A DNA stretch of 64,000 nucleotides from contig CAWGED010000005.1 of the NCBI GenBank assembly GCA_963821525.1, positions 32,001 through 96,000 of the forward strand. The letters are read 5' to 3'. The stretch comes from an uncultured Gemmatimonadales bacterium. Its GTDB lineage: Bacteria > Gemmatimonadota > Gemmatimonadetes > Gemmatimonadales > GWC2-71-9. Shown here in pieces: positions 1 through 64,000 of this stretch. The position numbers and the translations under genes are program-made. The notes beneath the pieces were generated by a model. That model was given only the letters and a program-made list of their open reading frames with translations. It was not told the origin of the DNA and did no database searches. Position 1 is the first letter of the stretch, and each line of letters starts with the position of its first letter.

Positions 1-1602
1 GGAAGTTTGTCGATTACCCAGGCGCCCGCTTTCAGGAAGCGCTGTGCGTGCTTAGTTTTCTCTACGCCACGGATCTGTCGGCAAGCCCCTATTTTCACAA
101 CCGGCGGCTGCTCGAATGGATCGACCTCGGGCTGCTCTACTGGTGCTCGATACAGTACACCGACGGCAGCTTCGACGAAGCCTACCCTTACGAACGTTCT
201 TTAGCCGCGGTCTCTTTCACCTGCTTTTATGTGGGAGAGGCGATACGCTTCCTGGTAGGCGATTGCCCGCCGGCCACGCTTGAGCGCGGGTCCGCCGCGC
301 CATGCGGCGGGCCGGCAACTGGTCACCCGCAACGACGAAACGCACGGCTTCCTCTCTAACCACCTGGCGGCCGCGGCGGCCGCGCTGCTGCACATACAAC
401 ACCACATCACCGGGGAAGATCGCTTTTATAAACGCAGAGCCGCTATTTTTTGGCCCGCATCCTGGCGCGTCAATCGGAAGAAGGCTGGTATGACGAATAC
501 AGCAGCGGCCGGATCCCGGTTACCAGACTCACGGCAGTTTCTATCTGGCCCGTTACTGAGCCAGTTGAACTCTGACACCGACCTCGCCGGTTCGCTCTGC
601 CGCTCCATTGCGCTTCCTCGCCATCTTCGTGCATCCAGATGGCAGTATCGGCGGCGAGTATGCCAGCCGCAATACCCAGACCTATTACCCGGCCGCGTTC
701 GAGATGCTTCAGCCGGCCGTGATGAAACCTCATCGTGGATCGCGGAAACCATGCGAGGCTCTTTATCGCCAGCGCGGCGGCGGCGGGCCTGCGCTCGGTG
801 GGAATGCCTATAACTATTTCCCGTTCCTCAACAACATGGTGTTCGCGTACCTTGCGTGTGCACAAAACGGCGGCGGTCATTCAGCCGCCGCGCGGAAACC
901 TGAAGCTGCTGCGGAGCGGGGTGAGTGTGGTTTCCGAAGGCGGGCATCGCGCGCATCCGCAAGCCAGCCTTTACGACGCGTACGTGGGCACCGCGAAGGG
1001 CGGGATAGTGAAAGTCTTCGACCGCACGCAGAAGCGGGGCCGCGGTGTACAGTGACTGCGGCTATATCGGCCGCTTGAGAGAGCGGGGGCGCGGGTTCTC
1101 GAATCAAAGCCACGATCCGAATCGCCCGGTCACCGTGACCATCAAGGAAATTACACTGGGCGGCGGGGGTTTTACAACGATCTCGCGGCCCACCATGAAG
1201 CCCATGCGCTTCGTCGCCTTCCGCCTGTTTACGCTGACTGCAAACAACGGCTGCCGTACCTGGAGCGCAACGGCTCAAGGCGCTGCTGGTGAAGGTATTG
1301 ATCTATGGCCGCAAGCCGCTGGACCTGAGAATTTCGTCGAACCATCCGGTTCGATGAAAACAGAACGTCAACACGTGCTCGACAAGATCCAAGGCGGCGC
1401 CGGCAATCTAGGTGAGAAAACCTCCGTCGAGTGGGGAAGTCTTCACCACGATCCATATGGGTTCGTCGCAATACTTTATCCCCAACGAACTGGAACGAAT
1501 GAATCCTGGAGAGGATGCCCCGATCAATCCACGGGACCTCGGGACCGCGGGAGTGACGTTGGAACGCAGCGTCAGTGTGGTCAGCGGGAGAATTACGCCT
1601 GA
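1..1602 (+). CDS. Conserved hypothetical protein of polysaccharide loci, possibly an alpha/alpha-toroid fold; 5' end outside window, frameshifted
   Basis: Protein-like segments continue across ORFs 48..359, 280..813, 608..1078, 1045..1602 ([53 protein letters not shown]); TGA at 1600-1602 immediately before the asnB ATG. Confidence 0.6.
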
Positions 1603-1603
1603 C

Positions 1604-3493
1604 ATGTGCGGGATCTGCGGTTTCGCCGGAATTCGAGAAGACGGTCTGCTGCGAGCGCATGACCGACCGCGCTCGCCACCGCGGTCCGGACGTGTCCGGG
1701 CCTTCCAGTGCCGACGACGTCGGGCTGGGCATCGCCGCCTCAGCATCATCGACGTCGCCGGCGGCCCCCAGCCGATCGACAACGAGGACGGCTCGCTCGT
1801 CCTCATCGTCAACGGCGAAATCTACAACTACCGGAGCTCCGCGAAGAGCTGTCGCGACCGCGGCCACCGGTTCCGGACGCACTCGGACACCGAAGTCGAT
1901 CCTGCACCTGTACGAAGAGCTCGGGCCCGGTGCCTGCACGCCTGTCGGCATGTTCGCCCTCGCCATGTACGGGACAAGCGCGCGCCGTTATTTCTGGCGC
2001 GCGATCGCTGGGCATCAAGCCGCTCTACTACTCGACTCGGCGGCCGATTTCTTTCGCCTCCGAGTTCAAGGCGATCCTGCAGATATCGCGGCTTCGAGCC
2101 CACGCTGAATCCGCGCGGCCGTCCACGACTACCTGGCGCTGCGCTACGTGCCCGGCCCCGGCGGCATGTTCCGCGAGCTCCGCAAGCTGCCCGCCGGCCC
2201 ACTACGCCATCGTCGAGGACGGCGAAGGTCAGCCGAGCGCTATTGGCAGCCCGGAGCTCTACGCCGGCCCCTTCAGCGGGCACCGAGAGGAGTACCTGGA
2301 AGGTATGCCGAGCGGTTCGAGCGCAGCGTCCGCCGCCGCATGATCTCCGAGGTGCCGCTCGGCGCCTACCTCAGCGGGGGCCTGGATTCCAGCACCATCG
2401 TGGCGGCGATGTCCAAGCTCACTGGCCAGCCGGTCCGCACGTTCACGGTGGGATTCGACTACGAGCACGACGAACTCGCCGATGCCGGCCGAAACCGCGC
2501 GGCTCGGCTGCCAGCACACTCCGATCGCGTGCCGGACCTCCGACATCGAACTGCTCCCGAAAATCGTCTACCACCTGGACGAACCGGTCGGCGATCCGAT
2601 CGTGATCCCGATGTACCAGCTCGCCCGGGAGGCCAAGAAACAGGTCACCGTGATTCTCGCGGGCGAAGGAGCGGACGAGACCATGGGCGGCTATCTCTTC
2701 CACAAGGCGCTGCTCTGAAGGGCCATCGGCTCGCCCGATCATGCCGCGCTCTCGTCCGCAGCGCCCTGCTCGCCCCCGCTCTGCGGCCACGCCGGCCGCG
2801 TCGTTCAACCTGGCCTTCCACTACCCGGCCGCGCTGGGGTCGCGCGGCAAGCGGAAGGTGCTCGATTTCGTGGGTCTCGTCGAGCCGGACCAGCTTTCGG
2901 GCGTACCGCCATCTGATCTCGCTCTTCGACGGGCGCGACACCGCGCGGTCTGTACACGCGACGATTTCCAGGGCGGAACGGCGCTCGGCCGGCGGCGCCG
3001 CAGCCGGCGGCGGCGAGCGCGCCGTAACTGAACCGCATGATCGCACCTGCAATTCGCCGACTGGCTGCCGGAAGACATCCTCATGAAGCAGGACAAGATG
3101 TCGATGGCGAGCGGCATCGAAGCCCGGGTGCCGTTCCTGGATCACGAACTGGTGGAGTAGTGCTCCGGATCCGCCCGCGCTCAAGATTGCGGCGGCGTGC
3201 ACCAAGTACCTGCTGCGCCGTTACGCCGGGCGCTCGCATCCCGCAATAGCCGGCCGGCGGAAGATGCCGTTCTATGTGCCGATGGAACGGCCTTCGCGGA
3301 CCCGCTTCCGTGATATGGTGGAAGACACGCTCTCCGAGCGAGCGTCCGGGACCGCGGCCTCCTCCGTCCCGAAGCGGTGGCGCGATTGCGGCAGGCGAGG
3401 TCTGGCGAGTTCGTATACGTAAAGCAGGCGTTCAGCCTGATGATGCTGGAATTGTGGTGTCGGATGGCGATAGATCGCCGGGGACGTCCTTAA
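1604..3493 (+). CDS. asnB: Asparagine synthase (glutamine-hydrolysing) family amidotransferase, polysaccharide-locus type; frameshifted
   Basis: N-terminal MCGICG (Ntn Cys2), [66 protein letters not shown] at 3491-3493. Confidence 0.9.
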
Positions 3494-3517
3494 CTCGGGC
3501 TTTGTCGGGAGCCAACC

Positions 3518-5266
3518 ATGACCGCGTCCGCCGAACTCGTCAGGGATTCGCTCGCGGGCGCTCCCTTGGCTCGTCGTACTGGCGCTGGTGCTCTACCTCC
3601 CCGGCTTCTGGTGGGGTGCGCCTCAGGCTACCGCCGAAGATCGGATCAAGGCGTGGGCGGTGGATGACGAGACCCCGCTGGGTCCCGCTCGCCGAGGTGC
3701 ACAACATCATCGCTCCCCGACCCGACCGTAACCTGGGCTATCCGTTGCTGTATTCGTTTCTGGTAGTCGGGGTTCAGGCGCCCTACCTGCTTTACCTCAA
3801 GGCGAGTGGAGGGCTCGGTGCGACCGGGGCAGGGTATCCCTTCGGCCTCACGGAACCGGTGGGTGCCCTCCGGATGCTCACCTGGCTTGCGCACCTCCTC
3901 ACTCTCGTGATGGCGGCGGTCGTCATCGCGGCGGCCTATGACACCGCGCGCGTGCTGTGGGGCGAGCGAGCCGCGATCCTCGCGGCAGTTTTCGTCACTT
4001 GCTGCTATCCGATGTTCTACTACTCGCGAACCGGCAATGTCGATGTGCCCATGCTGTGCTTCATGGCGCTCGCCGTCGCCGCCTTCGCGAGGATCCGGGT
4101 GCTCGGCACTCTCGGTCCGGCGCATTGTGGCACTCGGATTGTTCGCCGGCGCCGCCCTCGCGGTGAAAGAGGAAGCCATCGGGGTACTGCTTCCAATGGC
4201 GCTGCTGCTGGTATTGCTGCCGGGTCAGTTCCCGTTCGATGAGAGCAGCATCTCCAAGGGCCGATGGAGGGCACTCGCCTTCGGTCTCGGGGCCTCGGTG
4301 CTGGCGCTCGGTCTCGGCGGCGGGTTCTTCATCGAACCACATCGCTACATCATGCACCTCGAATTTCTTACCGGACGCCTGCACGCCGCGCCCGACGCCG
4401 GCGGGCTCATTCCGTTCGCCTTCCCCTACACGCTAGACGGCAACCTGACTTATGCGAGGCAGATCGTTGGCTACCTGGCTGACACGCTGACCGGCCCTGG
4501 CCTTCTGCTGGCCCTCGGCGGGTTGATCTGGGCGGTGCGGCGAGATCCGCCGAGCCGCGTCGTTGCCTGCCTGGTACTGGGCTATCTCGGATTCATCTTT
4601 GTCGTGCTCCGTTCCGGCCAGCTTCGGTACGTGCTGCCTGCCGGGTTTCTGCTGGCGCTGTTTGGCGGGTACGCCACGTCACTGATCTGGCAATCGAAAC
4701 AGGTCGCGGTGCGGGCATCGCTCGCGATCCTGGCGGTCGTGGCTCTCGGATTGAACCTTCTCCGGGGGATCGACCTCACCTACGCGATGATGCGCGATTC
4801 ACGCTGGGAAGCGGCCGCCTGGCTCGCGGAGCGAACCAAACCTGGTGATCACATCGACTATTTCGGCGCGTCTCAGAAGTTGCCGCCACTCGAAACCGGC
4901 GTCGTGACCGATCGCGCGACCGAGTATTTCGGACTGTTCTACGCGCACCGAATTGATCCCGCAAAGGTCGAAGAGGTTCTGAAGCGATGGCATGACCGCA
5001 ATCCCAAATTCGTCATCGTCATGCCCGATCACACCAGCCGGCCTGGGGCGCCGTTCGACGTCTCGCTACCTCCTTCACTGTACGACGATCTGGTTGCCGG
5101 TCGCCGCGGCTGGAAGCTCGAGGCAATGTTTGAAACCCCTCCGTTGCTTCCTTGGGTAAAGCGACCGCCGCTCGATTACCCCATGGTCAACCCTCCCATT
5201 CGGATATTTGGTCCTAGCTCAGAGCTGTGGCGGAGGCGCTTCAAGTGTGGCATCAAAGCAGCATAA
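3518..5266 (+). CDS. GT-C fold membrane glycosyltransferase (ArnT/PMT GT39-like); frameshifted
   Basis: ATG 3518 after GGGAG; early luminal W-A-V-D-D-E motif, many hydrophobic helices, YYSRTGNVDVP, LAVKE, LRYVLP. Confidence 0.7.
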
Positions 5267-5368
5267 TTACTGGACTCCTCGACTGGGTGGGTACTTGCGA
5301 AGCCTTGGGCGGGGCATGGCTTCTGCCTTCGGGGTGTCCAGCTTTCGTTCGTTTCGCCGTCCAGGCGA

Positions 5369-6614
5369 ATGTCGAAACTTCCCCATGCGATTGGCCCGCG
5401 ACCTATGGGCGTAGGGATGCGAGAAGGGCTGCGTCATTCGAGGTTGGAAGACGTTGCGGCGACCTATGAGCGATCTCTTGCCGAGGCGGCGGGCGGCGGC
5501 GAGGCCGTAGCCTTTGCCTACGCGCGGACTGCGCTCCAGGCGATTCTCACGGCCGAGGAAATCGGGGCGGGCGATGAAGTCGTTCTGTCGCCGCTGACCT
5601 GCAAGGTGATTCCGCTCGCCCTCCTCGCGCTGGGCATCCGCCCGGTGTTTGCGGACATCGCGGCCCGGCGCATTGAATCTCGACCCCGAGAAGGCCGAGG
5701 CTGCGATAAGTCCCCGCACCAGGGCGATCCTCTTCCAGCATACCTACGGGACCAGCCACGGTGGCCGTCGAGGCCGCCGAGCTTGCCTGCTCGTCGCGGT
5801 CTGATTCTGATCGAGGACTGCGCCCAGAATCTGCCTTGGTGGGTAGTCAACCCACCGTCCCGGACAGTTCGGGAAGGCGGCAATCTTCAGTACCAACCTC
5901 CGAAAGCCCTTGCCGGCCGGCAGCGGTGGTGCGGCCGTAACCCGGGACCCGGTTTTAGCCGCTTCGCTGAGGGCCTATCGAGATCGCCTCCCCTCTCCGT
6001 CCGCCATCCGGCGAGCGTCTGTTGCGCCTCGAATCATGGGTTCACGCGCAAGTGCTTCGACCGGCATTGTACTGGCCTCTGTTTGAGCTCGCCCGCTCTC
6101 TCCGTTCCGGATACCGTGAAGCGGGAGTCGCCGAGGAAGTCGCCTCGGAGATCACGGCGGTCTCGTTTCGTCCGAGCCCCTTTCAGATCCTCGAGGGGAT
6201 GTCCCCCACTGGCTGGGTCTCCTGCCTGAGCTGGCCGCTCGCCGAAGCGAGCACGCAACGGCCTACGGCGAGGCGATGCGCAGCATGGGACGGGAGCAGA
6301 AACCATCCCCGGCCGCCGGCAATCAGCCGCTCTACTACTTTCCAGTACTGGTGGACGACAAGCGCTGCTCTGCTTCCGGGCTGCGAAACTGCGGTGTATC
6401 GAGATCGCCGCATGGCCGATCTGGACGCCCATCTTCCCGGTGGAACAAGCAGGCCGCCCCTCGAGACCTACGGTTATGTCCTCTCGGAAGCTGCCCCCTC
6501 GCCGAGCAGACGGCCCACCGACTAGTGGGATTGCCGACCGACCACCTCACCAAGGCTCGACATCGTCAGGCCGTCATCGACCTGCTGCGATCCCAGCTGC
6601 GGCGGGGACTGTGA
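5369..6614 (+). CDS. DegT/DnrJ/EryC1/StrS family PLP-dependent sugar aminotransferase; frameshifted
   Basis: YARTAL, GDEVVLSPLTC, PVFADI, LIEDCAQ, IFSTNLRKPLPAGSGG (PLP Lys region), CPLAEQTAHRLVGLPT. Confidence 0.8.
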
Positions 6615-7539
6615 CCAGCCCGGCCCGCCCACCCGCCGTTGTACACGTGGACCTCGATGGCTACTCAGCCATCTGTGCCGCCCACGGCTGGTCGATGCCC
6701 GCCGGGGCCTCGACCACCTGTTCCTGAGTGGTCTCGGCAATGCGCTCGAGGCATTGGCCCAGGCCCGGCTTAACGCGACCCTGTTCGTGATCGCCCAGGA
6801 CCTCGCCGACCCGGCCAAGCTCGCCCTGCTGCGAAAGGCGGTGGGAGCAGGGACACGAGATCGCGTCGCACACGATCTCCCACCGTCGCCTGACCTTATC
6901 TCTCGACTCGGGAAAAGGCCATGGAAATCGGCGGCAGTCGCGAGCGGATCGGAGCCAGGTCTGGGGGTTCCCGTGCTTGGCTTCCGCGCTCCAGCGTTCG
7001 ACCTGGACCGCGAGGGACTCGATCTGGTGGCTCAAGCGGGATATCGCTACGACTCGTCGCTCTTTCCCAACGCCCGCTCGGCCCGGAGGATTTCAGGTTA
7101 AACGGGTATCGGAGTGGCCCCACCGACTGTTGCCCACCCGGGAACTCCTGGAGCTGCCACTGCCGGGTTTCGCCCCGCTTCCGCTTCCATACCACCCTTG
7201 TTACAGTCTCGTTCTTGGCACTTGGTACTTCCGGAACGGTCTGCAGCGCAGTGCCCGAATAGGGGCGCCGCTGGTGCTGCTGTTTCATCTAACGGACTTC
7301 GCCGATCCCTTACCTGCCGAAGGGTTTCTGGATGGAAGCGGCGGTTCTTCACTCTGTCCTACCTGAGCGCCGCGGAAAAGAGGAAGCGGTGCGGAGTCAT
7401 GCTGGCCGAAGTGACCAACCGCTATCAGGTCGGGCGGACCGCGGAGTTGCTGGAAGTATTCCGAGGCGGCCAGCCAGTAATGCAGGGTAGACGATTTTCC
7501 GATCGCCAATCGCGCGTTCTCCGGCCAGAGAGGTTGTGA
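6611..7539 (+). CDS. Polysaccharide deacetylase (NodB/CE4-like); frameshifted
   Basis: GTGA overlap with upstream gene; VHVDLD, ATLFVI, GFRAPAF, GYRYDSSLFP, LLELP, LLFHLTDF. Confidence 0.8.
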
Positions 7540-8561
7540 TGGACGTTTCGGTGGTGTGCCCGTTCTACAACGAGGCGGGGATCCTCGAGGCGTCAGTGCG
7601 AGGCCTGCTGGCGCAGCTCGAGCTGCTGCCGCACGACTGGGAACTGATCATCGTCGATGACGGCTCTTCCGATGGTTCCGGCGCGCTCGCGAAGAGCCTC
7701 ACGCCGTTGAGTCCGCGGCTGAGGGTACTGGGTTATCGTACCAACCGGGGCAGGGGTCACGCGCTACGAACCGGCATCGCGGCGGCCCGGGGCGACACGA
7801 TCGTTACCACGGAGATCGACCTTTCCTGGGGCGATACCATCGTACACGAGCTGGTGGCCGAGATGCTCCGCCATCCCGAGACCGATATGGTGGTGGCGAG
7901 CCCCCACCTCCCCGGAGGCGGGTATCGGAACGTTCCGTTCAAGCGGGTCCTCCTGAGCCGGGTCGGCAACATGATCATCCGGGCTTGCCTATCGCGGGCC
8001 CCGACCATGAACACCGGAATGACCCGAGCGTACCGCCGCGAGCTGATTCAGTCGCTGCCGCTCAGCGAAGATGGCAAGGAGTTCCATCTCGAGGTGATCC
8101 TCAAGGCGACCACGTTCGGCGCCCGGCTTCGGGAAATCCCCGCCATGCTCGAGTGGAAGGAGTACAAACACCAGGGCCAGCGGGTGAAGAGGAAAAGCTC
8201 TTCGCGGGTCAGGCTGTTGATCGTGACCCATAGTCTGTTCAGCTTGTTCGCCGATCCTATCCGCTATGTTTGGGCTATGAGCCTCGCCAGCTTATTCATC
8301 GGGGGAGTCGCCCTGATTTGGGCGGTCATCGACTATGTACGGCACGCAGTGTCGATCTACATGGCCTTGCTGAGCGTTTCGATGGTGATCCTGGGCATTG
8401 TGCTGTTTGTCATGGGCGTGGTTCTCCAGCAGGGCAACATTATTCAGCGCGAGCTCTGGTCGATCCAGCGGCTCATGATCAGGGCCGGCAATGACAAGCG
8501 GCCTTCGGACCTTATTTCCGGCCGGATCATCTCGGCTGAGCCCACGAGTGTGGAACTGTAG
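7536..8561 (+). CDS. Glycosyltransferase family 2, polyprenol-phosphate glycosyltransferase (GtrB/DPM1-like) with two C-terminal TM helices
   Basis: Intact 341-aa ORF; SVVCPFYNE, IIVDDGSSDG, NRGRGHALRTG, EID in place of DxD, two C-terminal hydrophobic helices. Confidence 0.85.
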   Translation: MMDVSVVCPFYNEAGILEASVRGLLAQLELLPHDWELIIVDDGSSDGSGALAKSLTPLSPRLRVLGYRTNRGRGHALRTGIAAARGDTIVTTEIDLSWGDTIVHELVAEMLRHPETDMVVASPHLPGGGYRNVPFKRVLLSRVGNMIIRACLSRAPTMNTGMTRAYRRELIQSLPLSEDGKEFHLEVILKATTFGARLREIPAMLEWKEYKHQGQRVKRKSSSRVRLLIVTHSLFSLFADPIRYVWAMSLASLFIGGVALIWAVIDYVRHAVSIYMALLSVSMVILGIVLFVMGVVLQQGNIIQRELWSIQRLMIRAGNDKRPSDLISGRIISAEPTSVEL

Positions 8562-8706
8562 ACTAAAGCGATGGGGAATAGCAGCTTACGTATCGAGGCA
8601 AGGGGCGCCAAACGTCATCCCGATTCCCAAAGGGTGCCCTGCGTTACTGTGGGCTGGACGCAGCACAAATAGTGTTTTTCTAGGTCAGATGATGGATCTC
8701 CTTTGA

Positions 8707-8722
8707 TGGCACGGGGATTGCC
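8707..8722 (+). promoter_or_regulatory. sigma54 (-24/-12) promoter
   Basis: TGGCAC-GGGGA-TTGC matches TGGCAC-N5-TTGC exactly, in the intergenic region ahead of the mini-protein and sulfatase-like array. Confidence 0.8.
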
Positions 8723-8894
8723 AACCAAACTTGCCTCAACCCGGCGCTTGCAGAGCCGCAGCCGGCGAGGTTGGGTAACTAACGCGGTAGTCCTCAGCGG
8801 CCCGGCCGGCGTCGTTCCGACGCCAGGTCATGAATAGGTCTCCGGACAGGCCTTCTGTCTGGAATTCGCACGAAAGGGTTCGGCTTCCGTGACG

Positions 8895-9052
8895 ATGCAT
8901 CGACTCGGCTTCAGCCTTGTTCTCTACGTCGGTCCCGATCAGATCCTTCCGCTGACCTCCATCCTCGGCGCGTCGGCGGCGCGCTCATGATTTTCTGGCG
9001 CCAGGTTGTGGGTCTCTTCCGGCGAATTCGCTCCGTCTTCGTTCGGGAATAG
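8895..9052 (+). CDS. Small (~52 aa) single-pass membrane protein, one apparent 1-nt deletion; not in ORF track
   Basis: ATG 8895 gives MHRLGFSLVLYVGPDQILPLTSILGA; restoring one base near 8972 continues xGGALMIFWRQVVGLFRRIRSVFVRE* (TAG 9050-9052); span is 158 nt, i.e. one short of in-frame; hydrophobic helix followed by Arg-rich tail. Confidence 0.65.
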
Positions 9053-9122
9053 CGGTCAGCATTGGCAGTGCGGGCCTCTGCGGCATGCGGAGGGGGTCCG
9101 CAGTGCGCTATAATCCCGTCTA

Positions 9123-10984
9123 ATGTCCCTCCCCAAGCCGGATCTCGCGCGGCCACCCCAGGAACCTCCCGACTGGAGATTCCGCTGGTTCATCATGGCC
9201 GCCGTGTCCCTGGCGCTCGCTTGTGGACTCTGGAAGCCTTGGCTTCCCTCCTACTGGGGACTCGCCAAGGAATCTTGAGCTGGAAGACGGGAAATTCGGT
9301 GAAGGTCCTGATAGCGGCTCCAGCCGTTTATCTCCTGGTCTTCCTTCCTGCCGCCATTCTCTTCGCCCTGCTCGACCGAGCGCTGAAGCAACGCTGGGCG
9401 GACGTCGCCATGATCTTCAGCTTCATCTCGCTGCTCGGCATTTCCGTCACCACTCTGATGCGTCCATGGTTTTCCGCCGGCACTTCTGTGCTGCTGGGGT
9501 TGGGCATGGCATCGGTGGCCCTCCGGATCTACGCCTCCAATCGCACCCGGTGGGGCTTTGCCCTGGTGAGAAGTGCGCCGTGGCTCGTGGCCGCGGCGAT
9601 GCTGATCGGAGTGATTGGCACCGGGTCCACGGGAATCGCCGAGCGGCTCGCGATCGCGCGCCTGCCCGCGGTCCCGGCTTCAGCGCCCAACGTGTTGCTG
9701 ATCGTGATGGATACCCAGCGCGCCGACCACCTCACCGCGTATGGATACTCCCGAGCCACCACTCCTCGGCTGGGGCGTCTCGCCGACGAGGGGGTCAGAT
9801 TCACATGGGCCACTTCGCCTGCCGTTACGACGCTGCCGTCTCATTCCAGCATGATGACGGGACAACTGGTCGGTGAACACGGCGCCGGGGTGAACAGCCG
9901 GCTGTTCCTCGATCGCCGGTTTCCTACCCTCGCCGAACAGATGCGGGTCCGGATACCTGACCGGGGGGTTCGTGGCCAATACGTATTGGACCGGACGTCA
10001 TACCGGGCTTAACCGGGGATTCATTCACTACGAGGACTTCTACGGGGGCCTGATGATGGGTTCACCCGGACCGTGATGGGCCGCGCCATCGCCTATCAGG
10101 TCTTTCCGATGATCGGACAGGTCGATATTCCGGGTCGCAACGCGCGGAAGATGTGAACCGCGAGCTACTCGGCTGGCTCGACCGTCACAGCGGTCGGCCC
10201 TTTTTCGCGTTTCTCAACTATTTCGACGTTCACGCCCCATATCGTCCTCCGCCCGGCTGGGCGGGCCGGTTCTCTTCCCAGGGCGACTCGGTCGCCCGCA
10301 CTCGAAAGATCGAGATCGGCGCGTGGAACGAAGGAACGGTACCGGATTCGGCCGTGCTGGCGGCCTGGCGGACTGTTACGACGAATCGCTGCTCTACCTT
10401 GACCATCAGATCGGTGTCTTACTCGACAGTCTTGCGGCGCGGCACCTGCTGGAGCACACCATCGTGATTGTGACCGGTGATCACGGCGAGAGCTTCGGGA
10501 GCACGGCACGGTGCACCACGGCGCCACGCTGTATCTCGAGCAGATCCGAGTCCCCCTAATTCTCTGGGGACCGGGCCGCATTCCCGCCGGGAGAAAAGTG
10601 GATCGCGCGGTCGATCTGCGCGCGATTCCCGCTACGGTGCTGGAGGTGGCTGGTCTGCCGGCAGCGGGGTTCCCCAGACGGTCGCTTCTCACCTACCTGG
10701 ATCCGGCCGATTCACCGCCGAGCCGGCCCTCTCCGAGGGTCCTCGCGTCCCGGGCAATCCTCCTACCTGGCAGACGGGAAAAGGATGGGTGAAATCGGTC
10801 GCGACTCAGCGCTGGCACCTGATCGAGTTTGAGTCGGGCAATCGTGAGCTGTACGATCTCCAGGCCGATCCGGCAGAGTTGCGAGACCTGGCAGCAGTCC
10901 CCGAGTTGCGGGACACACTGACGGTGCTGGAGCGGGGACTCCCCGGTCCCTTGGGTGCCAGATCGTTCCAGGAGTCCCCGGTGA
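9123..10984 (+). CDS. Membrane-anchored sulfatase-like hydrolase/transferase, copy 1; frameshifted
   Basis: N-terminal TM region; PNVLLIVMDTQRADHL; SPAVTTLPSHSSMMTG; RPFFAFLNYFDVHAPY; VTGDHGESFG; ELYDLQADPAE. Confidence 0.85.
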
Positions 10985-12797
10985 CCGAGCCCCCGGTCCG
11001 CTTCACCGGGTTCCGGTTGGTCGGGTTCGCCTTCGCGATCGGCCTGCTCTTCGGGTTCATCGAGGCCGGCCAGGCCGCGCTTTGATTCCTGGTTTTCTGC
11101 GCTCTCGACTGGCGCACGGCGACCGGCTATCCGGTACTGTGGGTCGGTCCCCTGTTTTATGGCGCCGCTTTCGCAGTGTGTGGGGCGCTCGCCGCCCTGG
11201 GCGCACTGGTGCTGCCCCGCGTGCCATGGGACATTCTCCTCCGGCCGGGACTCGCGCTGCTCGGCGGTTGGCTCGCCGTTGAGCTTCACCCCGTCCTGTT
11301 CAGTCAAATCACTTCGGCATTGATAGGTATCGGCCTCGCAGTGGTTCTTACCCGAGCCTATCGGGCGCGGAGAGAGCGCTGGTTCCTCGGGCGCTCAGTA
11401 TCCTGCCGCTCCTGATCGTTCTCGTGACCTGGCCGCGGCCGGCGCGTGGCTCGCGACGATACTGCACGAGCGCTCCCGTCTCGCGGCGCTCCCTGCCATT
11501 TCCGGCGAACGCCCGAACCTGATCCTGTTGGTGATTGACACCCAGCGCGCGGACCATCTCTCGTTTCATGGCTATTCGCGCCCGACCTCGCCCAATCTGG
11601 ATCGTTTTGCCGGACAGGGCTGGACGTTCGACAACGCGACTGCCAGCGCGCCTTGGACTCTGCCCAGTCACGCCACCATGATGACCGGTCACCCGCTGGC
11701 CGACCACCGGGCCGGCGTGGCGAAGCGCCCGTTCCTCGATGACCGGTTCCCCACGATCGCCGAAGCGCTCGGTCATGCCGGCTACGCTACCGGCGGCTTT
11801 GTCGCCAACGTCTTCCGGTGCGGCCGCCGTACCGGCATCGATCGGGGGTTCATACACTACGAGGATTATTTCGGACATCCCGGCGACGCGATCGCCCGCA
11901 CGGTGTTGGGCCGGTGGCTCGCCTACCACGCGCTTCCGGCCCTGGGCCGGCGCGACATTCCCGGCCGCAAGAGTGCCGCCGACGTAAATCGCGAGATGCT
12001 CCAGTGGATCGACGGGCTCAAGGGCCGCCCGTTTTTCGTTTCGCTAACTACCTGGATGTTCACAAACCGTTTCGCCCACCGGCTCCCTACCTCGGCCGGT
12101 TCTCGGGAACTACTCACTTGTCGCGGGCTCCCAGAGAGCCGATGATCGATATCGGAGCCCAGGGCGCCGAGCTCCGGCGGGAGTCTCCGGAGGAGATTCA
12201 GCGGGACATCGACGGCTATGACGAGTCGATTCTCTACCTCGATGCCCAGCTCGGGGAACTGTTCACCGCTCTGGAGCAGCGTGGGTTACTGCAGCGCTCC
12301 CTTGTGATCGTCACCAGCGACCACGGCGAAGCCTTTGGAGACCACGGACTCTTCTCCCATGGCAACAGTCTGTATCGCGATCAGATCCACATCCCTCTGA
12401 TCATGCACTGGCCCGGTCATCTCGACGTCGCGCGCTGGCATCAGCGGTGGGGCTCGATCAGATCGCGCCGACACTGGCGGAAGCGGCCGGACTCACGCAG
12501 GTGACATTCCCCTCACGCTCGCTGTTCGCGCCAGCGGATTCAGCTGCAACTGCGATGTCGCAGGTCGCCGGACGGACTGGGCTGCCGGCGGAGCTCCCGG
12601 TCTCCCGTGGCTGGCTCGCGGCGTTGGTCAACGATCGGTTCCACTACATCCGCTCGCAGGCGGGCACCGCGGAGCTGTTCGACATCACCCGTGATCCCGG
12701 GGAAGAGCACAACCTCGCCTCTGATTCGAGCTTCGCCGGAACCATGAAGGCCCTCGGAGATCGGCTCCACCGCCTCATGCCCAGGCCCATTCAATGA
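10981..12797 (+). CDS. Membrane-anchored sulfatase-like hydrolase/transferase, copy 2; frameshifted
   Basis: GTG 10981; TM region; VIDTQRADHL; SAPWTLPSHATMMTG; TSDHGEAFGDHGLFSHGNSLY; ELFDITRDPGE. Confidence 0.85.
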
Positions 12798-14612
12798 GTA
12801 TTTCGTCCGGACGGAGCGGCCCGGTCGTACGGTTGGCACTGTGGTTCGGCCTTGCTACCGGTTTCGGGGAAGTGATACTCCTCGGCCTGCGCCGCTATCT
12901 GCTGCATCGCTTCCTTTTTCTCGGGCAAGACGCGGCGTGGATGGTGCCGCTGGCGGATGCGCTGTGTTTTTCGCGGTCGGCCTGCTGCTCGCCTTGGCGC
13001 ATCGGTGGTGGCCGGGACGATTCACGGCGCCGGCGGTTGCCGGTGTGCTGGCAGGACTCTCGATCTTCGCCCTGCTCCTCATGTACGGTCCGTTGCACCA
13101 AGTGGCGTCGATCCTTATCGCGGTTGGCGTAGGCTACCAGGCCTCGCGGTTTCTCGCTCCCCGTTTCGATCGTTTTCTGGCGGTGGTTGGGCGAACGCTT
13201 CCGGTGCTCGTCGTCCTGCTGCTGGTGACGGCGGGGACGGTTCGCGGGCTCACGCTGTGGAACGAACGCCGAGCGGCCCGCCTGCGGCCTGCGCCCGTGG
13301 CGGGTGCTCCCAACATCCTGCTCATCGTCCTGGACACGGTGCGCTCCCTCAGCCTGAGTGTGTATGGCTACGAACGGGTGACCACCCCCGAGCTGGAACG
13401 CTGGGCGCCCAATGCGGTGCGCTTTGCCCGGGCTCTTTCCACCGCGCCGTGGACCCTGCCTTCCCACTCCACGATGTTCACCGGCCATTTCCCCCACGAG
13501 ATGACCGCCGACTGGCGCACGCCGCTCGACGGGCGCTATCCCACTCTGGCCGAGGTGCTCGAATCCCACGGATATCGGAGCGCGGGATTCGTCGCCAATA
13601 CGATGTACTGCAGCTACGAGACCGGGATACGGCGCGGCTTCGCGCATTACGAAGACTATCCCGTGAACCTGGGCCGCATCCTGTTCAGCTCCACGCTGGG
13701 CAAGCTGGTCAGCGTGAGCCCCTTCTTCCGCGATCGCGCGATCCGCAAGCGAGCGGCCGAAGTCAATCGTGAATTCCTCTCGTGGCTGGACAGAATCGTG
13801 AACCGGGGCCGTTCTTCGCCTTTCTCAACTACTACGATGCGCACGGTCCCTACCAGCCGCCCGCGCCCTTCGACCAGAAGTTCGGCGACGCCTCGCGGCG
13901 CAAGGAGCTGGAGCAGATGCGGGAAGATGCTCCCGCCCTCCAATGGCCGCCGGACGTGATTCAAGCCGCGAAGGACGCCTATGACGGCTCGATCGCCTAC
14001 ATGGACGCCGAGCTGGGAAACTTGTTCCACGAGCTGGATCGGCGCGGGCTCACCCAGAATACTCTGATCATCGTGACTTCCGACCACGGAGAGGAGTTCG
14101 GGGAGAACGGGGTCTTCTGGCACGGCAACAGCCTGTACCGCCCCTCCGTGCAGATCCCCCTGCTGATGAAATTGCCTGGTGGACTCCCCGCCGTCCGCGT
14201 AGTGGATGATCCGGTTTCACTCCGCGATCTGGCGGCCACGATCATGTCCGTCGCCCTGCCCGGCGTGGCCCACCCCTTTCCAGGTGCGAGCCTGAGCCGC
14301 TACTGGCTGTCGGAGAGACGGGATTCGGCGGCAACTGCCGACACCCTGCTCCAGGAGGTGAACTTCGATCCCAGGCTGCCGAGCAATACCCCGGTTTCCA
14401 AGGGCCCGATGCGCGCCGTCGTCTTGGATGGCGGGCGGCTAATCAGGCGGGGAGATGGCTACGAGGAGTTGTTCGATTTCAACCGCGATTCCTCGGAAAC
14501 CAGTAATCTTGCGACCTCCCCCGAGGCTGGCGCTCGGCTCGAACAGCTTCGTGGGGCGCTCAAGGCACTGGTGCCAGTGCGGGCCCAGGCCAACAGCACG
14601 CTTCGCCCATGA
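12794..14612 (+). CDS. Membrane-anchored sulfatase-like hydrolase/transferase, copy 3; frameshifted
   Basis: ATGA overlap; TM region; PNILLIVLDTVR; TAPWTLPSHSTMFTG; FLNYYDAHGPY; TSDHGEEFGENGVFWHGNSLY. Confidence 0.87.
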
Positions 14613-14691
14613 GCCGGGCCACTGCTGGGGAGACACCAGTCGCCGCAGCGACCAACGATTCACACTGACCTGACGCTCGGGTCGGACACCC

Positions 14692-16490
14692 ATGATCTCA
14701 CCAGCCGCACCACGACCGATCACAGCCCCTGCGGCCGCTCGAGACTCTGACGCTTGCTGCCTGGTTCGGACTGCTCGCCGGAATAGGTGAGGCCGTGGTG
14801 CTCACTTTCCGCAAGTTCGTTCTGCATGCCTCGGTGCTGCGTAACCTGGACATGCTGTGGACCGGTCCGCTCGCCTCGATGGTGCTGCTTTCCTGCCTCG
14901 GGATTCTTTTCCTGTTGTTGTCCCGGGTGTTACCGAGGCTGATCACATGGCGTTTCATCGTGGGCGTCTTTGCGGTGTTCGCCTTCCTTCCGATGCTCTT
15001 GGCCGCGGAGCAGCTGTACCGTGTCGCCGCTGGCCTCCTGGCGATCGGTCTGGGCGTTCAGACTCTACGCATCGTTGCTCCTCGTCGAGAGCGATTCGAA
15101 CGGCTGGTTCACAGGTCGCTCTGGGCCTTGGGACTCGCTGTCGCGCTGGTCGCCGGTGGCCTGCGAGCCTCGTGGGCGCTCCGGGAACGGCGCGGGCTGG
15201 CAGCTCTGCCGGCCGCGTCGAGGGGATCGCCGAACGTGCTGCTGTTGGTGCTCGATACAGTCGCGGCTTTGCGCCTCAGCCTGTATGGCTATCCTCGACC
15301 GAACACGCCTCACCTTGAAGAGTGGGCCCGGCGCGGAGTCCGATTCGATCGCGCCATGTCCACAGCCCCATGGACGCTGCCGTCTCACGCTTCGATCCTG
15401 ACTGGTCGCTGGCCCCATGAACTCAGCGCTGACTGGCTCGCTCCGCTCGATGGGACCTACCCGACCCTGGCCGAGGTGCTCGGAGCTCATGGGTATGCCA
15501 GCGCCGGCTTCGTGGCGAACTCCTATTGCAGCCGCGTCTTCGGGCTGCAGCGGGGCTTCCAGCACTATGAAGATTTCCCCGCGACCCCGGCACAGATTCT
15601 CTTCAGTTCGGCATTGGGCCGGCTGCTGGTGCCGAGCTACGGGTCCGGTTTCACAAGGTGGTTCGGCCCGCAGATGCGATCAACGGCGAGCTTCTGCACT
15701 GGCTCGACGATCGTCCCAAGAATCGGCCCTTCTTCGCCTTCCTGAATTACATGGATGCGCACGATCCCTATGAGCCTCCACCCCCATATGAGGAGCAGTT
15801 CAGCGACCCTGCCTCAATCCGGCTGGTCCATGGCCTTCGCCATGATCGAGTGATCGGCTGGTCTCCCGCCGAGGCTGAGGCCGCCAAGGGCGCCTACGAT
15901 GGTGCGTTGGCCTACCTCGACTCCAGGCTGGGAGCACTGTTCAGCGAGTTGGAACGGCGGGACTCCTGGCAAATACGATCGTCATTGTGACGGCAGATCA
16001 CGGTGAGGAATTCGGTGAACATGGGGTCTTCTACCACGGCAACAGCCTGTATCAGACGGTGGCTCGGGTTCCGTTGATCATCACCTGGATTGGCCACCTG
16101 CCCGCCGGGCGGATCTGACCCCGGTCTCCCTGCGAGACCTGGCGGCGACGGTGATGGATCTGACGGGAGTCGATTAGTCCAGCCTTTCCCCGGCCGTTCC
16201 CTGGAACGTTTCTGGGATCAGCGAGCAGATAAGGCTCCCGTCTCCGACACTCTGCTCATGAAAGTGAGCTATGTACCGAAACTCCCTCGCGGTACACCAG
16301 TGAGTCGGGGGACCATGCACGCGGTACAACTCGGCGGGTACCGGTTGATCGTCAACGGCGATGGGGTGGAGGAACTCTACGATTCGAGACAGCCTCGAGC
16401 GGAACGACCTTCAAGGAACCAGCGCTGGCCGATACCCTCGCGGCCCTCCGCGCGTCGCTCCCAAGTGCGACAAAGTCCGGGTTGGAATGA
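14692..16490 (+). CDS. Membrane-anchored sulfatase-like hydrolase/transferase, copy 4; frameshifted
   Basis: AWFGLLAGIGE TM start; PNVLLLVLDTV; TAPWTLPSHASILTG; FLNYMDAHDPY; TADHGEEFGEHGVFYHGNSLY; TGA 16488-16490. Confidence 0.85.
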
Positions 16491-16497
16491 ACCGACC

Positions 16498-18322
16498 ATG
16501 ACAGCCTCCTCGCCTGTCTCAACCGTCGGCCGAGATCCGGATTGCGGGACTGCATCTCGCTCTGTTTGGCCTCTGGTTGGGTCTGGTCTACGGCTTGATC
16601 GAGGCGCTCGAGGCCATGCTGTGGACTCTGATCCCGGGCGGGCTCTCCTGGCAGAACGGGACCGCTCCACCGATCCTCTGGGTGGCTCCGCTGGTCTATG
16701 GGGGGGCCTTCGGCTTGTGGCACTCCTTGTCGCGGGCCTCTCGAAACTTCTGCCGCGAGTCCGCTGGGACCTCGTCCTGGTCTTCCTGCTGGTTGCCGTC
16801 GGGGCCTAACTGGCGACTCGCTGCAAGGCCTGATCCTTGATGAGCGGGCTTGCCTATTGTTGGGGCTGGGTTCGGTGTTGCTCTGACCCGGGTCTACCGG
16901 CGGCGTCCCGAATGGTGGCTTTCCACCGCACGGGGAACCTTGCGAAGGCTCCTCGGTGCGGTGGCACTCACCGCGGTTCTAATCACCGTCGGCACACGGT
17001 TAGCCGAGGCCGTCGCCTCGCCAGCCTGCGGCAGCCCCAACGGGTCGCCCCAATATCCTCCTTCTCGTCATCGACACCCAGCCGGCCGATCACCTCTCCG
17101 TCTATGGATATGGCCGGCCGACCTCACCGACGCTGGAGCGTCTGGCCCAGGAGGGATGGCTCTTCGAAAACATGACCTCCAGTTCCTCGTGGACATTGCC
17201 GAGTCATGCCACGATGATGACCGGTCGGCAACAGCACGAGCACCGAGCCGGAGTCCTGCGGCGGCCCTATTTGGATCACAAATTTCCAACGATCGCCGAA
17301 CTTCTGCGGCAGGAGGGATACGCGACCGGCGGGTTCGTCGCGAACATTACTGGTGCGGAAGGGAAACCGGCTTGGGTCGGGCTTCATCCGATACGAGGAC
17401 TATTTCCAGAACATGGGCGACGCGCTGGTCCGCACCGTGCTGGGGCGGCGCCTGGCGTACGACGTGTGGCCCAAGCTGGGTCCCCGGAATATCCCCGGAC
17501 GGAAGTCTGCTGCCGACATGAATGCCCATCTGCTGAGCTGGATTGACGGGCTTCACGACCGCCCCTTCTTCGGCTTCGTGAACTACTTCGATATTCACGG
17601 GCCCCTCTTTCCACAGCCGCCGTATCTGGGGCGGTTCTCCGACGTCTCTCGCCGTCCGGCAGGTGAGCCGGGCGTGGCGCTAGGCGCCATCACTGGTGAG
17701 TTCAAACGGCTCACCCCGGAGCAGATCCAGGCCGATATCGATGCCTATGATGAATCGATCCTCTACCTCGATGCCCAGATCGGATCATTGCTGGATGAGC
17801 TGAAGAAGCGGGGCAAGCTGGACAACACCTTGATCATCCTCACCAGCGATCATGGGGAGAGCTTCGGAGAGCACGGCTTCTACTTCCACGGCCACAGTCT
17901 CTATCGGGAACAGGTGGATATCCCGCTGCTGCTCCGCTGGCCTGCCCGGCTACCGCCGGTACACACCGCACCGAGCCAGTGACCTGGAACAGATCGCGGC
18001 GACTATCGCTGAGGCTGCGGGGCTGCCGAGCGGTGCTGTGCCGGGCGTGTCGCTCTTGGGCAAACCAGATTCGGCCGCCGTCGGAATCGCCGAACTGGCG
18101 CAGCGTTCAACCGTGCCGGCTTCCTGGCCCGCATCCCGGGGCTGGCTCGCGTCGCTCACGACCGATTCATGGCATTTCATCATCCTACAGTCTGGTGAGG
18201 CCGAGCTTTACGACTTCCGTCGAGATCCACAGGAGCGGACCAATCTCGCCGCCGACTCGGTTCACCTGGTCGAGCAGTTTCGCGAGCGGTTCAAGCGTCT
18301 GGTACCGATTCCGATTCGATGA
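16498..18322 (+). CDS. Membrane-anchored sulfatase-like hydrolase/transferase, copy 5; frameshifted
   Basis: LGLVYGLIE TM start; PNILLLVIDTQ; SSSWTLPSHATMMTG; FVNYFDIHGP; TSDHGESFGEHGFYFHGHSLY; ELYDFRRDPQE. Confidence 0.85.
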
Positions 18323-20130
18323 AGGCCTCGCCTGCACCGGCACAGCGACTGACACCCCGCGCCATCCTCTTACTGGGACTCTCGGCTGGTCTGCTCACGG
18401 GTCTAGTTGAAGCGCTGGTGTTCCTATCGCGACGGTTGGTGCTCGGCCGCCTGGTTCACGTTAGCGCCCATTTCGGATGGATGGCCCCGATCGGGGACCT
18501 GGTACTCTTCGCCGGACCTGCGCTCGTACTGTCCCTGTGCGCTCGACTCTGGCCGAGGCTGATGCCGGCGCGACTGGCGTTCTTCCTGTTTGCTTTTCTA
18601 GGGTTCGCCGCCTTGTTGCTGATGGAACCGGGGTTTCACAAGGTGGCGGTCCTGGCCCTGGCAGCAGGCCTGGCGTGGCAGACCGCCCGAATGCTCTCAC
18701 GCAGAACTGGAGCGTTCGAGCAGCGGTCAGGGATTGTCATGGCTACGCTTGCAGCGTGCGTGACGCTGATCGGTGTAATGACGGTCGGAATACAGGCGGT
18801 GCGGGAGCGAATGGCAATCGGACGTTTACCTGCAGCGGCGGGGAATCGCCCGAACGTGCTCCTGATAATCCTCGACACGGTCAGGGCAAAGAGCCTCAGT
18901 CTTTACGGCTACAATCGAGACACCAGCCCATCGCTGACCCGTCTGGCGGGACGCGGAGTACGGTTCGAGCGGGCCTTCTCGACCGCGCCGTGGACGTTGC
19001 CCTCGCACGCCAGCCTGTTGACCGGTGACTATCCCCACCAACTGTCGGCGGACTGGATCGAGCCACTGGATCGCAAGGTTCCCACCCTGGCTGAGCGGTT
19101 CAGTGCCGAGGGTTATCTGACCGGTGGATTGGTTGCCAACGTGGGCTACTTGAGCTGGGAATTCGGACTGAACCGGGGGTTCGCTCACTATGAGGACTAC
19201 CTCTTTCGTCCGCGGGACATTCTCGAGTCAACCTCGATCGGGAGACAGCTGGACTACAGTTACCTCCTCCGTGACTTGCTACATACCGACCAGCATCTGG
19301 TTCGGATCGACGCGCCGTCCATCAGCCGGCGCTTCCTGAGTTGGGTAGACAAGCGCGGAGACCGCCCCTTCTTTGCTTTCCTCAACTATTACGACGCGCA
19401 CGGTCCTTATCTCCCGCCCTCGCCATGGGACCGTCGCTTCGGTGCGGCCCGTCAGGATAACCGCAGCACACTTCATCGTTTTCTGAGCCGGCCGTTCGGT
19501 CCGCTTCCCCAGGCGGTGGTCGACCGGGAGATGGAGCAATACGATGGTGCCCTCGCCTATCTCGACGACCAGATCGGTAAGCTCATCGAGGAGCTGGATC
19601 GTCGCCATCTGCTCGATCACACCATCGTGCTCCTGACCGCGGATCATGGCGAAGAGTTCGGTGAGCATGGCCTGTTCGATCATGGAAATTCGCTCTACCG
19701 GCCCTCGGTTCAGGTCCCCCTTCTGGTCGTGTACCGTGGGGTGGCTCCGGCGGGCAGGCAGGTGGAGCAGCCAGTGACCCTGCGGGATGTCGCCGCCACC
19801 CTGGCCGACTTGGCTGGACTGCCAGCTGGGGAGGTTCCGGGGGTCTCTTTGGCCCGATTCTGGCGAGAGAGTCCCCCGGTTGAGCCCCGTACGCAAAGCC
19901 CTGTCATTTCAGAGGTTAGCAAAGGGATCCGAACCCCGCCCTGGTATCCGGTCAGCAAGGGGGACATGCGTTCATTGGTAGAAGGGGGCCATCGCTACAT
20001 CTTGGGTGGGGATGGCACGGAGAAGCTGTTCAGTCTGAGCGACGTTTGGGAACGAAATCCCCTGTCTCTGTCGGATTCGTTGGTGCTACCCTTTCGGAAA
20101 GAACTTGCCCGCTGGCCATGGCACAGATAG
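18319..20130 (+). CDS. Membrane-anchored sulfatase-like hydrolase/transferase, copy 6 (intact, 603 aa)
   Basis: Uninterrupted ORF: about 5 hydrophobic segments in first ~160 aa, PNVLLIILDTVR, TAPWTLPSHASLLTG, FLNYYDAHGPY, TADHGEEFGEHGLFDHGNSLY. Confidence 0.92.
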   Translation: MKASPAPAQRLTPRAILLLGLSAGLLTGLVEALVFLSRRLVLGRLVHVSAHFGWMAPIGDLVLFAGPALVLSLCARLWPRLMPARLAFFLFAFLGFAALLLMEPGFHKVAVLALAAGLAWQTARMLSRRTGAFEQRSGIVMATLAACVTLIGVMTVGIQAVRERMAIGRLPAAAGNRPNVLLIILDTVRAKSLSLYGYNRDTSPSLTRLAGRGVRFERAFSTAPWTLPSHASLLTGDYPHQLSADWIEPLDRKVPTLAERFSAEGYLTGGLVANVGYLSWEFGLNRGFAHYEDYLFRPRDILESTSIGRQLDYSYLLRDLLHTDQHLVRIDAPSISRRFLSWVDKRGDRPFFAFLNYYDAHGPYLPPSPWDRRFGAARQDNRSTLHRFLSRPFGPLPQAVVDREMEQYDGALAYLDDQIGKLIEELDRRHLLDHTIVLLTADHGEEFGEHGLFDHGNSLYRPSVQVPLLVVYRGVAPAGRQVEQPVTLRDVAATLADLAGLPAGEVPGVSLARFWRESPPVEPRTQSPVISEVSKGIRTPPWYPVSKGDMRSLVEGGHRYILGGDGTEKLFSLSDVWERNPLSLSDSLVLPFRKELARWPWHR

Positions 20131-22000
20131 TTGCGGGAGTCCCGTTGCAGTCCCGAAAAGTGTGCGACGAGGGGGGGGCGGATCGGTCCGCGCTTCAGCC
20201 GTCGCTTCTGATCTTGGCTGTGTGGTTCGCGCTCGCCGCCGGGCTGCTGGAAGGGGCCTGGAGGGTGTTTCAGCGCCTGGGATTGCACCAGTTCGTTGGC
20301 CTGCCGTTCGATATCGTCTGGATGGCTCCGACAGTCGATTTTCTCTGGTTGTTGCTACCGACCCTCCTGCTGATACTGGCCCGTCGGCTGACTCCGGGGA
20401 AACTGCCATTCGGCGCCCTGGTCGGAATCCTGGGTGGCCTGGCCGCTTTGCCCCTCTTCCTGCTGGTCACGTCCATGCATAAGGCGGTCGCGCTGGTGCT
20501 CGCCGTGGGCGTGGGCATTCAACTGAGTCGTCTGGTGTCGGGACGGGCGCTGGCGGTTGCTGCCTTCATGCGGCGGACCCTGCCGCTGCTGGGCATTCTG
20601 TTCGCCAGCGGGGCCAGCCTGGTGTTGAGCATCGAATGGTTGAATGAACGTGCCGCATCGACCCGCTGGCCCGCCGCATCTCGAGACAAACCCAATGTTC
20701 TTCTGCTGGTCTGGGACACGGTACGAAACGATGAGTCAGCGTCGCGGGATACACCCGGCCTACCACACCGTTTCTCGAGTCAGTGGCCCGGGAGGGAGTT
20801 CGCTTCGAGCATGCGTTCAGCACCGCGCCCTGGACCCTCCCCTCCCATGGGAGCATGTTCACCGGTCAGTGGCCCTTCATGTTTTTCCGGGGGATCTGGG
20901 CGCCCGTGGAGATGCCGACACCGACCCTGGCGGAGGCGCTCTCTCAGGCGGGCTATCGGACCGGCGGGTTTACCGCCAACCTGGCCTACACCACCCGGGA
21001 GCACGGGATTCACAAGGGCTTTGCGCATTACGAGGATTTCAGCCGCACGATGGGGACAGCGCTCGCCAAGTCGCGCATCAGCCGGGTGATCCTGGATCCG
21101 CAATGGGTACGCCACATCATCGGATACTACGATTTGATGGGGCGGAAGCGGGCGGACGTGATCAACACCAGTTTCCTGCGCTGGCTGGACCAGGATGGCT
21201 CCAGGCCATTCTTCGGATTTCTCAATTATTTCGACGCCCACGCGCCCTATATCGCTCCCTCACCGTTCCGGGAACGGTTTGCTCTCGCCCGGCGGGGAAA
21301 GTATGAGATCATTCCGCAGCCGGGACAGGGAGGCGGTCCCTCGCGTACCCCTGAGGCCCACCGATACTGGCGCGCCGAATACGACGCCCTCATCGCATCC
21401 CTGGATGACGCGACCCGGAGGCTGTTCGCCGAGCTGGCCCACCGAGGTCTGCTCGACAATACCATCGTCATCATCACCTCGGACCACGGCGAGCAGTTCG
21501 GCGAACATGGCAAGTGTTGCCACATGAACACCCTCTATCGGGCGGTCCTGGAGGTCCCACTCTTGATCCGGTTTCCACCTGCCGTGCCGGCCAATCAGTC
21601 CATTCCAGCCCCGGTGAGTCTTCGGGACATACCGCGCACCGTGCTCACCCTGACCGGTGTGGCCGCGGAAAGTATCCCTGGGCGCTCCCTCACTCGCTTC
21701 TGGAAACCGGAACCCGCTGCGCCCGATTCGTTGATTCTGGCCGAGTTGTCCACCTCGCGCCGTGGTAACCTCGGCCCTCACGCGGTGGTGTCCAACGGTG
21801 TCTTCTACATTCGGGCAGGAAAGGATTCGGTTGAGCTCTACGACCTGCTGGACGACACGGCCCAGGCCACCAGCCTGCATCGTCATCCGGCTCGCAGCGC
21901 CGATCTGGCTCGCTTCAGACATGTGACGGACAGCCTCGCCGAGCTTTACCGGCGGAGGAGCCACACAACCGACGAAGTCGAAGAGGAGGACGAGCAGTGA
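20118..22000 (+). CDS. Membrane-anchored sulfatase-like hydrolase/transferase, copy 7; frameshifted near 20730-20770
   Basis: TM region; PNVLLLVWDTVR; TAPWTLPSHGSMFTG; FLNYFDAHAPY; TSDHGEQFGEHGKCCHMNTLY. Confidence 0.88.
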
Positions 22001-23827
22001 GCACGGACCCTTCGACTGCACTGGAGGTGCCGAGCCACAGGCTGATCGGGTGGGGCGCCGCGCTTGGCATCGGCGCCGGTCTGATCGAGGCCGCGATGGC
22101 GACCATTCGGTCGGGTCGCACCGCGCTCTTGATTGGGAGGGTGCGGCGACTTTGTCTGGTTGGCCCCGCTGGTTGGTCTGCTGCTCGGCTTGAGCAGCGT
22201 GATTCTCCTGATCGGAGCGCGCCGGCTGTGCTCCCCGCGCGTTTACCCCTCGGGTGATCCTCACCATCGTCGGCACCGTCGTTTTCCTAAGCCCGATTTT
22301 TCTTTTCCAGCGGATGCATCGACTCGCCGCGCTGGTGCTGGCGCTGGGAATCGGGTTCCAGCTGGCGGCCTGGCTCACTCGGCGAGCCGCCGCATCGCGC
22401 TGATGCACTGGATGCTTCCACTTGGTAATGTTCTGCTGGATCGCTGGCGGACTGGGATTGGAGGTGGTACGGAACCTGCGCGAGCGCGCCGCCATCCGAA
22501 GGCTCCCACCCGCCGAAGCCGATCGTCCGAACGTCTTGCTCCTGGTGCTGGATACGGTTCGCGGAATGAGCCTGAACCTGTACGGGTACCCGCGAGCTAC
22601 CACTCCTGAGTTGAAGAAGCTGGCTGAGCGAGGCGCCCGGTTCGACTACGCGGTGGCGCCGGCGCCATGGACCCTCCCTTCTCACGGGTCGATCTTCTCT
22701 GGACGTTTACCCCGGGAATTCAGCACCACCTTCCGTACCCCGTTCGACGAGAAATTCCCCGTGCTCGCCGAGGCGCTCGCCGGTCACGGCTACGTGACCG
22801 GTGGGATTCGTCGCCAACATCTGGTATTGCGCGGCTGGCCACGGTCTGGAGCGGGGATTCCTCGCAGTATCGCGACTACCCCCGCACCACGTGGCGAGTG
22901 GTCGAAGGGTCGGCACTCGGTCGTTGGCTCTTCGAGCAGGCCACCGTCCGCAGGTTTGTCGGCTGGTACGAGATGCTTTGGCGCAAGAACGCCGGACGGG
23001 CGGTGAACGAATTTCTCGCAGTGGGAAGCGAAGCCGCGCGATGGACGTCCCTTCTTTGCGTTTATCAATTTCTTCGACGCCCACAACCCATTCGTCCCAC
23101 CGGCGCCTTTCGATACCATGTTCGCGACCGTCCAGGACGACACTATGATCCGCGCTTCAAGATGCCGGAATTTTCCGACCTCACGGCCGATGAGATTGAG
23201 TTCACCCGGGACCAGTACGAAGGAGCTATCGGATACATCGACCGGTCCGTCGGGCATATGTTGACCGAGCTGGATCGGCGCGGCGTCTTGAAGCACACGA
23301 TCGTTGTGATCACCTCCGACCACGGCGAGCAGTTCGGCGAGCACGAGCTCCTGGGGCATGGCAACAGCCTGTATTCGCAAGTGCTCCACGTTCCGCTCGT
23401 GATCGTGTATCCCCCCAAGGTGCCTGCCGGCTCGGTCGTGGCGCCCCCCGTAGGGCTTCGCGACATCCCGACCACGGTCCTTGACCTTGCTGGTCTGCCG
23501 AACGATCGCGGCCTTCAGGGGCGCTCCCTTACCCGCTTCTGGGAACGTCCAATGGACTCCGGGGACGTGGATGAGGTCATCGTTTCCGAAATGCCGGGCG
23601 CGAGCGCTGCCAATGCCGTCTCTCTCATTGCGGACGGGCATCACTACGTCCGCTGGTGGAAGCGGGCGGAAGGCGTCTACGACCTTCGAACCGATCCGAC
23701 CGAACAAACCAATCTGGTCGGCACTCCCATAGGAGATTCGCTGCTGACCCGGTTCCGGGACATGGCGGCTGAACTGTCCCAGAAGTTTCCCGGGCTCAGG
23801 AAGGGGGAGGCGAATGACACGCTCTGA
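21997..23827 (+). CDS. Membrane-anchored sulfatase-like hydrolase/transferase, copy 8; frameshifted
   Basis: GTGA overlap; TM region; PNVLLLVLDTVR; PAPWTLPSHGSIFSG; FINFFDAHNP; TSDHGEQFGEHELLGHGNSLY; YDLRTDPTE. Confidence 0.87.
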
Positions 23828-24024
23828 GGCCCGAGCGGCCGGAGTCATTCGACGGTCTGGTGTCATTACATTTGCGACCGATGATGACTCGCTCGAGCTC
23901 TATGGCGCCAAGGCTCGTCCACCCCCATTTCGTTGGGTAGTGCTGAAATCGACGATGACCACCGCTGACGACTGCTGCGCGGTGACTGCGAACCACGGCA
24001 GCGAAGCTAAGAAAGGTGAGGCGA

Positions 24025-25886
24025 GTGACACATTCTGACGTGATGGCCCCAGGCCACGGCGCCGCTCCTCGGGCGGCCCAGGCACAACCTGTGGCCGAAG
24101 AGCGGATGAACATCGTGATCGGCGGCCATGTCGACCACGGGAAGAGCACGATCGTGGGCCGGCTGCTTGCCGACACTCATTCGCTGCCCGAGGGGAAGCT
24201 CGAGGCGATCAAGGCGCTCTGCGAGCGCACCGCCAAGCCGTTCGAATACGCCTTCCTGCTCGACGCGCTTAAGGACGAGCAGTCGCAGGGCATCACGATC
24301 GACGCAGCGCGGGTCTTCTTCAAGACGGCCAAGCGCCACTACATCATCATCGATGCGCCAGGGCACATCGAGTTCCTGAAGAACATGGTCACCGGCGCCT
24401 CCCGCGCCGAGGCTGCCCTCCTGGTCATCGATGCCAAGGAAGGAGTCCAGGAGAATTCCCGCCGCCACGGCTACATGATGTCCATGCTCGGCATCAAACA
24501 GATCGCCGTGCGTGGTCAACAAGATGGATCTGGTCGATTACAGCCAGCGCCACTACGAGGGGATCGTCCGGGAGTACACCGATTTCCTGAACCGGATCGG
24601 GGTTCATCCCGCGTGCTTTATTCCCGCCGCGGGACGGGAAGGCGACAACATCGCGAGCCCGTCGCCCAAGCATGAAGTGGCACACGGGTCCGACGGTGCT
24701 CCAGGCGCTGGATCAATTCAAAAGCGAAGGTCCCGCGGTAGGCCAGCCGTTCCGGATGCCGGTACAGGACGTCTACAAGTTCACCAAGCAGGGAGACGAC
24801 CGCCGCATTATCGCCGGAACCGTGGAAACCGGAACGCTGCGGGTCGGAGATGAAGTCGTCTTCTATCCTTCCGGCAAGCGCAGCCGGGTAAAGTCGATCG
24901 AGTCCTTCAACACGCCGGTCCGGCAGCAGGCGGAGGCGGGCCAGGCTGCGGGCTTCACGCTGTCGGAACAGATCTACGTCGCGCGGGGTGAGCTGGCCAC
25001 GGTCGCGACCGAGCCCAAACCCAAGGTCACTACCCGTCTCCGGGTGAGCCTCTTCTGGCTCGGCAAACAGCCCTTCATCAAGAAGAAGGATTACCTGCTC
25101 AAGCTGGGCTCGGCCCGCGTGCCGGCCCGTCTCGAAGAGATCACCCGGGTAATCGACGCCTCCAACCTGAATACCAGCGACACCAAGGACCGGGTGGACC
25201 GCCACGCTGTGGCGGAGTGCGTCCTCAAGCTCAATCGAGCGCTCGCTTTCGATCTCGCCGAGGAAATCGACGCGACCAGCCGCTTCGTCCTGGTGGACGA
25301 CTACGAGATCCGCGGCGGAGGCATCGTCCGCGAGGCGCTGCCCGACCGGCAGACCGAAATTCGCGAAAAGGTGATGCTCCGGAACTACAAGTGGGAGCCG
25401 AGCATCATTCAGCCGGAGCGCCGGGCAGAGAAGTACAGCCAGAAAGCCTCTCTGCTCCTCATCACCGGTGCCAAGGAGAGCGACCGCAAGTCGCTCGGCA
25501 AGGAGGTCGAGGCCCGGCTGTTCGAGGACGGACGCGTGGTCTACTTCCTCGGGATCGGGAATGTGCTCTACGGCATTGATGCCGACATCGAGCGCAAGTC
25601 CGAGAACCGGCAGGAGCACCTCCGCCGGCTGGGTGAGGTCGCCAACCTCATGCTCGATTCCGGGGCGATTCTCATCGTGACCGCAGCCGACCTGTCGCAG
25701 GAAGACCTGGAGGTCATCAAGACATCGGTTGATCCTGACCGGATCGAAACCGTCTGGGTGGGAGACAGCGTGACGACCGACATCACCTGCGACCTGATCC
25801 TGGCCGAACAGGAGGCCGAGGAAGAGGGGGTCGAGCGGATCAAGCGTCTGTTGCAGGACAAGGGCGTCCTGTTCCGGCCCTGGTGA
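24025..25886 (+). CDS. cysN: Sulfate adenylyltransferase large (GTPase) subunit with degenerate C-terminal APS-kinase-like domain; frameshifted near 24510 and 24670
   Basis: [54 protein letters not shown]-terminal [14 protein letters not shown]...[26 protein letters not shown]. Confidence 0.9.
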
Positions 25887-27250
25887 GCATGGTGAACGAG
25901 TCCGCCTCCGCGGTTTCTCCCGACGCCCTCACCCGGCTCACCGCGCTTGCGGTGAGAGCGGGCCAGGCGGCCATGGTGCACTACCACGACGGGGTCGCGG
26001 TCCGCCAGAAGGGCGACAAGGGCCCGGTTACCGCTGCCGATCATGCATCGCACGCCGTGATCGTTGAGGAGTTAGCGGCCTGGGACTCCTCGATCCCCAT
26101 CATTTCGGAGGAAGGGGACATTCCCGGGTACGAAGCCCGCCGGGCTTGGCGCCGATTCTGGTTGGTGGATCCGCTCGACGGCACCAAGGAATTCATCCAG
26201 AGGAACGGCGAGTTCACGGTGAACATCGCCCTGATCGAAAACGGAGTTCCTGTCCTCGGTGTGATCTATGCGCCGGCGTTGAGCCTGCTCTATTACGCCG
26301 GTCAGGGACTCGGCGCGTGGAAGCGCGAGGCTGGTGGTCAGCCGGAGCGTATCCTTTCTCGCCCACCGCTGCCGGGCCATGCCCTTCGGGTGGCGGAGAG
26401 CCGGTCCCATCCTTCAGAGGAACTGGAGCAGTATCTCAAGACGATCAAGGTCGCGGACCGGGTGCCGGCCGGGAGCTCGCTCAAGTTCTGCTGGGTCGCT
26501 GAAGGAAAGGCGGATATCTATCCCCGCCTGGGCCCGACGATGGAGTGGGACGTAGCGGCCGGGGACTGCATTTTCCGTAACTCCGGTACGCATGGGCCCC
26601 GGCGCTCGTCGCTCGTCTACAACCAGCCCGAGCTCCGCAACCAGGGGTTCATCGTCGGGCTGGACGACAGCGAGCTGGACACCTCCAGCAGTCGTGGCCG
26701 CGTGCTCTGGTTTACCGGCCTCTCCGGTTCGGGCAAGAGCACCATCGCGCGGCTGGTGGTGGAAGAACTGGAACGCCGGGGTAGTCCGGTCGAATATCTC
26801 GATGGAGACACGATCCGCGATATTTTCCCGGCGACCGGCTTCACTCGCGAAGACCGCGACCAGCACATCCGCCGGGTGGGTTACCTGGCCAGCCGCCTCG
26901 AGCGCCACGGAGTGACGGTAATCGCGTCGCTGGTGTCCCCCTACCGCGCTTCACGGGACTTCGTGCGCGGGCTGTGCCGGGACTTCGCCGAGGTCTGGGT
27001 CGCGACGCCGTTCGAGGAATGTGAGCGTCGAGATGTCAAGGGACTCTACGCCAAGGCCAGGCATGGCGAGATCAAGAACTTCACCGGGCTCGACGACCCG
27101 TACGAGCCTCCGGTGACGCCGGAGCTGACCATTCAGACTACGGGGAGAACTCCCGAGGAGTGTGCCGGGGAGGTCATCGGATGGCTGGATCAGATGCCAA
27201 CCGTAGTCGCGGAAGCCGGCAGGGTGCCGCAGCTTCACGAGAACTATTGA
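25883..27250 (+). CDS. cysQ: 3'(2'),5'-bisphosphate nucleotidase CysQ fused to adenylyl-sulfate kinase CysC
   Basis: Single intact 455-aa [33 protein letters not shown] (CysQ) followed by [36 protein letters not shown] (CysC). Confidence 0.93.
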
Positions 27251-27260
27251 GGACTTAGTC

Positions 27261-28143
27261 ATGGATCATATTGATCAGCTGGAACACAGGAGCGTGCACA
27301 TCTTCCGTGAAGCCTATGCCAACTTCAAGAGCCTCTGCATGCTCTGGTCGATCGGCAAGGACAGCACGGTCCTGCTCTGGCTCGCGCGCAAGGCCTTCTT
27401 CGGGCATGTGCCGTTCCCCCTCGTTCACATCGATACCTCGTTCAAAATTCCGGAGATGATCCGCTATCGGGATCGCCTCGCGGCCGAGTGGAACCTGAAC
27501 CTCATCTACGGGCAGAACGAAGGCGCGCTGCGGGAGAAGCGCACGTTCCCCGACGGGGCCGTGGATCGCATCACCTGCTGCAGTCTGCTCAAGACTGAAG
27601 CGCTGAAAAGGACCCTTTCCGGGGAATGGCCGCGCTACCGCTTCAATCACGCGAAGAAGGCCTACGAGCTCGACAAGAACACCGAGCCCTTCACCGGCGT
27701 CATCGTCGGCGCCCGGGCCGACGAGGAAGGCAGCCGCTCCAAGGAGCGGTATTTCTCACCCCGGAACCGCGAGAACTCCTGGGATGTGGGCGACCAGCCG
27801 CCCGAGTTCTGGAACCAGTACAAGACCGACTTCGCGCCGGGCACCCACCTGCGGATCCACCCGCTGCTGGACTGGACCGAGCTGAACATCTGGGAATACA
27901 TCGAGCGGGAGAACATCCCGACGGTGTCGCTCTACTACAACCACGGCGACGGGATCAGGTATCGCTCGCTGGGTTGTGGACCCTGCACCAAGCACGTCGA
28001 GTCCGACGCGCAGAAATGTTCAGGAGATCATCGTCGAGCTGAAGACCGGCAAGTTCGCAAACATCGCGGAGCGGTCGGGCCGGGCCCAGGACAAGGACGA
28101 TGGCGGCGGGCTCGAGACTCTTCGGCGCGACGGGTACATGTGA
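27261..28143 (+). CDS. cysD: Sulfate adenylyltransferase small subunit; frameshift near 28015
   Basis: [42 protein letters not shown]-terminus [24 protein letters not shown] (TGA 28141-28143). Confidence 0.93.
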
Positions 28144-28583
28144 CCGTCCTCAAGACCCGTCGTCGGATCACATCGCCGTTGAGGATCCGATAGCTCTCCA
28201 CTGCCACCCCCGGGGTCGCGCCGTCCGCGATCGTGTTCTCGAGCGCTGTGGACCCGCTGCGGCGAGTTCGGCATCCAGAGGCTCCCCATCCCGAGGGCTA
28301 CCTCGGAACCGGACTGAACATCCTCACCACGAACCTCCCTGCATGACGCGATAGGGCACACTCTACCCGGGCATCTCGGAAATTCAGCGGGACCTCCTCG
28401 CCAAGCCTTGGCCTCTTGCGAGTCCGGCGGCGATAGGGGTGACACGAGCCTGTGGCCGCCGAGCCACATGGGATCGTGGTTTTTCCGGAGCCGAGCAGGC
28501 CCCTATGCTTAACTCAATATATCACAATAGCTTACCTGGTAATCGGGCCGGAGCCTACTTGGGTAATCCGGACCTGCTACCCG

Positions 28584-28599
28584 CGGCACGCGGATCGCA
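28584..28599 (+). promoter_or_regulatory. Candidate sigma54 promoter for amidohydrolase gene
   Basis: CGGCAC-GCGGA-TCGCA, GG-N10-GC spacing, downstream of an AT-rich patch and ~120 nt before ATG 28722. Confidence 0.45.
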
Positions 28600-28721
28600 T
28601 ATGTCGGTTCCGATCCAGTTTCAGCTCCCTGCGGCCATCCACGAGGCCACGCTTCCGTTACCGACCTGCGGAGCAGTGGTTCCGCGGCACCGTGCTTTCT
28701 CTCTCCTCACCAGTGAGGGAT

Positions 28722-30224
28722 ATGCGTCGGCTTTGCGCCTTGACCTTGTGGGGGTTTGCAGCAGCTCCGCTTCGGGGGCAGTCGGCTGCGCCCCTGCCTC
28801 TCGTCCTCACTCACATCACTGTCGTCGACATCACTGGCGGGCCGTCCCGACCCGACATGTCGGTGACGATTTCCGGCGGTCGGATCGCTTCGATCGCCCC
28901 TTCGTCCGGCGCAGTCGTGCCACACGGGATGAAAGTGGTGAATGCCGCGGGCAAGTATCTCATTCCCGGTCTCTGGGACATGCACGTGCATCTCACGGAA
29001 GCTCCGTCAGACGGTGAGGAGAGCGCGCTATCCGCCAAAGCGAATGCCCGGACTTACTACTTCCCGCTGCTTGTTGCCAATGGAGTGCTTGGTGTTCGTG
29101 ATATGGCGGGCATGCTCGATACTCTGATCAGCTTCCGAAAGGAGATCGCCTCGGGCAAGACCCTTGGGCCGCGCCTCATGGTCACGGGATTCAAACTGGG
29201 GTCGGCCAAGCCGGTGGTGTCGGGAGCGCCGGCGCCGGTCGAGACAGCGGCTCAGGTCCGCACCGCGGTGGAATTGCTTCGCCAGCACGGCGCCGACTTT
29301 GTGAAGGTGGATTTGGGGCCCGAAAGCGTGGGTCTCTATCCGGTCCTCGCGGAGGCCGCGAAGAGCCAGGGCCTGACCTTCGTGGGCCATGTGCCGCTCA
29401 CCATGAATCCGGGCGATGCCGCGGCGCTGGGACAGCGCAGCATCGAGCACCTGATGCAGGTTCCCCTCGCGTGTTCGAGTGAAGAGGCCGGCCTGCGCCG
29501 CAGGCTGCTCGCGCTCCGCGCCAACGCCAGCTTCATGCAACGATTAGCGGGATGGCGCCTTTGGTATCGGGACTTGCCGCACCAGTACGCGGTGTCGGAA
29601 CGGATTGCCGCCACCTACGACAGCGTCAAGGCGACGGCGCTGTTCAAGAGATTCGTGGACAGTGGGTCGTGGCAGACTCCAACCTTGTTCCTGGAGCGCG
29701 ATCGTGCCCTGCATATTCCGGGCAACAGCCCGGAGCTGGAGGCTCGTTTCGGTCTCGCCAGTAAGATGCGACGACCGATCCGCCCGTTCAGCAGGGAAAA
29801 TGGTGCGCGAAGTGAAGCCTATTACCGCCGGGAGCTTCAGATCGTTGGCGCGATGCACCGGGCAGGCGTCGGTCTTCTTGCAGGCACCGATCTTCCTGTC
29901 GGTCACGCCATTCCCGGATACAGCCTGCACGAGGAACTGGCGCTGATGGCGGAGAGCGGATTGTCCCCTCTTGCGGCGCTGCAGACTGCCACGCTCAATC
30001 CGGCCAGGTTCTTTGGACTTACCGATTCGCTCGGCACGGTGGAGGTGGGAAAGGTGGCAGACCTCGTCGTCCTCGCGGCCGACCCCCTCGCCAACATCAC
30101 GAATACCAGGCGAATTGACGCTGTGATTCTACACGGCAAGTTGTTGGACCGCCATGAACTGGATCAAATGTTGGAGGAAGTGGCAAGTCAGATGTTGGCC
30201 CGAGTGGCAATTAAGACTCGCTGA
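28722..30224 (+). CDS. Secreted metal-dependent amidohydrolase family protein
   Basis: GAGGGA RBS then MRRLCALTLWGFAAAPLRG signal-peptide-like N-terminus; PGLWDMHVH, GADFVK, SIEH, LLAGTD, ALQTATLNPA, GKVADLVVL. Confidence 0.85.
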   Translation: MRRLCALTLWGFAAAPLRGQSAAPLPLVLTHITVVDITGGPSRPDMSVTISGGRIASIAPSSGAVVPHGMKVVNAAGKYLIPGLWDMHVHLTEAPSDGEESALSAKANARTYYFPLLVANGVLGVRDMAGMLDTLISFRKEIASGKTLGPRLMVTGFKLGSAKPVVSGAPAPVETAAQVRTAVELLRQHGADFVKVDLGPESVGLYPVLAEAAKSQGLTFVGHVPLTMNPGDAAALGQRSIEHLMQVPLACSSEEAGLRRRLLALRANASFMQRLAGWRLWYRDLPHQYAVSERIAATYDSVKATALFKRFVDSGSWQTPTLFLERDRALHIPGNSPELEARFGLASKMRRPIRPFSRENGARSEAYYRRELQIVGAMHRAGVGLLAGTDLPVGHAIPGYSLHEELALMAESGLSPLAALQTATLNPARFFGLTDSLGTVEVGKVADLVVLAADPLANITNTRRIDAVILHGKLLDRHELDQMLEEVASQMLARVAIKTR

Positions 30225-30327
30225 GCGGAACAGAGAGGGAGGGGCGTCACTCCGCAGTAATCTTCGCTGCCGCATTCTCGAAGGTTTCCCCATGAATGCC
30301 AACGGGAAAACCGACGGGCCGAATGGA

Positions 30328-31239
30328 TTACGGTCGGCGCGTGATGTAACCGATCAGCTCCCCGAAACTCCAGGCAGCCAGCAAGAGAAAAACCAATGGA
30401 CTGACCGCGACGAAGCGCGAGGCGTTGACCCGCTTCTGGAATTGCATCCGCAGGTGGCGAAGCAGCAGGACGAAGGGGAGCACCGGGCAAAGAGCCGCAA
30501 GAAACACGCGGCGCAGCGAGCTGGTCTCCCTCGCTCGCGTGTAAGCGAACAGCCGTCCCCATCCGATTCGCTCCGACAAGACCCCGCCGAGCGTCACTCC
30601 ATCCCGCATCTGGTCCACGGCGAAGGACGGATCGAGCCATAGTACCTCTCCTGCTCGTTGCAACGCCCAGTGGACGGTCGTTTCGTGATAGCGCGATGCC
30701 CAAAGCTCCCGAGTCTTCTCCAGCGCGTGGCGCTTGTAGCAGATATTCACGTCGGAGACGTAGGGCCGCGGCCCTGCCTCGAAGGGAAGCTGGTAACGAC
30801 CGAAGTCGCAGAAATAGACCGCCCAATTGAGCAGCCGGTCCCGCCCGTTCTGAATCGCCCCACCAATCACGGCATGCGAGAGTCCGGCGTGCAATTCGGA
30901 GACCCGTGCAGCCCAGTCCGAGCGTGGCACCCCACGATCCTCGAGAATGGCGATCAGTTCCCCTCCGGCGATTGCCAGTCCCGCGGCTCTCCGCCGGTCG
31001 AACAGCTCATGCTGGCCCGCGGGACTCGGCTTGGGCCGGACAGTGTCGAGTCGTCCCAAGGCGAGGAAGCGAAAGCGCGGGAACCGCCGCTCCAATTCCG
31101 CCATGCCTTGCACGCTGTCATCCCAAGGGACGATGACTTCCAGCTCGGGTCCTCCGATCTGCTCGTTCAGCGCGCCGAGGCAGCGATCGAGGGTCGCTCC
31201 TCCATCCACGATCGTGACAACCACCGATAGGCGGCTCAC
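30328..31239 (-). CDS. Glycosyltransferase family 2-like protein with C-terminal TM helices
   Basis: GTG at 31239 overlapping upstream stop; SRLSVVVTIVDG, LEVIVP, RAAGLAIAGGELIAILED, C-terminal hydrophobic segments. Confidence 0.7.
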   Translation of the reverse strand: MSRLSVVVTIVDGGATLDRCLGALNEQIGGPELEVIVPWDDSVQGMAELERRFPRFRFLALGRLDTVRPKPSPAGQHELFDRRRAAGLAIAGGELIAILEDRGVPRSDWAARVSELHAGLSHAVIGGAIQNGRDRLLNWAVYFCDFGRYQLPFEAGPRPYVSDVNICYKRHALEKTRELWASRYHETTVHWALQRAGEVLWLDPSFAVDQMRDGVTLGGVLSERIGWGRLFAYTRARETSSLRRVFLAALCPVLPFVLLLRHLRMQFQKRVNASRFVAVSPLVFLLLAAWSFGELIGYITRRP

Positions 31240-31649
31240 AACACCGCCTCCGCAATGCGAGTTGCGTTGGCCATGAGGGTGAAGGTGAGGTCCTTGGCCG
31301 GCGAGAACGGGAACCCGGCTCCAGCTGTGATGATCGGGGTCTCGAATTGCCACTTGGGTCCATCTGGGCGACATCCGTGCCCCACCGCCGATTGCGACAT
31401 CGGCAGGAACCCCGCGTAGTGCACACGGGCCCCGTTGGGCAGGGCTCGTGTCATGCCCGGAGGGACGATCCCGCCCAAGCGCGCGAGCGCCTGTTTGACC
31501 GCCTGGATGGCTTCATCCGAACGACGGCCCAGGCTGGGGGCGGCGCGATACTCCAAGGACCAGCCTGGTAGCCGGCGGTCTTCCAGCGGCTCGATGTGGT
31601 GAAGGCTCGGTACTCCTCTGCGAGAGCTCTTCATCGACAATGGAGTCAT
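31236..31649 (-). pseudogene. C-terminal remnant of a GMC-type oxidoreductase
   Basis: 137-aa ORF with VHYAGFLPM and AGFPFSPAKDLTFTLMANATRIAEAV (GMC C-terminal signature) but no N-terminal GxGxxG FAD-binding motif. Confidence 0.6.
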
Positions 31650-32561
31650 CTGCCACGGAGGCTCTCACGAAGCATCGGGTCAATCGGTTGCATCTCCGGA
31701 ATGAACGGCTCGACCCAGGGATGTGGAGCCGCCGTACCATCGTTGGCAAACGATGCGAGTTGACCCGCGGTCAAGGGAAGAGCAGGGCCGACGCACCGTT
31801 GCAAGACCGCGAGGGATGCCCGGAGGGGTTCGAAGGGAACGTGCACCAGACGTCCTGATCCCCCTCTGACAATCGTGCGGATTCGTCTGATCAGACTCCT
31901 CCATCGGTAGGACTTCCGGGCCTCCGACTTCGAATTCGGTGGCGTCAAGCGAATACCGCTGTGCCGTTGCGATGAGCACTCGAGCCACGTCCTGCACCGC
32001 GATCGGCTGGACCTTCACCTGACCCGAGCCGAACACCACTCCCAGCGGCGCGCCGGCCAGGCGAGCCAATCCCTCGAGCACCGGGCTGCCCGGTCCAAAG
32101 ATCATCGTAGGGCGAACAATCGCGTAATCCAGTCCGCTGGAGCGCACGAGGGCCTCGGCTTCGATCTTCGATTCGGCGTAGTGATACGAAGCGCGATTGC
32201 GAAACCGTGCGGCGATGCTGCTTACCAGGATGAACCGACGGAGTCCAGCGCAACGCGACTCCTCGAGGACCCGGCGAGTACCCTCGACGTTTACCGCCCG
32301 GAACCGTGCCTCGGAAGCCTTACCAGTCGCGGCGGCTAGATGAAGCACTACCTCGTGACCGGGCAGGGCATGGACCCAGGAGGCCGTGTCATCCAGGTCG
32401 CCCTCGATGTAGCGCCAGCCGGAACGCGGGGGAATCGTCCGGGTCAGCGACTCGCGATCACGAGTGAGACAGGTAACAGGATTGAAAGCGCCGCCGGGTA
32501 GGCTGCGAAGCAACGCGCGGCCGACCAGGCCGCGGGCGCCGGTCACGAAGAGTGAGGCCAT
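31646..32561 (-). CDS. NAD-dependent epimerase/dehydratase (atypical SDR); frameshift near 31900
   Basis: LFVTGARGLVG, VLHLAA, VNVEGT, FILVSS, YAESK, IVRPTMIFGPG, QPIAVQDVA. Confidence 0.85.
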
Positions 32562-32914
32562 GCGTAACTGGCGGGATTTCGAGTGGAGTTCAGGGAACGA
32601 TGCGCTTGGAGACGGCGGCTGCGTGGCACGACTGAGAAAGCAGGCGGCTGCACTTGCCGCCCGACATCGTCAATTCCATCGGTCGAGCCGTTGTCCACGA
32701 TCACGCGCCAGCGCCAAGTCACGGCGTTGTCAAGGAATCCGCGTACTATTGCGATGCTCTTGGCCAGCACGTGGGCTTCGTTCAGTACCGGAATGACAAC
32801 GTCCACCAGTAGCTCGGCGCCTGGTTCCTGGGTCAATGTGGGCTCTGGAATCTGAGGAATGAACAACCTTCGTCGACTCAGCCGTTGGTACCACTTCTCT
32901 GCCTTGAGATTCAT
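32543..32914 (-). pseudogene. Truncated/internally deleted GT2 (DPM1-like) glycosyltransferase
   Basis: VDVVIPVLNEAHVL and VIVDNGSTDG present, then similarity ends; only ~120 codons before the next gene, no DxD. Confidence 0.6.
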
Positions 32915-34428
32915 GCCTCCGGAGGTTGGGCAGGGTCTCGAATGGTCCACACGACGGTGATGAGTACTCCCAGCAGCATGAAGAAGGGAAGGGCGTTCAC
33001 CGGAGCCTCCAGCCAGGGAAGGTACTGCTTGGAAGTTTTTCCCAGAACAGTGAGCCAGGGTAGCTGGAAGCCGGCCACGAAGACTTGGATCAGATTGTCT
33101 ATCACACTGCCCTGACTGCGGACCATCGAGATGGACCAGTTGATGACGAATGAGACCAAAGCGAGGGAATACCCCAGCCAGCGCGGCAGTCGCAGCAGCA
33201 CCGCGGCGGCCAGCAGGAAGAGGAACGGAATGACCGGAACGAGATAGCGAAGTCCCGTCACGTATTGCACCCGGGTGTACTGGACGCATCCGAAGAAGAG
33301 GATGAAGACCACCGCATAGGCCAGGGAGAACCAGATTTCACGCGACGGCAAGAATGAAGTACCCCGCCGGCTGAGCCAGGGCGCCGCGAAGGCGAGCAGG
33401 GTGATGGGAGCGACGATAAACAGGCCGTAGCGCGGGTCGATGAGGAGAAGCCGCACCAACTCGGTCGAGAGGCCGCCCACACCCTTGTAGCCCACATCGG
33501 TCCCTTCCACCGCTGGCATCCAGTGTTGTGCCGGGTGGAACCAGTCGCCGAAGCATGCCCATTGGTAATAGAACAGCATCAGAACCGGCGGGATGGCGCC
33601 TGCGGCATACCACAAGGAGTCCCGGAATCCCCGGCCGAAACCATGCTCGTCTCGCCCGACCCACAGCGCATAAAGGCCCAGCAGACCGAGGGAGAGTCCT
33701 CCGCTGTAGTCGATGAGAAGGCAGAACCCGCCCAGGAAGCCGGCCAGCAGGTATCGAGTTCGAAGCGACCAGCGGAGGTGCCCACCGGGATTCCAGATCA
33801 GCACGAACGCGAAGAGCGATGCGACACCGATGCCGAGGTTCTGGTTCAGGAAGGCGGTGCGAAAGAAGACCGGCGTGCCGAAGGCGTAGAGAAACGTGAG
33901 TGCCAGAGCCACTCGACGTCCCAGGCCGAGGTGGCCTAGCAGGCCGAAGATCACCACCGCGGAATAGGCGCTGAGTGGAGCCATGCAAAGGGCCTGGGTG
34001 ATCGCGCCGACCAATCCGAAACGCACATCCAGCCCCAGTCGCCGCACCTTCTGGTAGAACTCTACCCGGCGCCACCGCGGATCGTTGTACTGGGCTGTGG
34101 TGTCCGCCCGCCCTCGCGCGGCGAGGGCCTTGGCGACCACGAGATCTACCGCCGGCTTGGTGAGGAAATAGGGGATGGCTCCCACGAAGGAAATTCCGGG
34201 ATTGGCATCCTGATGAGCCCCGCCATGGGGTGCCGTCGGCGGGTTCTGGAAAATGTCGACGTGCATCCCCAGATACGGGTCCAGCCGGAAGGTGTGGTCC
34301 TCCACGATGCTCAATACCAGATAGTGCTCGCGCACGAAATCGGTAGCAAAGTGAAGGACGTACACCATCCAGCAGGTGAGGAAGAGTCGGATCTTCACCG
34401 AGCGGAGGGAGAGATCGGCGAGGCTCAT
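32911..34428 (-). CDS. Polytopic membrane protein, probable GT-C fold glycosyltransferase
   Basis: Intact 505-aa ORF with about 10 hydrophobic segments, N-terminal luminal loop, FGTPVFFR and GLRYLVPVIPFL motifs. Confidence 0.6.
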   Translation of the reverse strand: MSLADLSLRSVKIRLFLTCWMVYVLHFATDFVREHYLVLSIVEDHTFRLDPYLGMHVDIFQNPPTAPHGGAHQDANPGISFVGAIPYFLTKPAVDLVVAKALAARGRADTTAQYNDPRWRRVEFYQKVRRLGLDVRFGLVGAITQALCMAPLSAYSAVVIFGLLGHLGLGRRVALALTFLYAFGTPVFFRTAFLNQNLGIGVASLFAFVLIWNPGGHLRWSLRTRYLLAGFLGGFCLLIDYSGGLSLGLLGLYALWVGRDEHGFGRGFRDSLWYAAGAIPPVLMLFYYQWACFGDWFHPAQHWMPAVEGTDVGYKGVGGLSTELVRLLLIDPRYGLFIVAPITLLAFAAPWLSRRGTSFLPSREIWFSLAYAVVFILFFGCVQYTRVQYVTGLRYLVPVIPFLFLLAAAVLLRLPRWLGYSLALVSFVINWSISMVRSQGSVIDNLIQVFVAGFQLPWLTVLGKTSKQYLPWLEAPVNALPFFMLLGVLITVVWTIRDPAQPPEA

Positions 34429-35468
34429 GGCTTGGGACTCAGCGCTATGGCCCTGGACTCCGCACTGCTCTGGTAGACCGCGTTGGCGATCTCAACCGCG
34501 CGGAAGCCGGCGAATCCGTCCGCGAGCGGCACCGTCTCCCCATTGATCATGCGAAGGAAATCGGCCAGCTCTTCCTGAAACGAGAGCAGCGCGGTCGAAG
34601 TCCAGCTCTTGAGCTTTTCCCGCACCATGATTTCCGGATAGAGTTTGCGGATTTTCCGCCGTGCGCCACCCGGTTTGTCCTGGGTAACCAGGAGATTGGA
34701 CATCGGCGCGTAGTACCCCTTCACCATCCCGCGGTCGCCGTACGCTTCGACGTAAAACCGATAACCCTTCCACTCGGTCCAGGTCGCTTCGTAGGTCGCC
34801 GGAACACCGGATGGGCTGCGGAACACGGCTACCGCGTTGTCCTCCGAGCCGGGGACCTTCCAGATATGGTTGCTGGACACCCCGTAGACTTCGGTGACAT
34901 CACCCAGGATGTACCGGGCGAGGTCAGTCATGTGAATGCCGACGTCCATCATCGCGCCACCACCTGACTCTGGCGCCTTGTATTGCCAGTCGGCCCTGAA
35001 GTTGTGGAGGCCGTCGTGCCCGCCGAAGACGCGGACGTGGTCCAGCGTCCCGATCTGCCCCTCGTCGATCGCCCGCTTGAGAAACTTGATCGCCGGGTAG
35101 TAGCGATGATTGAATCCCGTCGCGAGCCGCTTGCCGCTCGTGCGGGCGGCATCGAGCATGCGCCTGCAGGAGTCCACGGTGTTGCCCAGCGGCTTCTCGC
35201 ACAACACGTGTTTCCCCGCGCGAAGAGCGGCCACGACCGCCTGCTCGTGGAACTGGAGTGGCGACGACACGATGACCGCTTCGAGGCCCGGCAGCTCCAA
35301 CAACTGCTCGAGTGACTGGCACACCCGGGCCCCGGTGCCCGCGGCCGCCTTGGCGGCGTTGGCCTGGGCTACGTCGAGCACGCCGGCCAGCTCGGTTGCG
35401 GGATTCGCACGGATCGTCTGGGCACGGAGCTGGCCGATGGTGCCGGCTCCAACAACGGCAAAGCGCAT
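34425..35468 (-). CDS. Gfo/Idh/MocA family NAD(P)-dependent oxidoreductase
   Basis: MRFAVVGAGTIG, AGKHVLCEKP, GFNHRY, GGGAMMDVGIH. Confidence 0.92.
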   Translation of the reverse strand: MRFAVVGAGTIGQLRAQTIRANPATELAGVLDVAQANAAKAAAGTGARVCQSLEQLLELPGLEAVIVSSPLQFHEQAVVAALRAGKHVLCEKPLGNTVDSCRRMLDAARTSGKRLATGFNHRYYPAIKFLKRAIDEGQIGTLDHVRVFGGHDGLHNFRADWQYKAPESGGGAMMDVGIHMTDLARYILGDVTEVYGVSSNHIWKVPGSEDNAVAVFRSPSGVPATYEATWTEWKGYRFYVEAYGDRGMVKGYYAPMSNLLVTQDKPGGARRKIRKLYPEIMVREKLKSWTSTALLSFQEELADFLRMINGETVPLADGFAGFRAVEIANAVYQSSAESRAIALSPKP

Positions 35469-35473
35469 TGCGT

Positions 35474-36899
35474 TCAATCCTCCACTACGTGGGTGGCAAA
35501 GACCTTCCGATACTCTGTCCACTTGTCCTCGTTGAACCCGGCAGGCTCGAGACAGTCCACCGCGGCGCGTGCCATGTAGAGCGCGTGATGGGTGTTGTCA
35601 TGGGCGAAGAGACCCTGCCTGCCATAGGTCAGCAGCCGGGGCAGACTCTCGGCCCAGTGATCCAGGGTTCCGAATGGTCCCTCGTAGCCCCTGGTATAGA
35701 TGGGATACGCCTGCCGCAGACGCCGGGTGTGGACCGCGACCGGGGGCGCCGGGAGGGGGATGCCCGCTCGGGCCAGATCGTCGGCCACCTGGCGACCAAG
35801 CCCCGCATCGTCCATCCGCCACACCTCATCGTCGGCCTCGCATGGCAGCTCCGCGCACAGCGTGGTCCGCCCGCGGGGTTCCGCGACGACCGCATAGTTC
35901 TTGGGCTCGGACAGTCGGGTGATGCTCACGTCCGCGGACGGGAAGTAGTGGGCATCGTACTCGGTGAATTGGTCTACCGGCAGCTCGAGGTAGACCAGTA
36001 TCATCGCCCGATACTCGATGCCCGCGCTCGCGTCCCGCACTTCGTCAGGGACCCGCCCGCTCAAGGATCGGGCGAGGACAGTGATCGGGATGGTGGACCA
36101 GACGTAATCCGCCGTCACCTCCGTGGTCTTGCCGTTGCGATCGAGCTCGATGATCCAGGGGGCCTGCGCGCTGGACGGGCCGTGCAGCTTGGCAACGCGT
36201 GAGCCCAATCGGAAATCCGCTCCATTCTTCTGTGCTGCAGCGGCGAACGCTTCCGATATCTGTCCGTAACCCTTCTTCGGATAGAAGAACCGTCCAGCTC
36301 CCGGTGGCTTGAGCCCAGGAACCTGGGATCAGGACTTTTCGCACCAGCTTTCCGAACGATCCGGCCGAGACTCGACGCCGGGCCTGAATTCCCGAGAGGG
36401 TGTCCGGATCTCTACCCCAGATCTTCCGGGCATATGGGAAATAGAAATCGCGGCAGATGGTGGGTCCCAGATTGGCCAAAAGGACACTGGCGAAGCTGTC
36501 TCCTTCATCGCGCTTGCCACCCAGGGCTTTTCTCCCCATGTCGGTGAGCGAGCCCAGGGCGAACTGAGGATCCAGCCGCAGCATCAGATCGACTGGCTTG
36601 AGCGGGAAGTGAACGAACTTGCCCCGCAGGTGAATCCGGCCATGTCGCGGCCGGTCCAGCAGGTCGTCCCCGAGCAGGTCACGAATCTCCGCCAGAATCT
36701 CCGGGTCGCATGCCGGGTGCAGGCGGTGGCTTCCATAGTCCAGCCGTTGACCTCCAGCCTCGAAGCTGCCGGCGTTTCCACCAACAACCGTATTCTGCTC
36801 GACCACGGTGACCTGGGCCTTGCGGGTCTTGCGCAGCCAATGGGCCGCGCCGACCCCGGCAGGGCCGGCGCCGAGGATCACGATCCTGGGTTCAGGCAT
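35474..36899 (-). CDS. FAD-dependent oxidoreductase (protoporphyrinogen oxidase / UDP-galactopyranose mutase-like); frameshifted
   Basis: [58 protein letters not shown]. Confidence 0.85.
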
Positions 36900-37860
36900 G
36901 TGACGAATGAGTCTCCACGGCGGGCCGGATTGCCGCGCCAAATGGTGCGCCGCGCCGGCGACCGAGCAGCAGCCAGACGAGGCCGCCAATGAGGCCACCC
37001 GCGATGAGTACGGTCTGCCAGAGGAGCGAACACACTACGCCGACCGCGAAGGGGACTCCGAACGGTGCGAGCAGGGCAGCGAGGGTGGTTTCCCGCACGG
37101 CAAGGCCGCCGAGGCTGATCGGCATGAGTCCGGCGATCTTGGCCAGGGGCCAGACCAGGAACCACACCGTCAGGGGTACTCGAATCCCCAGTTGCCAGCC
37201 AAGCCACGCGTTGAGGAGGACGAAACTGCCCTGAATCGTGAGCGAGAGACACAACGTCTTGGCGGCACTACGGGGATTCCGCGCGAGACGGCGCAGCGCA
37301 ACCAGGGCACGACCGATTGGCCTGCGCAGACGGCGCGGCCAGCGATTGAGCCGGCGCCGCAGCATGAGCGGCAGGAAGATCAACAGCACCGCGCTGCCCA
37401 GGATCAGGGAAACCGTGATCAGGTTCCCGCCAACCCCGGGCAGCGCGTCGTGGGACAGTAATCCGCCGGCGGCAACCAGGATCGTCATGGCGATCATGTC
37501 GGTCACTCGGTCGAGCACGCCGCCCAGGAAGGCCGCTTCCGGTCGCCGGGTGAAGCGGCTCGCAAGGGCAGCCCGCAGTACATCGCCCCCAACGATGCTG
37601 GGCAGGCACAGGTTGGCGAAAAGGCCGGCGCCATAACACAGCGCCGCGTCGGCGAAGCCGAGGTCTGAGCGGCCGGCGTTCACGAACGTCCGCCACTTCA
37701 CGACGCCGAGCGTGTGCCCAAGCACAAAGCCGAGCAACACACCCACCCAGACGATTGCCGAGAGGCGCAATAGCGCATCCCGAACCTGATGCCACGGAAG
37801 CAACAGGAAGAACGCCGTGAGCAGTCCGACGCTGACTGCGACCTTGAGCCAGAGTTTCAT
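36892..37860 (-). CDS. Lysylphosphatidylglycerol synthase TM-domain (flippase-like) protein
   Basis: [45 protein letters not shown]; about 8 TM helices. Confidence 0.85.
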
Positions 37861-38750
37861 CGTCTCAGTCCGAGCCGCACGTTCTGGTCGGCGAGGAGCC
37901 CGACGGCCCAGACGATCAAGGCACCCAGCAGCGCCAGGACGGCGCTCTCGGAGAGGTTGTCCTTGTACACGTCGTAGCCGAACTTCGCCAAACCGAGGAC
38001 GGCCAGAAACGCGCCTAGCGGAACGAAGACTTTCAATGGATTGAAGTAGACGATGGTCCGCAGGATGAGCAGGGTGAAGTCGTACGCGTGCCGGGGCCGG
38101 ATCTTCGATTCACCCAGCCGGGCGCGGTAGTTGATCGGCAGGTACTCGACCGCGTGGCCGTTACAGATCGCCGCGAGGGTTATCGTTGTCGTGAACGAGA
38201 AACCCGCCGGCAGCAGGTGCTCGTAGCGCAGCACCAGGCTCTTCCGCATGAGCCGCATTCCGGAGTTGATGTCCGGGATATCCCGCTCCGACAGATAGCT
38301 CGCGAGCCAGCGCAGGAAAGCCTTCGCCGGTCGCCGGGCCAGCGGCACCCGCACCGACTCGCCGGTCCGCGCCCCAACCACCATCTCATTGCAACCCGTC
38401 GCCGCCAGCAGCTCGGGGATCGCCTCGACCGGATAGGTGCCGTCGGCATCGGTGATCAGGATCCATTCGTGCTGGGCCCGGTGAATCCCCAGTTTCAGCG
38501 CCGCGCCGTATCCCTGGTTCTGGCGCCGCCGGAGCACCCGGACTCCGTCGAGATCCGCCGCCTGAGCCGTGCCGTCCTTGGAGCCGTCGTCCACCACGAT
38601 GATCTCGTATTTCCATCCGGAGTCGCGCATTACCGCGTCCACCGCGCGGATCTGCTCCGCGACGTGGGCAGCCTCGTTGTATGCCGGAATGACGACCGAC
38701 ACCGCGCGCTCGCGGGGGCCCGACTCGTCAGCAACGATCTCTTCGATCAC
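37857..38750 (-). CDS. Glycosyltransferase family 2 (polyprenol-phosphate glycosyltransferase-like)
   Basis: SVVIPAYNE, VVDDGSKDGT, NQGYGAALK, ITDADGTY, DINSGMR, GFSFTTTIT, two C-terminal TM helices. Confidence 0.9.
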   Translation of the reverse strand: MIEEIVADESGPRERAVSVVIPAYNEAAHVAEQIRAVDAVMRDSGWKYEIIVVDDGSKDGTAQAADLDGVRVLRRRQNQGYGAALKLGIHRAQHEWILITDADGTYPVEAIPELLAATGCNEMVVGARTGESVRVPLARRPAKAFLRWLASYLSERDIPDINSGMRLMRKSLVLRYEHLLPAGFSFTTTITLAAICNGHAVEYLPINYRARLGESKIRPRHAYDFTLLILRTIVYFNPLKVFVPLGAFLAVLGLAKFGYDVYKDNLSESAVLALLGALIVWAVGLLADQNVRLGLRR

Positions 38751-38760
38751 GCGAGGCGCC

Positions 38761-40419
38761 TCACGTCGGGGAATTGGAGGAACGAGACACCAGGACCACG
38801 ATGGCACCGCCGCCCACGCTGCCAGGGAAGACCGCGGCGGTGTCGTACCGGCTCTCGAGCCGCGACCAGATCTCCGGCTGGACCGCCGCTAACCGGATCG
38901 GGAACGTGTACAGCACCCAGGTACGAGCGTGCTGGCCTTCCGCTGCTTCGAGAGCCGCGAGATTGTCCACCTCGTCCCAGGACTTCCCGAAGTACCGGGC
39001 GTAAGGATAGCGGGTCAGATCCAGCGTGACGATCACGTCGTCGGGCGCCCGCCGAGCCTCGACGAAGCCGGCGGCGCCGGCGTAGTCCTGCTTGGGCTGC
39101 CAGGCCCGGGGCACCGTCAAGGCGCTCCCAACGGCGACCAGCACCATAGCGGCAGTAGCGAGCAACTCTCCCCTGGTCTTGAAAAGCAGCCGCGAGATCG
39201 TGAAAACACCTCGAACCGCGATCATCACCGCGAAGCCGGCGCTGAAGAAGAAAAACCTCGGCCAGAGGTTATGCGACATCGCCAGCACCGCAAACATCGT
39301 TATGACCCCAGGGAGAATGAAGAGCGATACCACCGTGAGACTCTGGCGTGCGTAGCTCCAGAGCCCCGCACCGGCAACGACGAGACCGCCGACGAGCGCA
39401 ATCCATCCTCCCGGAAGTCCTCGCGCCAGACCGCCCAGCGTCTCGGTCAAGAGCCACAGCGGATCCTTCCACGCGGTGTCGGTCCCCGCCATCGTCGGAG
39501 TGAGCAGCGTGTCGAAGAACTGAGGCAATACCAGCGCGTAAAGCTGCAGCGAGAAAGTGCCGGTGAGGATGATCGCCGCGAGTGCTCGGCGGACCGGTGT
39601 GGTCAGGCTTCGGCCCTGGCGCCACCAAATCACCAGAGCGATGAGGGCGTGCGCCACTACGACGAACGCGGCGGTCACGTGGGTGTAGATCGCCAGGGCC
39701 ATGCACGCAGCGTAGAACACCGCCGTCTTCCACCCGGCCTGAGACGATCCGGTCAGGCGCAGAAATGCCTCGGTCCCCAGCAGAGAAAACAGCAGGAGCC
39801 CGGAATAGCCCCGGGCATTCTGAGAGAACCAGACGTGATGGTAGGAGAACGTGAGCAGGAGAGTCGCGAGCAAGGCCTCACGCTCGGAGGTCAACCGCGA
39901 CGCGAGGCGATACGTCGCCCAGAGACTCGCGGTCCCCATCAGGGCTGCCGGCAGGCGAAGACTCCAGCCGCTGTCGCCGAAGAGATCAACCGATAGACGC
40001 GCCAGGACCGAATAGAGCATGTGCTGGTTCTGGCTGTCGTAGGTCGTCAGGATCTGACCCAGCGGCAACCGGACGTAGTCCACCATGGTCTGGATCTCGT
40101 CGAACCAGAGTCCGACGCCGAGATCGTGTAGCCGCAAGGCCAGACCGGTGATCAACAGGCCCGCCAGCACCATCCGGGTCCCTGAGCTCGGTATTGCGCG
40201 AGTGGGCTCGGCTGCGGCCCCGTCAGTTCCAAGCGGAAGTCGCGGGGCCAGGGCAAGAATTACCGCGTGAAGTGCCAGTGTCGCCTTGAATATCCAGACC
40301 CCTATTTGAACCGAGGCCAGGTGGGGCGAGCTTCCAGCCAAGGCCGCGGCCGTCCAGTGTGGGGGCAGCAGGACAGCGACGACCAACAGCAGAAGGGCGG
40401 TGGCCTTGCTTCGTTCCAT
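38761..40419 (-). CDS. Glycosyltransferase family 39-like GT-C membrane protein
   Basis: LALRLHDLGVGLWFDE, LRLPAALMG, HHVWFSQNARGY, LAIYTH; multiple TM helices. Confidence 0.85.
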   Translation of the reverse strand: MERSKATALLLLVVAVLLPPHWTAAALAGSSPHLASVQIGVWIFKATLALHAVILALAPRLPLGTDGAAAEPTRAIPSSGTRMVLAGLLITGLALRLHDLGVGLWFDEIQTMVDYVRLPLGQILTTYDSQNQHMLYSVLARLSVDLFGDSGWSLRLPAALMGTASLWATYRLASRLTSEREALLATLLLTFSYHHVWFSQNARGYSGLLLFSLLGTEAFLRLTGSSQAGWKTAVFYAACMALAIYTHVTAAFVVVAHALIALVIWWRQGRSLTTPVRRALAAIILTGTFSLQLYALVLPQFFDTLLTPTMAGTDTAWKDPLWLLTETLGGLARGLPGGWIALVGGLVVAGAGLWSYARQSLTVVSLFILPGVITMFAVLAMSHNLWPRFFFFSAGFAVMIAVRGVFTISRLLFKTRGELLATAAMVLVAVGSALTVPRAWQPKQDYAGAAGFVEARRAPDDVIVTLDLTRYPYARYFGKSWDEVDNLAALEAAEGQHARTWVLYTFPIRLAAVQPEIWSRLESRYDTAAVFPGSVGGGAIVVLVSRSSNSPT

Positions 40420-40470
40420 TATGGAACTTCAGGGCTAGGGCGAGGGGCTAACATTCGGCGCCGTGACGGG

Positions 40471-40486
40471 AGCAATGTCCGTTCCA
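40471..40486 (-). promoter_or_regulatory. sigma54 promoter for the 40419->30328 operon
   Basis: Reverse strand reads TGGAAC-GGACA-TTGCT (GG-N10-GC), ~50 nt upstream of the ATG at 40419. Confidence 0.7.
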
Positions 40487-40619
40487 GATCGTAGTTTAGC
40501 ACCGCTCCGAGGGATGGGCATCCCAGCCATTCTCCTCGTGGGGTCCGACTCAACACTTTCGATCAGCGGAAAGCGGAGGTGACGGCATTAGCACCGATCC
40601 TGCACCAAGTCCCGGGTCC

Positions 40620-42368
40620 ATGGCCGCCCCTCTGACAACCTCCGAGCCACATCCTGCTCCCCGTCGTTTTTGGGTCGGACTTCTGGTCGCGACCGCAGGA
40701 TGGCTTGCCTATATCCTGTCGCTCGAGCTGCTCAATCCGCGATTGGTCCCGTCCTGGCACGGGTTTCTGCACACCGCCATCGTTCGGCGTTTCCCCTCTC
40801 CCGGCCTGATTCCTGAAAATCCGTTCTTCGCCGGTGAGCCACTCAAGTACTACTGGTTCTTCCACTGGATGGGTGCCGGAGTGTCGCGGGTGTTTGGGGT
40901 GGATCCACTCACGGCACTCCGCTTCCTGGCGCTGGCCGGCCTTGTGTTGCTGACTCTCGCGGCGGGGCTGGTCGGTCGCAGAGTCTACGGCTCACTCGGA
41001 GCAGGACTTCTCATCGGTGTCTTCGCGCTTGCGGGGGCCAATCCCCTGGGACCGGCCATCGCCGTCGGGCGTCATCTGGTCCAACACCGTCAGCTCCTCG
41101 AGCGCACCGTGCATTCGGCCGAGCTTGAGACGGTCCACGTGAGCGACGATCTCGCCGATAGCCTCATGAGTCGGCCCCTGCTCCCTGCGATGTATCTCTC
41201 GGCGGATTGGCGGAACGGGCAAAACATCGTCTGGTTCGTAGACATCTCGTCCCGAGGGCTCGCTCTCGGCGTCATGATGCTGATGCTTTATTTCCTTCTC
41301 GATCCCCGCGCGGGACCCCTCTCGCTTGCCGGGACGGCAGTCACTGGCGCCCTGCTTACCGCTCTCAATCCGATCGTCGGTCTTGCTGCCTGCTTCCTCC
41401 TTGCCGGCAGCGTGACGGCGGTGTGGCTCCTGCATCGATGGAGGGGAGGAGATTCGGGCCCCATCGCGCCAGCGATCGCGCGGAGTGCTGCGCTCGTGAT
41501 CGGCGCGGTCGCGGCTCTGCCTACGTACTACCACCTGTTCGGCCAAGGCGGTTCCGGACGGATTTCACCGGTAGATCTTCTGGTGCTCAAGCTCGTCGTG
41601 ATCGCGGCCAATTTCCTGATTCTGCTGCCGCTCACGGCCCTCGGCATTAGATCGGTCCGAGGCGCGGCCGCGCCGGGGCTCCAGGGCGTTGCTCTCGCCG
41701 GCGTCCTCCTGTTAGGGCTGGTTCCTCTGATTCAGCTGGAGAAGGGCAACGAGCACAATCTCGCCAATGCGGCCTACGTGCTGCTCGCGGTGCCGGCTGT
41801 CGCATGGCTGGTCAGAGATATCAACGGTTCCCTGCGGCCTCCCCAAACCCAGCGTTCCCGAGTTCTCATCGCGGCGCTGGTCTGCCTCCCGATGACGGTG
41901 GGAACCTGGATCGCCTTCCACGGACGACCTCCGCTGCCATTCCTGGCCCACGCGGGCGTGCTCCAACGAACCCCCGAGACCGATCCGGTTGCGCAACTCT
42001 ATCGCTGGATCGGAAGCAATACCGATCGCGACGCCGTGTTTGTGGTGGATCCTTCGGATGTGGTCAAGATGTCGGGCAACGTCTCGGAGCTGCCGGCATT
42101 CACCGGCCGCGCGATCTTCACCGATCAGCCGAGTTACATGACGACGCCCTATCCTGATGCGGATCGGAGAACCACGATCTCGGGGAAGCTGGTCAGAGGA
42201 GAGGAACTGACGGTTGACGAGGCGGGGTACGTCCGCGGGCTGGGGCGTCCGGTGTACGTCATTACCTGGCACGCCGATGACTCGGGTCTACTCGAGCGGC
42301 TCAAGGGCCGCTACGGATCGCCCTCGTTCAGTGCGGGATTCGTCGCGGTGTTCGGACTGCGTCCCTGA
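40620..42368 (+). CDS. Polytopic membrane protein, possible GT-C fold transferase
   Basis: Intact 582-aa ORF, many TM helices, PENPFFAGEPLKYYWFFH luminal motif, small soluble C-terminal domain (LYRWIGSNTDRDAVF). Confidence 0.6.
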   Translation: MAAPLTTSEPHPAPRRFWVGLLVATAGWLAYILSLELLNPRLVPSWHGFLHTAIVRRFPSPGLIPENPFFAGEPLKYYWFFHWMGAGVSRVFGVDPLTALRFLALAGLVLLTLAAGLVGRRVYGSLGAGLLIGVFALAGANPLGPAIAVGRHLVQHRQLLERTVHSAELETVHVSDDLADSLMSRPLLPAMYLSADWRNGQNIVWFVDISSRGLALGVMMLMLYFLLDPRAGPLSLAGTAVTGALLTALNPIVGLAACFLLAGSVTAVWLLHRWRGGDSGPIAPAIARSAALVIGAVAALPTYYHLFGQGGSGRISPVDLLVLKLVVIAANFLILLPLTALGIRSVRGAAAPGLQGVALAGVLLLGLVPLIQLEKGNEHNLANAAYVLLAVPAVAWLVRDINGSLRPPQTQRSRVLIAALVCLPMTVGTWIAFHGRPPLPFLAHAGVLQRTPETDPVAQLYRWIGSNTDRDAVFVVDPSDVVKMSGNVSELPAFTGRAIFTDQPSYMTTPYPDADRRTTISGKLVRGEELTVDEAGYVRGLGRPVYVITWHADDSGLLERLKGRYGSPSFSAGFVAVFGLRP

Positions 42369-42374
42369 ACCTGC

Positions 42375-43109
42375 TCAGCCTTTGCGGTAGCGCCAGAACG
42401 TCTTGGTGCCGATGAACCAGTCCCGCAGCCCGATCTTTTTCCCTTCGGCCTTGGTCCGGGGGAAATAGCGGATCGGCACCTCTCTGATGTTTTTCTTCCG
42501 AGCCAGGAGGCGCGAGGTGATCTCGTGATCCAATTCGAACCCGGTGGTTTCCAGGGGGAGGGACTGGATCAGCGGGGTAGGGAAGAGCTTTAGCGCGGTC
42601 ACGGTGTCGGTGAGATAGCGGCCAGTGCAGAGCAGCGCCACGAAACTGAGACTCTGCCCGCCAAGGTATGCCATCCAGCCCTGACCGGGATGTTTGCCCG
42701 CGAGAAGGTTCACCAGCCAGCCATCGTTCGGGCGTTTGAGATACCGGCTGCCGTACACCGCGTCCACGCCTGCCTCCTGCAGCTTGCGAAACATGGGGAT
42801 GTAGTCGGCCGGCTCGTATTCCAGATCCGCATCCTGAATGATGAGATACTGGCCGGTGGCGAGCCCGATTCCGGTACGAACCGCGGTCCCTTTCCCTCCG
42901 TTCTTCGGCTGATTGTGCAAACGCACCGCGGGGAATGACGCGACGATCTCCGCGGTGCGATCCTTCGAGCAGTCGTTCACGACGATGATTTCCTTGTCCA
43001 GCCCAAGGATGCTCAGGTCGAGTGCCAGGATCCGCTCGAGCAGAGTGCCGATGAATCGCTCCTCGTTGTAGGCCGGGATCACTACCGACAGGACGGCGCG
43101 AGTTGTCAC
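42375..43109 (-). CDS. Glycosyltransferase family 2 (DPM1-like)
   Basis: SVVIPAYNEE, VNDCSKDRT, NGGKGTAV, IQDADLEY, VYGSRY, YFPRTKAEGKKI. Confidence 0.92.
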   Translation of the reverse strand: MTTRAVLSVVIPAYNEERFIGTLLERILALDLSILGLDKEIIVVNDCSKDRTAEIVASFPAVRLHNQPKNGGKGTAVRTGIGLATGQYLIIQDADLEYEPADYIPMFRKLQEAGVDAVYGSRYLKRPNDGWLVNLLAGKHPGQGWMAYLGGQSLSFVALLCTGRYLTDTVTALKLFPTPLIQSLPLETTGFELDHEITSRLLARKKNIREVPIRYFPRTKAEGKKIGLRDWFIGTKTFWRYRKG

Positions 43110-43112
43110 CGG

Positions 43113-43856
43113 TCAGGCTCCCCGGCCCAGGAACGCCGCCACTCGGCCCAGATCCTCTACCGTGTTGATGCCGATCGCTTCCATCGGATCGGATGCGGGG
43201 AAAGTCTCAATCAGCGCCTGAGCCGCGAGCCAGGGAATGAAGGGAAGGAAATTCCGCTCACGAGTGCTTGTCCCAACGGGCGCCGTTTCGGCGAACCGAG
43301 GCAGCAGCTCCCGGTAGGCCATTCCGCTCAGTCCGAACAGCCCTATGTCGCTCTCTCCGACCGCAGGCATCGCGTCGCCCTCACGTCGCTGGAGCACCCG
43401 GAGGATTCGTCCTTCCCCATCCCGCTCGAAATGGATGTAGGGATTCTCCCCCTTGAGCGTTGGCATGGCCAGATCCGCGGGCGACTGGTCGAGTGTCCTG
43501 GCCAGCCGGTCGGCCGTCGCGCGGGAGACGGCGATCTGATCGCACCAGGTGATCCAGACCTGATCGGCCGACCGGAGGATCGGAGAGCGCGCCGGGACCA
43601 GGATGGCGTCGAGCATCCCTGTGGGCGAGTCCTGGACCGCCAGCTCGATGGGAAATCCGGTCGCGAGGCAATGAGATCGCACTATCGCGAGTGCCTCGGG
43701 ACTCACGACGATCACGAAGCGATCAACCAGGCCGCTGTAGCGCTCCAGGATGTAGTCGAGCATCGCGCGCCCGTTCACCGGCACTACCACTTTGGGGAGT
43801 GCCGATCCCAACCGGGAGCCGCGGCCGGCGGCCGGAACCACCATCACCCGCCTCAT
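43113..43856 (-). CDS. Nucleotidyltransferase (GlmU N-terminal / MobA-like NTP transferase)
   Basis: PAAGRGSRLGSALPK, QDSPTGMLDA, ITWCD, GINTVEDL; no left-handed beta-helix domain. Confidence 0.8.
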   Translation of the reverse strand: MRRVMVVPAAGRGSRLGSALPKVVVPVNGRAMLDYILERYSGLVDRFVIVVSPEALAIVRSHCLATGFPIELAVQDSPTGMLDAILVPARSPILRSADQVWITWCDQIAVSRATADRLARTLDQSPADLAMPTLKGENPYIHFERDGEGRILRVLQRREGDAMPAVGESDIGLFGLSGMAYRELLPRFAETAPVGTSTRERNFLPFIPWLAAQALIETFPASDPMEAIGINTVEDLGRVAAFLGRGA

Positions 43857-44500
43857 TGATCAGAACTCTCGATCATGGCCGCGAGGGAGCGCAGATCGGG
43901 GAAATTCCCGAGGAACCGGGGGCCGGAATACCCAAGATTGTTGCGCACTGCTGCCGACCAAGTGCCTGCGGCGGTCGCGGCCCTGAGCCCAGAGAGGCTG
44001 TCCTCGACGACCAGAGTCCGGTCCGGATCTCCTCCCGAACGCCGTAGCGCCTCCAGATAGGTATCGGGCGCCGGCTTTCCCTCTCGCACGTCGTCGCTCG
44101 TCACCAGGACGGGGATGAGCGGCAGGACTCCGATCTGCCGCAGCAGAAGCTCCGCCGTGTCGCGCGAGGCGCTGGTCCCCACCGCAATCGCAGTTCCTGA
44201 CGCCGTCAATTTTTCCAGGACTTCACGGGTGTCGGGGAATGTCACGGTTTCTTTCTGAAGGTATACGCGAGCTCGCTCCTGCTTGAATCGGATCCACTGC
44301 TCCTCCTGCTCGGTCGTGGGCGCTAGATCCCTGGTAATCTCGCGGATCACCTCGCCGGTCGGCCTGCCCATGATCGAGTCATAGCGTGGTCCTTCGACCC
44401 CGATCTCCTTCCAGAGATCCTGGTAGGCGCGAGCGTGACAGGGGGAACTGTCGGCAAGCACGCCATCCATGTCGAAGATGATCAGGGAGAATCGCGCCAT
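43853..44500 (-). CDS. HAD-superfamily phosphatase (subfamily IA)
   Basis: IFDMDGVLADS, GTS, GKPAPD, VVEDSLSG. Confidence 0.9.
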   Translation of the reverse strand: MARFSLIIFDMDGVLADSSPCHARAYQDLWKEIGVEGPRYDSIMGRPTGEVIREITRDLAPTTEQEEQWIRFKQERARVYLQKETVTFPDTREVLEKLTASGTAIAVGTSASRDTAELLLRQIGVLPLIPVLVTSDDVREGKPAPDTYLEALRRSGGDPDRTLVVEDSLSGLRAATAAGTWSAAVRNNLGYSGPRFLGNFPDLRSLAAMIESSDQ

Positions 44501-44509
44501 TCCCGCGCG

Positions 44510-46579
44510 CTACTTTGAGAGCGACACGGTATCCCGCGGCAGGACCACCGGGTCCGTTTCGGCTCGCGGAGTGGGAGGCGCGGCTGGCGCGGCAGGCAGC
44601 GCCGACCAGCGGAGACGCAGGATCGTCGCCAGCGACCGCAACCCGTCACCCATTGTCGTGCGGCGAACCTTCTCCGGCGAAATGGGGAAGTAGTACACCG
44701 GCGTTTCGAACACCTCGGCTCGCTGGCGGAGAAGGTTGGAAAGCAGCACCTGGTTGAATTCCCGTTGGCGGTAGTCGAAGGGCCCGCTGCGGAGGAAGCT
44801 GGAGCGCACCACCCGCGCTCCCGAGAGTGTGTCGGAAATGAAGCGCCCGTAGAGCGTGAAATAGGCGAGGCTCAGGACGTGCGACCCGATGTAGCTGACG
44901 ATGCTCTTGAGCGTCTTGCTCCGGTACACGAGCTGGTAGGCCGCCTTGATGTCGTTGACCGACAGACGACGGCTTCCCCATACCGCATCGAGCCGTCCGC
45001 CCTCGAGGTGCCGTGCCAGGCTCACGATGTCCTCGCCCTTGTACATGCCGGAGGATTCGAACAGTAGCACGTAATCGTATCCCGGATCATTCACGACTCG
45101 GGCGAATGCGGCCTCTATGGACGAGCCCTGGGTCGCGAGATTCCTCGCCTCGAAGGGAAGGGAGTTCCCGAAATCTTCGTCGAAGGATTCGGGGCCCTCG
45201 TAAAACAGCGTCACCACGACCGGAAGCTGATCTATTCCGGCGCGGACCATCTCGATGATGGTCTGCCCGGTCTTGTTGAGCGACTGGCCCTCCACCAGGA
45301 GCACCGCCAGCCGCAAACGCTCGTCCCGTCGCAGGAACGACTTGATGAACGGGGTGAGGACCTTGGTCGCGTCGTGGCGGCCGGTTACTCCGTCCTCGTA
45401 GTTCCCGATACGGACCAGTCGCGGGTCCTCGATACTGTCGAGGTGGCCCAGCGGAACGTACGGCGCGCCGCTTTCGCTCCGGCCTGGGTCGTTGATGAAA
45501 TAGTGGGTGATGAGGCACGGAGTGGGAATGCTCAGCTGCCCCTTTTCCCGCAGGTAGTAAAGTGCTTTGTCTACCAGGTCCACGGCGCTGCTGCCGGAAA
45601 TCTCCGCGTCCTCATGCAGGTTGGTGATCAGGACCTTGACCGCCCGGAGATTCCGAGCGATGGCCCTGCCGATGCCCGGCGTGAAGTATGAGGGGAACAG
45701 GCTCGAGTGCTGGGTGCCCGGCGCGAACACGATGATGTCCGCCTCGGCAATCCTGGCGAGCAGGCGCGGGTTGGGAACCGGCTTGACGGAATTGGCGGCA
45801 AGGAAGCGCTGCAACGCAGCCGGCCCTTCTCGCCCCAGTTGCTTTCGCTCTTCGGCGGTCGTCAGTCGGCGGAGGAGATAAATGTCCTGCAGGTACTGTG
45901 GCTTGTCGGCGGTGACGATGTCGGCCTCGGTGGCGAGCAGGTTCCCGTCACCGTCAACCGCGACCAGGCAGAGATTGGCGCCGTTGGTCACGTTTTCGAT
46001 CATGCCGGCGGGAATTCCCATCAGCCCGGTGTAGTCCTCGACTGCGCGGTTGAAGTCGCGGCCGACCTCGAGGAAGCATCCGGCGAAAACCAGATTGCCC
46101 AGGCTGCAATCGGCGAAGCTGAACCGGTACCCGGTGCGGGCACGCTCCTGCTCGAAGCGATCGAGACGGTTCGCCAGAAGGTCGGCGGTGCGACGGTCGA
46201 TCCCGCCGACCAGGTTCCGCAACGTGCGCTGGAACTCATCCGCCGCTGGCGGCCCGCCTTCACGAAGTTGAGCGAACGATGCTCTCGCCTGCTCGAAACC
46301 GTACTCATCGGGAAAGCGGAGATCGAGCAGTTTGACGAGCCGTTCATCGCAGGTATGCAACTCGGTCGCGAGCCGCGACGCGTTCTTCCGGAAATCGGAG
46401 GGGCCAAGACAGTCGCCGAGGAAACGACGCACCTCGCCGGTGGACAGCCCGTCGTCGTACCCATTGATCGCAAGGGTGAGCGCGATGCGCTCGCTGCGAA
46501 TGAGCTCCTGCGAGAGCACGCTCGACCCGCGTCCCCCGGTGAAGAGGACTACGCGAACCGGGTTCTGGGAGCTGGCCAT
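44510..46579 (-). CDS. CofD/YvcK(GlmR) family domain fused to C-terminal DPM1-like GT2 domain
   Basis: Single intact ORF; LFTGGRG, NGYDDGLSTG, GPSDFRKN, SLGNLVFAG, ADIIVFAPGTQHSSLFPS; C-terminal DAVWGSRR, FISDTLSG, ETPVYYFP. Confidence 0.75.
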   Translation of the reverse strand: MASSQNPVRVVLFTGGRGSSVLSQELIRSERIALTLAINGYDDGLSTGEVRRFLGDCLGPSDFRKNASRLATELHTCDERLVKLLDLRFPDEYGFEQARASFAQLREGGPPAADEFQRTLRNLVGGIDRRTADLLANRLDRFEQERARTGYRFSFADCSLGNLVFAGCFLEVGRDFNRAVEDYTGLMGIPAGMIENVTNGANLCLVAVDGDGNLLATEADIVTADKPQYLQDIYLLRRLTTAEERKQLGREGPAALQRFLAANSVKPVPNPRLLARIAEADIIVFAPGTQHSSLFPSYFTPGIGRAIARNLRAVKVLITNLHEDAEISGSSAVDLVDKALYYLREKGQLSIPTPCLITHYFINDPGRSESGAPYVPLGHLDSIEDPRLVRIGNYEDGVTGRHDATKVLTPFIKSFLRRDERLRLAVLLVEGQSLNKTGQTIIEMVRAGIDQLPVVVTLFYEGPESFDEDFGNSLPFEARNLATQGSSIEAAFARVVNDPGYDYVLLFESSGMYKGEDIVSLARHLEGGRLDAVWGSRRLSVNDIKAAYQLVYRSKTLKSIVSYIGSHVLSLAYFTLYGRFISDTLSGARVVRSSFLRSGPFDYRQREFNQVLLSNLLRQRAEVFETPVYYFPISPEKVRRTTMGDGLRSLATILRLRWSALPAAPAAPPTPRAETDPVVLPRDTVSLSK

Positions 46580-46610
46580 ACCCGCTCGAGTGCTGGAAGT
46601 GGAGGCTGGA

Positions 46611-47948
46611 TCAGGCGCCATCGGGGGCCGCAAATGGTGTGCCCGGAACCCGGGCCTGCCAGGCGAAGAAAAGGTCCTTGTACCACACCAGCCACAGGAG
46701 ATACAGTAGCAGCGTGCCGCTCTTCACCAGGCTCACCGCAAAGAGGGCAGCGTTGCTTTCTATCGCCACATGGGAGCGGAAGAACATCACGAAGATCAGG
46801 TTCTGGAAGAGCGCCACGACGAAGATGGCTGCCAGCAGTCGGCGTGCGGGACGGGTGAGCTGCGGCCCCGCCGCGATGAGGCAGGCGAGAGGGAGAAACA
46901 ACACCGCCAGATAGTGCTCCCACACTACCTGGGAAAGCAGCAGGCAGAAGCTCGTCGCGAGCAGAAAGTTGAAATGGCGGCGCTGGGGCGGGCTTCCATT
47001 CCTGCTTGCGGCTTCGCAGCGCGAGCCAGATGAAAACGCCCAGCACCGCGACTTTGAGTGCGGTGCGCAGCAAGTCCGGGAGGGGGCCGCCAGCCCCGGG
47101 AATCGGAGCCGATCCTTGTATCGGCCGAAATGCGTCGGCCAGGATATACAGGGAGCTGTTGAAGAACCACGGCGTAGGCCGTTGGCTTCCCCGCAGCAGG
47201 ACGTCGATGAATTCCCGGTGCAGCGGCCAACCAAGCAGTAGAATCGAGAGCAGGCCCGCAGTGCCGAACACTCCTGCGATTGCGAAAAACAGCCGCCGAT
47301 CCGAAAGCAGCACCAACAGCGCCGGAGCGATCAGGAACGCGGGCTTGAATAGCACCGCGGCAAGCAGCCCCAAAGCAGTGGCGATCGGCTGGTTCCGCTG
47401 ATGTGCCAGGAGAGCGAGGAGAAGAAACAGGAATACGAATGGAGTGGTCTGCCCGCCGACCCGGTACATCGTCCAGAACGGTTGATAGACCAGCGCCGCC
47501 AATGAGAAGACGGCGGCAAAGCGCGCCTGGTCGAGCGGTGAGCTCGACGCCGTGCCCCGCAGGTGCCGGTAGAGGAGGACGAGACCACCTGCGTATGCGA
47601 GACTTCCGCCGAGCTTGAAGAGGATCAGAGCGACTTCGGGAGAGAACACGCTCAGCGGAGCGTAAAACCAGGCGGAGATCGGTGCTCCCCAGAACGCCAT
47701 GCCCTCCCTGAGGTGCCTGAGCCGGCAATCGTGGCGGTCGGGTCATAGATAGTCATCAACTGACCCGCCGCCGCTCGACGACCCGTATCGTAGAAGTTGG
47801 CAAAGTCCCAACCCAGACCGGCGGGAACCAGAATGCCTGTGATCGCCACCAGCCCGATGCCGGCACACGCGGCGATCGTGACGGCGCGCCAGATCTGAAT
47901 CTGGGCGGCTTCCGAGTCGGGCAGTGTCAGGGCACTTTGTGCGGTCAT
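46611..47948 (-). CDS. GT87-like (DUF2029) GT-C membrane glycosyltransferase; frameshifted
   Basis: GWDFANFYDTG, GGQTTPF, AAVLFKP, FNSSL, VVWEHY; multiple TM helices. Confidence 0.75.
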
Positions 47949-47979
47949 GGAATCCGGGTTATGGTCGGCTGGGTGGTGT

Positions 47980-47995
47980 TGCAAATCAGGGTCCG
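47980..47995 (-). promoter_or_regulatory. Candidate sigma54 promoter for the 47948->42375 operon
   Basis: Reverse strand reads CGGACC-CTGAT-TTGCA (GG-N10-GC), ~30 nt upstream of ATG 47948. Confidence 0.45.
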
Positions 47996-48064
47996 CACGC
48001 CTCTTGCTGCAGAAGGCCGCTCGAAGGAGCTTAATAATCGACCGGATCCGGGATAGAATCCAGC

Positions 48065-48788
48065 TTGCAAAATATTGCCACCAAATCGGTTAGAGAACAT
48101 CCCTCCGGGTCAGGAGACTTTGCCTGGTTGGCGACCGCCCGCCAGACGATCCCCCGGCTCTTCCGGCTGATCGGCTGCCTGCGGCCTACCCTCCACATTT
48201 CGGATATCCGCCAACTCGAACCCGCGATTCTCACCGACCGGGGGATCAGCGCGGTGCTATGGGACGTGGACGGTACCCTGATGAAGCATCACGGAGATCG
48301 GGTAGATCCCGAGTTGCTTCCCGCTTTCGAGCGGCTTGTCGCTCAAAATGGGGTCCAGCATGCCATCCTCTCCAACTGTGGCGAGGGACGCTTCATCGAG
48401 CTGGGCAAGATTTTCCCTAATCTCCCGGTCCTGCGCGCCTATTCACTTTCCGGGCGCGTGGTGCGTCGCAGTCTGTTCCAGGGTCAGGACTGCTGGAGCG
48501 ACCCTGCGGCGCAGGCGTTTCACCCGCATCAACTGCAGCGCATCAGCAAACCCAGCGACACCCTCCTCCATTGCGTGATGGAGGAACTTGGGGCTTACCG
48601 ATCCTTCCACCCTGATGATGGTCGGCGACCAGTACTTCACCGATGTGGCGGGCGCGAATCTCTGTGGTGCCGTTTCCGTGAAGGTATCAACTTGGCGGCG
48701 GGATAGCTTTCCCCTGGCACTACGGCTGTTCCAGCGGGCGGAGAAGGTAGTCTACGCCGTCCGCTACGGCGGCGAGGCATCCGCCTGA
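48065..48788 (+). CDS. HAD IIIA phosphatase, YqeG / PGP-phosphatase-like; frameshift near 48595
   Basis: VLWDVDGTL, ILSN, SKP, MVGDQYFTDVAGAN. Confidence 0.75.
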
Positions 48789-48799
48789 AACCGCTCGCT

Positions 48800-49892
48800 G
48801 TGGTGCACGCCGTCGCCCCCGGAAAGGTGGGAGGCCTGGAGAGCGTCGTTCAATCCCTGGCGATCGGTCAACACTCCAACGGGTGTCGAGTTAGTGTCTG
48901 CTCGGTCGTGTCGCCGGGGGAAGAAGACCTCCCGCTGCATCAGGCACTGGTGGCCGGTGGTGTCCCGGTGACTCCCGTGGTCATTGGCGGACGGCAATAT
49001 CTGCGGGAGCTGCGTCAGGTCACCGAGGTGCTGCGACGGGCCGCGCCTGACATCGTGCATACCCATGGATATCGATCGGACTTGGTCGCCGGCCGCGCCG
49101 CGAGGAGCCAGGCTTAAAGACCGTCTCCACCGTGCATGGGTTTACCGGCGGCGACTGGAAAAACCGGCTGTATGAACGGTTGCAATCGAGGTCCTTCCGG
49201 CGGTTCGACGCCGTGGTTGCGGTGTCGCGTCCCTTGGTGGCACGCCTCGCCGGACAGGGGGTTCCCCACGAGCGGATCCACCTGATTCCCAACGGGTGGG
49301 GTGGCTCTGCCCCGGCGTTCGACCGAGCCGAGGCTCGGCGGGTTCTGGGTATCCCACTGGACGAGTTCGTCGTGGGGTGGGTGGGAAGGCTGAGCCGGGA
49401 AAAAGGCGCCGACGTTCTGCTCGATGCATTGCCGATGATCTCCGGCTCGGCTTCTCTCTCCATTCTGGGGGAGGGTCGAGAATCCGATCGGCTTCGGACC
49501 CAGGCCGAGTCACTAGGTATCTCGAACCGAATTCGGTGGCATGGCACGATTCCGGGAGCCAATCGCCTGTACCGGGCGTTTGATGTGTTTGCCCTGAGCT
49601 CGCGTACTGAGGGGACCCCCATCGCGCTGTTTGAGGCCATGGCTGCGGGCGTTCCGGTTGTGGCGACGGCCGTCGGTGGTGTGCCCGATGTCGTCGGCGA
49701 TCAGGAGGCGCGATTGGTGCCGGCTGAGTCTCCCGGGAATTGGCCCGGGCCATCGTGGGGCTCCGGGAAGCCCCGGGTCGGCGGAAAGCCCTGGCTGATG
49801 CGGCGACAGCGCGGTTGGCCGACGCCTATGCGCTTCCCGCGTGGGTCGCGCGATACGCGGGTCTCTATGGCTCGCTTCTCGTCTCACGGTGA
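48800..49892 (+). CDS. Glycosyltransferase family 4; frameshifted
   Basis: GGLESVV, DIVHTHGYRSD, VGRLSREKG, SSRTEGTPIALFEAMAAG; TGA 49890-49892. Confidence 0.88.
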
Positions 49893-49896
49893 TTGG

Positions 49897-51063
49897 ATGA
49901 CTGCTCTGGAATACACACTGATCGGGCTGCCCGTGGTCTTCGCGATCTATGCCTACCTCGGCTATCCCGTTCTGCTCCGCCTCATGAGTCTTCTCCGGCC
50001 GGCTAAACCGCGACCCGCCGATCCAGAGCAGTGGCCGAGCATCAGTATCAGTATGCCGGCTTACAACGAGGAGGCTTCGATCCGCGGGACCATCGAAAGT
50101 CTGCTCGCGCTCGACTACCCTCGTGAGCGCTGCCAGATCGTGATCATTTCGGATGCATCCACCGACCGCACCGACGAAATCGTGAGCGAGTACGCCGATC
50201 GCGGCGTCGACCTGCTGCGGTTGGGGAACCGGAGTGGCAAAACCGCTGCTGAGAATGCCGCAGCCTCGCGTCTCCGGGGCGATATCGTCGTCAACACCGA
50301 CGCGACGATCCGGATTCTCCCGCAGTCTCTGAAGCCGCTGATCCGAGCCTTCCAGGACCCCACTGTCGGGGTAGCGTCGGGCCGGGATCTCAGTGTGGGA
50401 GATCTGAACGTCGTGGCGACCAGCGATGAGTCCCGTTATGTGGGCTATGAGATGTGGCTGCGATCGCTGGAGACCTCATGCGGTTCAATCGTCGGCGCCA
50501 GCGGCTGCTTCTATGCCATTCGCCGGGAACTGCACCAGAGCCTCTTTCCCGAAGCCCTGAGCCGGGATTTCGCGTCGGCCCTGGTCGCCCGGGAGCATGG
50601 ATTCCGCGCGGTCTCGGTCGATGAGGCGGTTTGCCTCGTGCCTCGAAGCGTGTCCCTGCCACGCGAATTCCATCGCAAGGTCCGCACGATGGCCCGCGGG
50701 CTGGAGACCCTTTGGTTCAAGCGCCAGCTGCTCAATCCGTTTCGCTATGGCTCCTTTGCCTGGATGCTGGCGAGCCATAAGCTCTGCCGCTGGCTGGTGT
50801 TTCTTTTTGCTCCCCTGCTGCTGATCGGGTTGGCAATGCTCAGCTTGAGATCGCCGATCGCCGCATTGCTTTTCCTTGCGGGACTCATGGTGCTCGTGAC
50901 CGGTGCAATCGCTCTGCGGTGGCCGGAGGGGAGGCCGATGCCGCGTCTCATGGGCGTGTGCGGATTCGTTGTCGCGACCCATCTGGCGGGACTGCTGGCG
51001 TGGGCCAAGGCACTGCGAGGCGAGCGCAACCCGATCTGGGAGCCGACCCGGCGGGCGGCTTGA
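49897..51063 (+). CDS. Glycosyltransferase family 2 (CESA-like, membrane-anchored)
   Basis: YAYLGYP, SMPAYNEE, SDASTDRTD, GKTAAEN, NTDA, GASGCFYAIRR, RKVRT, SHKLCRW. Confidence 0.9.
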   Translation: MTALEYTLIGLPVVFAIYAYLGYPVLLRLMSLLRPAKPRPADPEQWPSISISMPAYNEEASIRGTIESLLALDYPRERCQIVIISDASTDRTDEIVSEYADRGVDLLRLGNRSGKTAAENAAASRLRGDIVVNTDATIRILPQSLKPLIRAFQDPTVGVASGRDLSVGDLNVVATSDESRYVGYEMWLRSLETSCGSIVGASGCFYAIRRELHQSLFPEALSRDFASALVAREHGFRAVSVDEAVCLVPRSVSLPREFHRKVRTMARGLETLWFKRQLLNPFRYGSFAWMLASHKLCRWLVFLFAPLLLIGLAMLSLRSPIAALLFLAGLMVLVTGAIALRWPEGRPMPRLMGVCGFVVATHLAGLLAWAKALRGERNPIWEPTRRAA

Positions 51064-51067
51064 TGAA

Positions 51068-51700
51068 CTAGGCTGGGAGGGAACGAAAGACGGCGGGAAC
51101 CAGGTCCGCAGCCACTCGGCTCGCCTGGTCGACTGCCTGGCTCTCGGTGACTTTGTCGTTGAGGAACACCACGACTCGCACCAACGCTTCCTCCGACCGG
51201 CCTCGAAGCGCCGCATCCCGCAGCAATTCCCATTTCACCTGATATTCGCTCGCCGCGACCCGGCCCCGCCCCTGGTACCAGTAGAACACCAGGGCCTGTT
51301 GGTTCTTGTTCTGGAGCAGGTACCGGTTGACCGTGACGGGACCGTTGGCCGTGGTCACCGCGATCGGTGCCGCCTCCAGAGCCTCCCATCCCGATCCCGG
51401 AAGACAGTTCTTGGGCGAGTGGATCGTTTTGCCCTGAGTCTGGTGATCGTAGTAGCCGACGTACACGCTGATGGGGGACGGTCCTTCCTCGAACACCCGG
51501 AAGATGTAGGACGTCATACCCGCGGCGACGCGCTCGTTCTCCGCGATCTCCAGATCGCGTCCGGCCCTTCCCCCCAGCGTCATCGGGATCGAGTCGAGCG
51601 GCTCGGCAAGCGGCATGTTGCGCTGCCGATCCACGCCGAGCGTAAGGAGACAACCGGCGCCCAACAGAAAGGCCGGTATCCACCGAGTCATCGCGATCAC
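51068..51700 (-). CDS. epsI: EpsI family exosortase-associated protein
   Basis: YVGYY, IHSPKNCLPGSGW, VFYWYQGRGR, ALVRV; GTGA overlap with exosortase stop. Confidence 0.9.
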   Translation of the reverse strand: MIAMTRWIPAFLLGAGCLLTLGVDRQRNMPLAEPLDSIPMTLGGRAGRDLEIAENERVAAGMTSYIFRVFEEGPSPISVYVGYYDHQTQGKTIHSPKNCLPGSGWEALEAAPIAVTTANGPVTVNRYLLQNKNQQALVFYWYQGRGRVAASEYQVKWELLRDAALRGRSEEALVRVVVFLNDKVTESQAVDQASRVAADLVPAVFRSLPA

Positions 51701-52569
51701 GCGGCCTTCCTTTCCGTCATCCACCGCTCAACTCCCGCCACGACCCAGGTGAAGGCACCCAGGAGCAGGAATGCGATGACGAACAGAAGCCAGCCTTCAC
51801 TCAGGTGCATGAAACCTTCGCCCAGATCCGGAGAGACGAAGTACACCAGGAAGCCGGTCAGGAAGACTCGGAAGGCGTTGACGACCATCGCCACAGGAAT
51901 CGCCGCGAGGACCAGCAGGATGCGACCCGCCGGATGTCGCAGCCAGAGGCCACCTACCAGGACTCCGAGACTCAGCAGCGCCGTCAGGGAACGCAGGCCG
52001 CTGCACGCCTCGGTGACGAACAGCTGGCGTCCCGGAAGCTGGATGACGTTACCGGAAAGGTTCACCGGAACATGCCGGAACTCGAGCAATGCCGCTCCCC
52101 AGCGAGAGGCACGCAGCTGAAGCGGCAGGGCTAGGCTGCTGGTGACTATGTCCGGCAGCGGAATGGACAACACCAGAAGGATTACCGGGAGCCACCAGTG
52201 AAGGAGTTGTCGCCAGCCACACCAGAAGACAACCAGCCCGGCAGCGCCCATCAGTAGGGAGAGGCGCATGGTGAATAGCTCGGCGGCGAGTCCCGAGAGG
52301 TACCGGAGCAGCACGGCCCCAGTGAGAATCAGGGCCCCGCTTACCCGCGCCGGCCGCGCCGCGACCAGGCCGCTACGCCATGCCAGCCAGATAGCGAGGG
52401 GCGCCAGCAACAGGCCGTGTCCCGCGTCCGGGTCGTTCCACCAGTCGCGGACGAGAAGGACTGCGGGTTTGCTGAAGAGAATGGCGAACGCGATCGCCGC
52501 CAGAACCGCTGGACTATGATCGGCGAGTCGGATCGCGGGCGTGGAGACCGGCTCTGCAGTCGCCGCCAC
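51697..52569 (-). CDS. xrt: Exosortase (EpsH family)
   Basis: DWWNDPDAGHGLL, LSIPLP, LQLRAS, GNVI, VTEACSGLRSL (Cys), NAFRV (Arg), FMH (His); about 8 TM helices. Confidence 0.93.
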   Translation of the reverse strand: MAATAEPVSTPAIRLADHSPAVLAAIAFAILFSKPAVLLVRDWWNDPDAGHGLLLAPLAIWLAWRSGLVAARPARVSGALILTGAVLLRYLSGLAAELFTMRLSLLMGAAGLVVFWCGWRQLLHWWLPVILLVLSIPLPDIVTSSLALPLQLRASRWGAALLEFRHVPVNLSGNVIQLPGRQLFVTEACSGLRSLTALLSLGVLVGGLWLRHPAGRILLVLAAIPVAMVVNAFRVFLTGFLVYFVSPDLGEGFMHLSEGWLLFVIAFLLLGAFTWVVAGVERWMTERKAA

Positions 52570-52577
52570 AGGGTTAG

Positions 52578-53336
52578 TTACCAGCCGCCCCGCTTGAAGA
52601 GCACTACCGGGAGGGTCTTGACCATAATGCGGATGTCCTCCAGCAGACTCTGGCGGCGGAGATACTCGAAGTCGAACTGGAGCTTCTTGCGCACGTCGTC
52701 CAGGCACTCGTCGTACTGGCGGCTGACCTGAGCGAGGCCGGTGATCCCAGGGCGGACCCGCTGCCGGGCCTCGTAGTGCGGGATGCTCTTCCGCAGTTCG
52801 GTGAAAATACTGGGCCGTTCGGGACGCGGCCCCACGATGTTCATATCGCCCTTCAGCACGTTGAACAGCTGGGGGAGCTCGTCGAGCCGGTAGGCCCGGA
52901 GCCAGCGGCCCACTGCGGTGACCCGCGGGTCTTCCCTCGCCGCCCATACCGCGCCCGACAAATGCTCGGCGTTCACGCACATCGTGCGGAACTTGTAGAT
53001 CAGGAAGACTCTGCCGCCGAGGTCATGCGCCCGCTTGTGCTGTTCAGGTGCGGTCCGCGACCAGCGCCGGTCCAGCCCAACCCGGGTCTGGGTGTAGAAC
53101 ACCGGACCGCGGGAGGTGAGCTTCACCGCCAGCGCGAGGAAGAACATGAGCGGCGACACGAAGACGAGGGCGACCAGCGCAAGGCTGAAGTTCATCGCCC
53201 GGTTCACCGTTTCGGAGCGGGCCGCCGGCTCCACCGCCTGGTCGGGTTCCCCGACGAGGCGGAGCCATCGATCTCGGGTGGTTGGAGTCTTGACGCGTGA
53301 GCCGGTCGCCGACGCCATTGAGGATCCTGGAGTCAT
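52578..53336 (-). CDS. Priming polyprenyl glycosylphosphotransferase (bacterial sugar transferase)
   Basis: SRGPVFYTQTRVG, YKFRTM, DPRVT, LDELPQLFNVLKGDMNIVGPRPERP, PGITGLAQV. Confidence 0.93.
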   Translation of the reverse strand: MTPGSSMASATGSRVKTPTTRDRWLRLVGEPDQAVEPAARSETVNRAMNFSLALVALVFVSPLMFFLALAVKLTSRGPVFYTQTRVGLDRRWSRTAPEQHKRAHDLGGRVFLIYKFRTMCVNAEHLSGAVWAAREDPRVTAVGRWLRAYRLDELPQLFNVLKGDMNIVGPRPERPSIFTELRKSIPHYEARQRVRPGITGLAQVSRQYDECLDDVRKKLQFDFEYLRRQSLLEDIRIMVKTLPVVLFKRGGW

Positions 53337-53342
53337 CCGTGT

Positions 53343-54164
53343 CTAGTTGAAGAGACCGAACAGCCTTCCGAGTCCATACAAACTGATGATGAGGGCCGGG
53401 ATGATCGCGACCGTACGTAAAGTCGTAAGCCAGTTCGTCGTGCTCTTGGTTCCGACCTCGATCTCATCTCCTGCCCGCAGATTCAGTGCATCCAACGTCC
53501 GTCCCACGGTAATCGCCTCGTAGAACACTTCCTTGGCAACGATCTCTTCTTCTCCACGCTTGATCGTTGAATTATGCAGATCGGTCGCGTTCCCGATCCC
53601 GCCGGCCGCCTGAAGAGCATCGCTCAAAAGCATGCCGGAGTCCAGTTGGTAGAAACCCGGCTTGCTGACACCTCCCAGTACCGAGAGCCGGATCAGAGAC
53701 CGGGCCTCCACCTCGGGGTTCTTGATCCATTTGGACAGCTGCTGCTTGAGGTAGTCGTTCACCTCGGACCGTAGCACGCCGGTCATCGGGATGTCGCCGT
53801 AGTTGGCGATCGAGATAATCTTCCCAGGACCCACGGTCATCGTGCCGCTCAAGGTGGAATCTCCCTCGACGTGCACGGTGATCTGATCGCCTACCTGAAA
53901 GTCTCCCTCCCGCAAACGCTCGCGTATCAGGGCCGCTTCGGCCCGTTTCTGATCGCGGAGCTCCGCACTGTATCCGTCGGATGCGGCTATCTGCTCGGCC
54001 TGGGTCAGGGCTGATTCGAGATCGGCCCGGGTGGCGATCGGCTTTCGGCCAGCGTCATCGGCGGGGAGCGAATCCTGGCCGGTAAGTCTGGCCGGAGCCA
54101 AGGCCAGTAGAACCAGGAGAAAACTCCAACGCCGCGAAGGCACCACCCTCGATCCCAAAGTCAT
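53343..54164 (-). CDS. Polysaccharide export protein, Wza-like (Poly_export + SLBB)
   Basis: Signal-peptide-like N-terminus; FQVGDQITV, IKNPEV, SVLGGVSKPGFY, LQAAGG, LRAGDEI; C-terminal helix. Confidence 0.8.
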   Translation of the reverse strand: MTLGSRVVPSRRWSFLLVLLALAPARLTGQDSLPADDAGRKPIATRADLESALTQAEQIAASDGYSAELRDQKRAEAALIRERLREGDFQVGDQITVHVEGDSTLSGTMTVGPGKIISIANYGDIPMTGVLRSEVNDYLKQQLSKWIKNPEVEARSLIRLSVLGGVSKPGFYQLDSGMLLSDALQAAGGIGNATDLHNSTIKRGEEEIVAKEVFYEAITVGRTLDALNLRAGDEIEVGTKSTTNWLTTLRTVAIIPALIISLYGLGRLFGLFN

Positions 54165-54242
54165 GGACCCGCCTCCGTTGCATCCAATATGCTAGCGGCC
54201 GCGCCAATCGCGACTGGCTGGGGGAGACTTAAACTAATTTGC

Positions 54243-54258
54243 TGCAATACTTTTACCG
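54243..54258 (-). promoter_or_regulatory. Candidate sigma54 promoter for wza-sugar transferase-xrt-epsI
   Basis: Reverse strand reads CGGTAA-AAGTA-TTGCA (GG-N10-GC), ~80 nt upstream of ATG 54164. Confidence 0.55.
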
Positions 54259-54648
54259 AATAGTGCCCGATCTGCGCAACACGGCCTCGGACTTCTGTGG
54301 GCCCGGCGCCGCATTCATTGCCGCGTCTACGCAACGAATAGGCCGTGGCTGACACTGTCTAGGGTAGAATTTCATCCTCGGGGTGCCGACCCCTGGAATA
54401 CCCCCTTGACATCCCCTTCGAATTTTGGCGCAACTCGTTGTGGCGGCACTGCTTCCCAGCTTCCTGCATACTTGCCCGCATTGCGTCCTAAGGCTAAGTG
54501 CCTTATTGTCTTAAGCGCGTTGGAACCATTCGCATGAGACCTGCAGGCACCGTGAAGCGTAAGGCGCCGCTCCCCTCGAACTGCCAGAAGTCCCTGAGAA
54601 GGGTTCGGCCAAGGCCCTCAGCATCGAGAGTCAATGCCCGATCGCGAC

Positions 54649-55582
54649 ATGTCGCAGCGTCCCCCGCTGGTTTTGATCGCTAACGACCAGGAGTGGTCGG
54701 CTCGCTCTCTCGAAAGCATCCTCGCTCCGAACGGCTACGCCGTGCTTCGGGCCTACACCGGTATTCAGGCCTTGGAGCGCGCCCGCACCGCACGGCCTGA
54801 TCTCGTCATCCTCGATGCCCAAATGCCGGACGTTCACGGGGTGGACGTTTGCCGTGAGCTCCGCAATGATCCGCGATTCAGCGCCACCACTCCGATCATC
54901 ATTACTACCGCCGGCCCTTCCGGGCGCACTCAGCGTCTCGAGGCTTACCGCGCCGGCGCCTGGGAGTTTCTGGGCCAGCCGCTCGACGGGGAAGCCCTTC
55001 TCCTCAAGCTGGAGACTTTCCTCAAGTCAAAGCTTGAGGTGGACCGGATCCGCGATGAAAACCTGCTGGATCATCCGAGCGGGCTATACAACATGCGGGG
55101 ACTATCCCGCCGTGCTCGTGAGATAGGTTCGGAAGCCGTGCGCCTCCGCCAGGCGCTGGCCTGCGTCGTATTCGCCCCGGAGCCGGGAACCGAGCCGGAA
55201 ACGACCGATACTCTCGCTTTGAAAATCGGGGAACAGGTAGGCAAGGTTCTGCGGGAGAGCGGTCGGGCTTCCGATGCTATCGGACGCTTGGGGCCCTGCA
55301 GAATTCGCGGTGATTGCCCCGGCGACGGAAGCTCAGGGCGCCGTCAGAATGGTCGAGCGCTTGGGCGATGTGCTGGAGCGAATGCCGATCTCGAATGGGA
55401 CCGTTGACCATACCCTGCGAGTTCGGGCGGGGTACTGCGCGGTTCCCGATTTTGCGGCTTCCCCGGTCGATGCCGTCGAGATGCTGCTGCGCGCTACTTC
55501 GGCGCTCCGCCATCTGCGTGCGGAAGGCAATAACGATCGGGTCCGTGCCTTCGAACAACTTCCGGTAACTCCCCTCCACTAA
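54649..55582 (+). CDS. Response regulator with degenerate GGDEF domain; one frameshift near 55290
   Basis: REC: VLIAND, DLVILDAQMPD; then DHPSGLYN and RASDAIGRLGPAEFAVI after removing one G from the GGGG run. Confidence 0.8.
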
Positions 55583-57981
55583 GCTCCGTTCCCGTTTTCC
55601 GACTTCCCCGCCAGTTGCGGGGCAGCGTCCTCGTCGGCGGTGTATCCGTACAGGTAGGAGTAGTACCGGTAGATGCCCTCGGCCTGGATGTCGTTGAGCA
55701 CCGCGCCCAGCACGCGAACCGGCAACCGGTCCAGCAGGCGCAGCTTGGCATCCGCCATCTGCCGATCGGTTTCACCGGAGCGGAAGACCAGCATCAGGTG
55801 GCCGGTGGCAGTGCCGAGCACGAAGGGATCGATACCGGCGCCGAGGGGAGGGCTGTCCACGATCACCACGTTGAAGCGGCTCTTCACTGCGGAGATCAGA
55901 TTGACCATCGCGGCGGATCCCAACAGCTCGGGCCCATGGTGGCGCCGCGTTCCGCAGGGGATGACTGACAGGCCTTTGTGCGGACTTGGACGGATGATGC
56001 CGTCTATAGTCGCCTGCCCGGTGAGATAGTCGAGCAGTCCGGGCCTGCGGTCTACCCCAAACATCCGGTGCAATTCGCCCCGGCGGATATCACCATCGAT
56101 AAGGAGCGTCTTGTAGCCGGCCTCGCCGAACGAAACCGCGAGGTTGGAGGAGACGAGGGACTTGCCGTCACCCGCGCCAGGGCTCGAGACGGTGAGCAGC
56201 ACCGGGCCAGCCGCACCATAGGAGTGGGCCAGGTTGAGGCGGATAGTTCGGAAGGCTTCGACTACCTGGGAAGCCTCCTCCGGCTTCAATTCGCCCTTCT
56301 TGCTCTTCCGGATTGCCGGGATTGCGCCGAGGATGCTCAAGCCGAGCTCGCGCGACACCTGCTCCGGATAGCGGAACCGCTTGTCCAGCTGGTCGAGCAG
56401 CAGAGCGAGACCCACGGCGAGGCCCAGACTGGCGGCGAAGGCCATGAAGATGATCTTCGGCGCGCTGTTGCTGCTGGGCTTCTGCGGGATGGTGGCCCGG
56501 TCGAGGATCTTGAGGTCGGGGATGGCGGAGACCTCAGAGAGCTTGGCCTCTTCATACCGCTCCTGAAGCGTCTTGAAGAGGTCCTCTGCCGCCGAGAAGT
56601 CCCGCACCAACCTCGTTTCGGTGGTGGCCCGCGCCGGGACCTGTTCCAATCCCTTCCCAGCCACATTGATGCGCTTCTCGAGATCTGCTTCCTGTACCTT
56701 CAGCTGATCGATCAGGGCCTGGGCGAGTGTGGGGATTGTCTGGGTCTTCAGGATCTCGAGGTTGGCGAGATTCTGCTGGATCCCGCGGTACTCATCGGTA
56801 TAGCGATACCGCAGCGCCCGGGTATCCGCCTCGAGGTTGGACACCTCGGTGAGAGCACGCACCAGATCGGGCGCCTGACGCACGGCGCCGATGGTCTGGA
56901 AGGCATCTACCGTGATGGCGCCTCCCTTGGCCCGCGCGAGCACATCCTCGATCTGCTTCCGGTCGGTGCGCAGCGCCTCAAGCTGCGTCTTCTTGGTAAA
57001 GAAGTCGGTGGTGACCGCCTGGGAAGTCGTTGACAACCCGCCGGGTACCGGTACTCCTTCCGTCGGCTCGGTGATGGTACCGACCCTGAAGCCCTCCAAC
57101 TTGGTTTCGGCCTCCTTCAAGTTGCGAGCGGCGATCACCAACTGGGAGTCGAGCGCCAGGCGCATCTCGACCAGCTTGCTGCGCTTCAGCTCGGCCGCGA
57201 TGTCCACGAACTGGTCGGTAATCGCGTTGAGTTGAGGAGCCAGCCCGTAGCGCTCCTCGCCATTGAGTGAGATGCGGAGGAAGTTGGCGTCCTCGGCCGC
57301 CATCGAGGTCTTGAGGTTCTCCATCAAATCATTGGAGACCTCGCGAGGGTTCTTGAGCGTGAACGCGATGGTCTTGCCCTTCCGGAGCTGCTGCGCCGTC
57401 GGTGCCCAGCGCCAGCCGAGCTTCTCACCGATCGAGTCGCCAACCGTCCCGGAAGCGATTTCCGCCCCGCTGCGGGAGAGAGTCCAGTGAGATCCGGTCG
57501 GGTCGGTCTTAATGGTGAAATCGCCGGTGTGGAATTTGTCGGCGATATCGAAACCGGTGAAAGCGATGCTGTCGGCCCGGTCCTTTGTAGTCAGGTAGAG
57601 GCGCTGCCGGTGGACGACGGGATCGAACACCACGTAGGTCTTGAGCAATTCGGTCCAGGCCTGCTGAGCAAGTAGCTGACCCGGCCGGATCGGGCCGGTC
57701 TTGCCGCCGCCTTCCTCAATCCAGATGGTGGCCTTGGCGGTGTAAATCGGAGGCAGGAACCTGGTGGCGACAACTCCACCGGCAGTCCCGAGCAGAACGA
57801 TCAGCAGCATCAGCCACTTGTAGCGCCGCAGCGCCGCCGTGTAACGGCCCCAGTTGACCTTATCGTCATCCACCGCTGGAGCGCCCATGGCAGCCGCCAT
57901 GGTTCCCGCCTGGGGAACCATTTCGATCTCAACGTCCGGCTCTTCGGGCGATCGGTTAGCGGGGATCAGAGTATCGGCCAT
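55579..57981 (-). CDS. wzc: Polysaccharide co-polymerase / tyrosine autokinase
   Basis: Intact 800 aa; two TM helices around coiled-coil periplasmic region; EAFRTIR, SSPGAGDGKS, LIDGDIRR, IVDSPP, C-terminal Tyr cluster YRYYSYLYGY. Confidence 0.93.
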   Translation of the reverse strand: MADTLIPANRSPEEPDVEIEMVPQAGTMAAAMGAPAVDDDKVNWGRYTAALRRYKWLMLLIVLLGTAGGVVATRFLPPIYTAKATIWIEEGGGKTGPIRPGQLLAQQAWTELLKTYVVFDPVVHRQRLYLTTKDRADSIAFTGFDIADKFHTGDFTIKTDPTGSHWTLSRSGAEIASGTVGDSIGEKLGWRWAPTAQQLRKGKTIAFTLKNPREVSNDLMENLKTSMAAEDANFLRISLNGEERYGLAPQLNAITDQFVDIAAELKRSKLVEMRLALDSQLVIAARNLKEAETKLEGFRVGTITEPTEGVPVPGGLSTTSQAVTTDFFTKKTQLEALRTDRKQIEDVLARAKGGAITVDAFQTIGAVRQAPDLVRALTEVSNLEADTRALRYRYTDEYRGIQQNLANLEILKTQTIPTLAQALIDQLKVQEADLEKRINVAGKGLEQVPARATTETRLVRDFSAAEDLFKTLQERYEEAKLSEVSAIPDLKILDRATIPQKPSSNSAPKIIFMAFAASLGLAVGLALLLDQLDKRFRYPEQVSRELGLSILGAIPAIRKSKKGELKPEEASQVVEAFRTIRLNLAHSYGAAGPVLLTVSSPGAGDGKSLVSSNLAVSFGEAGYKTLLIDGDIRRGELHRMFGVDRRPGLLDYLTGQATIDGIIRPSPHKGLSVIPCGTRRHHGPELLGSAAMVNLISAVKSRFNVVIVDSPPLGAGIDPFVLGTATGHLMLVFRSGETDRQMADAKLRLLDRLPVRVLGAVLNDIQAEGIYRYYSYLYGYTADEDAAPQLAGKSENGNGA

Positions 57982-58040
57982 TCTGCTCCGGATTGCTTAG
58001 GAATCGAGCAAGCTGCTCGTAATCAAGACGCCCGACCTCA

Positions 58041-58056
58041 CGCAAAGTCGGTACCG
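58041..58056 (-). promoter_or_regulatory. sigma54 promoter for wzc
   Basis: Reverse strand reads CGGTAC-CGACT-TTGCG (GG-N10-GC), 60 nt upstream of ATG 57981. Confidence 0.6.
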
Positions 58057-58151
58057 AACAGGGCTTTTTGTGCGGGCGAAATATACGGGGCGGCTGATTG
58101 CGAGGTCGTGACAAACCGGCCTCTACAGGAGTTGGCCGTTCTGTGGCGACA

Positions 58152-58167
58152 TGGCATCAGTGTTGCG
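58152..58167 (+). promoter_or_regulatory. sigma54 promoter candidate 1 upstream of NtrC-type activator
   Basis: TGGCAT-CAGTG-TTGCG (GG-N10-GC). Confidence 0.55.
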
Positions 58168-58178
58168 TATCAGCAACA
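58161..58178. promoter_or_regulatory. Perfect inverted repeat, candidate enhancer/operator
   Basis: TGTTGC-GTATCA-GCAACA (TGT-N12-ACA) between the divergent wzc and activator genes. Confidence 0.5.
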
Positions 58179-58229
58179 GCCAGAATCGGGTAATACCACA
58201 CGGTGTTGCTTGATTTGTGCTATAGGGTG

Positions 58230-58245
58230 TGGTACTAAAGATGCT
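58230..58245 (+). promoter_or_regulatory. sigma54 promoter candidate 2 upstream of NtrC-type activator
   Basis: TGGTAC-TAAAG-ATGCT (GG-N10-GC). Confidence 0.55.
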
Positions 58246-58371
58246 GTGAGTGACCCATCCCGCGGGTCCCGCGGGGACTCGCAAGCCAAAGTGTCCGAGC
58301 ACGACTGCGCGCCACAGTTGAAGGACCGCACGCGCGGGCGTGTGGGTCGGGCGCATCACAGGAGCCGTGCA

Positions 58372-59898
58372 ATGGGATCGAGCATCGCTGACGCGAATCG
58401 TCGACCGGAACCCCCGCCAGGGGAGATCGGCGGCCGCGATCCGCTTGCTATCCCCGCCGAAGTCAAAGCCAGCATCAGGATCCTCGTCGTTGACGATGAG
58501 CGTACTCTGCGGGAGAGCTGCGCCAGCGTCCTGCAGATGGACGGGTATAACGTCACGCTGATCGGACGGGGCGAAGAAGCTCTCGACACAGTCAAGCGCC
58601 GCAAGTTCGACATCATCCTTGTCGATCTCTACATGTCCCAGACGTCCGGGATGGATATTCTCCGGACCGCGCTGGAGCACAATCGCGATACGATCGTCGT
58701 CGTCATGACCGGAAATCCCAGCGTCGCGAGCAGCATTGAGGCGCTGCGAGCCGGTGCCTGGGACTACCTCCCCAAGCCCTTCTCGGCAACTCACCTCCAG
58801 GTGCTGATCGGCCGCGCCTCCCACGCGGTGATGGTCTCACGGGAGACTCGGGACCTGCGCCTGCAGCTGATGAAGCAGAACGGGCACAGCGACAAGATTG
58901 CCCTCATCGGGATCTCTCCGCTGTTCCGCAAGGCCGTGGATCTGGCGCGCAAGGTGGCCGCGACCGATGCCTCGGTCTTCATCAGCGGGGAGAGCGGTAC
59001 GGGTAAGGAAGTGATCGCCCAATTCATCCATCAGCACAGCCGCCGGGTTGGCCGAACCCTGGTTCCGATCAACTGCGCTGCCCTCCCGGAGCCGCTGCTC
59101 GAGTCGGAGATGTTCGGCCATCGGAAGGGTGCGTTCACCGGGGCCGACCGCGACAAGCCGGGTCTGCTGGAAACCGCCAATGGCGGGACGCTCTTCCTCG
59201 ACGAGATCACCGAGATGTCGATGCCGCTGCAGGCCAAACTGCTGCGGGTCATTCAGGATGGAGTGGTGCGCAGGGTAGGTAGTGAGAGCCAGGACGCCCA
59301 AGTGGACGTCCGGTTCATCTCCGCCACGAATCGGGATCCCCAGGACGCGGTGAACTCAGGCGTATTGCGTGGCGACCTCTTCTATCGCCTGCGGGTCGTG
59401 CCCATCAAGCTGCCGCCGCTGCGCAAGCGGCCGGAAGACATTCCGCTGCTCGCCAATCACTTCCTGACCTACTACTGGCAACGCCATCGCCAGATGGGCG
59501 ATCGGGTGCCCAAGCTGAGCGAGGCGAGCATCGTGTTCCTCCGCTCCCGACCCTGGCGGGGCAACGTCCGGGAGCTGCAGAACGTCATCGAGCATGTGGC
59601 GGTGCTGGCGGAACCGGATCAGGTCATCCAGCCCAACGATATTCCGATCTACGAAGACGCCAGCGAATGGCCGTCCGAGGGCGTCATTTCCACCGCGGTA
59701 ATGGACGACGCATATCACCTGGCCAAGGACCGAATCGTCGCCCAGTTCGAGAAAGAGTACCTCACCACGGCTGATCGGCCGGGCCGGCGGCAACATGTCG
59801 AAGGCGGCGCGGCTGGCCAGCATCGATCGGACGACTCTCTACCGCCTCATGGACAAGCACAGCTTCCATCGCGACGAGCTGCGGGGACGCCTGAGTGA
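58372..59898 (+). CDS. sigma54-dependent response regulator (REC-AAA+-Fis HTH, NtrC family); frameshift near 59765
   Basis: AGGAG RBS; ILVVDDE, ILVDL, YLPKPF; GESGTGKE, ESEMFGHRKGAFTGA, LFLDEI, DLFYRL, WRGNVRELQN; HTH GNMSKAARLASIDRTTLYRLM in the next frame. Confidence 0.93.
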   Translation: MGSSIADANRRPEPPPGEIGGRDPLAIPAEVKASIRILVVDDERTLRESCASVLQMDGYNVTLIGRGEEALDTVKRRKFDIILVDLYMSQTSGMDILRTALEHNRDTIVVVMTGNPSVASSIEALRAGAWDYLPKPFSATHLQVLIGRASHAVMVSRETRDLRLQLMKQNGHSDKIALIGISPLFRKAVDLARKVAATDASVFISGESGTGKEVIAQFIHQHSRRVGRTLVPINCAALPEPLLESEMFGHRKGAFTGADRDKPGLLETANGGTLFLDEITEMSMPLQAKLLRVIQDGVVRRVGSESQDAQVDVRFISATNRDPQDAVNSGVLRGDLFYRLRVVPIKLPPLRKRPEDIPLLANHFLTYYWQRHRQMGDRVPKLSEASIVFLRSRPWRGNVRELQNVIEHVAVLAEPDQVIQPNDIPIYEDASEWPSEGVISTAVMDDAYHLAKDRIVAQFEKEYLTTADRPGRRQHVEGGAAGQHRSDDSLPPHGQAQLPSRRAAGTPE

Positions 59899-60942
59899 CC
59901 GTATGGCGCTCACTCGACGAGGCCGTGAGCCACGTCGAGGCTGGATGGCAACAGGTCGTCGAAGACAGCCCAGCCCAGGAGGAAGTTCGCACCCATCTGG
60001 TGCAACTCGCCGGGGCGATTCGCGCCGCCGCCGACGGCGGTGAGCCGTTGACGGACGAGGTTCCTCGCACCGTCCTGACCCGCCGCCTCCTCGAACTGAT
60101 CCGCCGTGAGCTGCTGGAAAGAATCCGGCGGGATCCCGAACCTCCCGACAGCAAATCCATCCTCACGGTCCTCGGCGCCATCGAACAGGTGCACGCCCGG
60201 CTGGAGCCGGACTGGGCGCAGCACTTCGCCGATCGCCTGTCGGGGCCCGACGGTCTGGAGCTCGTGGTGGAGGTCGCGCACGACCTCCGGTCGCCACTGA
60301 CCTCGATCCTGTTCCTGGCGGAGACCCTGCAACGGGGGCGGAGCGGGAACATCAATGCTGTGCAGGAGCGCCAGCTCGGCCTGATCTACAGCGCGGCGTT
60401 TGGTCTCAGCTCTCTCGCGAGCGATGTCATCGAGCTGGCGCGGGGAGGTGACCGTCTCGTGGATCTGGATCCGATTCCCTTTTCCATCAGCGACATCCTG
60501 GAATCGGTGAGAGACATCGTGCAGCCCATCGCGGAAGAGAAGGGTCTGACGGTGCGGCTGGAGGCTCCGGAGTCGGACTTCCGGGTGGGTCACCCGGTCG
60601 CGCTCTCGCGGGTCCTGCTCAACCTGACGACCAACGCACTCAAGTTCACCTCGGAAGGGTTTGTCGAGGTGGCCGGCAAGCAGCTGGACGACACCCGCGT
60701 TGAGTTCTCGGTGCGGGATACCGGGCGCGGGATTCCCTCTCAGGCGATGCTGACGCTTGTTCGAGCCATTCCGCCGGCGTCAGAAGCAGGGCGAGTACGC
60801 GTTCTCCGGCGCCGGACTCGGTCTGTCGATTTGTCGGAAGCTGGTCGAGGCGATGCGCTCAACCCTCCGGGTGGAAACCGCACCCGACTTCGGCACCCGG
60901 TTCTACTTCGAGCTTGCCCTTCCTCTGGCGGACGATCACTGA
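59895..60942 (+). CDS. Cytoplasmic sensor histidine kinase; frameshift near 60757
   Basis: AHDLRSPLTSI (H box), LLNLTTNALKFT (N), VRDTGRGI (G1), GAGLGLSIC (G2); no TM segment. Confidence 0.9.
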
Positions 60943-62063
60943 TGACCAGCCTGCTGCATGTTGTCGGGGCTCGGCCGAACTTCATGAAGGTCGCCCCCGT
61001 GCTCCGCGCCGCTGCTGCACTGCCTGGTACCCGGCAGTGGCTGGTCCACACCGGCCAGCACTACGACGCGGCGATGAGCGACAGCTTCTTCGCCGACCTG
61101 GAGCTCCCGGAGCCCGAAGTCAACTTGGGTGTAGGGTCGGCCACCCACGCGGTTCAGACCGGGCGGATCATGATCGAGTTCGAGCCGGTTCTCGATCGGC
61201 TCAAGCCCGATTGGGTCGTGGTCTATGGCGACGTGAACTCAACCGTCGCCTGTGCCCTCGTTGCGTCCAAGAAGAGAGTGAAGGTTGCCCACGTCGAGGC
61301 TGGGCTGCGCAGCCGAGACCGAGACATGCCGGAAGAGATCAACCGCATCCTCACCGACCAGCTGGCTGACCTCTGCCTCACGCCCAGCCGCGACGGCGAC
61401 GCCAATCTGGCTCAGGAAGGCATTGCCCCGGAGCGGATCCGCTTCGTCGGAAACGTGATGGTTGACACGCTGCTGCATCTCCAGAGCCGAGCCCGGGAGC
61501 TTCGGGCACCAGAGACCTACGGAGTGGCGGGAAAGCCCTATGCGTTCGTGACCCTGCACCGGCCATCGAACGTTGATCAACGGGAAACCCTTGCCGAACT
61601 GTTGAACGCTCTGGATGATCTCGCGGGCCAGATGCCGGTGGTGTTCCCCATACATCCGAGGACCCGGCAGAGAATCCAGGACTTTGGTCTCAGCGACATC
61701 GCGCGGCGGGTGACCCTGCTCGAGCCGCTGGGGTATCTGGAAGCCCTGTCCCTGGTGGAGAAAGCGAGCCTGGTGCTCACCGACTCTGGGGGGCTTCAGG
61801 AAGAGACCACGGTCCTCGGGGTACCTTGTCTCACCGCCCGGTCCAACACCGAACGTCCGGTCACCGTTACCGAGGGGACGAACCGCCTCGTCGCCTCAAC
61901 CCGCTCGGCGATCAACGCTGCCGTGGCCGACGTGCTCTCCCGCCTGGGCAACGGAAGCTTCCGGCCGGGACGCCCCGAAGGGTGGGACGGCCGGGCAGGG
62001 GAGCGCGTTGCGGCCGCACTGGTCGAGCCCTCCGCCCTACCAGCCGCGGGGGCTCGTCGATAG
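60942..62063 (+). CDS. wecB: UDP-N-acetylglucosamine 2-epimerase (non-hydrolysing)
   Basis: VVGARPNFMKVAP, HTGQHYD, VYGDVNST, HVEAGLRS, MPEEINR, TLHRPSNVD, TDSGGLQEE, WDGRAGER. Confidence 0.95.
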   Translation: MTSLLHVVGARPNFMKVAPVLRAAAALPGTRQWLVHTGQHYDAAMSDSFFADLELPEPEVNLGVGSATHAVQTGRIMIEFEPVLDRLKPDWVVVYGDVNSTVACALVASKKRVKVAHVEAGLRSRDRDMPEEINRILTDQLADLCLTPSRDGDANLAQEGIAPERIRFVGNVMVDTLLHLQSRARELRAPETYGVAGKPYAFVTLHRPSNVDQRETLAELLNALDDLAGQMPVVFPIHPRTRQRIQDFGLSDIARRVTLLEPLGYLEALSLVEKASLVLTDSGGLQEETTVLGVPCLTARSNTERPVTVTEGTNRLVASTRSAINAAVADVLSRLGNGSFRPGRPEGWDGRAGERVAAALVEPSALPAAGARR

Positions 62064-62391
62064 ATTGTTCCCCGCACAGACGCGAGACGCCGACTCGGGA
62101 GCCATGAGGCCCCAGTTGCTCCGGCCCTCGCGACTGGCACTCCCGGACCGGCCGACCCGCCCAGAGTCCGCGACAATCGGCGACCCGGCCGACCCCTCGC
62201 GTAGCCTCCATTTGGTCGAGACCATCATGTGCGGCAATGCCGTCATCCGGGGGTTCGCGCTCCGCGGCATTGTGCCGCCGTTCAGGATTCTCCAAGCGTC
62301 TCTCTGCGGCCGGCGACTTCCCGAAGATCCGGGTCCGGGAAGATCTCCGTAGCAGCGCCAGAGACGCGAGGAAGCTGGAGTTCAACCTCTC

Positions 62392-63897
62392 GTGAATAAG
62401 CCACCCATCCGTAGCATCCGCGGGGGCGAACCGCCCCTGCACGCTCCCAACGCCGCCCTTCTGATCGACTTCGACAACGTCACGCTCGGCATCCGTTCGG
62501 ACCTCACCAAAGAACTGAAGACGCTGGTCAGCAGCGACCTCATCAAGGGGAAGGTCGCGGTCCAGCGGGCGTACGCGGACTGGCGGCGCTATCCGCAGTA
62601 CATCGTCCCGCTGTCGGAGTCATCGATCGACCTCATCTTCGCGCCGGCTTTCGGGACCAACAAGAAGAACGCGACCGACATCCGGCTCGCGATCGACGCC
62701 ATCGAGCTGGTCTTTACTCGTCCTGAGATAGGCACATTCATCCTGCTCTCGGGTGACAGCGACTTCTCGATGCTGGTGATCAAACTGAAGGAGTACGGGA
62801 AGTACGTGATCGGCGTCGGGATCCGGGAGTCGGCCAGCGACCTCCTGATCCAGAACTGCGACGAGTACTACAGCTACAGCGACCTCGCGGGACTCACCAA
62901 GGAGACCGACATCCCGTCGACCCAGCGGGATCCATGGGCGCTGGTCAAGGATGCTGTCGCGATGATGGCGCAGAACCACGACGTGATGCGCTCGGACCGG
63001 CTCAAGCAGGTCATGCAGCAGATCGACCCGAACTTCGACGAGAAGAACGCGGGCTTCAACCGGTTCAGCAAGTTCGTGGTGGAAGCCGGGCAGAAGGGCC
63101 TGCTCCGCGTGAGCAAGATGGACAACGGCCAGTATGAGGTCGCCCCGCTTGCCGAAGCAGCTGCGCCTGCGGCGCCGGCGACGGAAGCAGTCGCTCCCAA
63201 TGGCGAACGCCCTGGTCGCGGTCGGGGACGGGGAAGGGGACGCGGACGAGGCGGGCGGCGGGACGAGCCCAGGTCGACTGCGGAGCCATCGCCTGTGCCT
63301 GTGTCTGCTCCTGCACCCGCGGCTCGTACCAACGGTCTTACGCTCGCGAGTGCCTTCGACCTCATGCGCCGTGCCCTGTCTGAGCTGCCGCGGCCGGTAG
63401 AGCATGAGTCCCTTCGCCTGAGGATGGCGGCGCTGAACGGCCGGATGGACCCGCTGATCGAGCCCGCGCGCTTCCACCGGTTGCTTCGTCAGGCCCACGA
63501 TGCCGAAGTCGCCGACGTGAGAAAGATTGCCGATGACGAGTATGAAGTGCTCTCGCGGCCGTCCGAGGGCCAACCGCTGGTAACCGCCGAGCGTCCGATT
63601 CCCGAAGGCGCACAGGAGCAGGCCCAGCCGGGTGGCGGCCCGAGCAACGGGTCGGCCCGGGGGGGAGTTCGGTTCCGTCGGGGGTCCCGCCTTCCTGCAG
63701 CAAGCCGTGAGATCCCCATGGTTGGGGTTGTCAGTCTGGACGAGACTCCCACGACGCAGGAGCCAGCGGCGCCAGCGGTGAAGCCCGCCCGGCCCCGCCG
63801 AACAAGGTCCAAGGCAACTCCCGCAACGGAAGCGGAGGCACCTTCCCCGCCGCGCAAGAAGGCCAGCCGACCTCGAACCCGAAAGGCGGCGGAGTGA
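62392..63897 (+). CDS. NYN-domain (PIN-like, LabA/DUF88) protein with LOTUS/OST-HTH domain(s) and low-complexity tail
   Basis: LLIDFDN, RAYADW, KNATDIRLAIDA, LLSGDSDF, LIQNCDEY; LKQVMQQIDPNFDEKNAGFNRFSKFV (LOTUS-like). Confidence 0.88.
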   Translation: MNKPPIRSIRGGEPPLHAPNAALLIDFDNVTLGIRSDLTKELKTLVSSDLIKGKVAVQRAYADWRRYPQYIVPLSESSIDLIFAPAFGTNKKNATDIRLAIDAIELVFTRPEIGTFILLSGDSDFSMLVIKLKEYGKYVIGVGIRESASDLLIQNCDEYYSYSDLAGLTKETDIPSTQRDPWALVKDAVAMMAQNHDVMRSDRLKQVMQQIDPNFDEKNAGFNRFSKFVVEAGQKGLLRVSKMDNGQYEVAPLAEAAAPAAPATEAVAPNGERPGRGRGRGRGRGRGGRRDEPRSTAEPSPVPVSAPAPAARTNGLTLASAFDLMRRALSELPRPVEHESLRLRMAALNGRMDPLIEPARFHRLLRQAHDAEVADVRKIADDEYEVLSRPSEGQPLVTAERPIPEGAQEQAQPGGGPSNGSARGGVRFRRGSRLPAASREIPMVGVVSLDETPTTQEPAAPAVKPARPRRTRSKATPATEAEAPSPPRKKASRPRTRKAAE

Positions 63898-63905
63898 GCC
63901 GGATT

Positions 63906-63937
63906 CGACGGGCAGCCCCGCTGCCCGTCGCCTTTTT
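63906..63937 (+). terminator. Rho-independent terminator
   Basis: Perfect 11-bp stem CGACGGGCAGC / GCTGCCCGTCG, 3-nt loop, followed by CCTTTTT, 9 nt after the NYN stop. Confidence 0.85.
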
Positions 63938-64000
63938 CAGGAGGGATACGATTGACGTCGCGCGTGAGCTACTGGGAGCGCGGCTGGTCTCGAGCCGTCG

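Follow-up and report, generated by a model that had tools for sequence, protein, structure and literature searches.

A co-oriented array of eight threonine/histidine sulfatase-fold membrane enzymes linked to PAPS genes and a conserved mini-protein in a Gemmatimonadales bacterium

A single block of genes in an uncultured Gemmatimonadales bacterium encodes eight sulfatase-fold membrane enzymes, a tyrosine-bearing mini-protein, and enzymes of PAPS synthesis, and we put at about even the prospect that the block sulfates a surface glycan, the eight paralogs serving as ping-pong glycan sulfotransferases that would resemble Agl30/Agl31 in function and YejM/EptA/LtaS in build. Through this locus and its relatives, a bacterial enzyme family of considerable size (at least 6644 clusters at E<=1e-20) becomes connected with PAPS synthesis as well as with a conserved, unannotated family of mini-proteins (1265 clusters at 50% identity). 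This combination of eight enzymes, Tyr mini-protein, and PAPS genes, which recurs in related bacteria, appears to be undescribed; our literature search found no described bacterial system or mini-protein of this kind. Were the proposed function correct, many soil-bacterial genes now counted as polysaccharide-degrading sulfatases would be biosynthetic, the family would offer a new source of regioselective carbohydrate sulfotransferases, and the identity of the donor could be addressed by single mutants in the enzyme Thr and the mini-protein Tyr.

The gene block and its broken frames

The window (the whole stretch of 64,000 nucleotides analysed) contains the block in one orientation, every gene on the + strand: a candidate σ54-type -24/-12 promoter-like site (8707..8721), a gene for a mini-protein of about 52 aa (8895..9052), eight TxPxH sulfatase-fold paralogs, cysN, cysQ-cysC, and cysD. 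The paralogs, with tblastn matches in brackets, lie at approximately 9062..10950 (copy 1, ~9317-10729), 10960..12790 (copy 2, ~11462-12689), 12794..14612 (copy 3, ~12952-14519), 14705..16500 (copy 4, ~14720-16380), and 16547..18322 (copy 5, ~17019-18298); at 18319..20130 (copy 6, intact, 603 aa, ~18319-20127); and, with approximate starts, at 20127..22000 (copy 7, ~20202-21853) and 22040..23827 (copy 8, ~22227-23770). Next come cysN (24016..25886), for the GTPase subunit of ATP sulfurylase with a degenerate APS-kinase tail; the cysQ-cysC fusion (25883..27250), for a PAP phosphatase and APS kinase, which has profile matches to CysQ (273 bits against a cut-off of 229) and ApsK (191 against 139) and is also one ORF in the same-genus genome (L106); and cysD (27261..28143), for the ATP sulfurylase catalytic subunit, which matches PRK05253 (306 bits against 195). 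The tblastn and profile matches thus establish as real the block that an earlier note had read from the letters of the DNA. Exosortase, Wzc, Wza-like, GT, and GT-C genes flank it, forming a glycan locus. The host is a soil bacterium.

Copy 6 is the only paralog that forms a single ORF, and the other seven look broken in the assembly. The breaks are mostly 1-nt indels and extend to cysN, to cysD (a 1-nt insertion near 28011), and to genes upstream of the block; the mini-gene too carries one frameshift, a 1-nt deletion near 8972, and is intact in L007 and L009. There are no in-frame stops in 15 aligned pieces at >=72% identity. Because the missing bases are present in close-strain contigs drawn from four studies (for example, those behind 8972 in three of four runs and those behind 10369 and 10496 in all four; no RNA data set was listed as carrying the sequence), the breaks in the seven paralogs are assembly errors; a pseudogene array is ruled out, since the indels are absent from the close-strain contigs and the orthologs are intact.

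Fold, active site, and membrane architecture of the paralogs

All eight paralogs keep the motifs D-T-x-R, T-L-P-S-H, N-x-x-D-x-H, and D-H-G...H on a Sulfatase/AlkP catalytic fold with its metal ligands; pairwise identity among the paralogs, as measured in one close relative, is 35-86% (mean 42%). The catalytic-domain residues in copy 6 are D186, R189, T226, H230, N274, D359, H361, D442, H443, and H455, of which T226 is conserved in 146 of 147 homologs. Alignment with choline sulfatase places T-x-P-x-H on C-A-P-A-R, H230 at the sulfate-binding Arg, and H455 at the C-terminal Lys (147 of 147 homologs), so that Thr/His/His stands in the array enzymes for the formylglycine/Arg/Lys of true sulfatases; the C/S-x-P-x-R signature for formylglycine is absent from all eight copies. 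An earlier doubt as to their sulfatase identity was therefore well founded, since enzymes with T-x-P-x-H, and with His for both Arg and Lys, cannot be formylglycine sulfatases. Members of the family are named "sulfatase" or "arylsulfatase A-like" wherever the source gives a name.

The top matches in both sequence and structure are nevertheless hydrolases: choline sulfatase (6fny/7pth), S1 sulfatases including SpAS (4upl/4upi), and phosphonate monoester hydrolases (PMH, 2vqr). Accordingly, the paralogs could be hydrolases that need no formylglycine and that either trim or edit the sulfate or phosphoester groups of the cell's own glycan or scavenge such groups, a reading that we consider improbable for several reasons: i) Thr is unable to form the gem-diol that frees sulfate in S1 sulfatases; ii) the FGE genes of the genome sit away from the block, one of them adjoining a separate sulfatase; iii) the locus is biosynthetic, no hydrolase or uptake family having turned up in the window ORFs scanned; and iv) the family is linked to sulfate activation rather than to the import of sulfated substrates. 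The array enzymes also differ from the S1 sulfatases and phosphonate monoester hydrolases, which have C/S-x-P-x-R and a sulfate-binding Lys, in being membrane anchored and in their biosynthetic context. We scanned 71 of the window's 238 ORFs, and CysH/CysI, sulfotransferase, glycoside hydrolase, and SusC/D families were all absent from these. On this result and the missing FGly motif we reject a degradative polysaccharide-utilisation locus; the earlier view that the block builds rather than degrades is supported.

Five membrane helices precede a C-terminal AlkP domain with a Thr nucleophile, the layout of EptA/MCR-1/LtaS, and more broadly of YejM/PbgA and BcsG, all of which have five membrane helices and, outside, an AlkP-fold domain with a Thr nucleophile and flanking His residues. 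Transferases of this group move phosphoforms from phospholipids. D186/T226/H361/D442/H443/H455 mirrors what we take to be E246/T285/H395/D465/H466/H478 of MCR-1, and in structure comparisons YejM matches the enzyme over its full length as well as the membrane domain alone. Among the 50 matches listed for that domain the membrane domains of EptA and LtaS do not appear, a listing that speaks neither for nor against kinship; a separate Foldseek query with it returned nothing at E<=0.001. The main rival to sulfation is accordingly EptA-like phosphoform transfer, in which EptA/LtaS/OpgB-like paralogs would move phosphoethanolamine, phosphoglycerol, or similar groups from membrane lipids to glycans, and the PAPS genes would serve canonical sulfotransferases. 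Although such transfer raises no transport problem, we think it rather unlikely. The array enzymes keep the sulfatase C-terminal sheet and fall far below the cut-offs of the EptA models (PRK09598, the best, 47.6 bits against 561; NF028537, 44.2 against 500). Further evidence on both sides comes from the gene neighborhoods described below.

The catalytic domain most likely lies in the periplasm, the most basic loop (4.5 K+R) being directly before helix 5. If it were instead cytoplasmic, the paralogs could be sulfotransferases that sulfate lipid-linked glycan precursors straight from PAPS or APS, no relay would be necessary, and the mini-protein would be a scaffold or regulator only. The catalytic domain has no conserved disulfide, in soluble haloarchaeal relatives the catalytic domain stands at the very start of the protein, and Agl31, too, is soluble (PMC11980604), all of which would suit this arrangement, as would our failure to find a loader gene in this genome; the five hydrophobic segments, the position of the basic loop, and the YejM match favor a C-out domain, and we regard a cytoplasmic one as distinctly unlikely.

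In the literature that we found, sulfate-adding sulfatase-fold proteins are represented only by haloarchaeal genetics: Agl30 (VNG1056C) and Agl31 (VNG1057C) are N-glycan sulfotransferases of Halobacterium salinarum, the former membrane-associated and predicted to have one helix at most, and the paper names neither donor nor mechanism (PMC11980604). Compared by description rather than sequence, they resemble the array enzymes as sulfatase-fold proteins encoded in a glycan biosynthesis cluster, but the array enzymes have five helices, can number as many as 8 in an array, and have genomic ties to PAPS genes and the mini-protein. In other haloarchaeal relatives encoded within glycan clusters the Thr is retained, and one of them agrees at 16 of 18 positions.

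PAPS genes and sulfotransferases in the source genome and its relatives

CysDN and CysC produce PAPS, and CysQ removes PAP. The block's PAPS genes are the only ones in the genome (81% complete), and neither CysH nor NIR_SIR was found there, which bears out the earlier claim that they lack reduction partners and leads us to reject assimilatory sulfate reduction. The companion claim, that there is no sulfotransferase, holds for the window (in the block, none of PF00685, PF13469, PF09037, and PF03567, the domains of the P-loop sulfotransferase fold with its 5'-PSB motif) but not for the genome, which has five canonical loci on other contigs (three on C6, one each on C1 and C19). Judged from this genome alone, the PAPS genes therefore need no unusual consumer, as phosphoform transfer would have it.

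Comparison across genomes nevertheless connects the array with sulfation. Of 151 Gemmatimonadota genomes, 17 carry the enzyme family; the mini-protein is present in 15, all within those 17, and in 0 of the other 134. Thirteen family genomes have an ATP sulfurylase, and in 12 of them it lies <=3 kb from a mini or enzyme gene, by way of two non-homologous cassettes, CysDN and CysC-Sat. The co-occurrence of enzyme homologs with PAPS genes that the earlier note proposed to survey is seen in other genomes, where the mini-protein too is physically tied to PAPS genes. Two 99%-complete genomes with a cassette yielded no canonical sulfotransferase or sulfite reductase, and NIR_SIR is present in 2 of 18 related genomes tested. 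The absence of Stf0 and Sulfotransfer_2 matches from related genomes is weak evidence, because control genomes gave none either. Phosphoform transfer would accord with three genomes (G059, G123, and G149) that have the family and in which PAPS genes were not found, but leaves unexplained the adjacency to two unrelated ATP sulfurylase cassettes in those 12 genomes, the nesting inside cys genes, and G021 and G099, where no canonical sulfotransferase was found.

The mini-protein, a possible relay, and the upstream site

The mini-protein belongs to a conserved family that tracks the enzymes, a point absent from the earlier note. It has a Y-x-G-P-[DE]-x3-P-x2-S motif, one hydrophobic helix, and a basic C-tail; the invariant Tyr, just N-terminal of the helix, is kept in 146 of the best 150 relatives. 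Pfam and NCBIfam gave no match, and the ESM Atlas matches (0.87-0.88) are unnamed hypotheticals. Complex prediction for enzyme and mini-protein (score 0.02, mark 0.32) says nothing for or against pairing.

If the block does sulfate a glycan, CysDN and CysC would supply PAPS and CysQ would dispose of PAP; the metal-dependent enzymes, held by their five-helix anchor with the catalytic domain probably periplasmic, would take sulfate first onto Thr226 and then pass it to a sugar hydroxyl of an exopolysaccharide, a lipid-linked glycan, or an exosortase-linked glycoprotein glycan; and the paralogs may divide positions or acceptors among themselves. PAPS being cytoplasmic, this would call for a relay, for which the mini-protein is the best candidate, either as carrier (Tyr-O-sulfate) or as obligatory subunit. 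The anatomy of the block, the conservation of its active sites, the fold, the co-inheritance, and the gene linkage are observed, whereas sulfate as the group moved, the direction in which it moves, the topology, and the relay are inferences.

Tyrosine-relay O-acylation systems of envelope polymers include DltX/DltD as well as OatA and PatA/PatB (PMC12148441). In such relays the group passes from a cytoplasmic donor to an extracytoplasmic transferase by way of an invariant membrane-peptide Tyr. The mini-protein likewise is a membrane peptide with an invariant Tyr, inherited together with a probably outer transferase, a likeness by analogy only; those relays use acyl chemistry with MBOAT/AT3 and SGNH folds, whereas sulfate is the group proposed here, and no MBOAT/AT3 was found in the block. 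By this analogy we suggest, as a bold and rather unlikely possibility, a trans-envelope relay from PAPS to the invariant Tyr of the ~50-aa peptide, to the periplasmic Thr-nucleophile array, and to surface glycans. The Tyr might be loaded by a soluble NPP-like AlkP pair or by a canonical sulfotransferase, depending on the genome, and the resulting aryl sulfate would be the donor for periplasmic transferases that pattern sulfate. Such a relay would be the sulfate counterpart of the Dlt/Pat tyrosine relays, allowing glycan sulfation outside the cytoplasm without PAPS export.

Control of the block by σ54, also put forward earlier, is plausible but the site is patchily conserved: at least one TGGCAC-N5-TTGC arises in 14 of 100 shuffles and the site was not found in L007 or L030, but the exact match is the sole occurrence in the window and one of four in the genome, is identical in the same-genus genome, and is consensus-like in L044, L051, and L100.

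The array and its biosynthetic surroundings

Eight co-oriented paralogs of a membrane protein with a sulfatase fold and a Thr/His (T-x-P-x-H) motif were found at approximately 9.1-23.8 kb by tblastn with the sole intact gene (18319-20130, 603 aa); all eight retain D-T-x-R, T-L-P-S-H, N-x-x-D-x-H, and D-H-G...H, and cysN, a cysQ-cysC fusion, and cysD follow. The co-oriented block described in the earlier note is thus borne out by tblastn and ORF annotation, and its nearest homolog loci are in Gemmatimonadales. In the source genome (G000, the window lying on its contig C5), mostly single-nucleotide indels split seven paralogs, cysN, cysD, and an upstream gene (8895-9052) for a mini-protein of about 52 residues with an invariant Tyr; because unbroken orthologs exist (7 copies in locus L007, 8 in L010) and close-strain contigs from four studies, among the matches listed, carry the missing bases, these splits are assembly errors.

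The flanking genes are biosynthetic, as had been claimed: GT2/GT4, GT-C/PMT, flippase, UbiA-family, asparagine-synthase-like, exosortase, and Wzc genes were identified, window annotation covering 71 of 238 ORFs of at least 90 aa. Hydrolysis by these sulfatase-like enzymes seems very improbable. The proposal that σ54 drives the block stands only in part: an exact consensus lies at 8707-8721, identical in a same-genus genome and consensus-like in loci L044, L051, and L100, and an activator gene lies at 58108-59898, but shuffled sequences yield an exact site in 14 of 100 cases and none was found in L007 or L030.

A UbiA-family prenyltransferase and a flippase are encoded upstream of the window (C5:21813-22703); a UbiA gene immediately precedes the mini-gene in L029, L044, L051, and L100, with a flippase gene between the two in L007 and L030, and a polyprenyl carrier could be involved. 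Apart from a GH30 C-terminal-domain match (C5:20082-20771; L088:8082-8771, minus strand), which precedes the block by about 20 kb, nothing hydrolase-like was seen close to the locus. Within the window, the product of 44510-46633 (minus strand) combines a CofD/YvcK-like domain with what may be part of a glycosyltransferase, its gene adjoining HAD and NTP-transferase genes of the glycan locus; a single ORF at 59895-62063 (plus strand) encodes both a WecB epimerase and a histidine kinase, a joining that may be a frameshift artefact. A crude genome scan gave one convincing PEP-CTERM-like tail among three pattern matches (contig C1:15402, minus strand), a possible exosortase substrate. In 21 of the 78 homolog loci the array is followed by a gene for a GT-C/PMT-like membrane protein (family of L025:7413-9512), which was not found in G000 with that query.

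PAPS genes and their consumers

G000 has no cysD, cysN, or cysC besides those in the window, and neither CysH nor sulfite reductase was found in this 81% complete genome. The claim that classical sulfotransferases are lacking fails beyond the window: a rest-of-genome search gave five canonical loci outside contig C5, of which four have glycan genes as neighbors. The case for sulfation therefore rests on other genomes. The cluster at C6:83181-92115 (L085) is a second probable PAPS consumer: its three sulfotransferase genes, two of Sulfotransfer_3 and one of Stf0 type, share the region with GT2 genes, a gene for a methyltransferase, and one for a PLD-like protein. Of the two remaining canonical sulfotransferase genes, at C1:1171-1596 and C19:339637-340373, one edges a Wzy/GT locus and one is isolated.

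The core enzyme family (E<1e-150) occurs in 17 of 151 Gemmatimonadota genomes (eight candidates scored per genome; 12 more carry only remoter homologs), and the mini-protein in 15, all within those 17. The anticipated co-occurrence of enzyme and PAPS genes was recovered: ATP sulfurylase is present in 13 of the 17 (8 CysDN, 5 CysC-Sat fusion) and within 3 kb of a mini or enzyme gene in 12 of those 13, the exception being G131 (distances use mechanical ORF starts). Specifically, i) the order mini, cysN, enzyme, cysQC, cysD recurs in genome G092, L044, and L051; ii) a Sat cassette and mini-gene lie head to head in G027, G090, G094, and G136, and Sat is also near the system in L048, L062, L064, and the acidobacterium G389; iii) of those 13 core genomes, 1 has a Sulfotransfer_3 gene no more than 10 kb from its ATP sulfurylase, compared with 5 of 10 family-lacking genomes of the same CysD type, a set that leaves out unpublished G053; and iv) in G021 and G099 (both 99% complete) the cassette adjoins the enzyme family and no Sulfotransfer_1/2/3, Stf0, or NIR_SIR was found, two of these families being unmatched in control genomes too. 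The other five family-lacking genomes vary: the Sulfotransfer_3 gene is 13.8 kb from ATP sulfurylase in G019 and unlinked to it in G142, sulfite reductase adjoins ATP sulfurylase in G117, G140 has siroheme-pathway and cysteine-synthase-like genes, and G025 has no Sulfotransfer_3 gene. G053 is counted in the tallies of CysD (22/151) and APS kinase (64/151), and G093 in the APS kinase tally as well; nothing else here depends on these two figures.

The recurring alternative cassette, divergent from the mini-gene, comprises a CysC-Sat fusion, a PHP-family gene (possibly a PAP phosphatase), a Na:sulfate symporter, and a second CysC (L111:9093-14056, L112:8841-12282, L113:4152-6767, L114:7830-12208); PHP and/or symporter genes are near mini in four of the 5 CysC-Sat genomes.

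Counting against sulfation, G059 has mini-NPP-NPP-enzyme and no PAPS genes were found there; G123 and G149 carry enzymes, and searches of both for mini and PAPS genes came up empty; in G144 APS kinase adjoins mini and ATP sulfurylase was not found; and Sulfotransfer_3 matches occur somewhere in 11 of the 16 core genomes other than G000. Transfer of a phosphoform by the array enzymes, which such genomes would fit but which does not explain the PAPS linkage, is unlikely. On the same side, a full CysDN cassette lies within 10 kb in only 8 of 78 homolog loci, and G025 carries an orphan cassette, no sulfotransferase (Sulfotransfer_3 included) or sulfite reductase having been found in that genome to use its PAPS. 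This cysN-GT2-cysQC-cysD cassette, with neither family member nor mini, occurs at G025:C9 and G142:C93 (L092, L099, L157, L158). Mini loci occur in 5 of 251 acidobacterial genomes, with Sat in one, a canonical sulfotransferase within the unit in one, and neither nearby in three. Because the genomes are kin, the independent associations perhaps number two or three, not twelve. We regard the genomic evidence for sulfation by the array system as good.

Relatives, mini-protein, and proposed mechanism

N-glycan sulfation by the sulfatase-annotated Agl30 and Agl31 of Halobacterium salinarum has been demonstrated genetically, the accessible portion of that paper naming no donor (PMC11980604); they resemble the array enzymes in being sulfatase-like and glycan-linked, and the array enzymes may belong to the same group. 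Against plasmids, the array catalytic domain matches best to haloarchaeal 'sulfatases', with E values as low as 4e-49; all three such genes inspected adjoin glycosyltransferase genes, and one product shares 16 of 18 active-site positions with the array enzyme. In the literature searched, mostly openly accessible papers, neither this bacterial system nor its mini-protein was found to be described. We conclude that the array is real and appears to be an undescribed form of glycan modification by sulfatase-fold enzymes, whose donor route is testable.

The mini-protein, with its Y-x-G-P-[DE]-x3-P-x2-S motif, single hydrophobic helix, and basic tail, is a real protein family (1265 clusters at 50% identity; Tyr kept in 146 of the best 150 homologs) with no Pfam or NCBIfam name. 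Mini-genes lie within 10 kb of an enzyme homolog in 25 of 78 loci, and every one of 16 metagenome mini loci has a neighbor of one of two kinds, this membrane enzyme in 5 and a soluble NPP-like AlkP gene in 11. A pair of the latter, lacking signal peptides, adjoins mini in 7 core genomes (as at L101:15459-17327, L116:8238-11548, and L119:7247-10548); these are candidates for a cytoplasmic loading step. A search of G000 for the NPP-like partner found none, which leaves that genome with no evident loader.

The suggestion that the sulfatase-like paralogs transfer sulfate gains from PAPS linkage elsewhere and loses from the five canonical loci in G000; taking outward- and inward-facing variants together, we consider it rather likely. 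In the most likely reading, with chances about even, the enzymes are outward-facing ping-pong sulfotransferases supplied from PAPS via a relay, with paralog divergence (35-86% mutual identity in L007, mean 42%) reflecting different acceptors. The inward-facing variant taken alone is improbable. Since the mini Tyr is just N-terminal of the helix and the C-tail is basic, the Tyr is probably on the outer face. An aryl sulfate, Tyr-sulfate on mini, would be a natural donor for the sulfatase fold, and in OatA and PatA the passage of acetyl groups through Tyr relays has been demonstrated (PMC12148441); that mini carries sulfate covalently is, by this analogy, a doubtful though conceivable step of the outward-facing relay.

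Duplicate mini-genes occur within single loci in L117 (3915, 7845) and L134 (102, 426). A carbamoyltransferase gene immediately upstream of the mini-gene in the acidobacterium G362 (L153:7792-9714) is a hint that the roles of the mini/AlkP module may extend to other chemistries.
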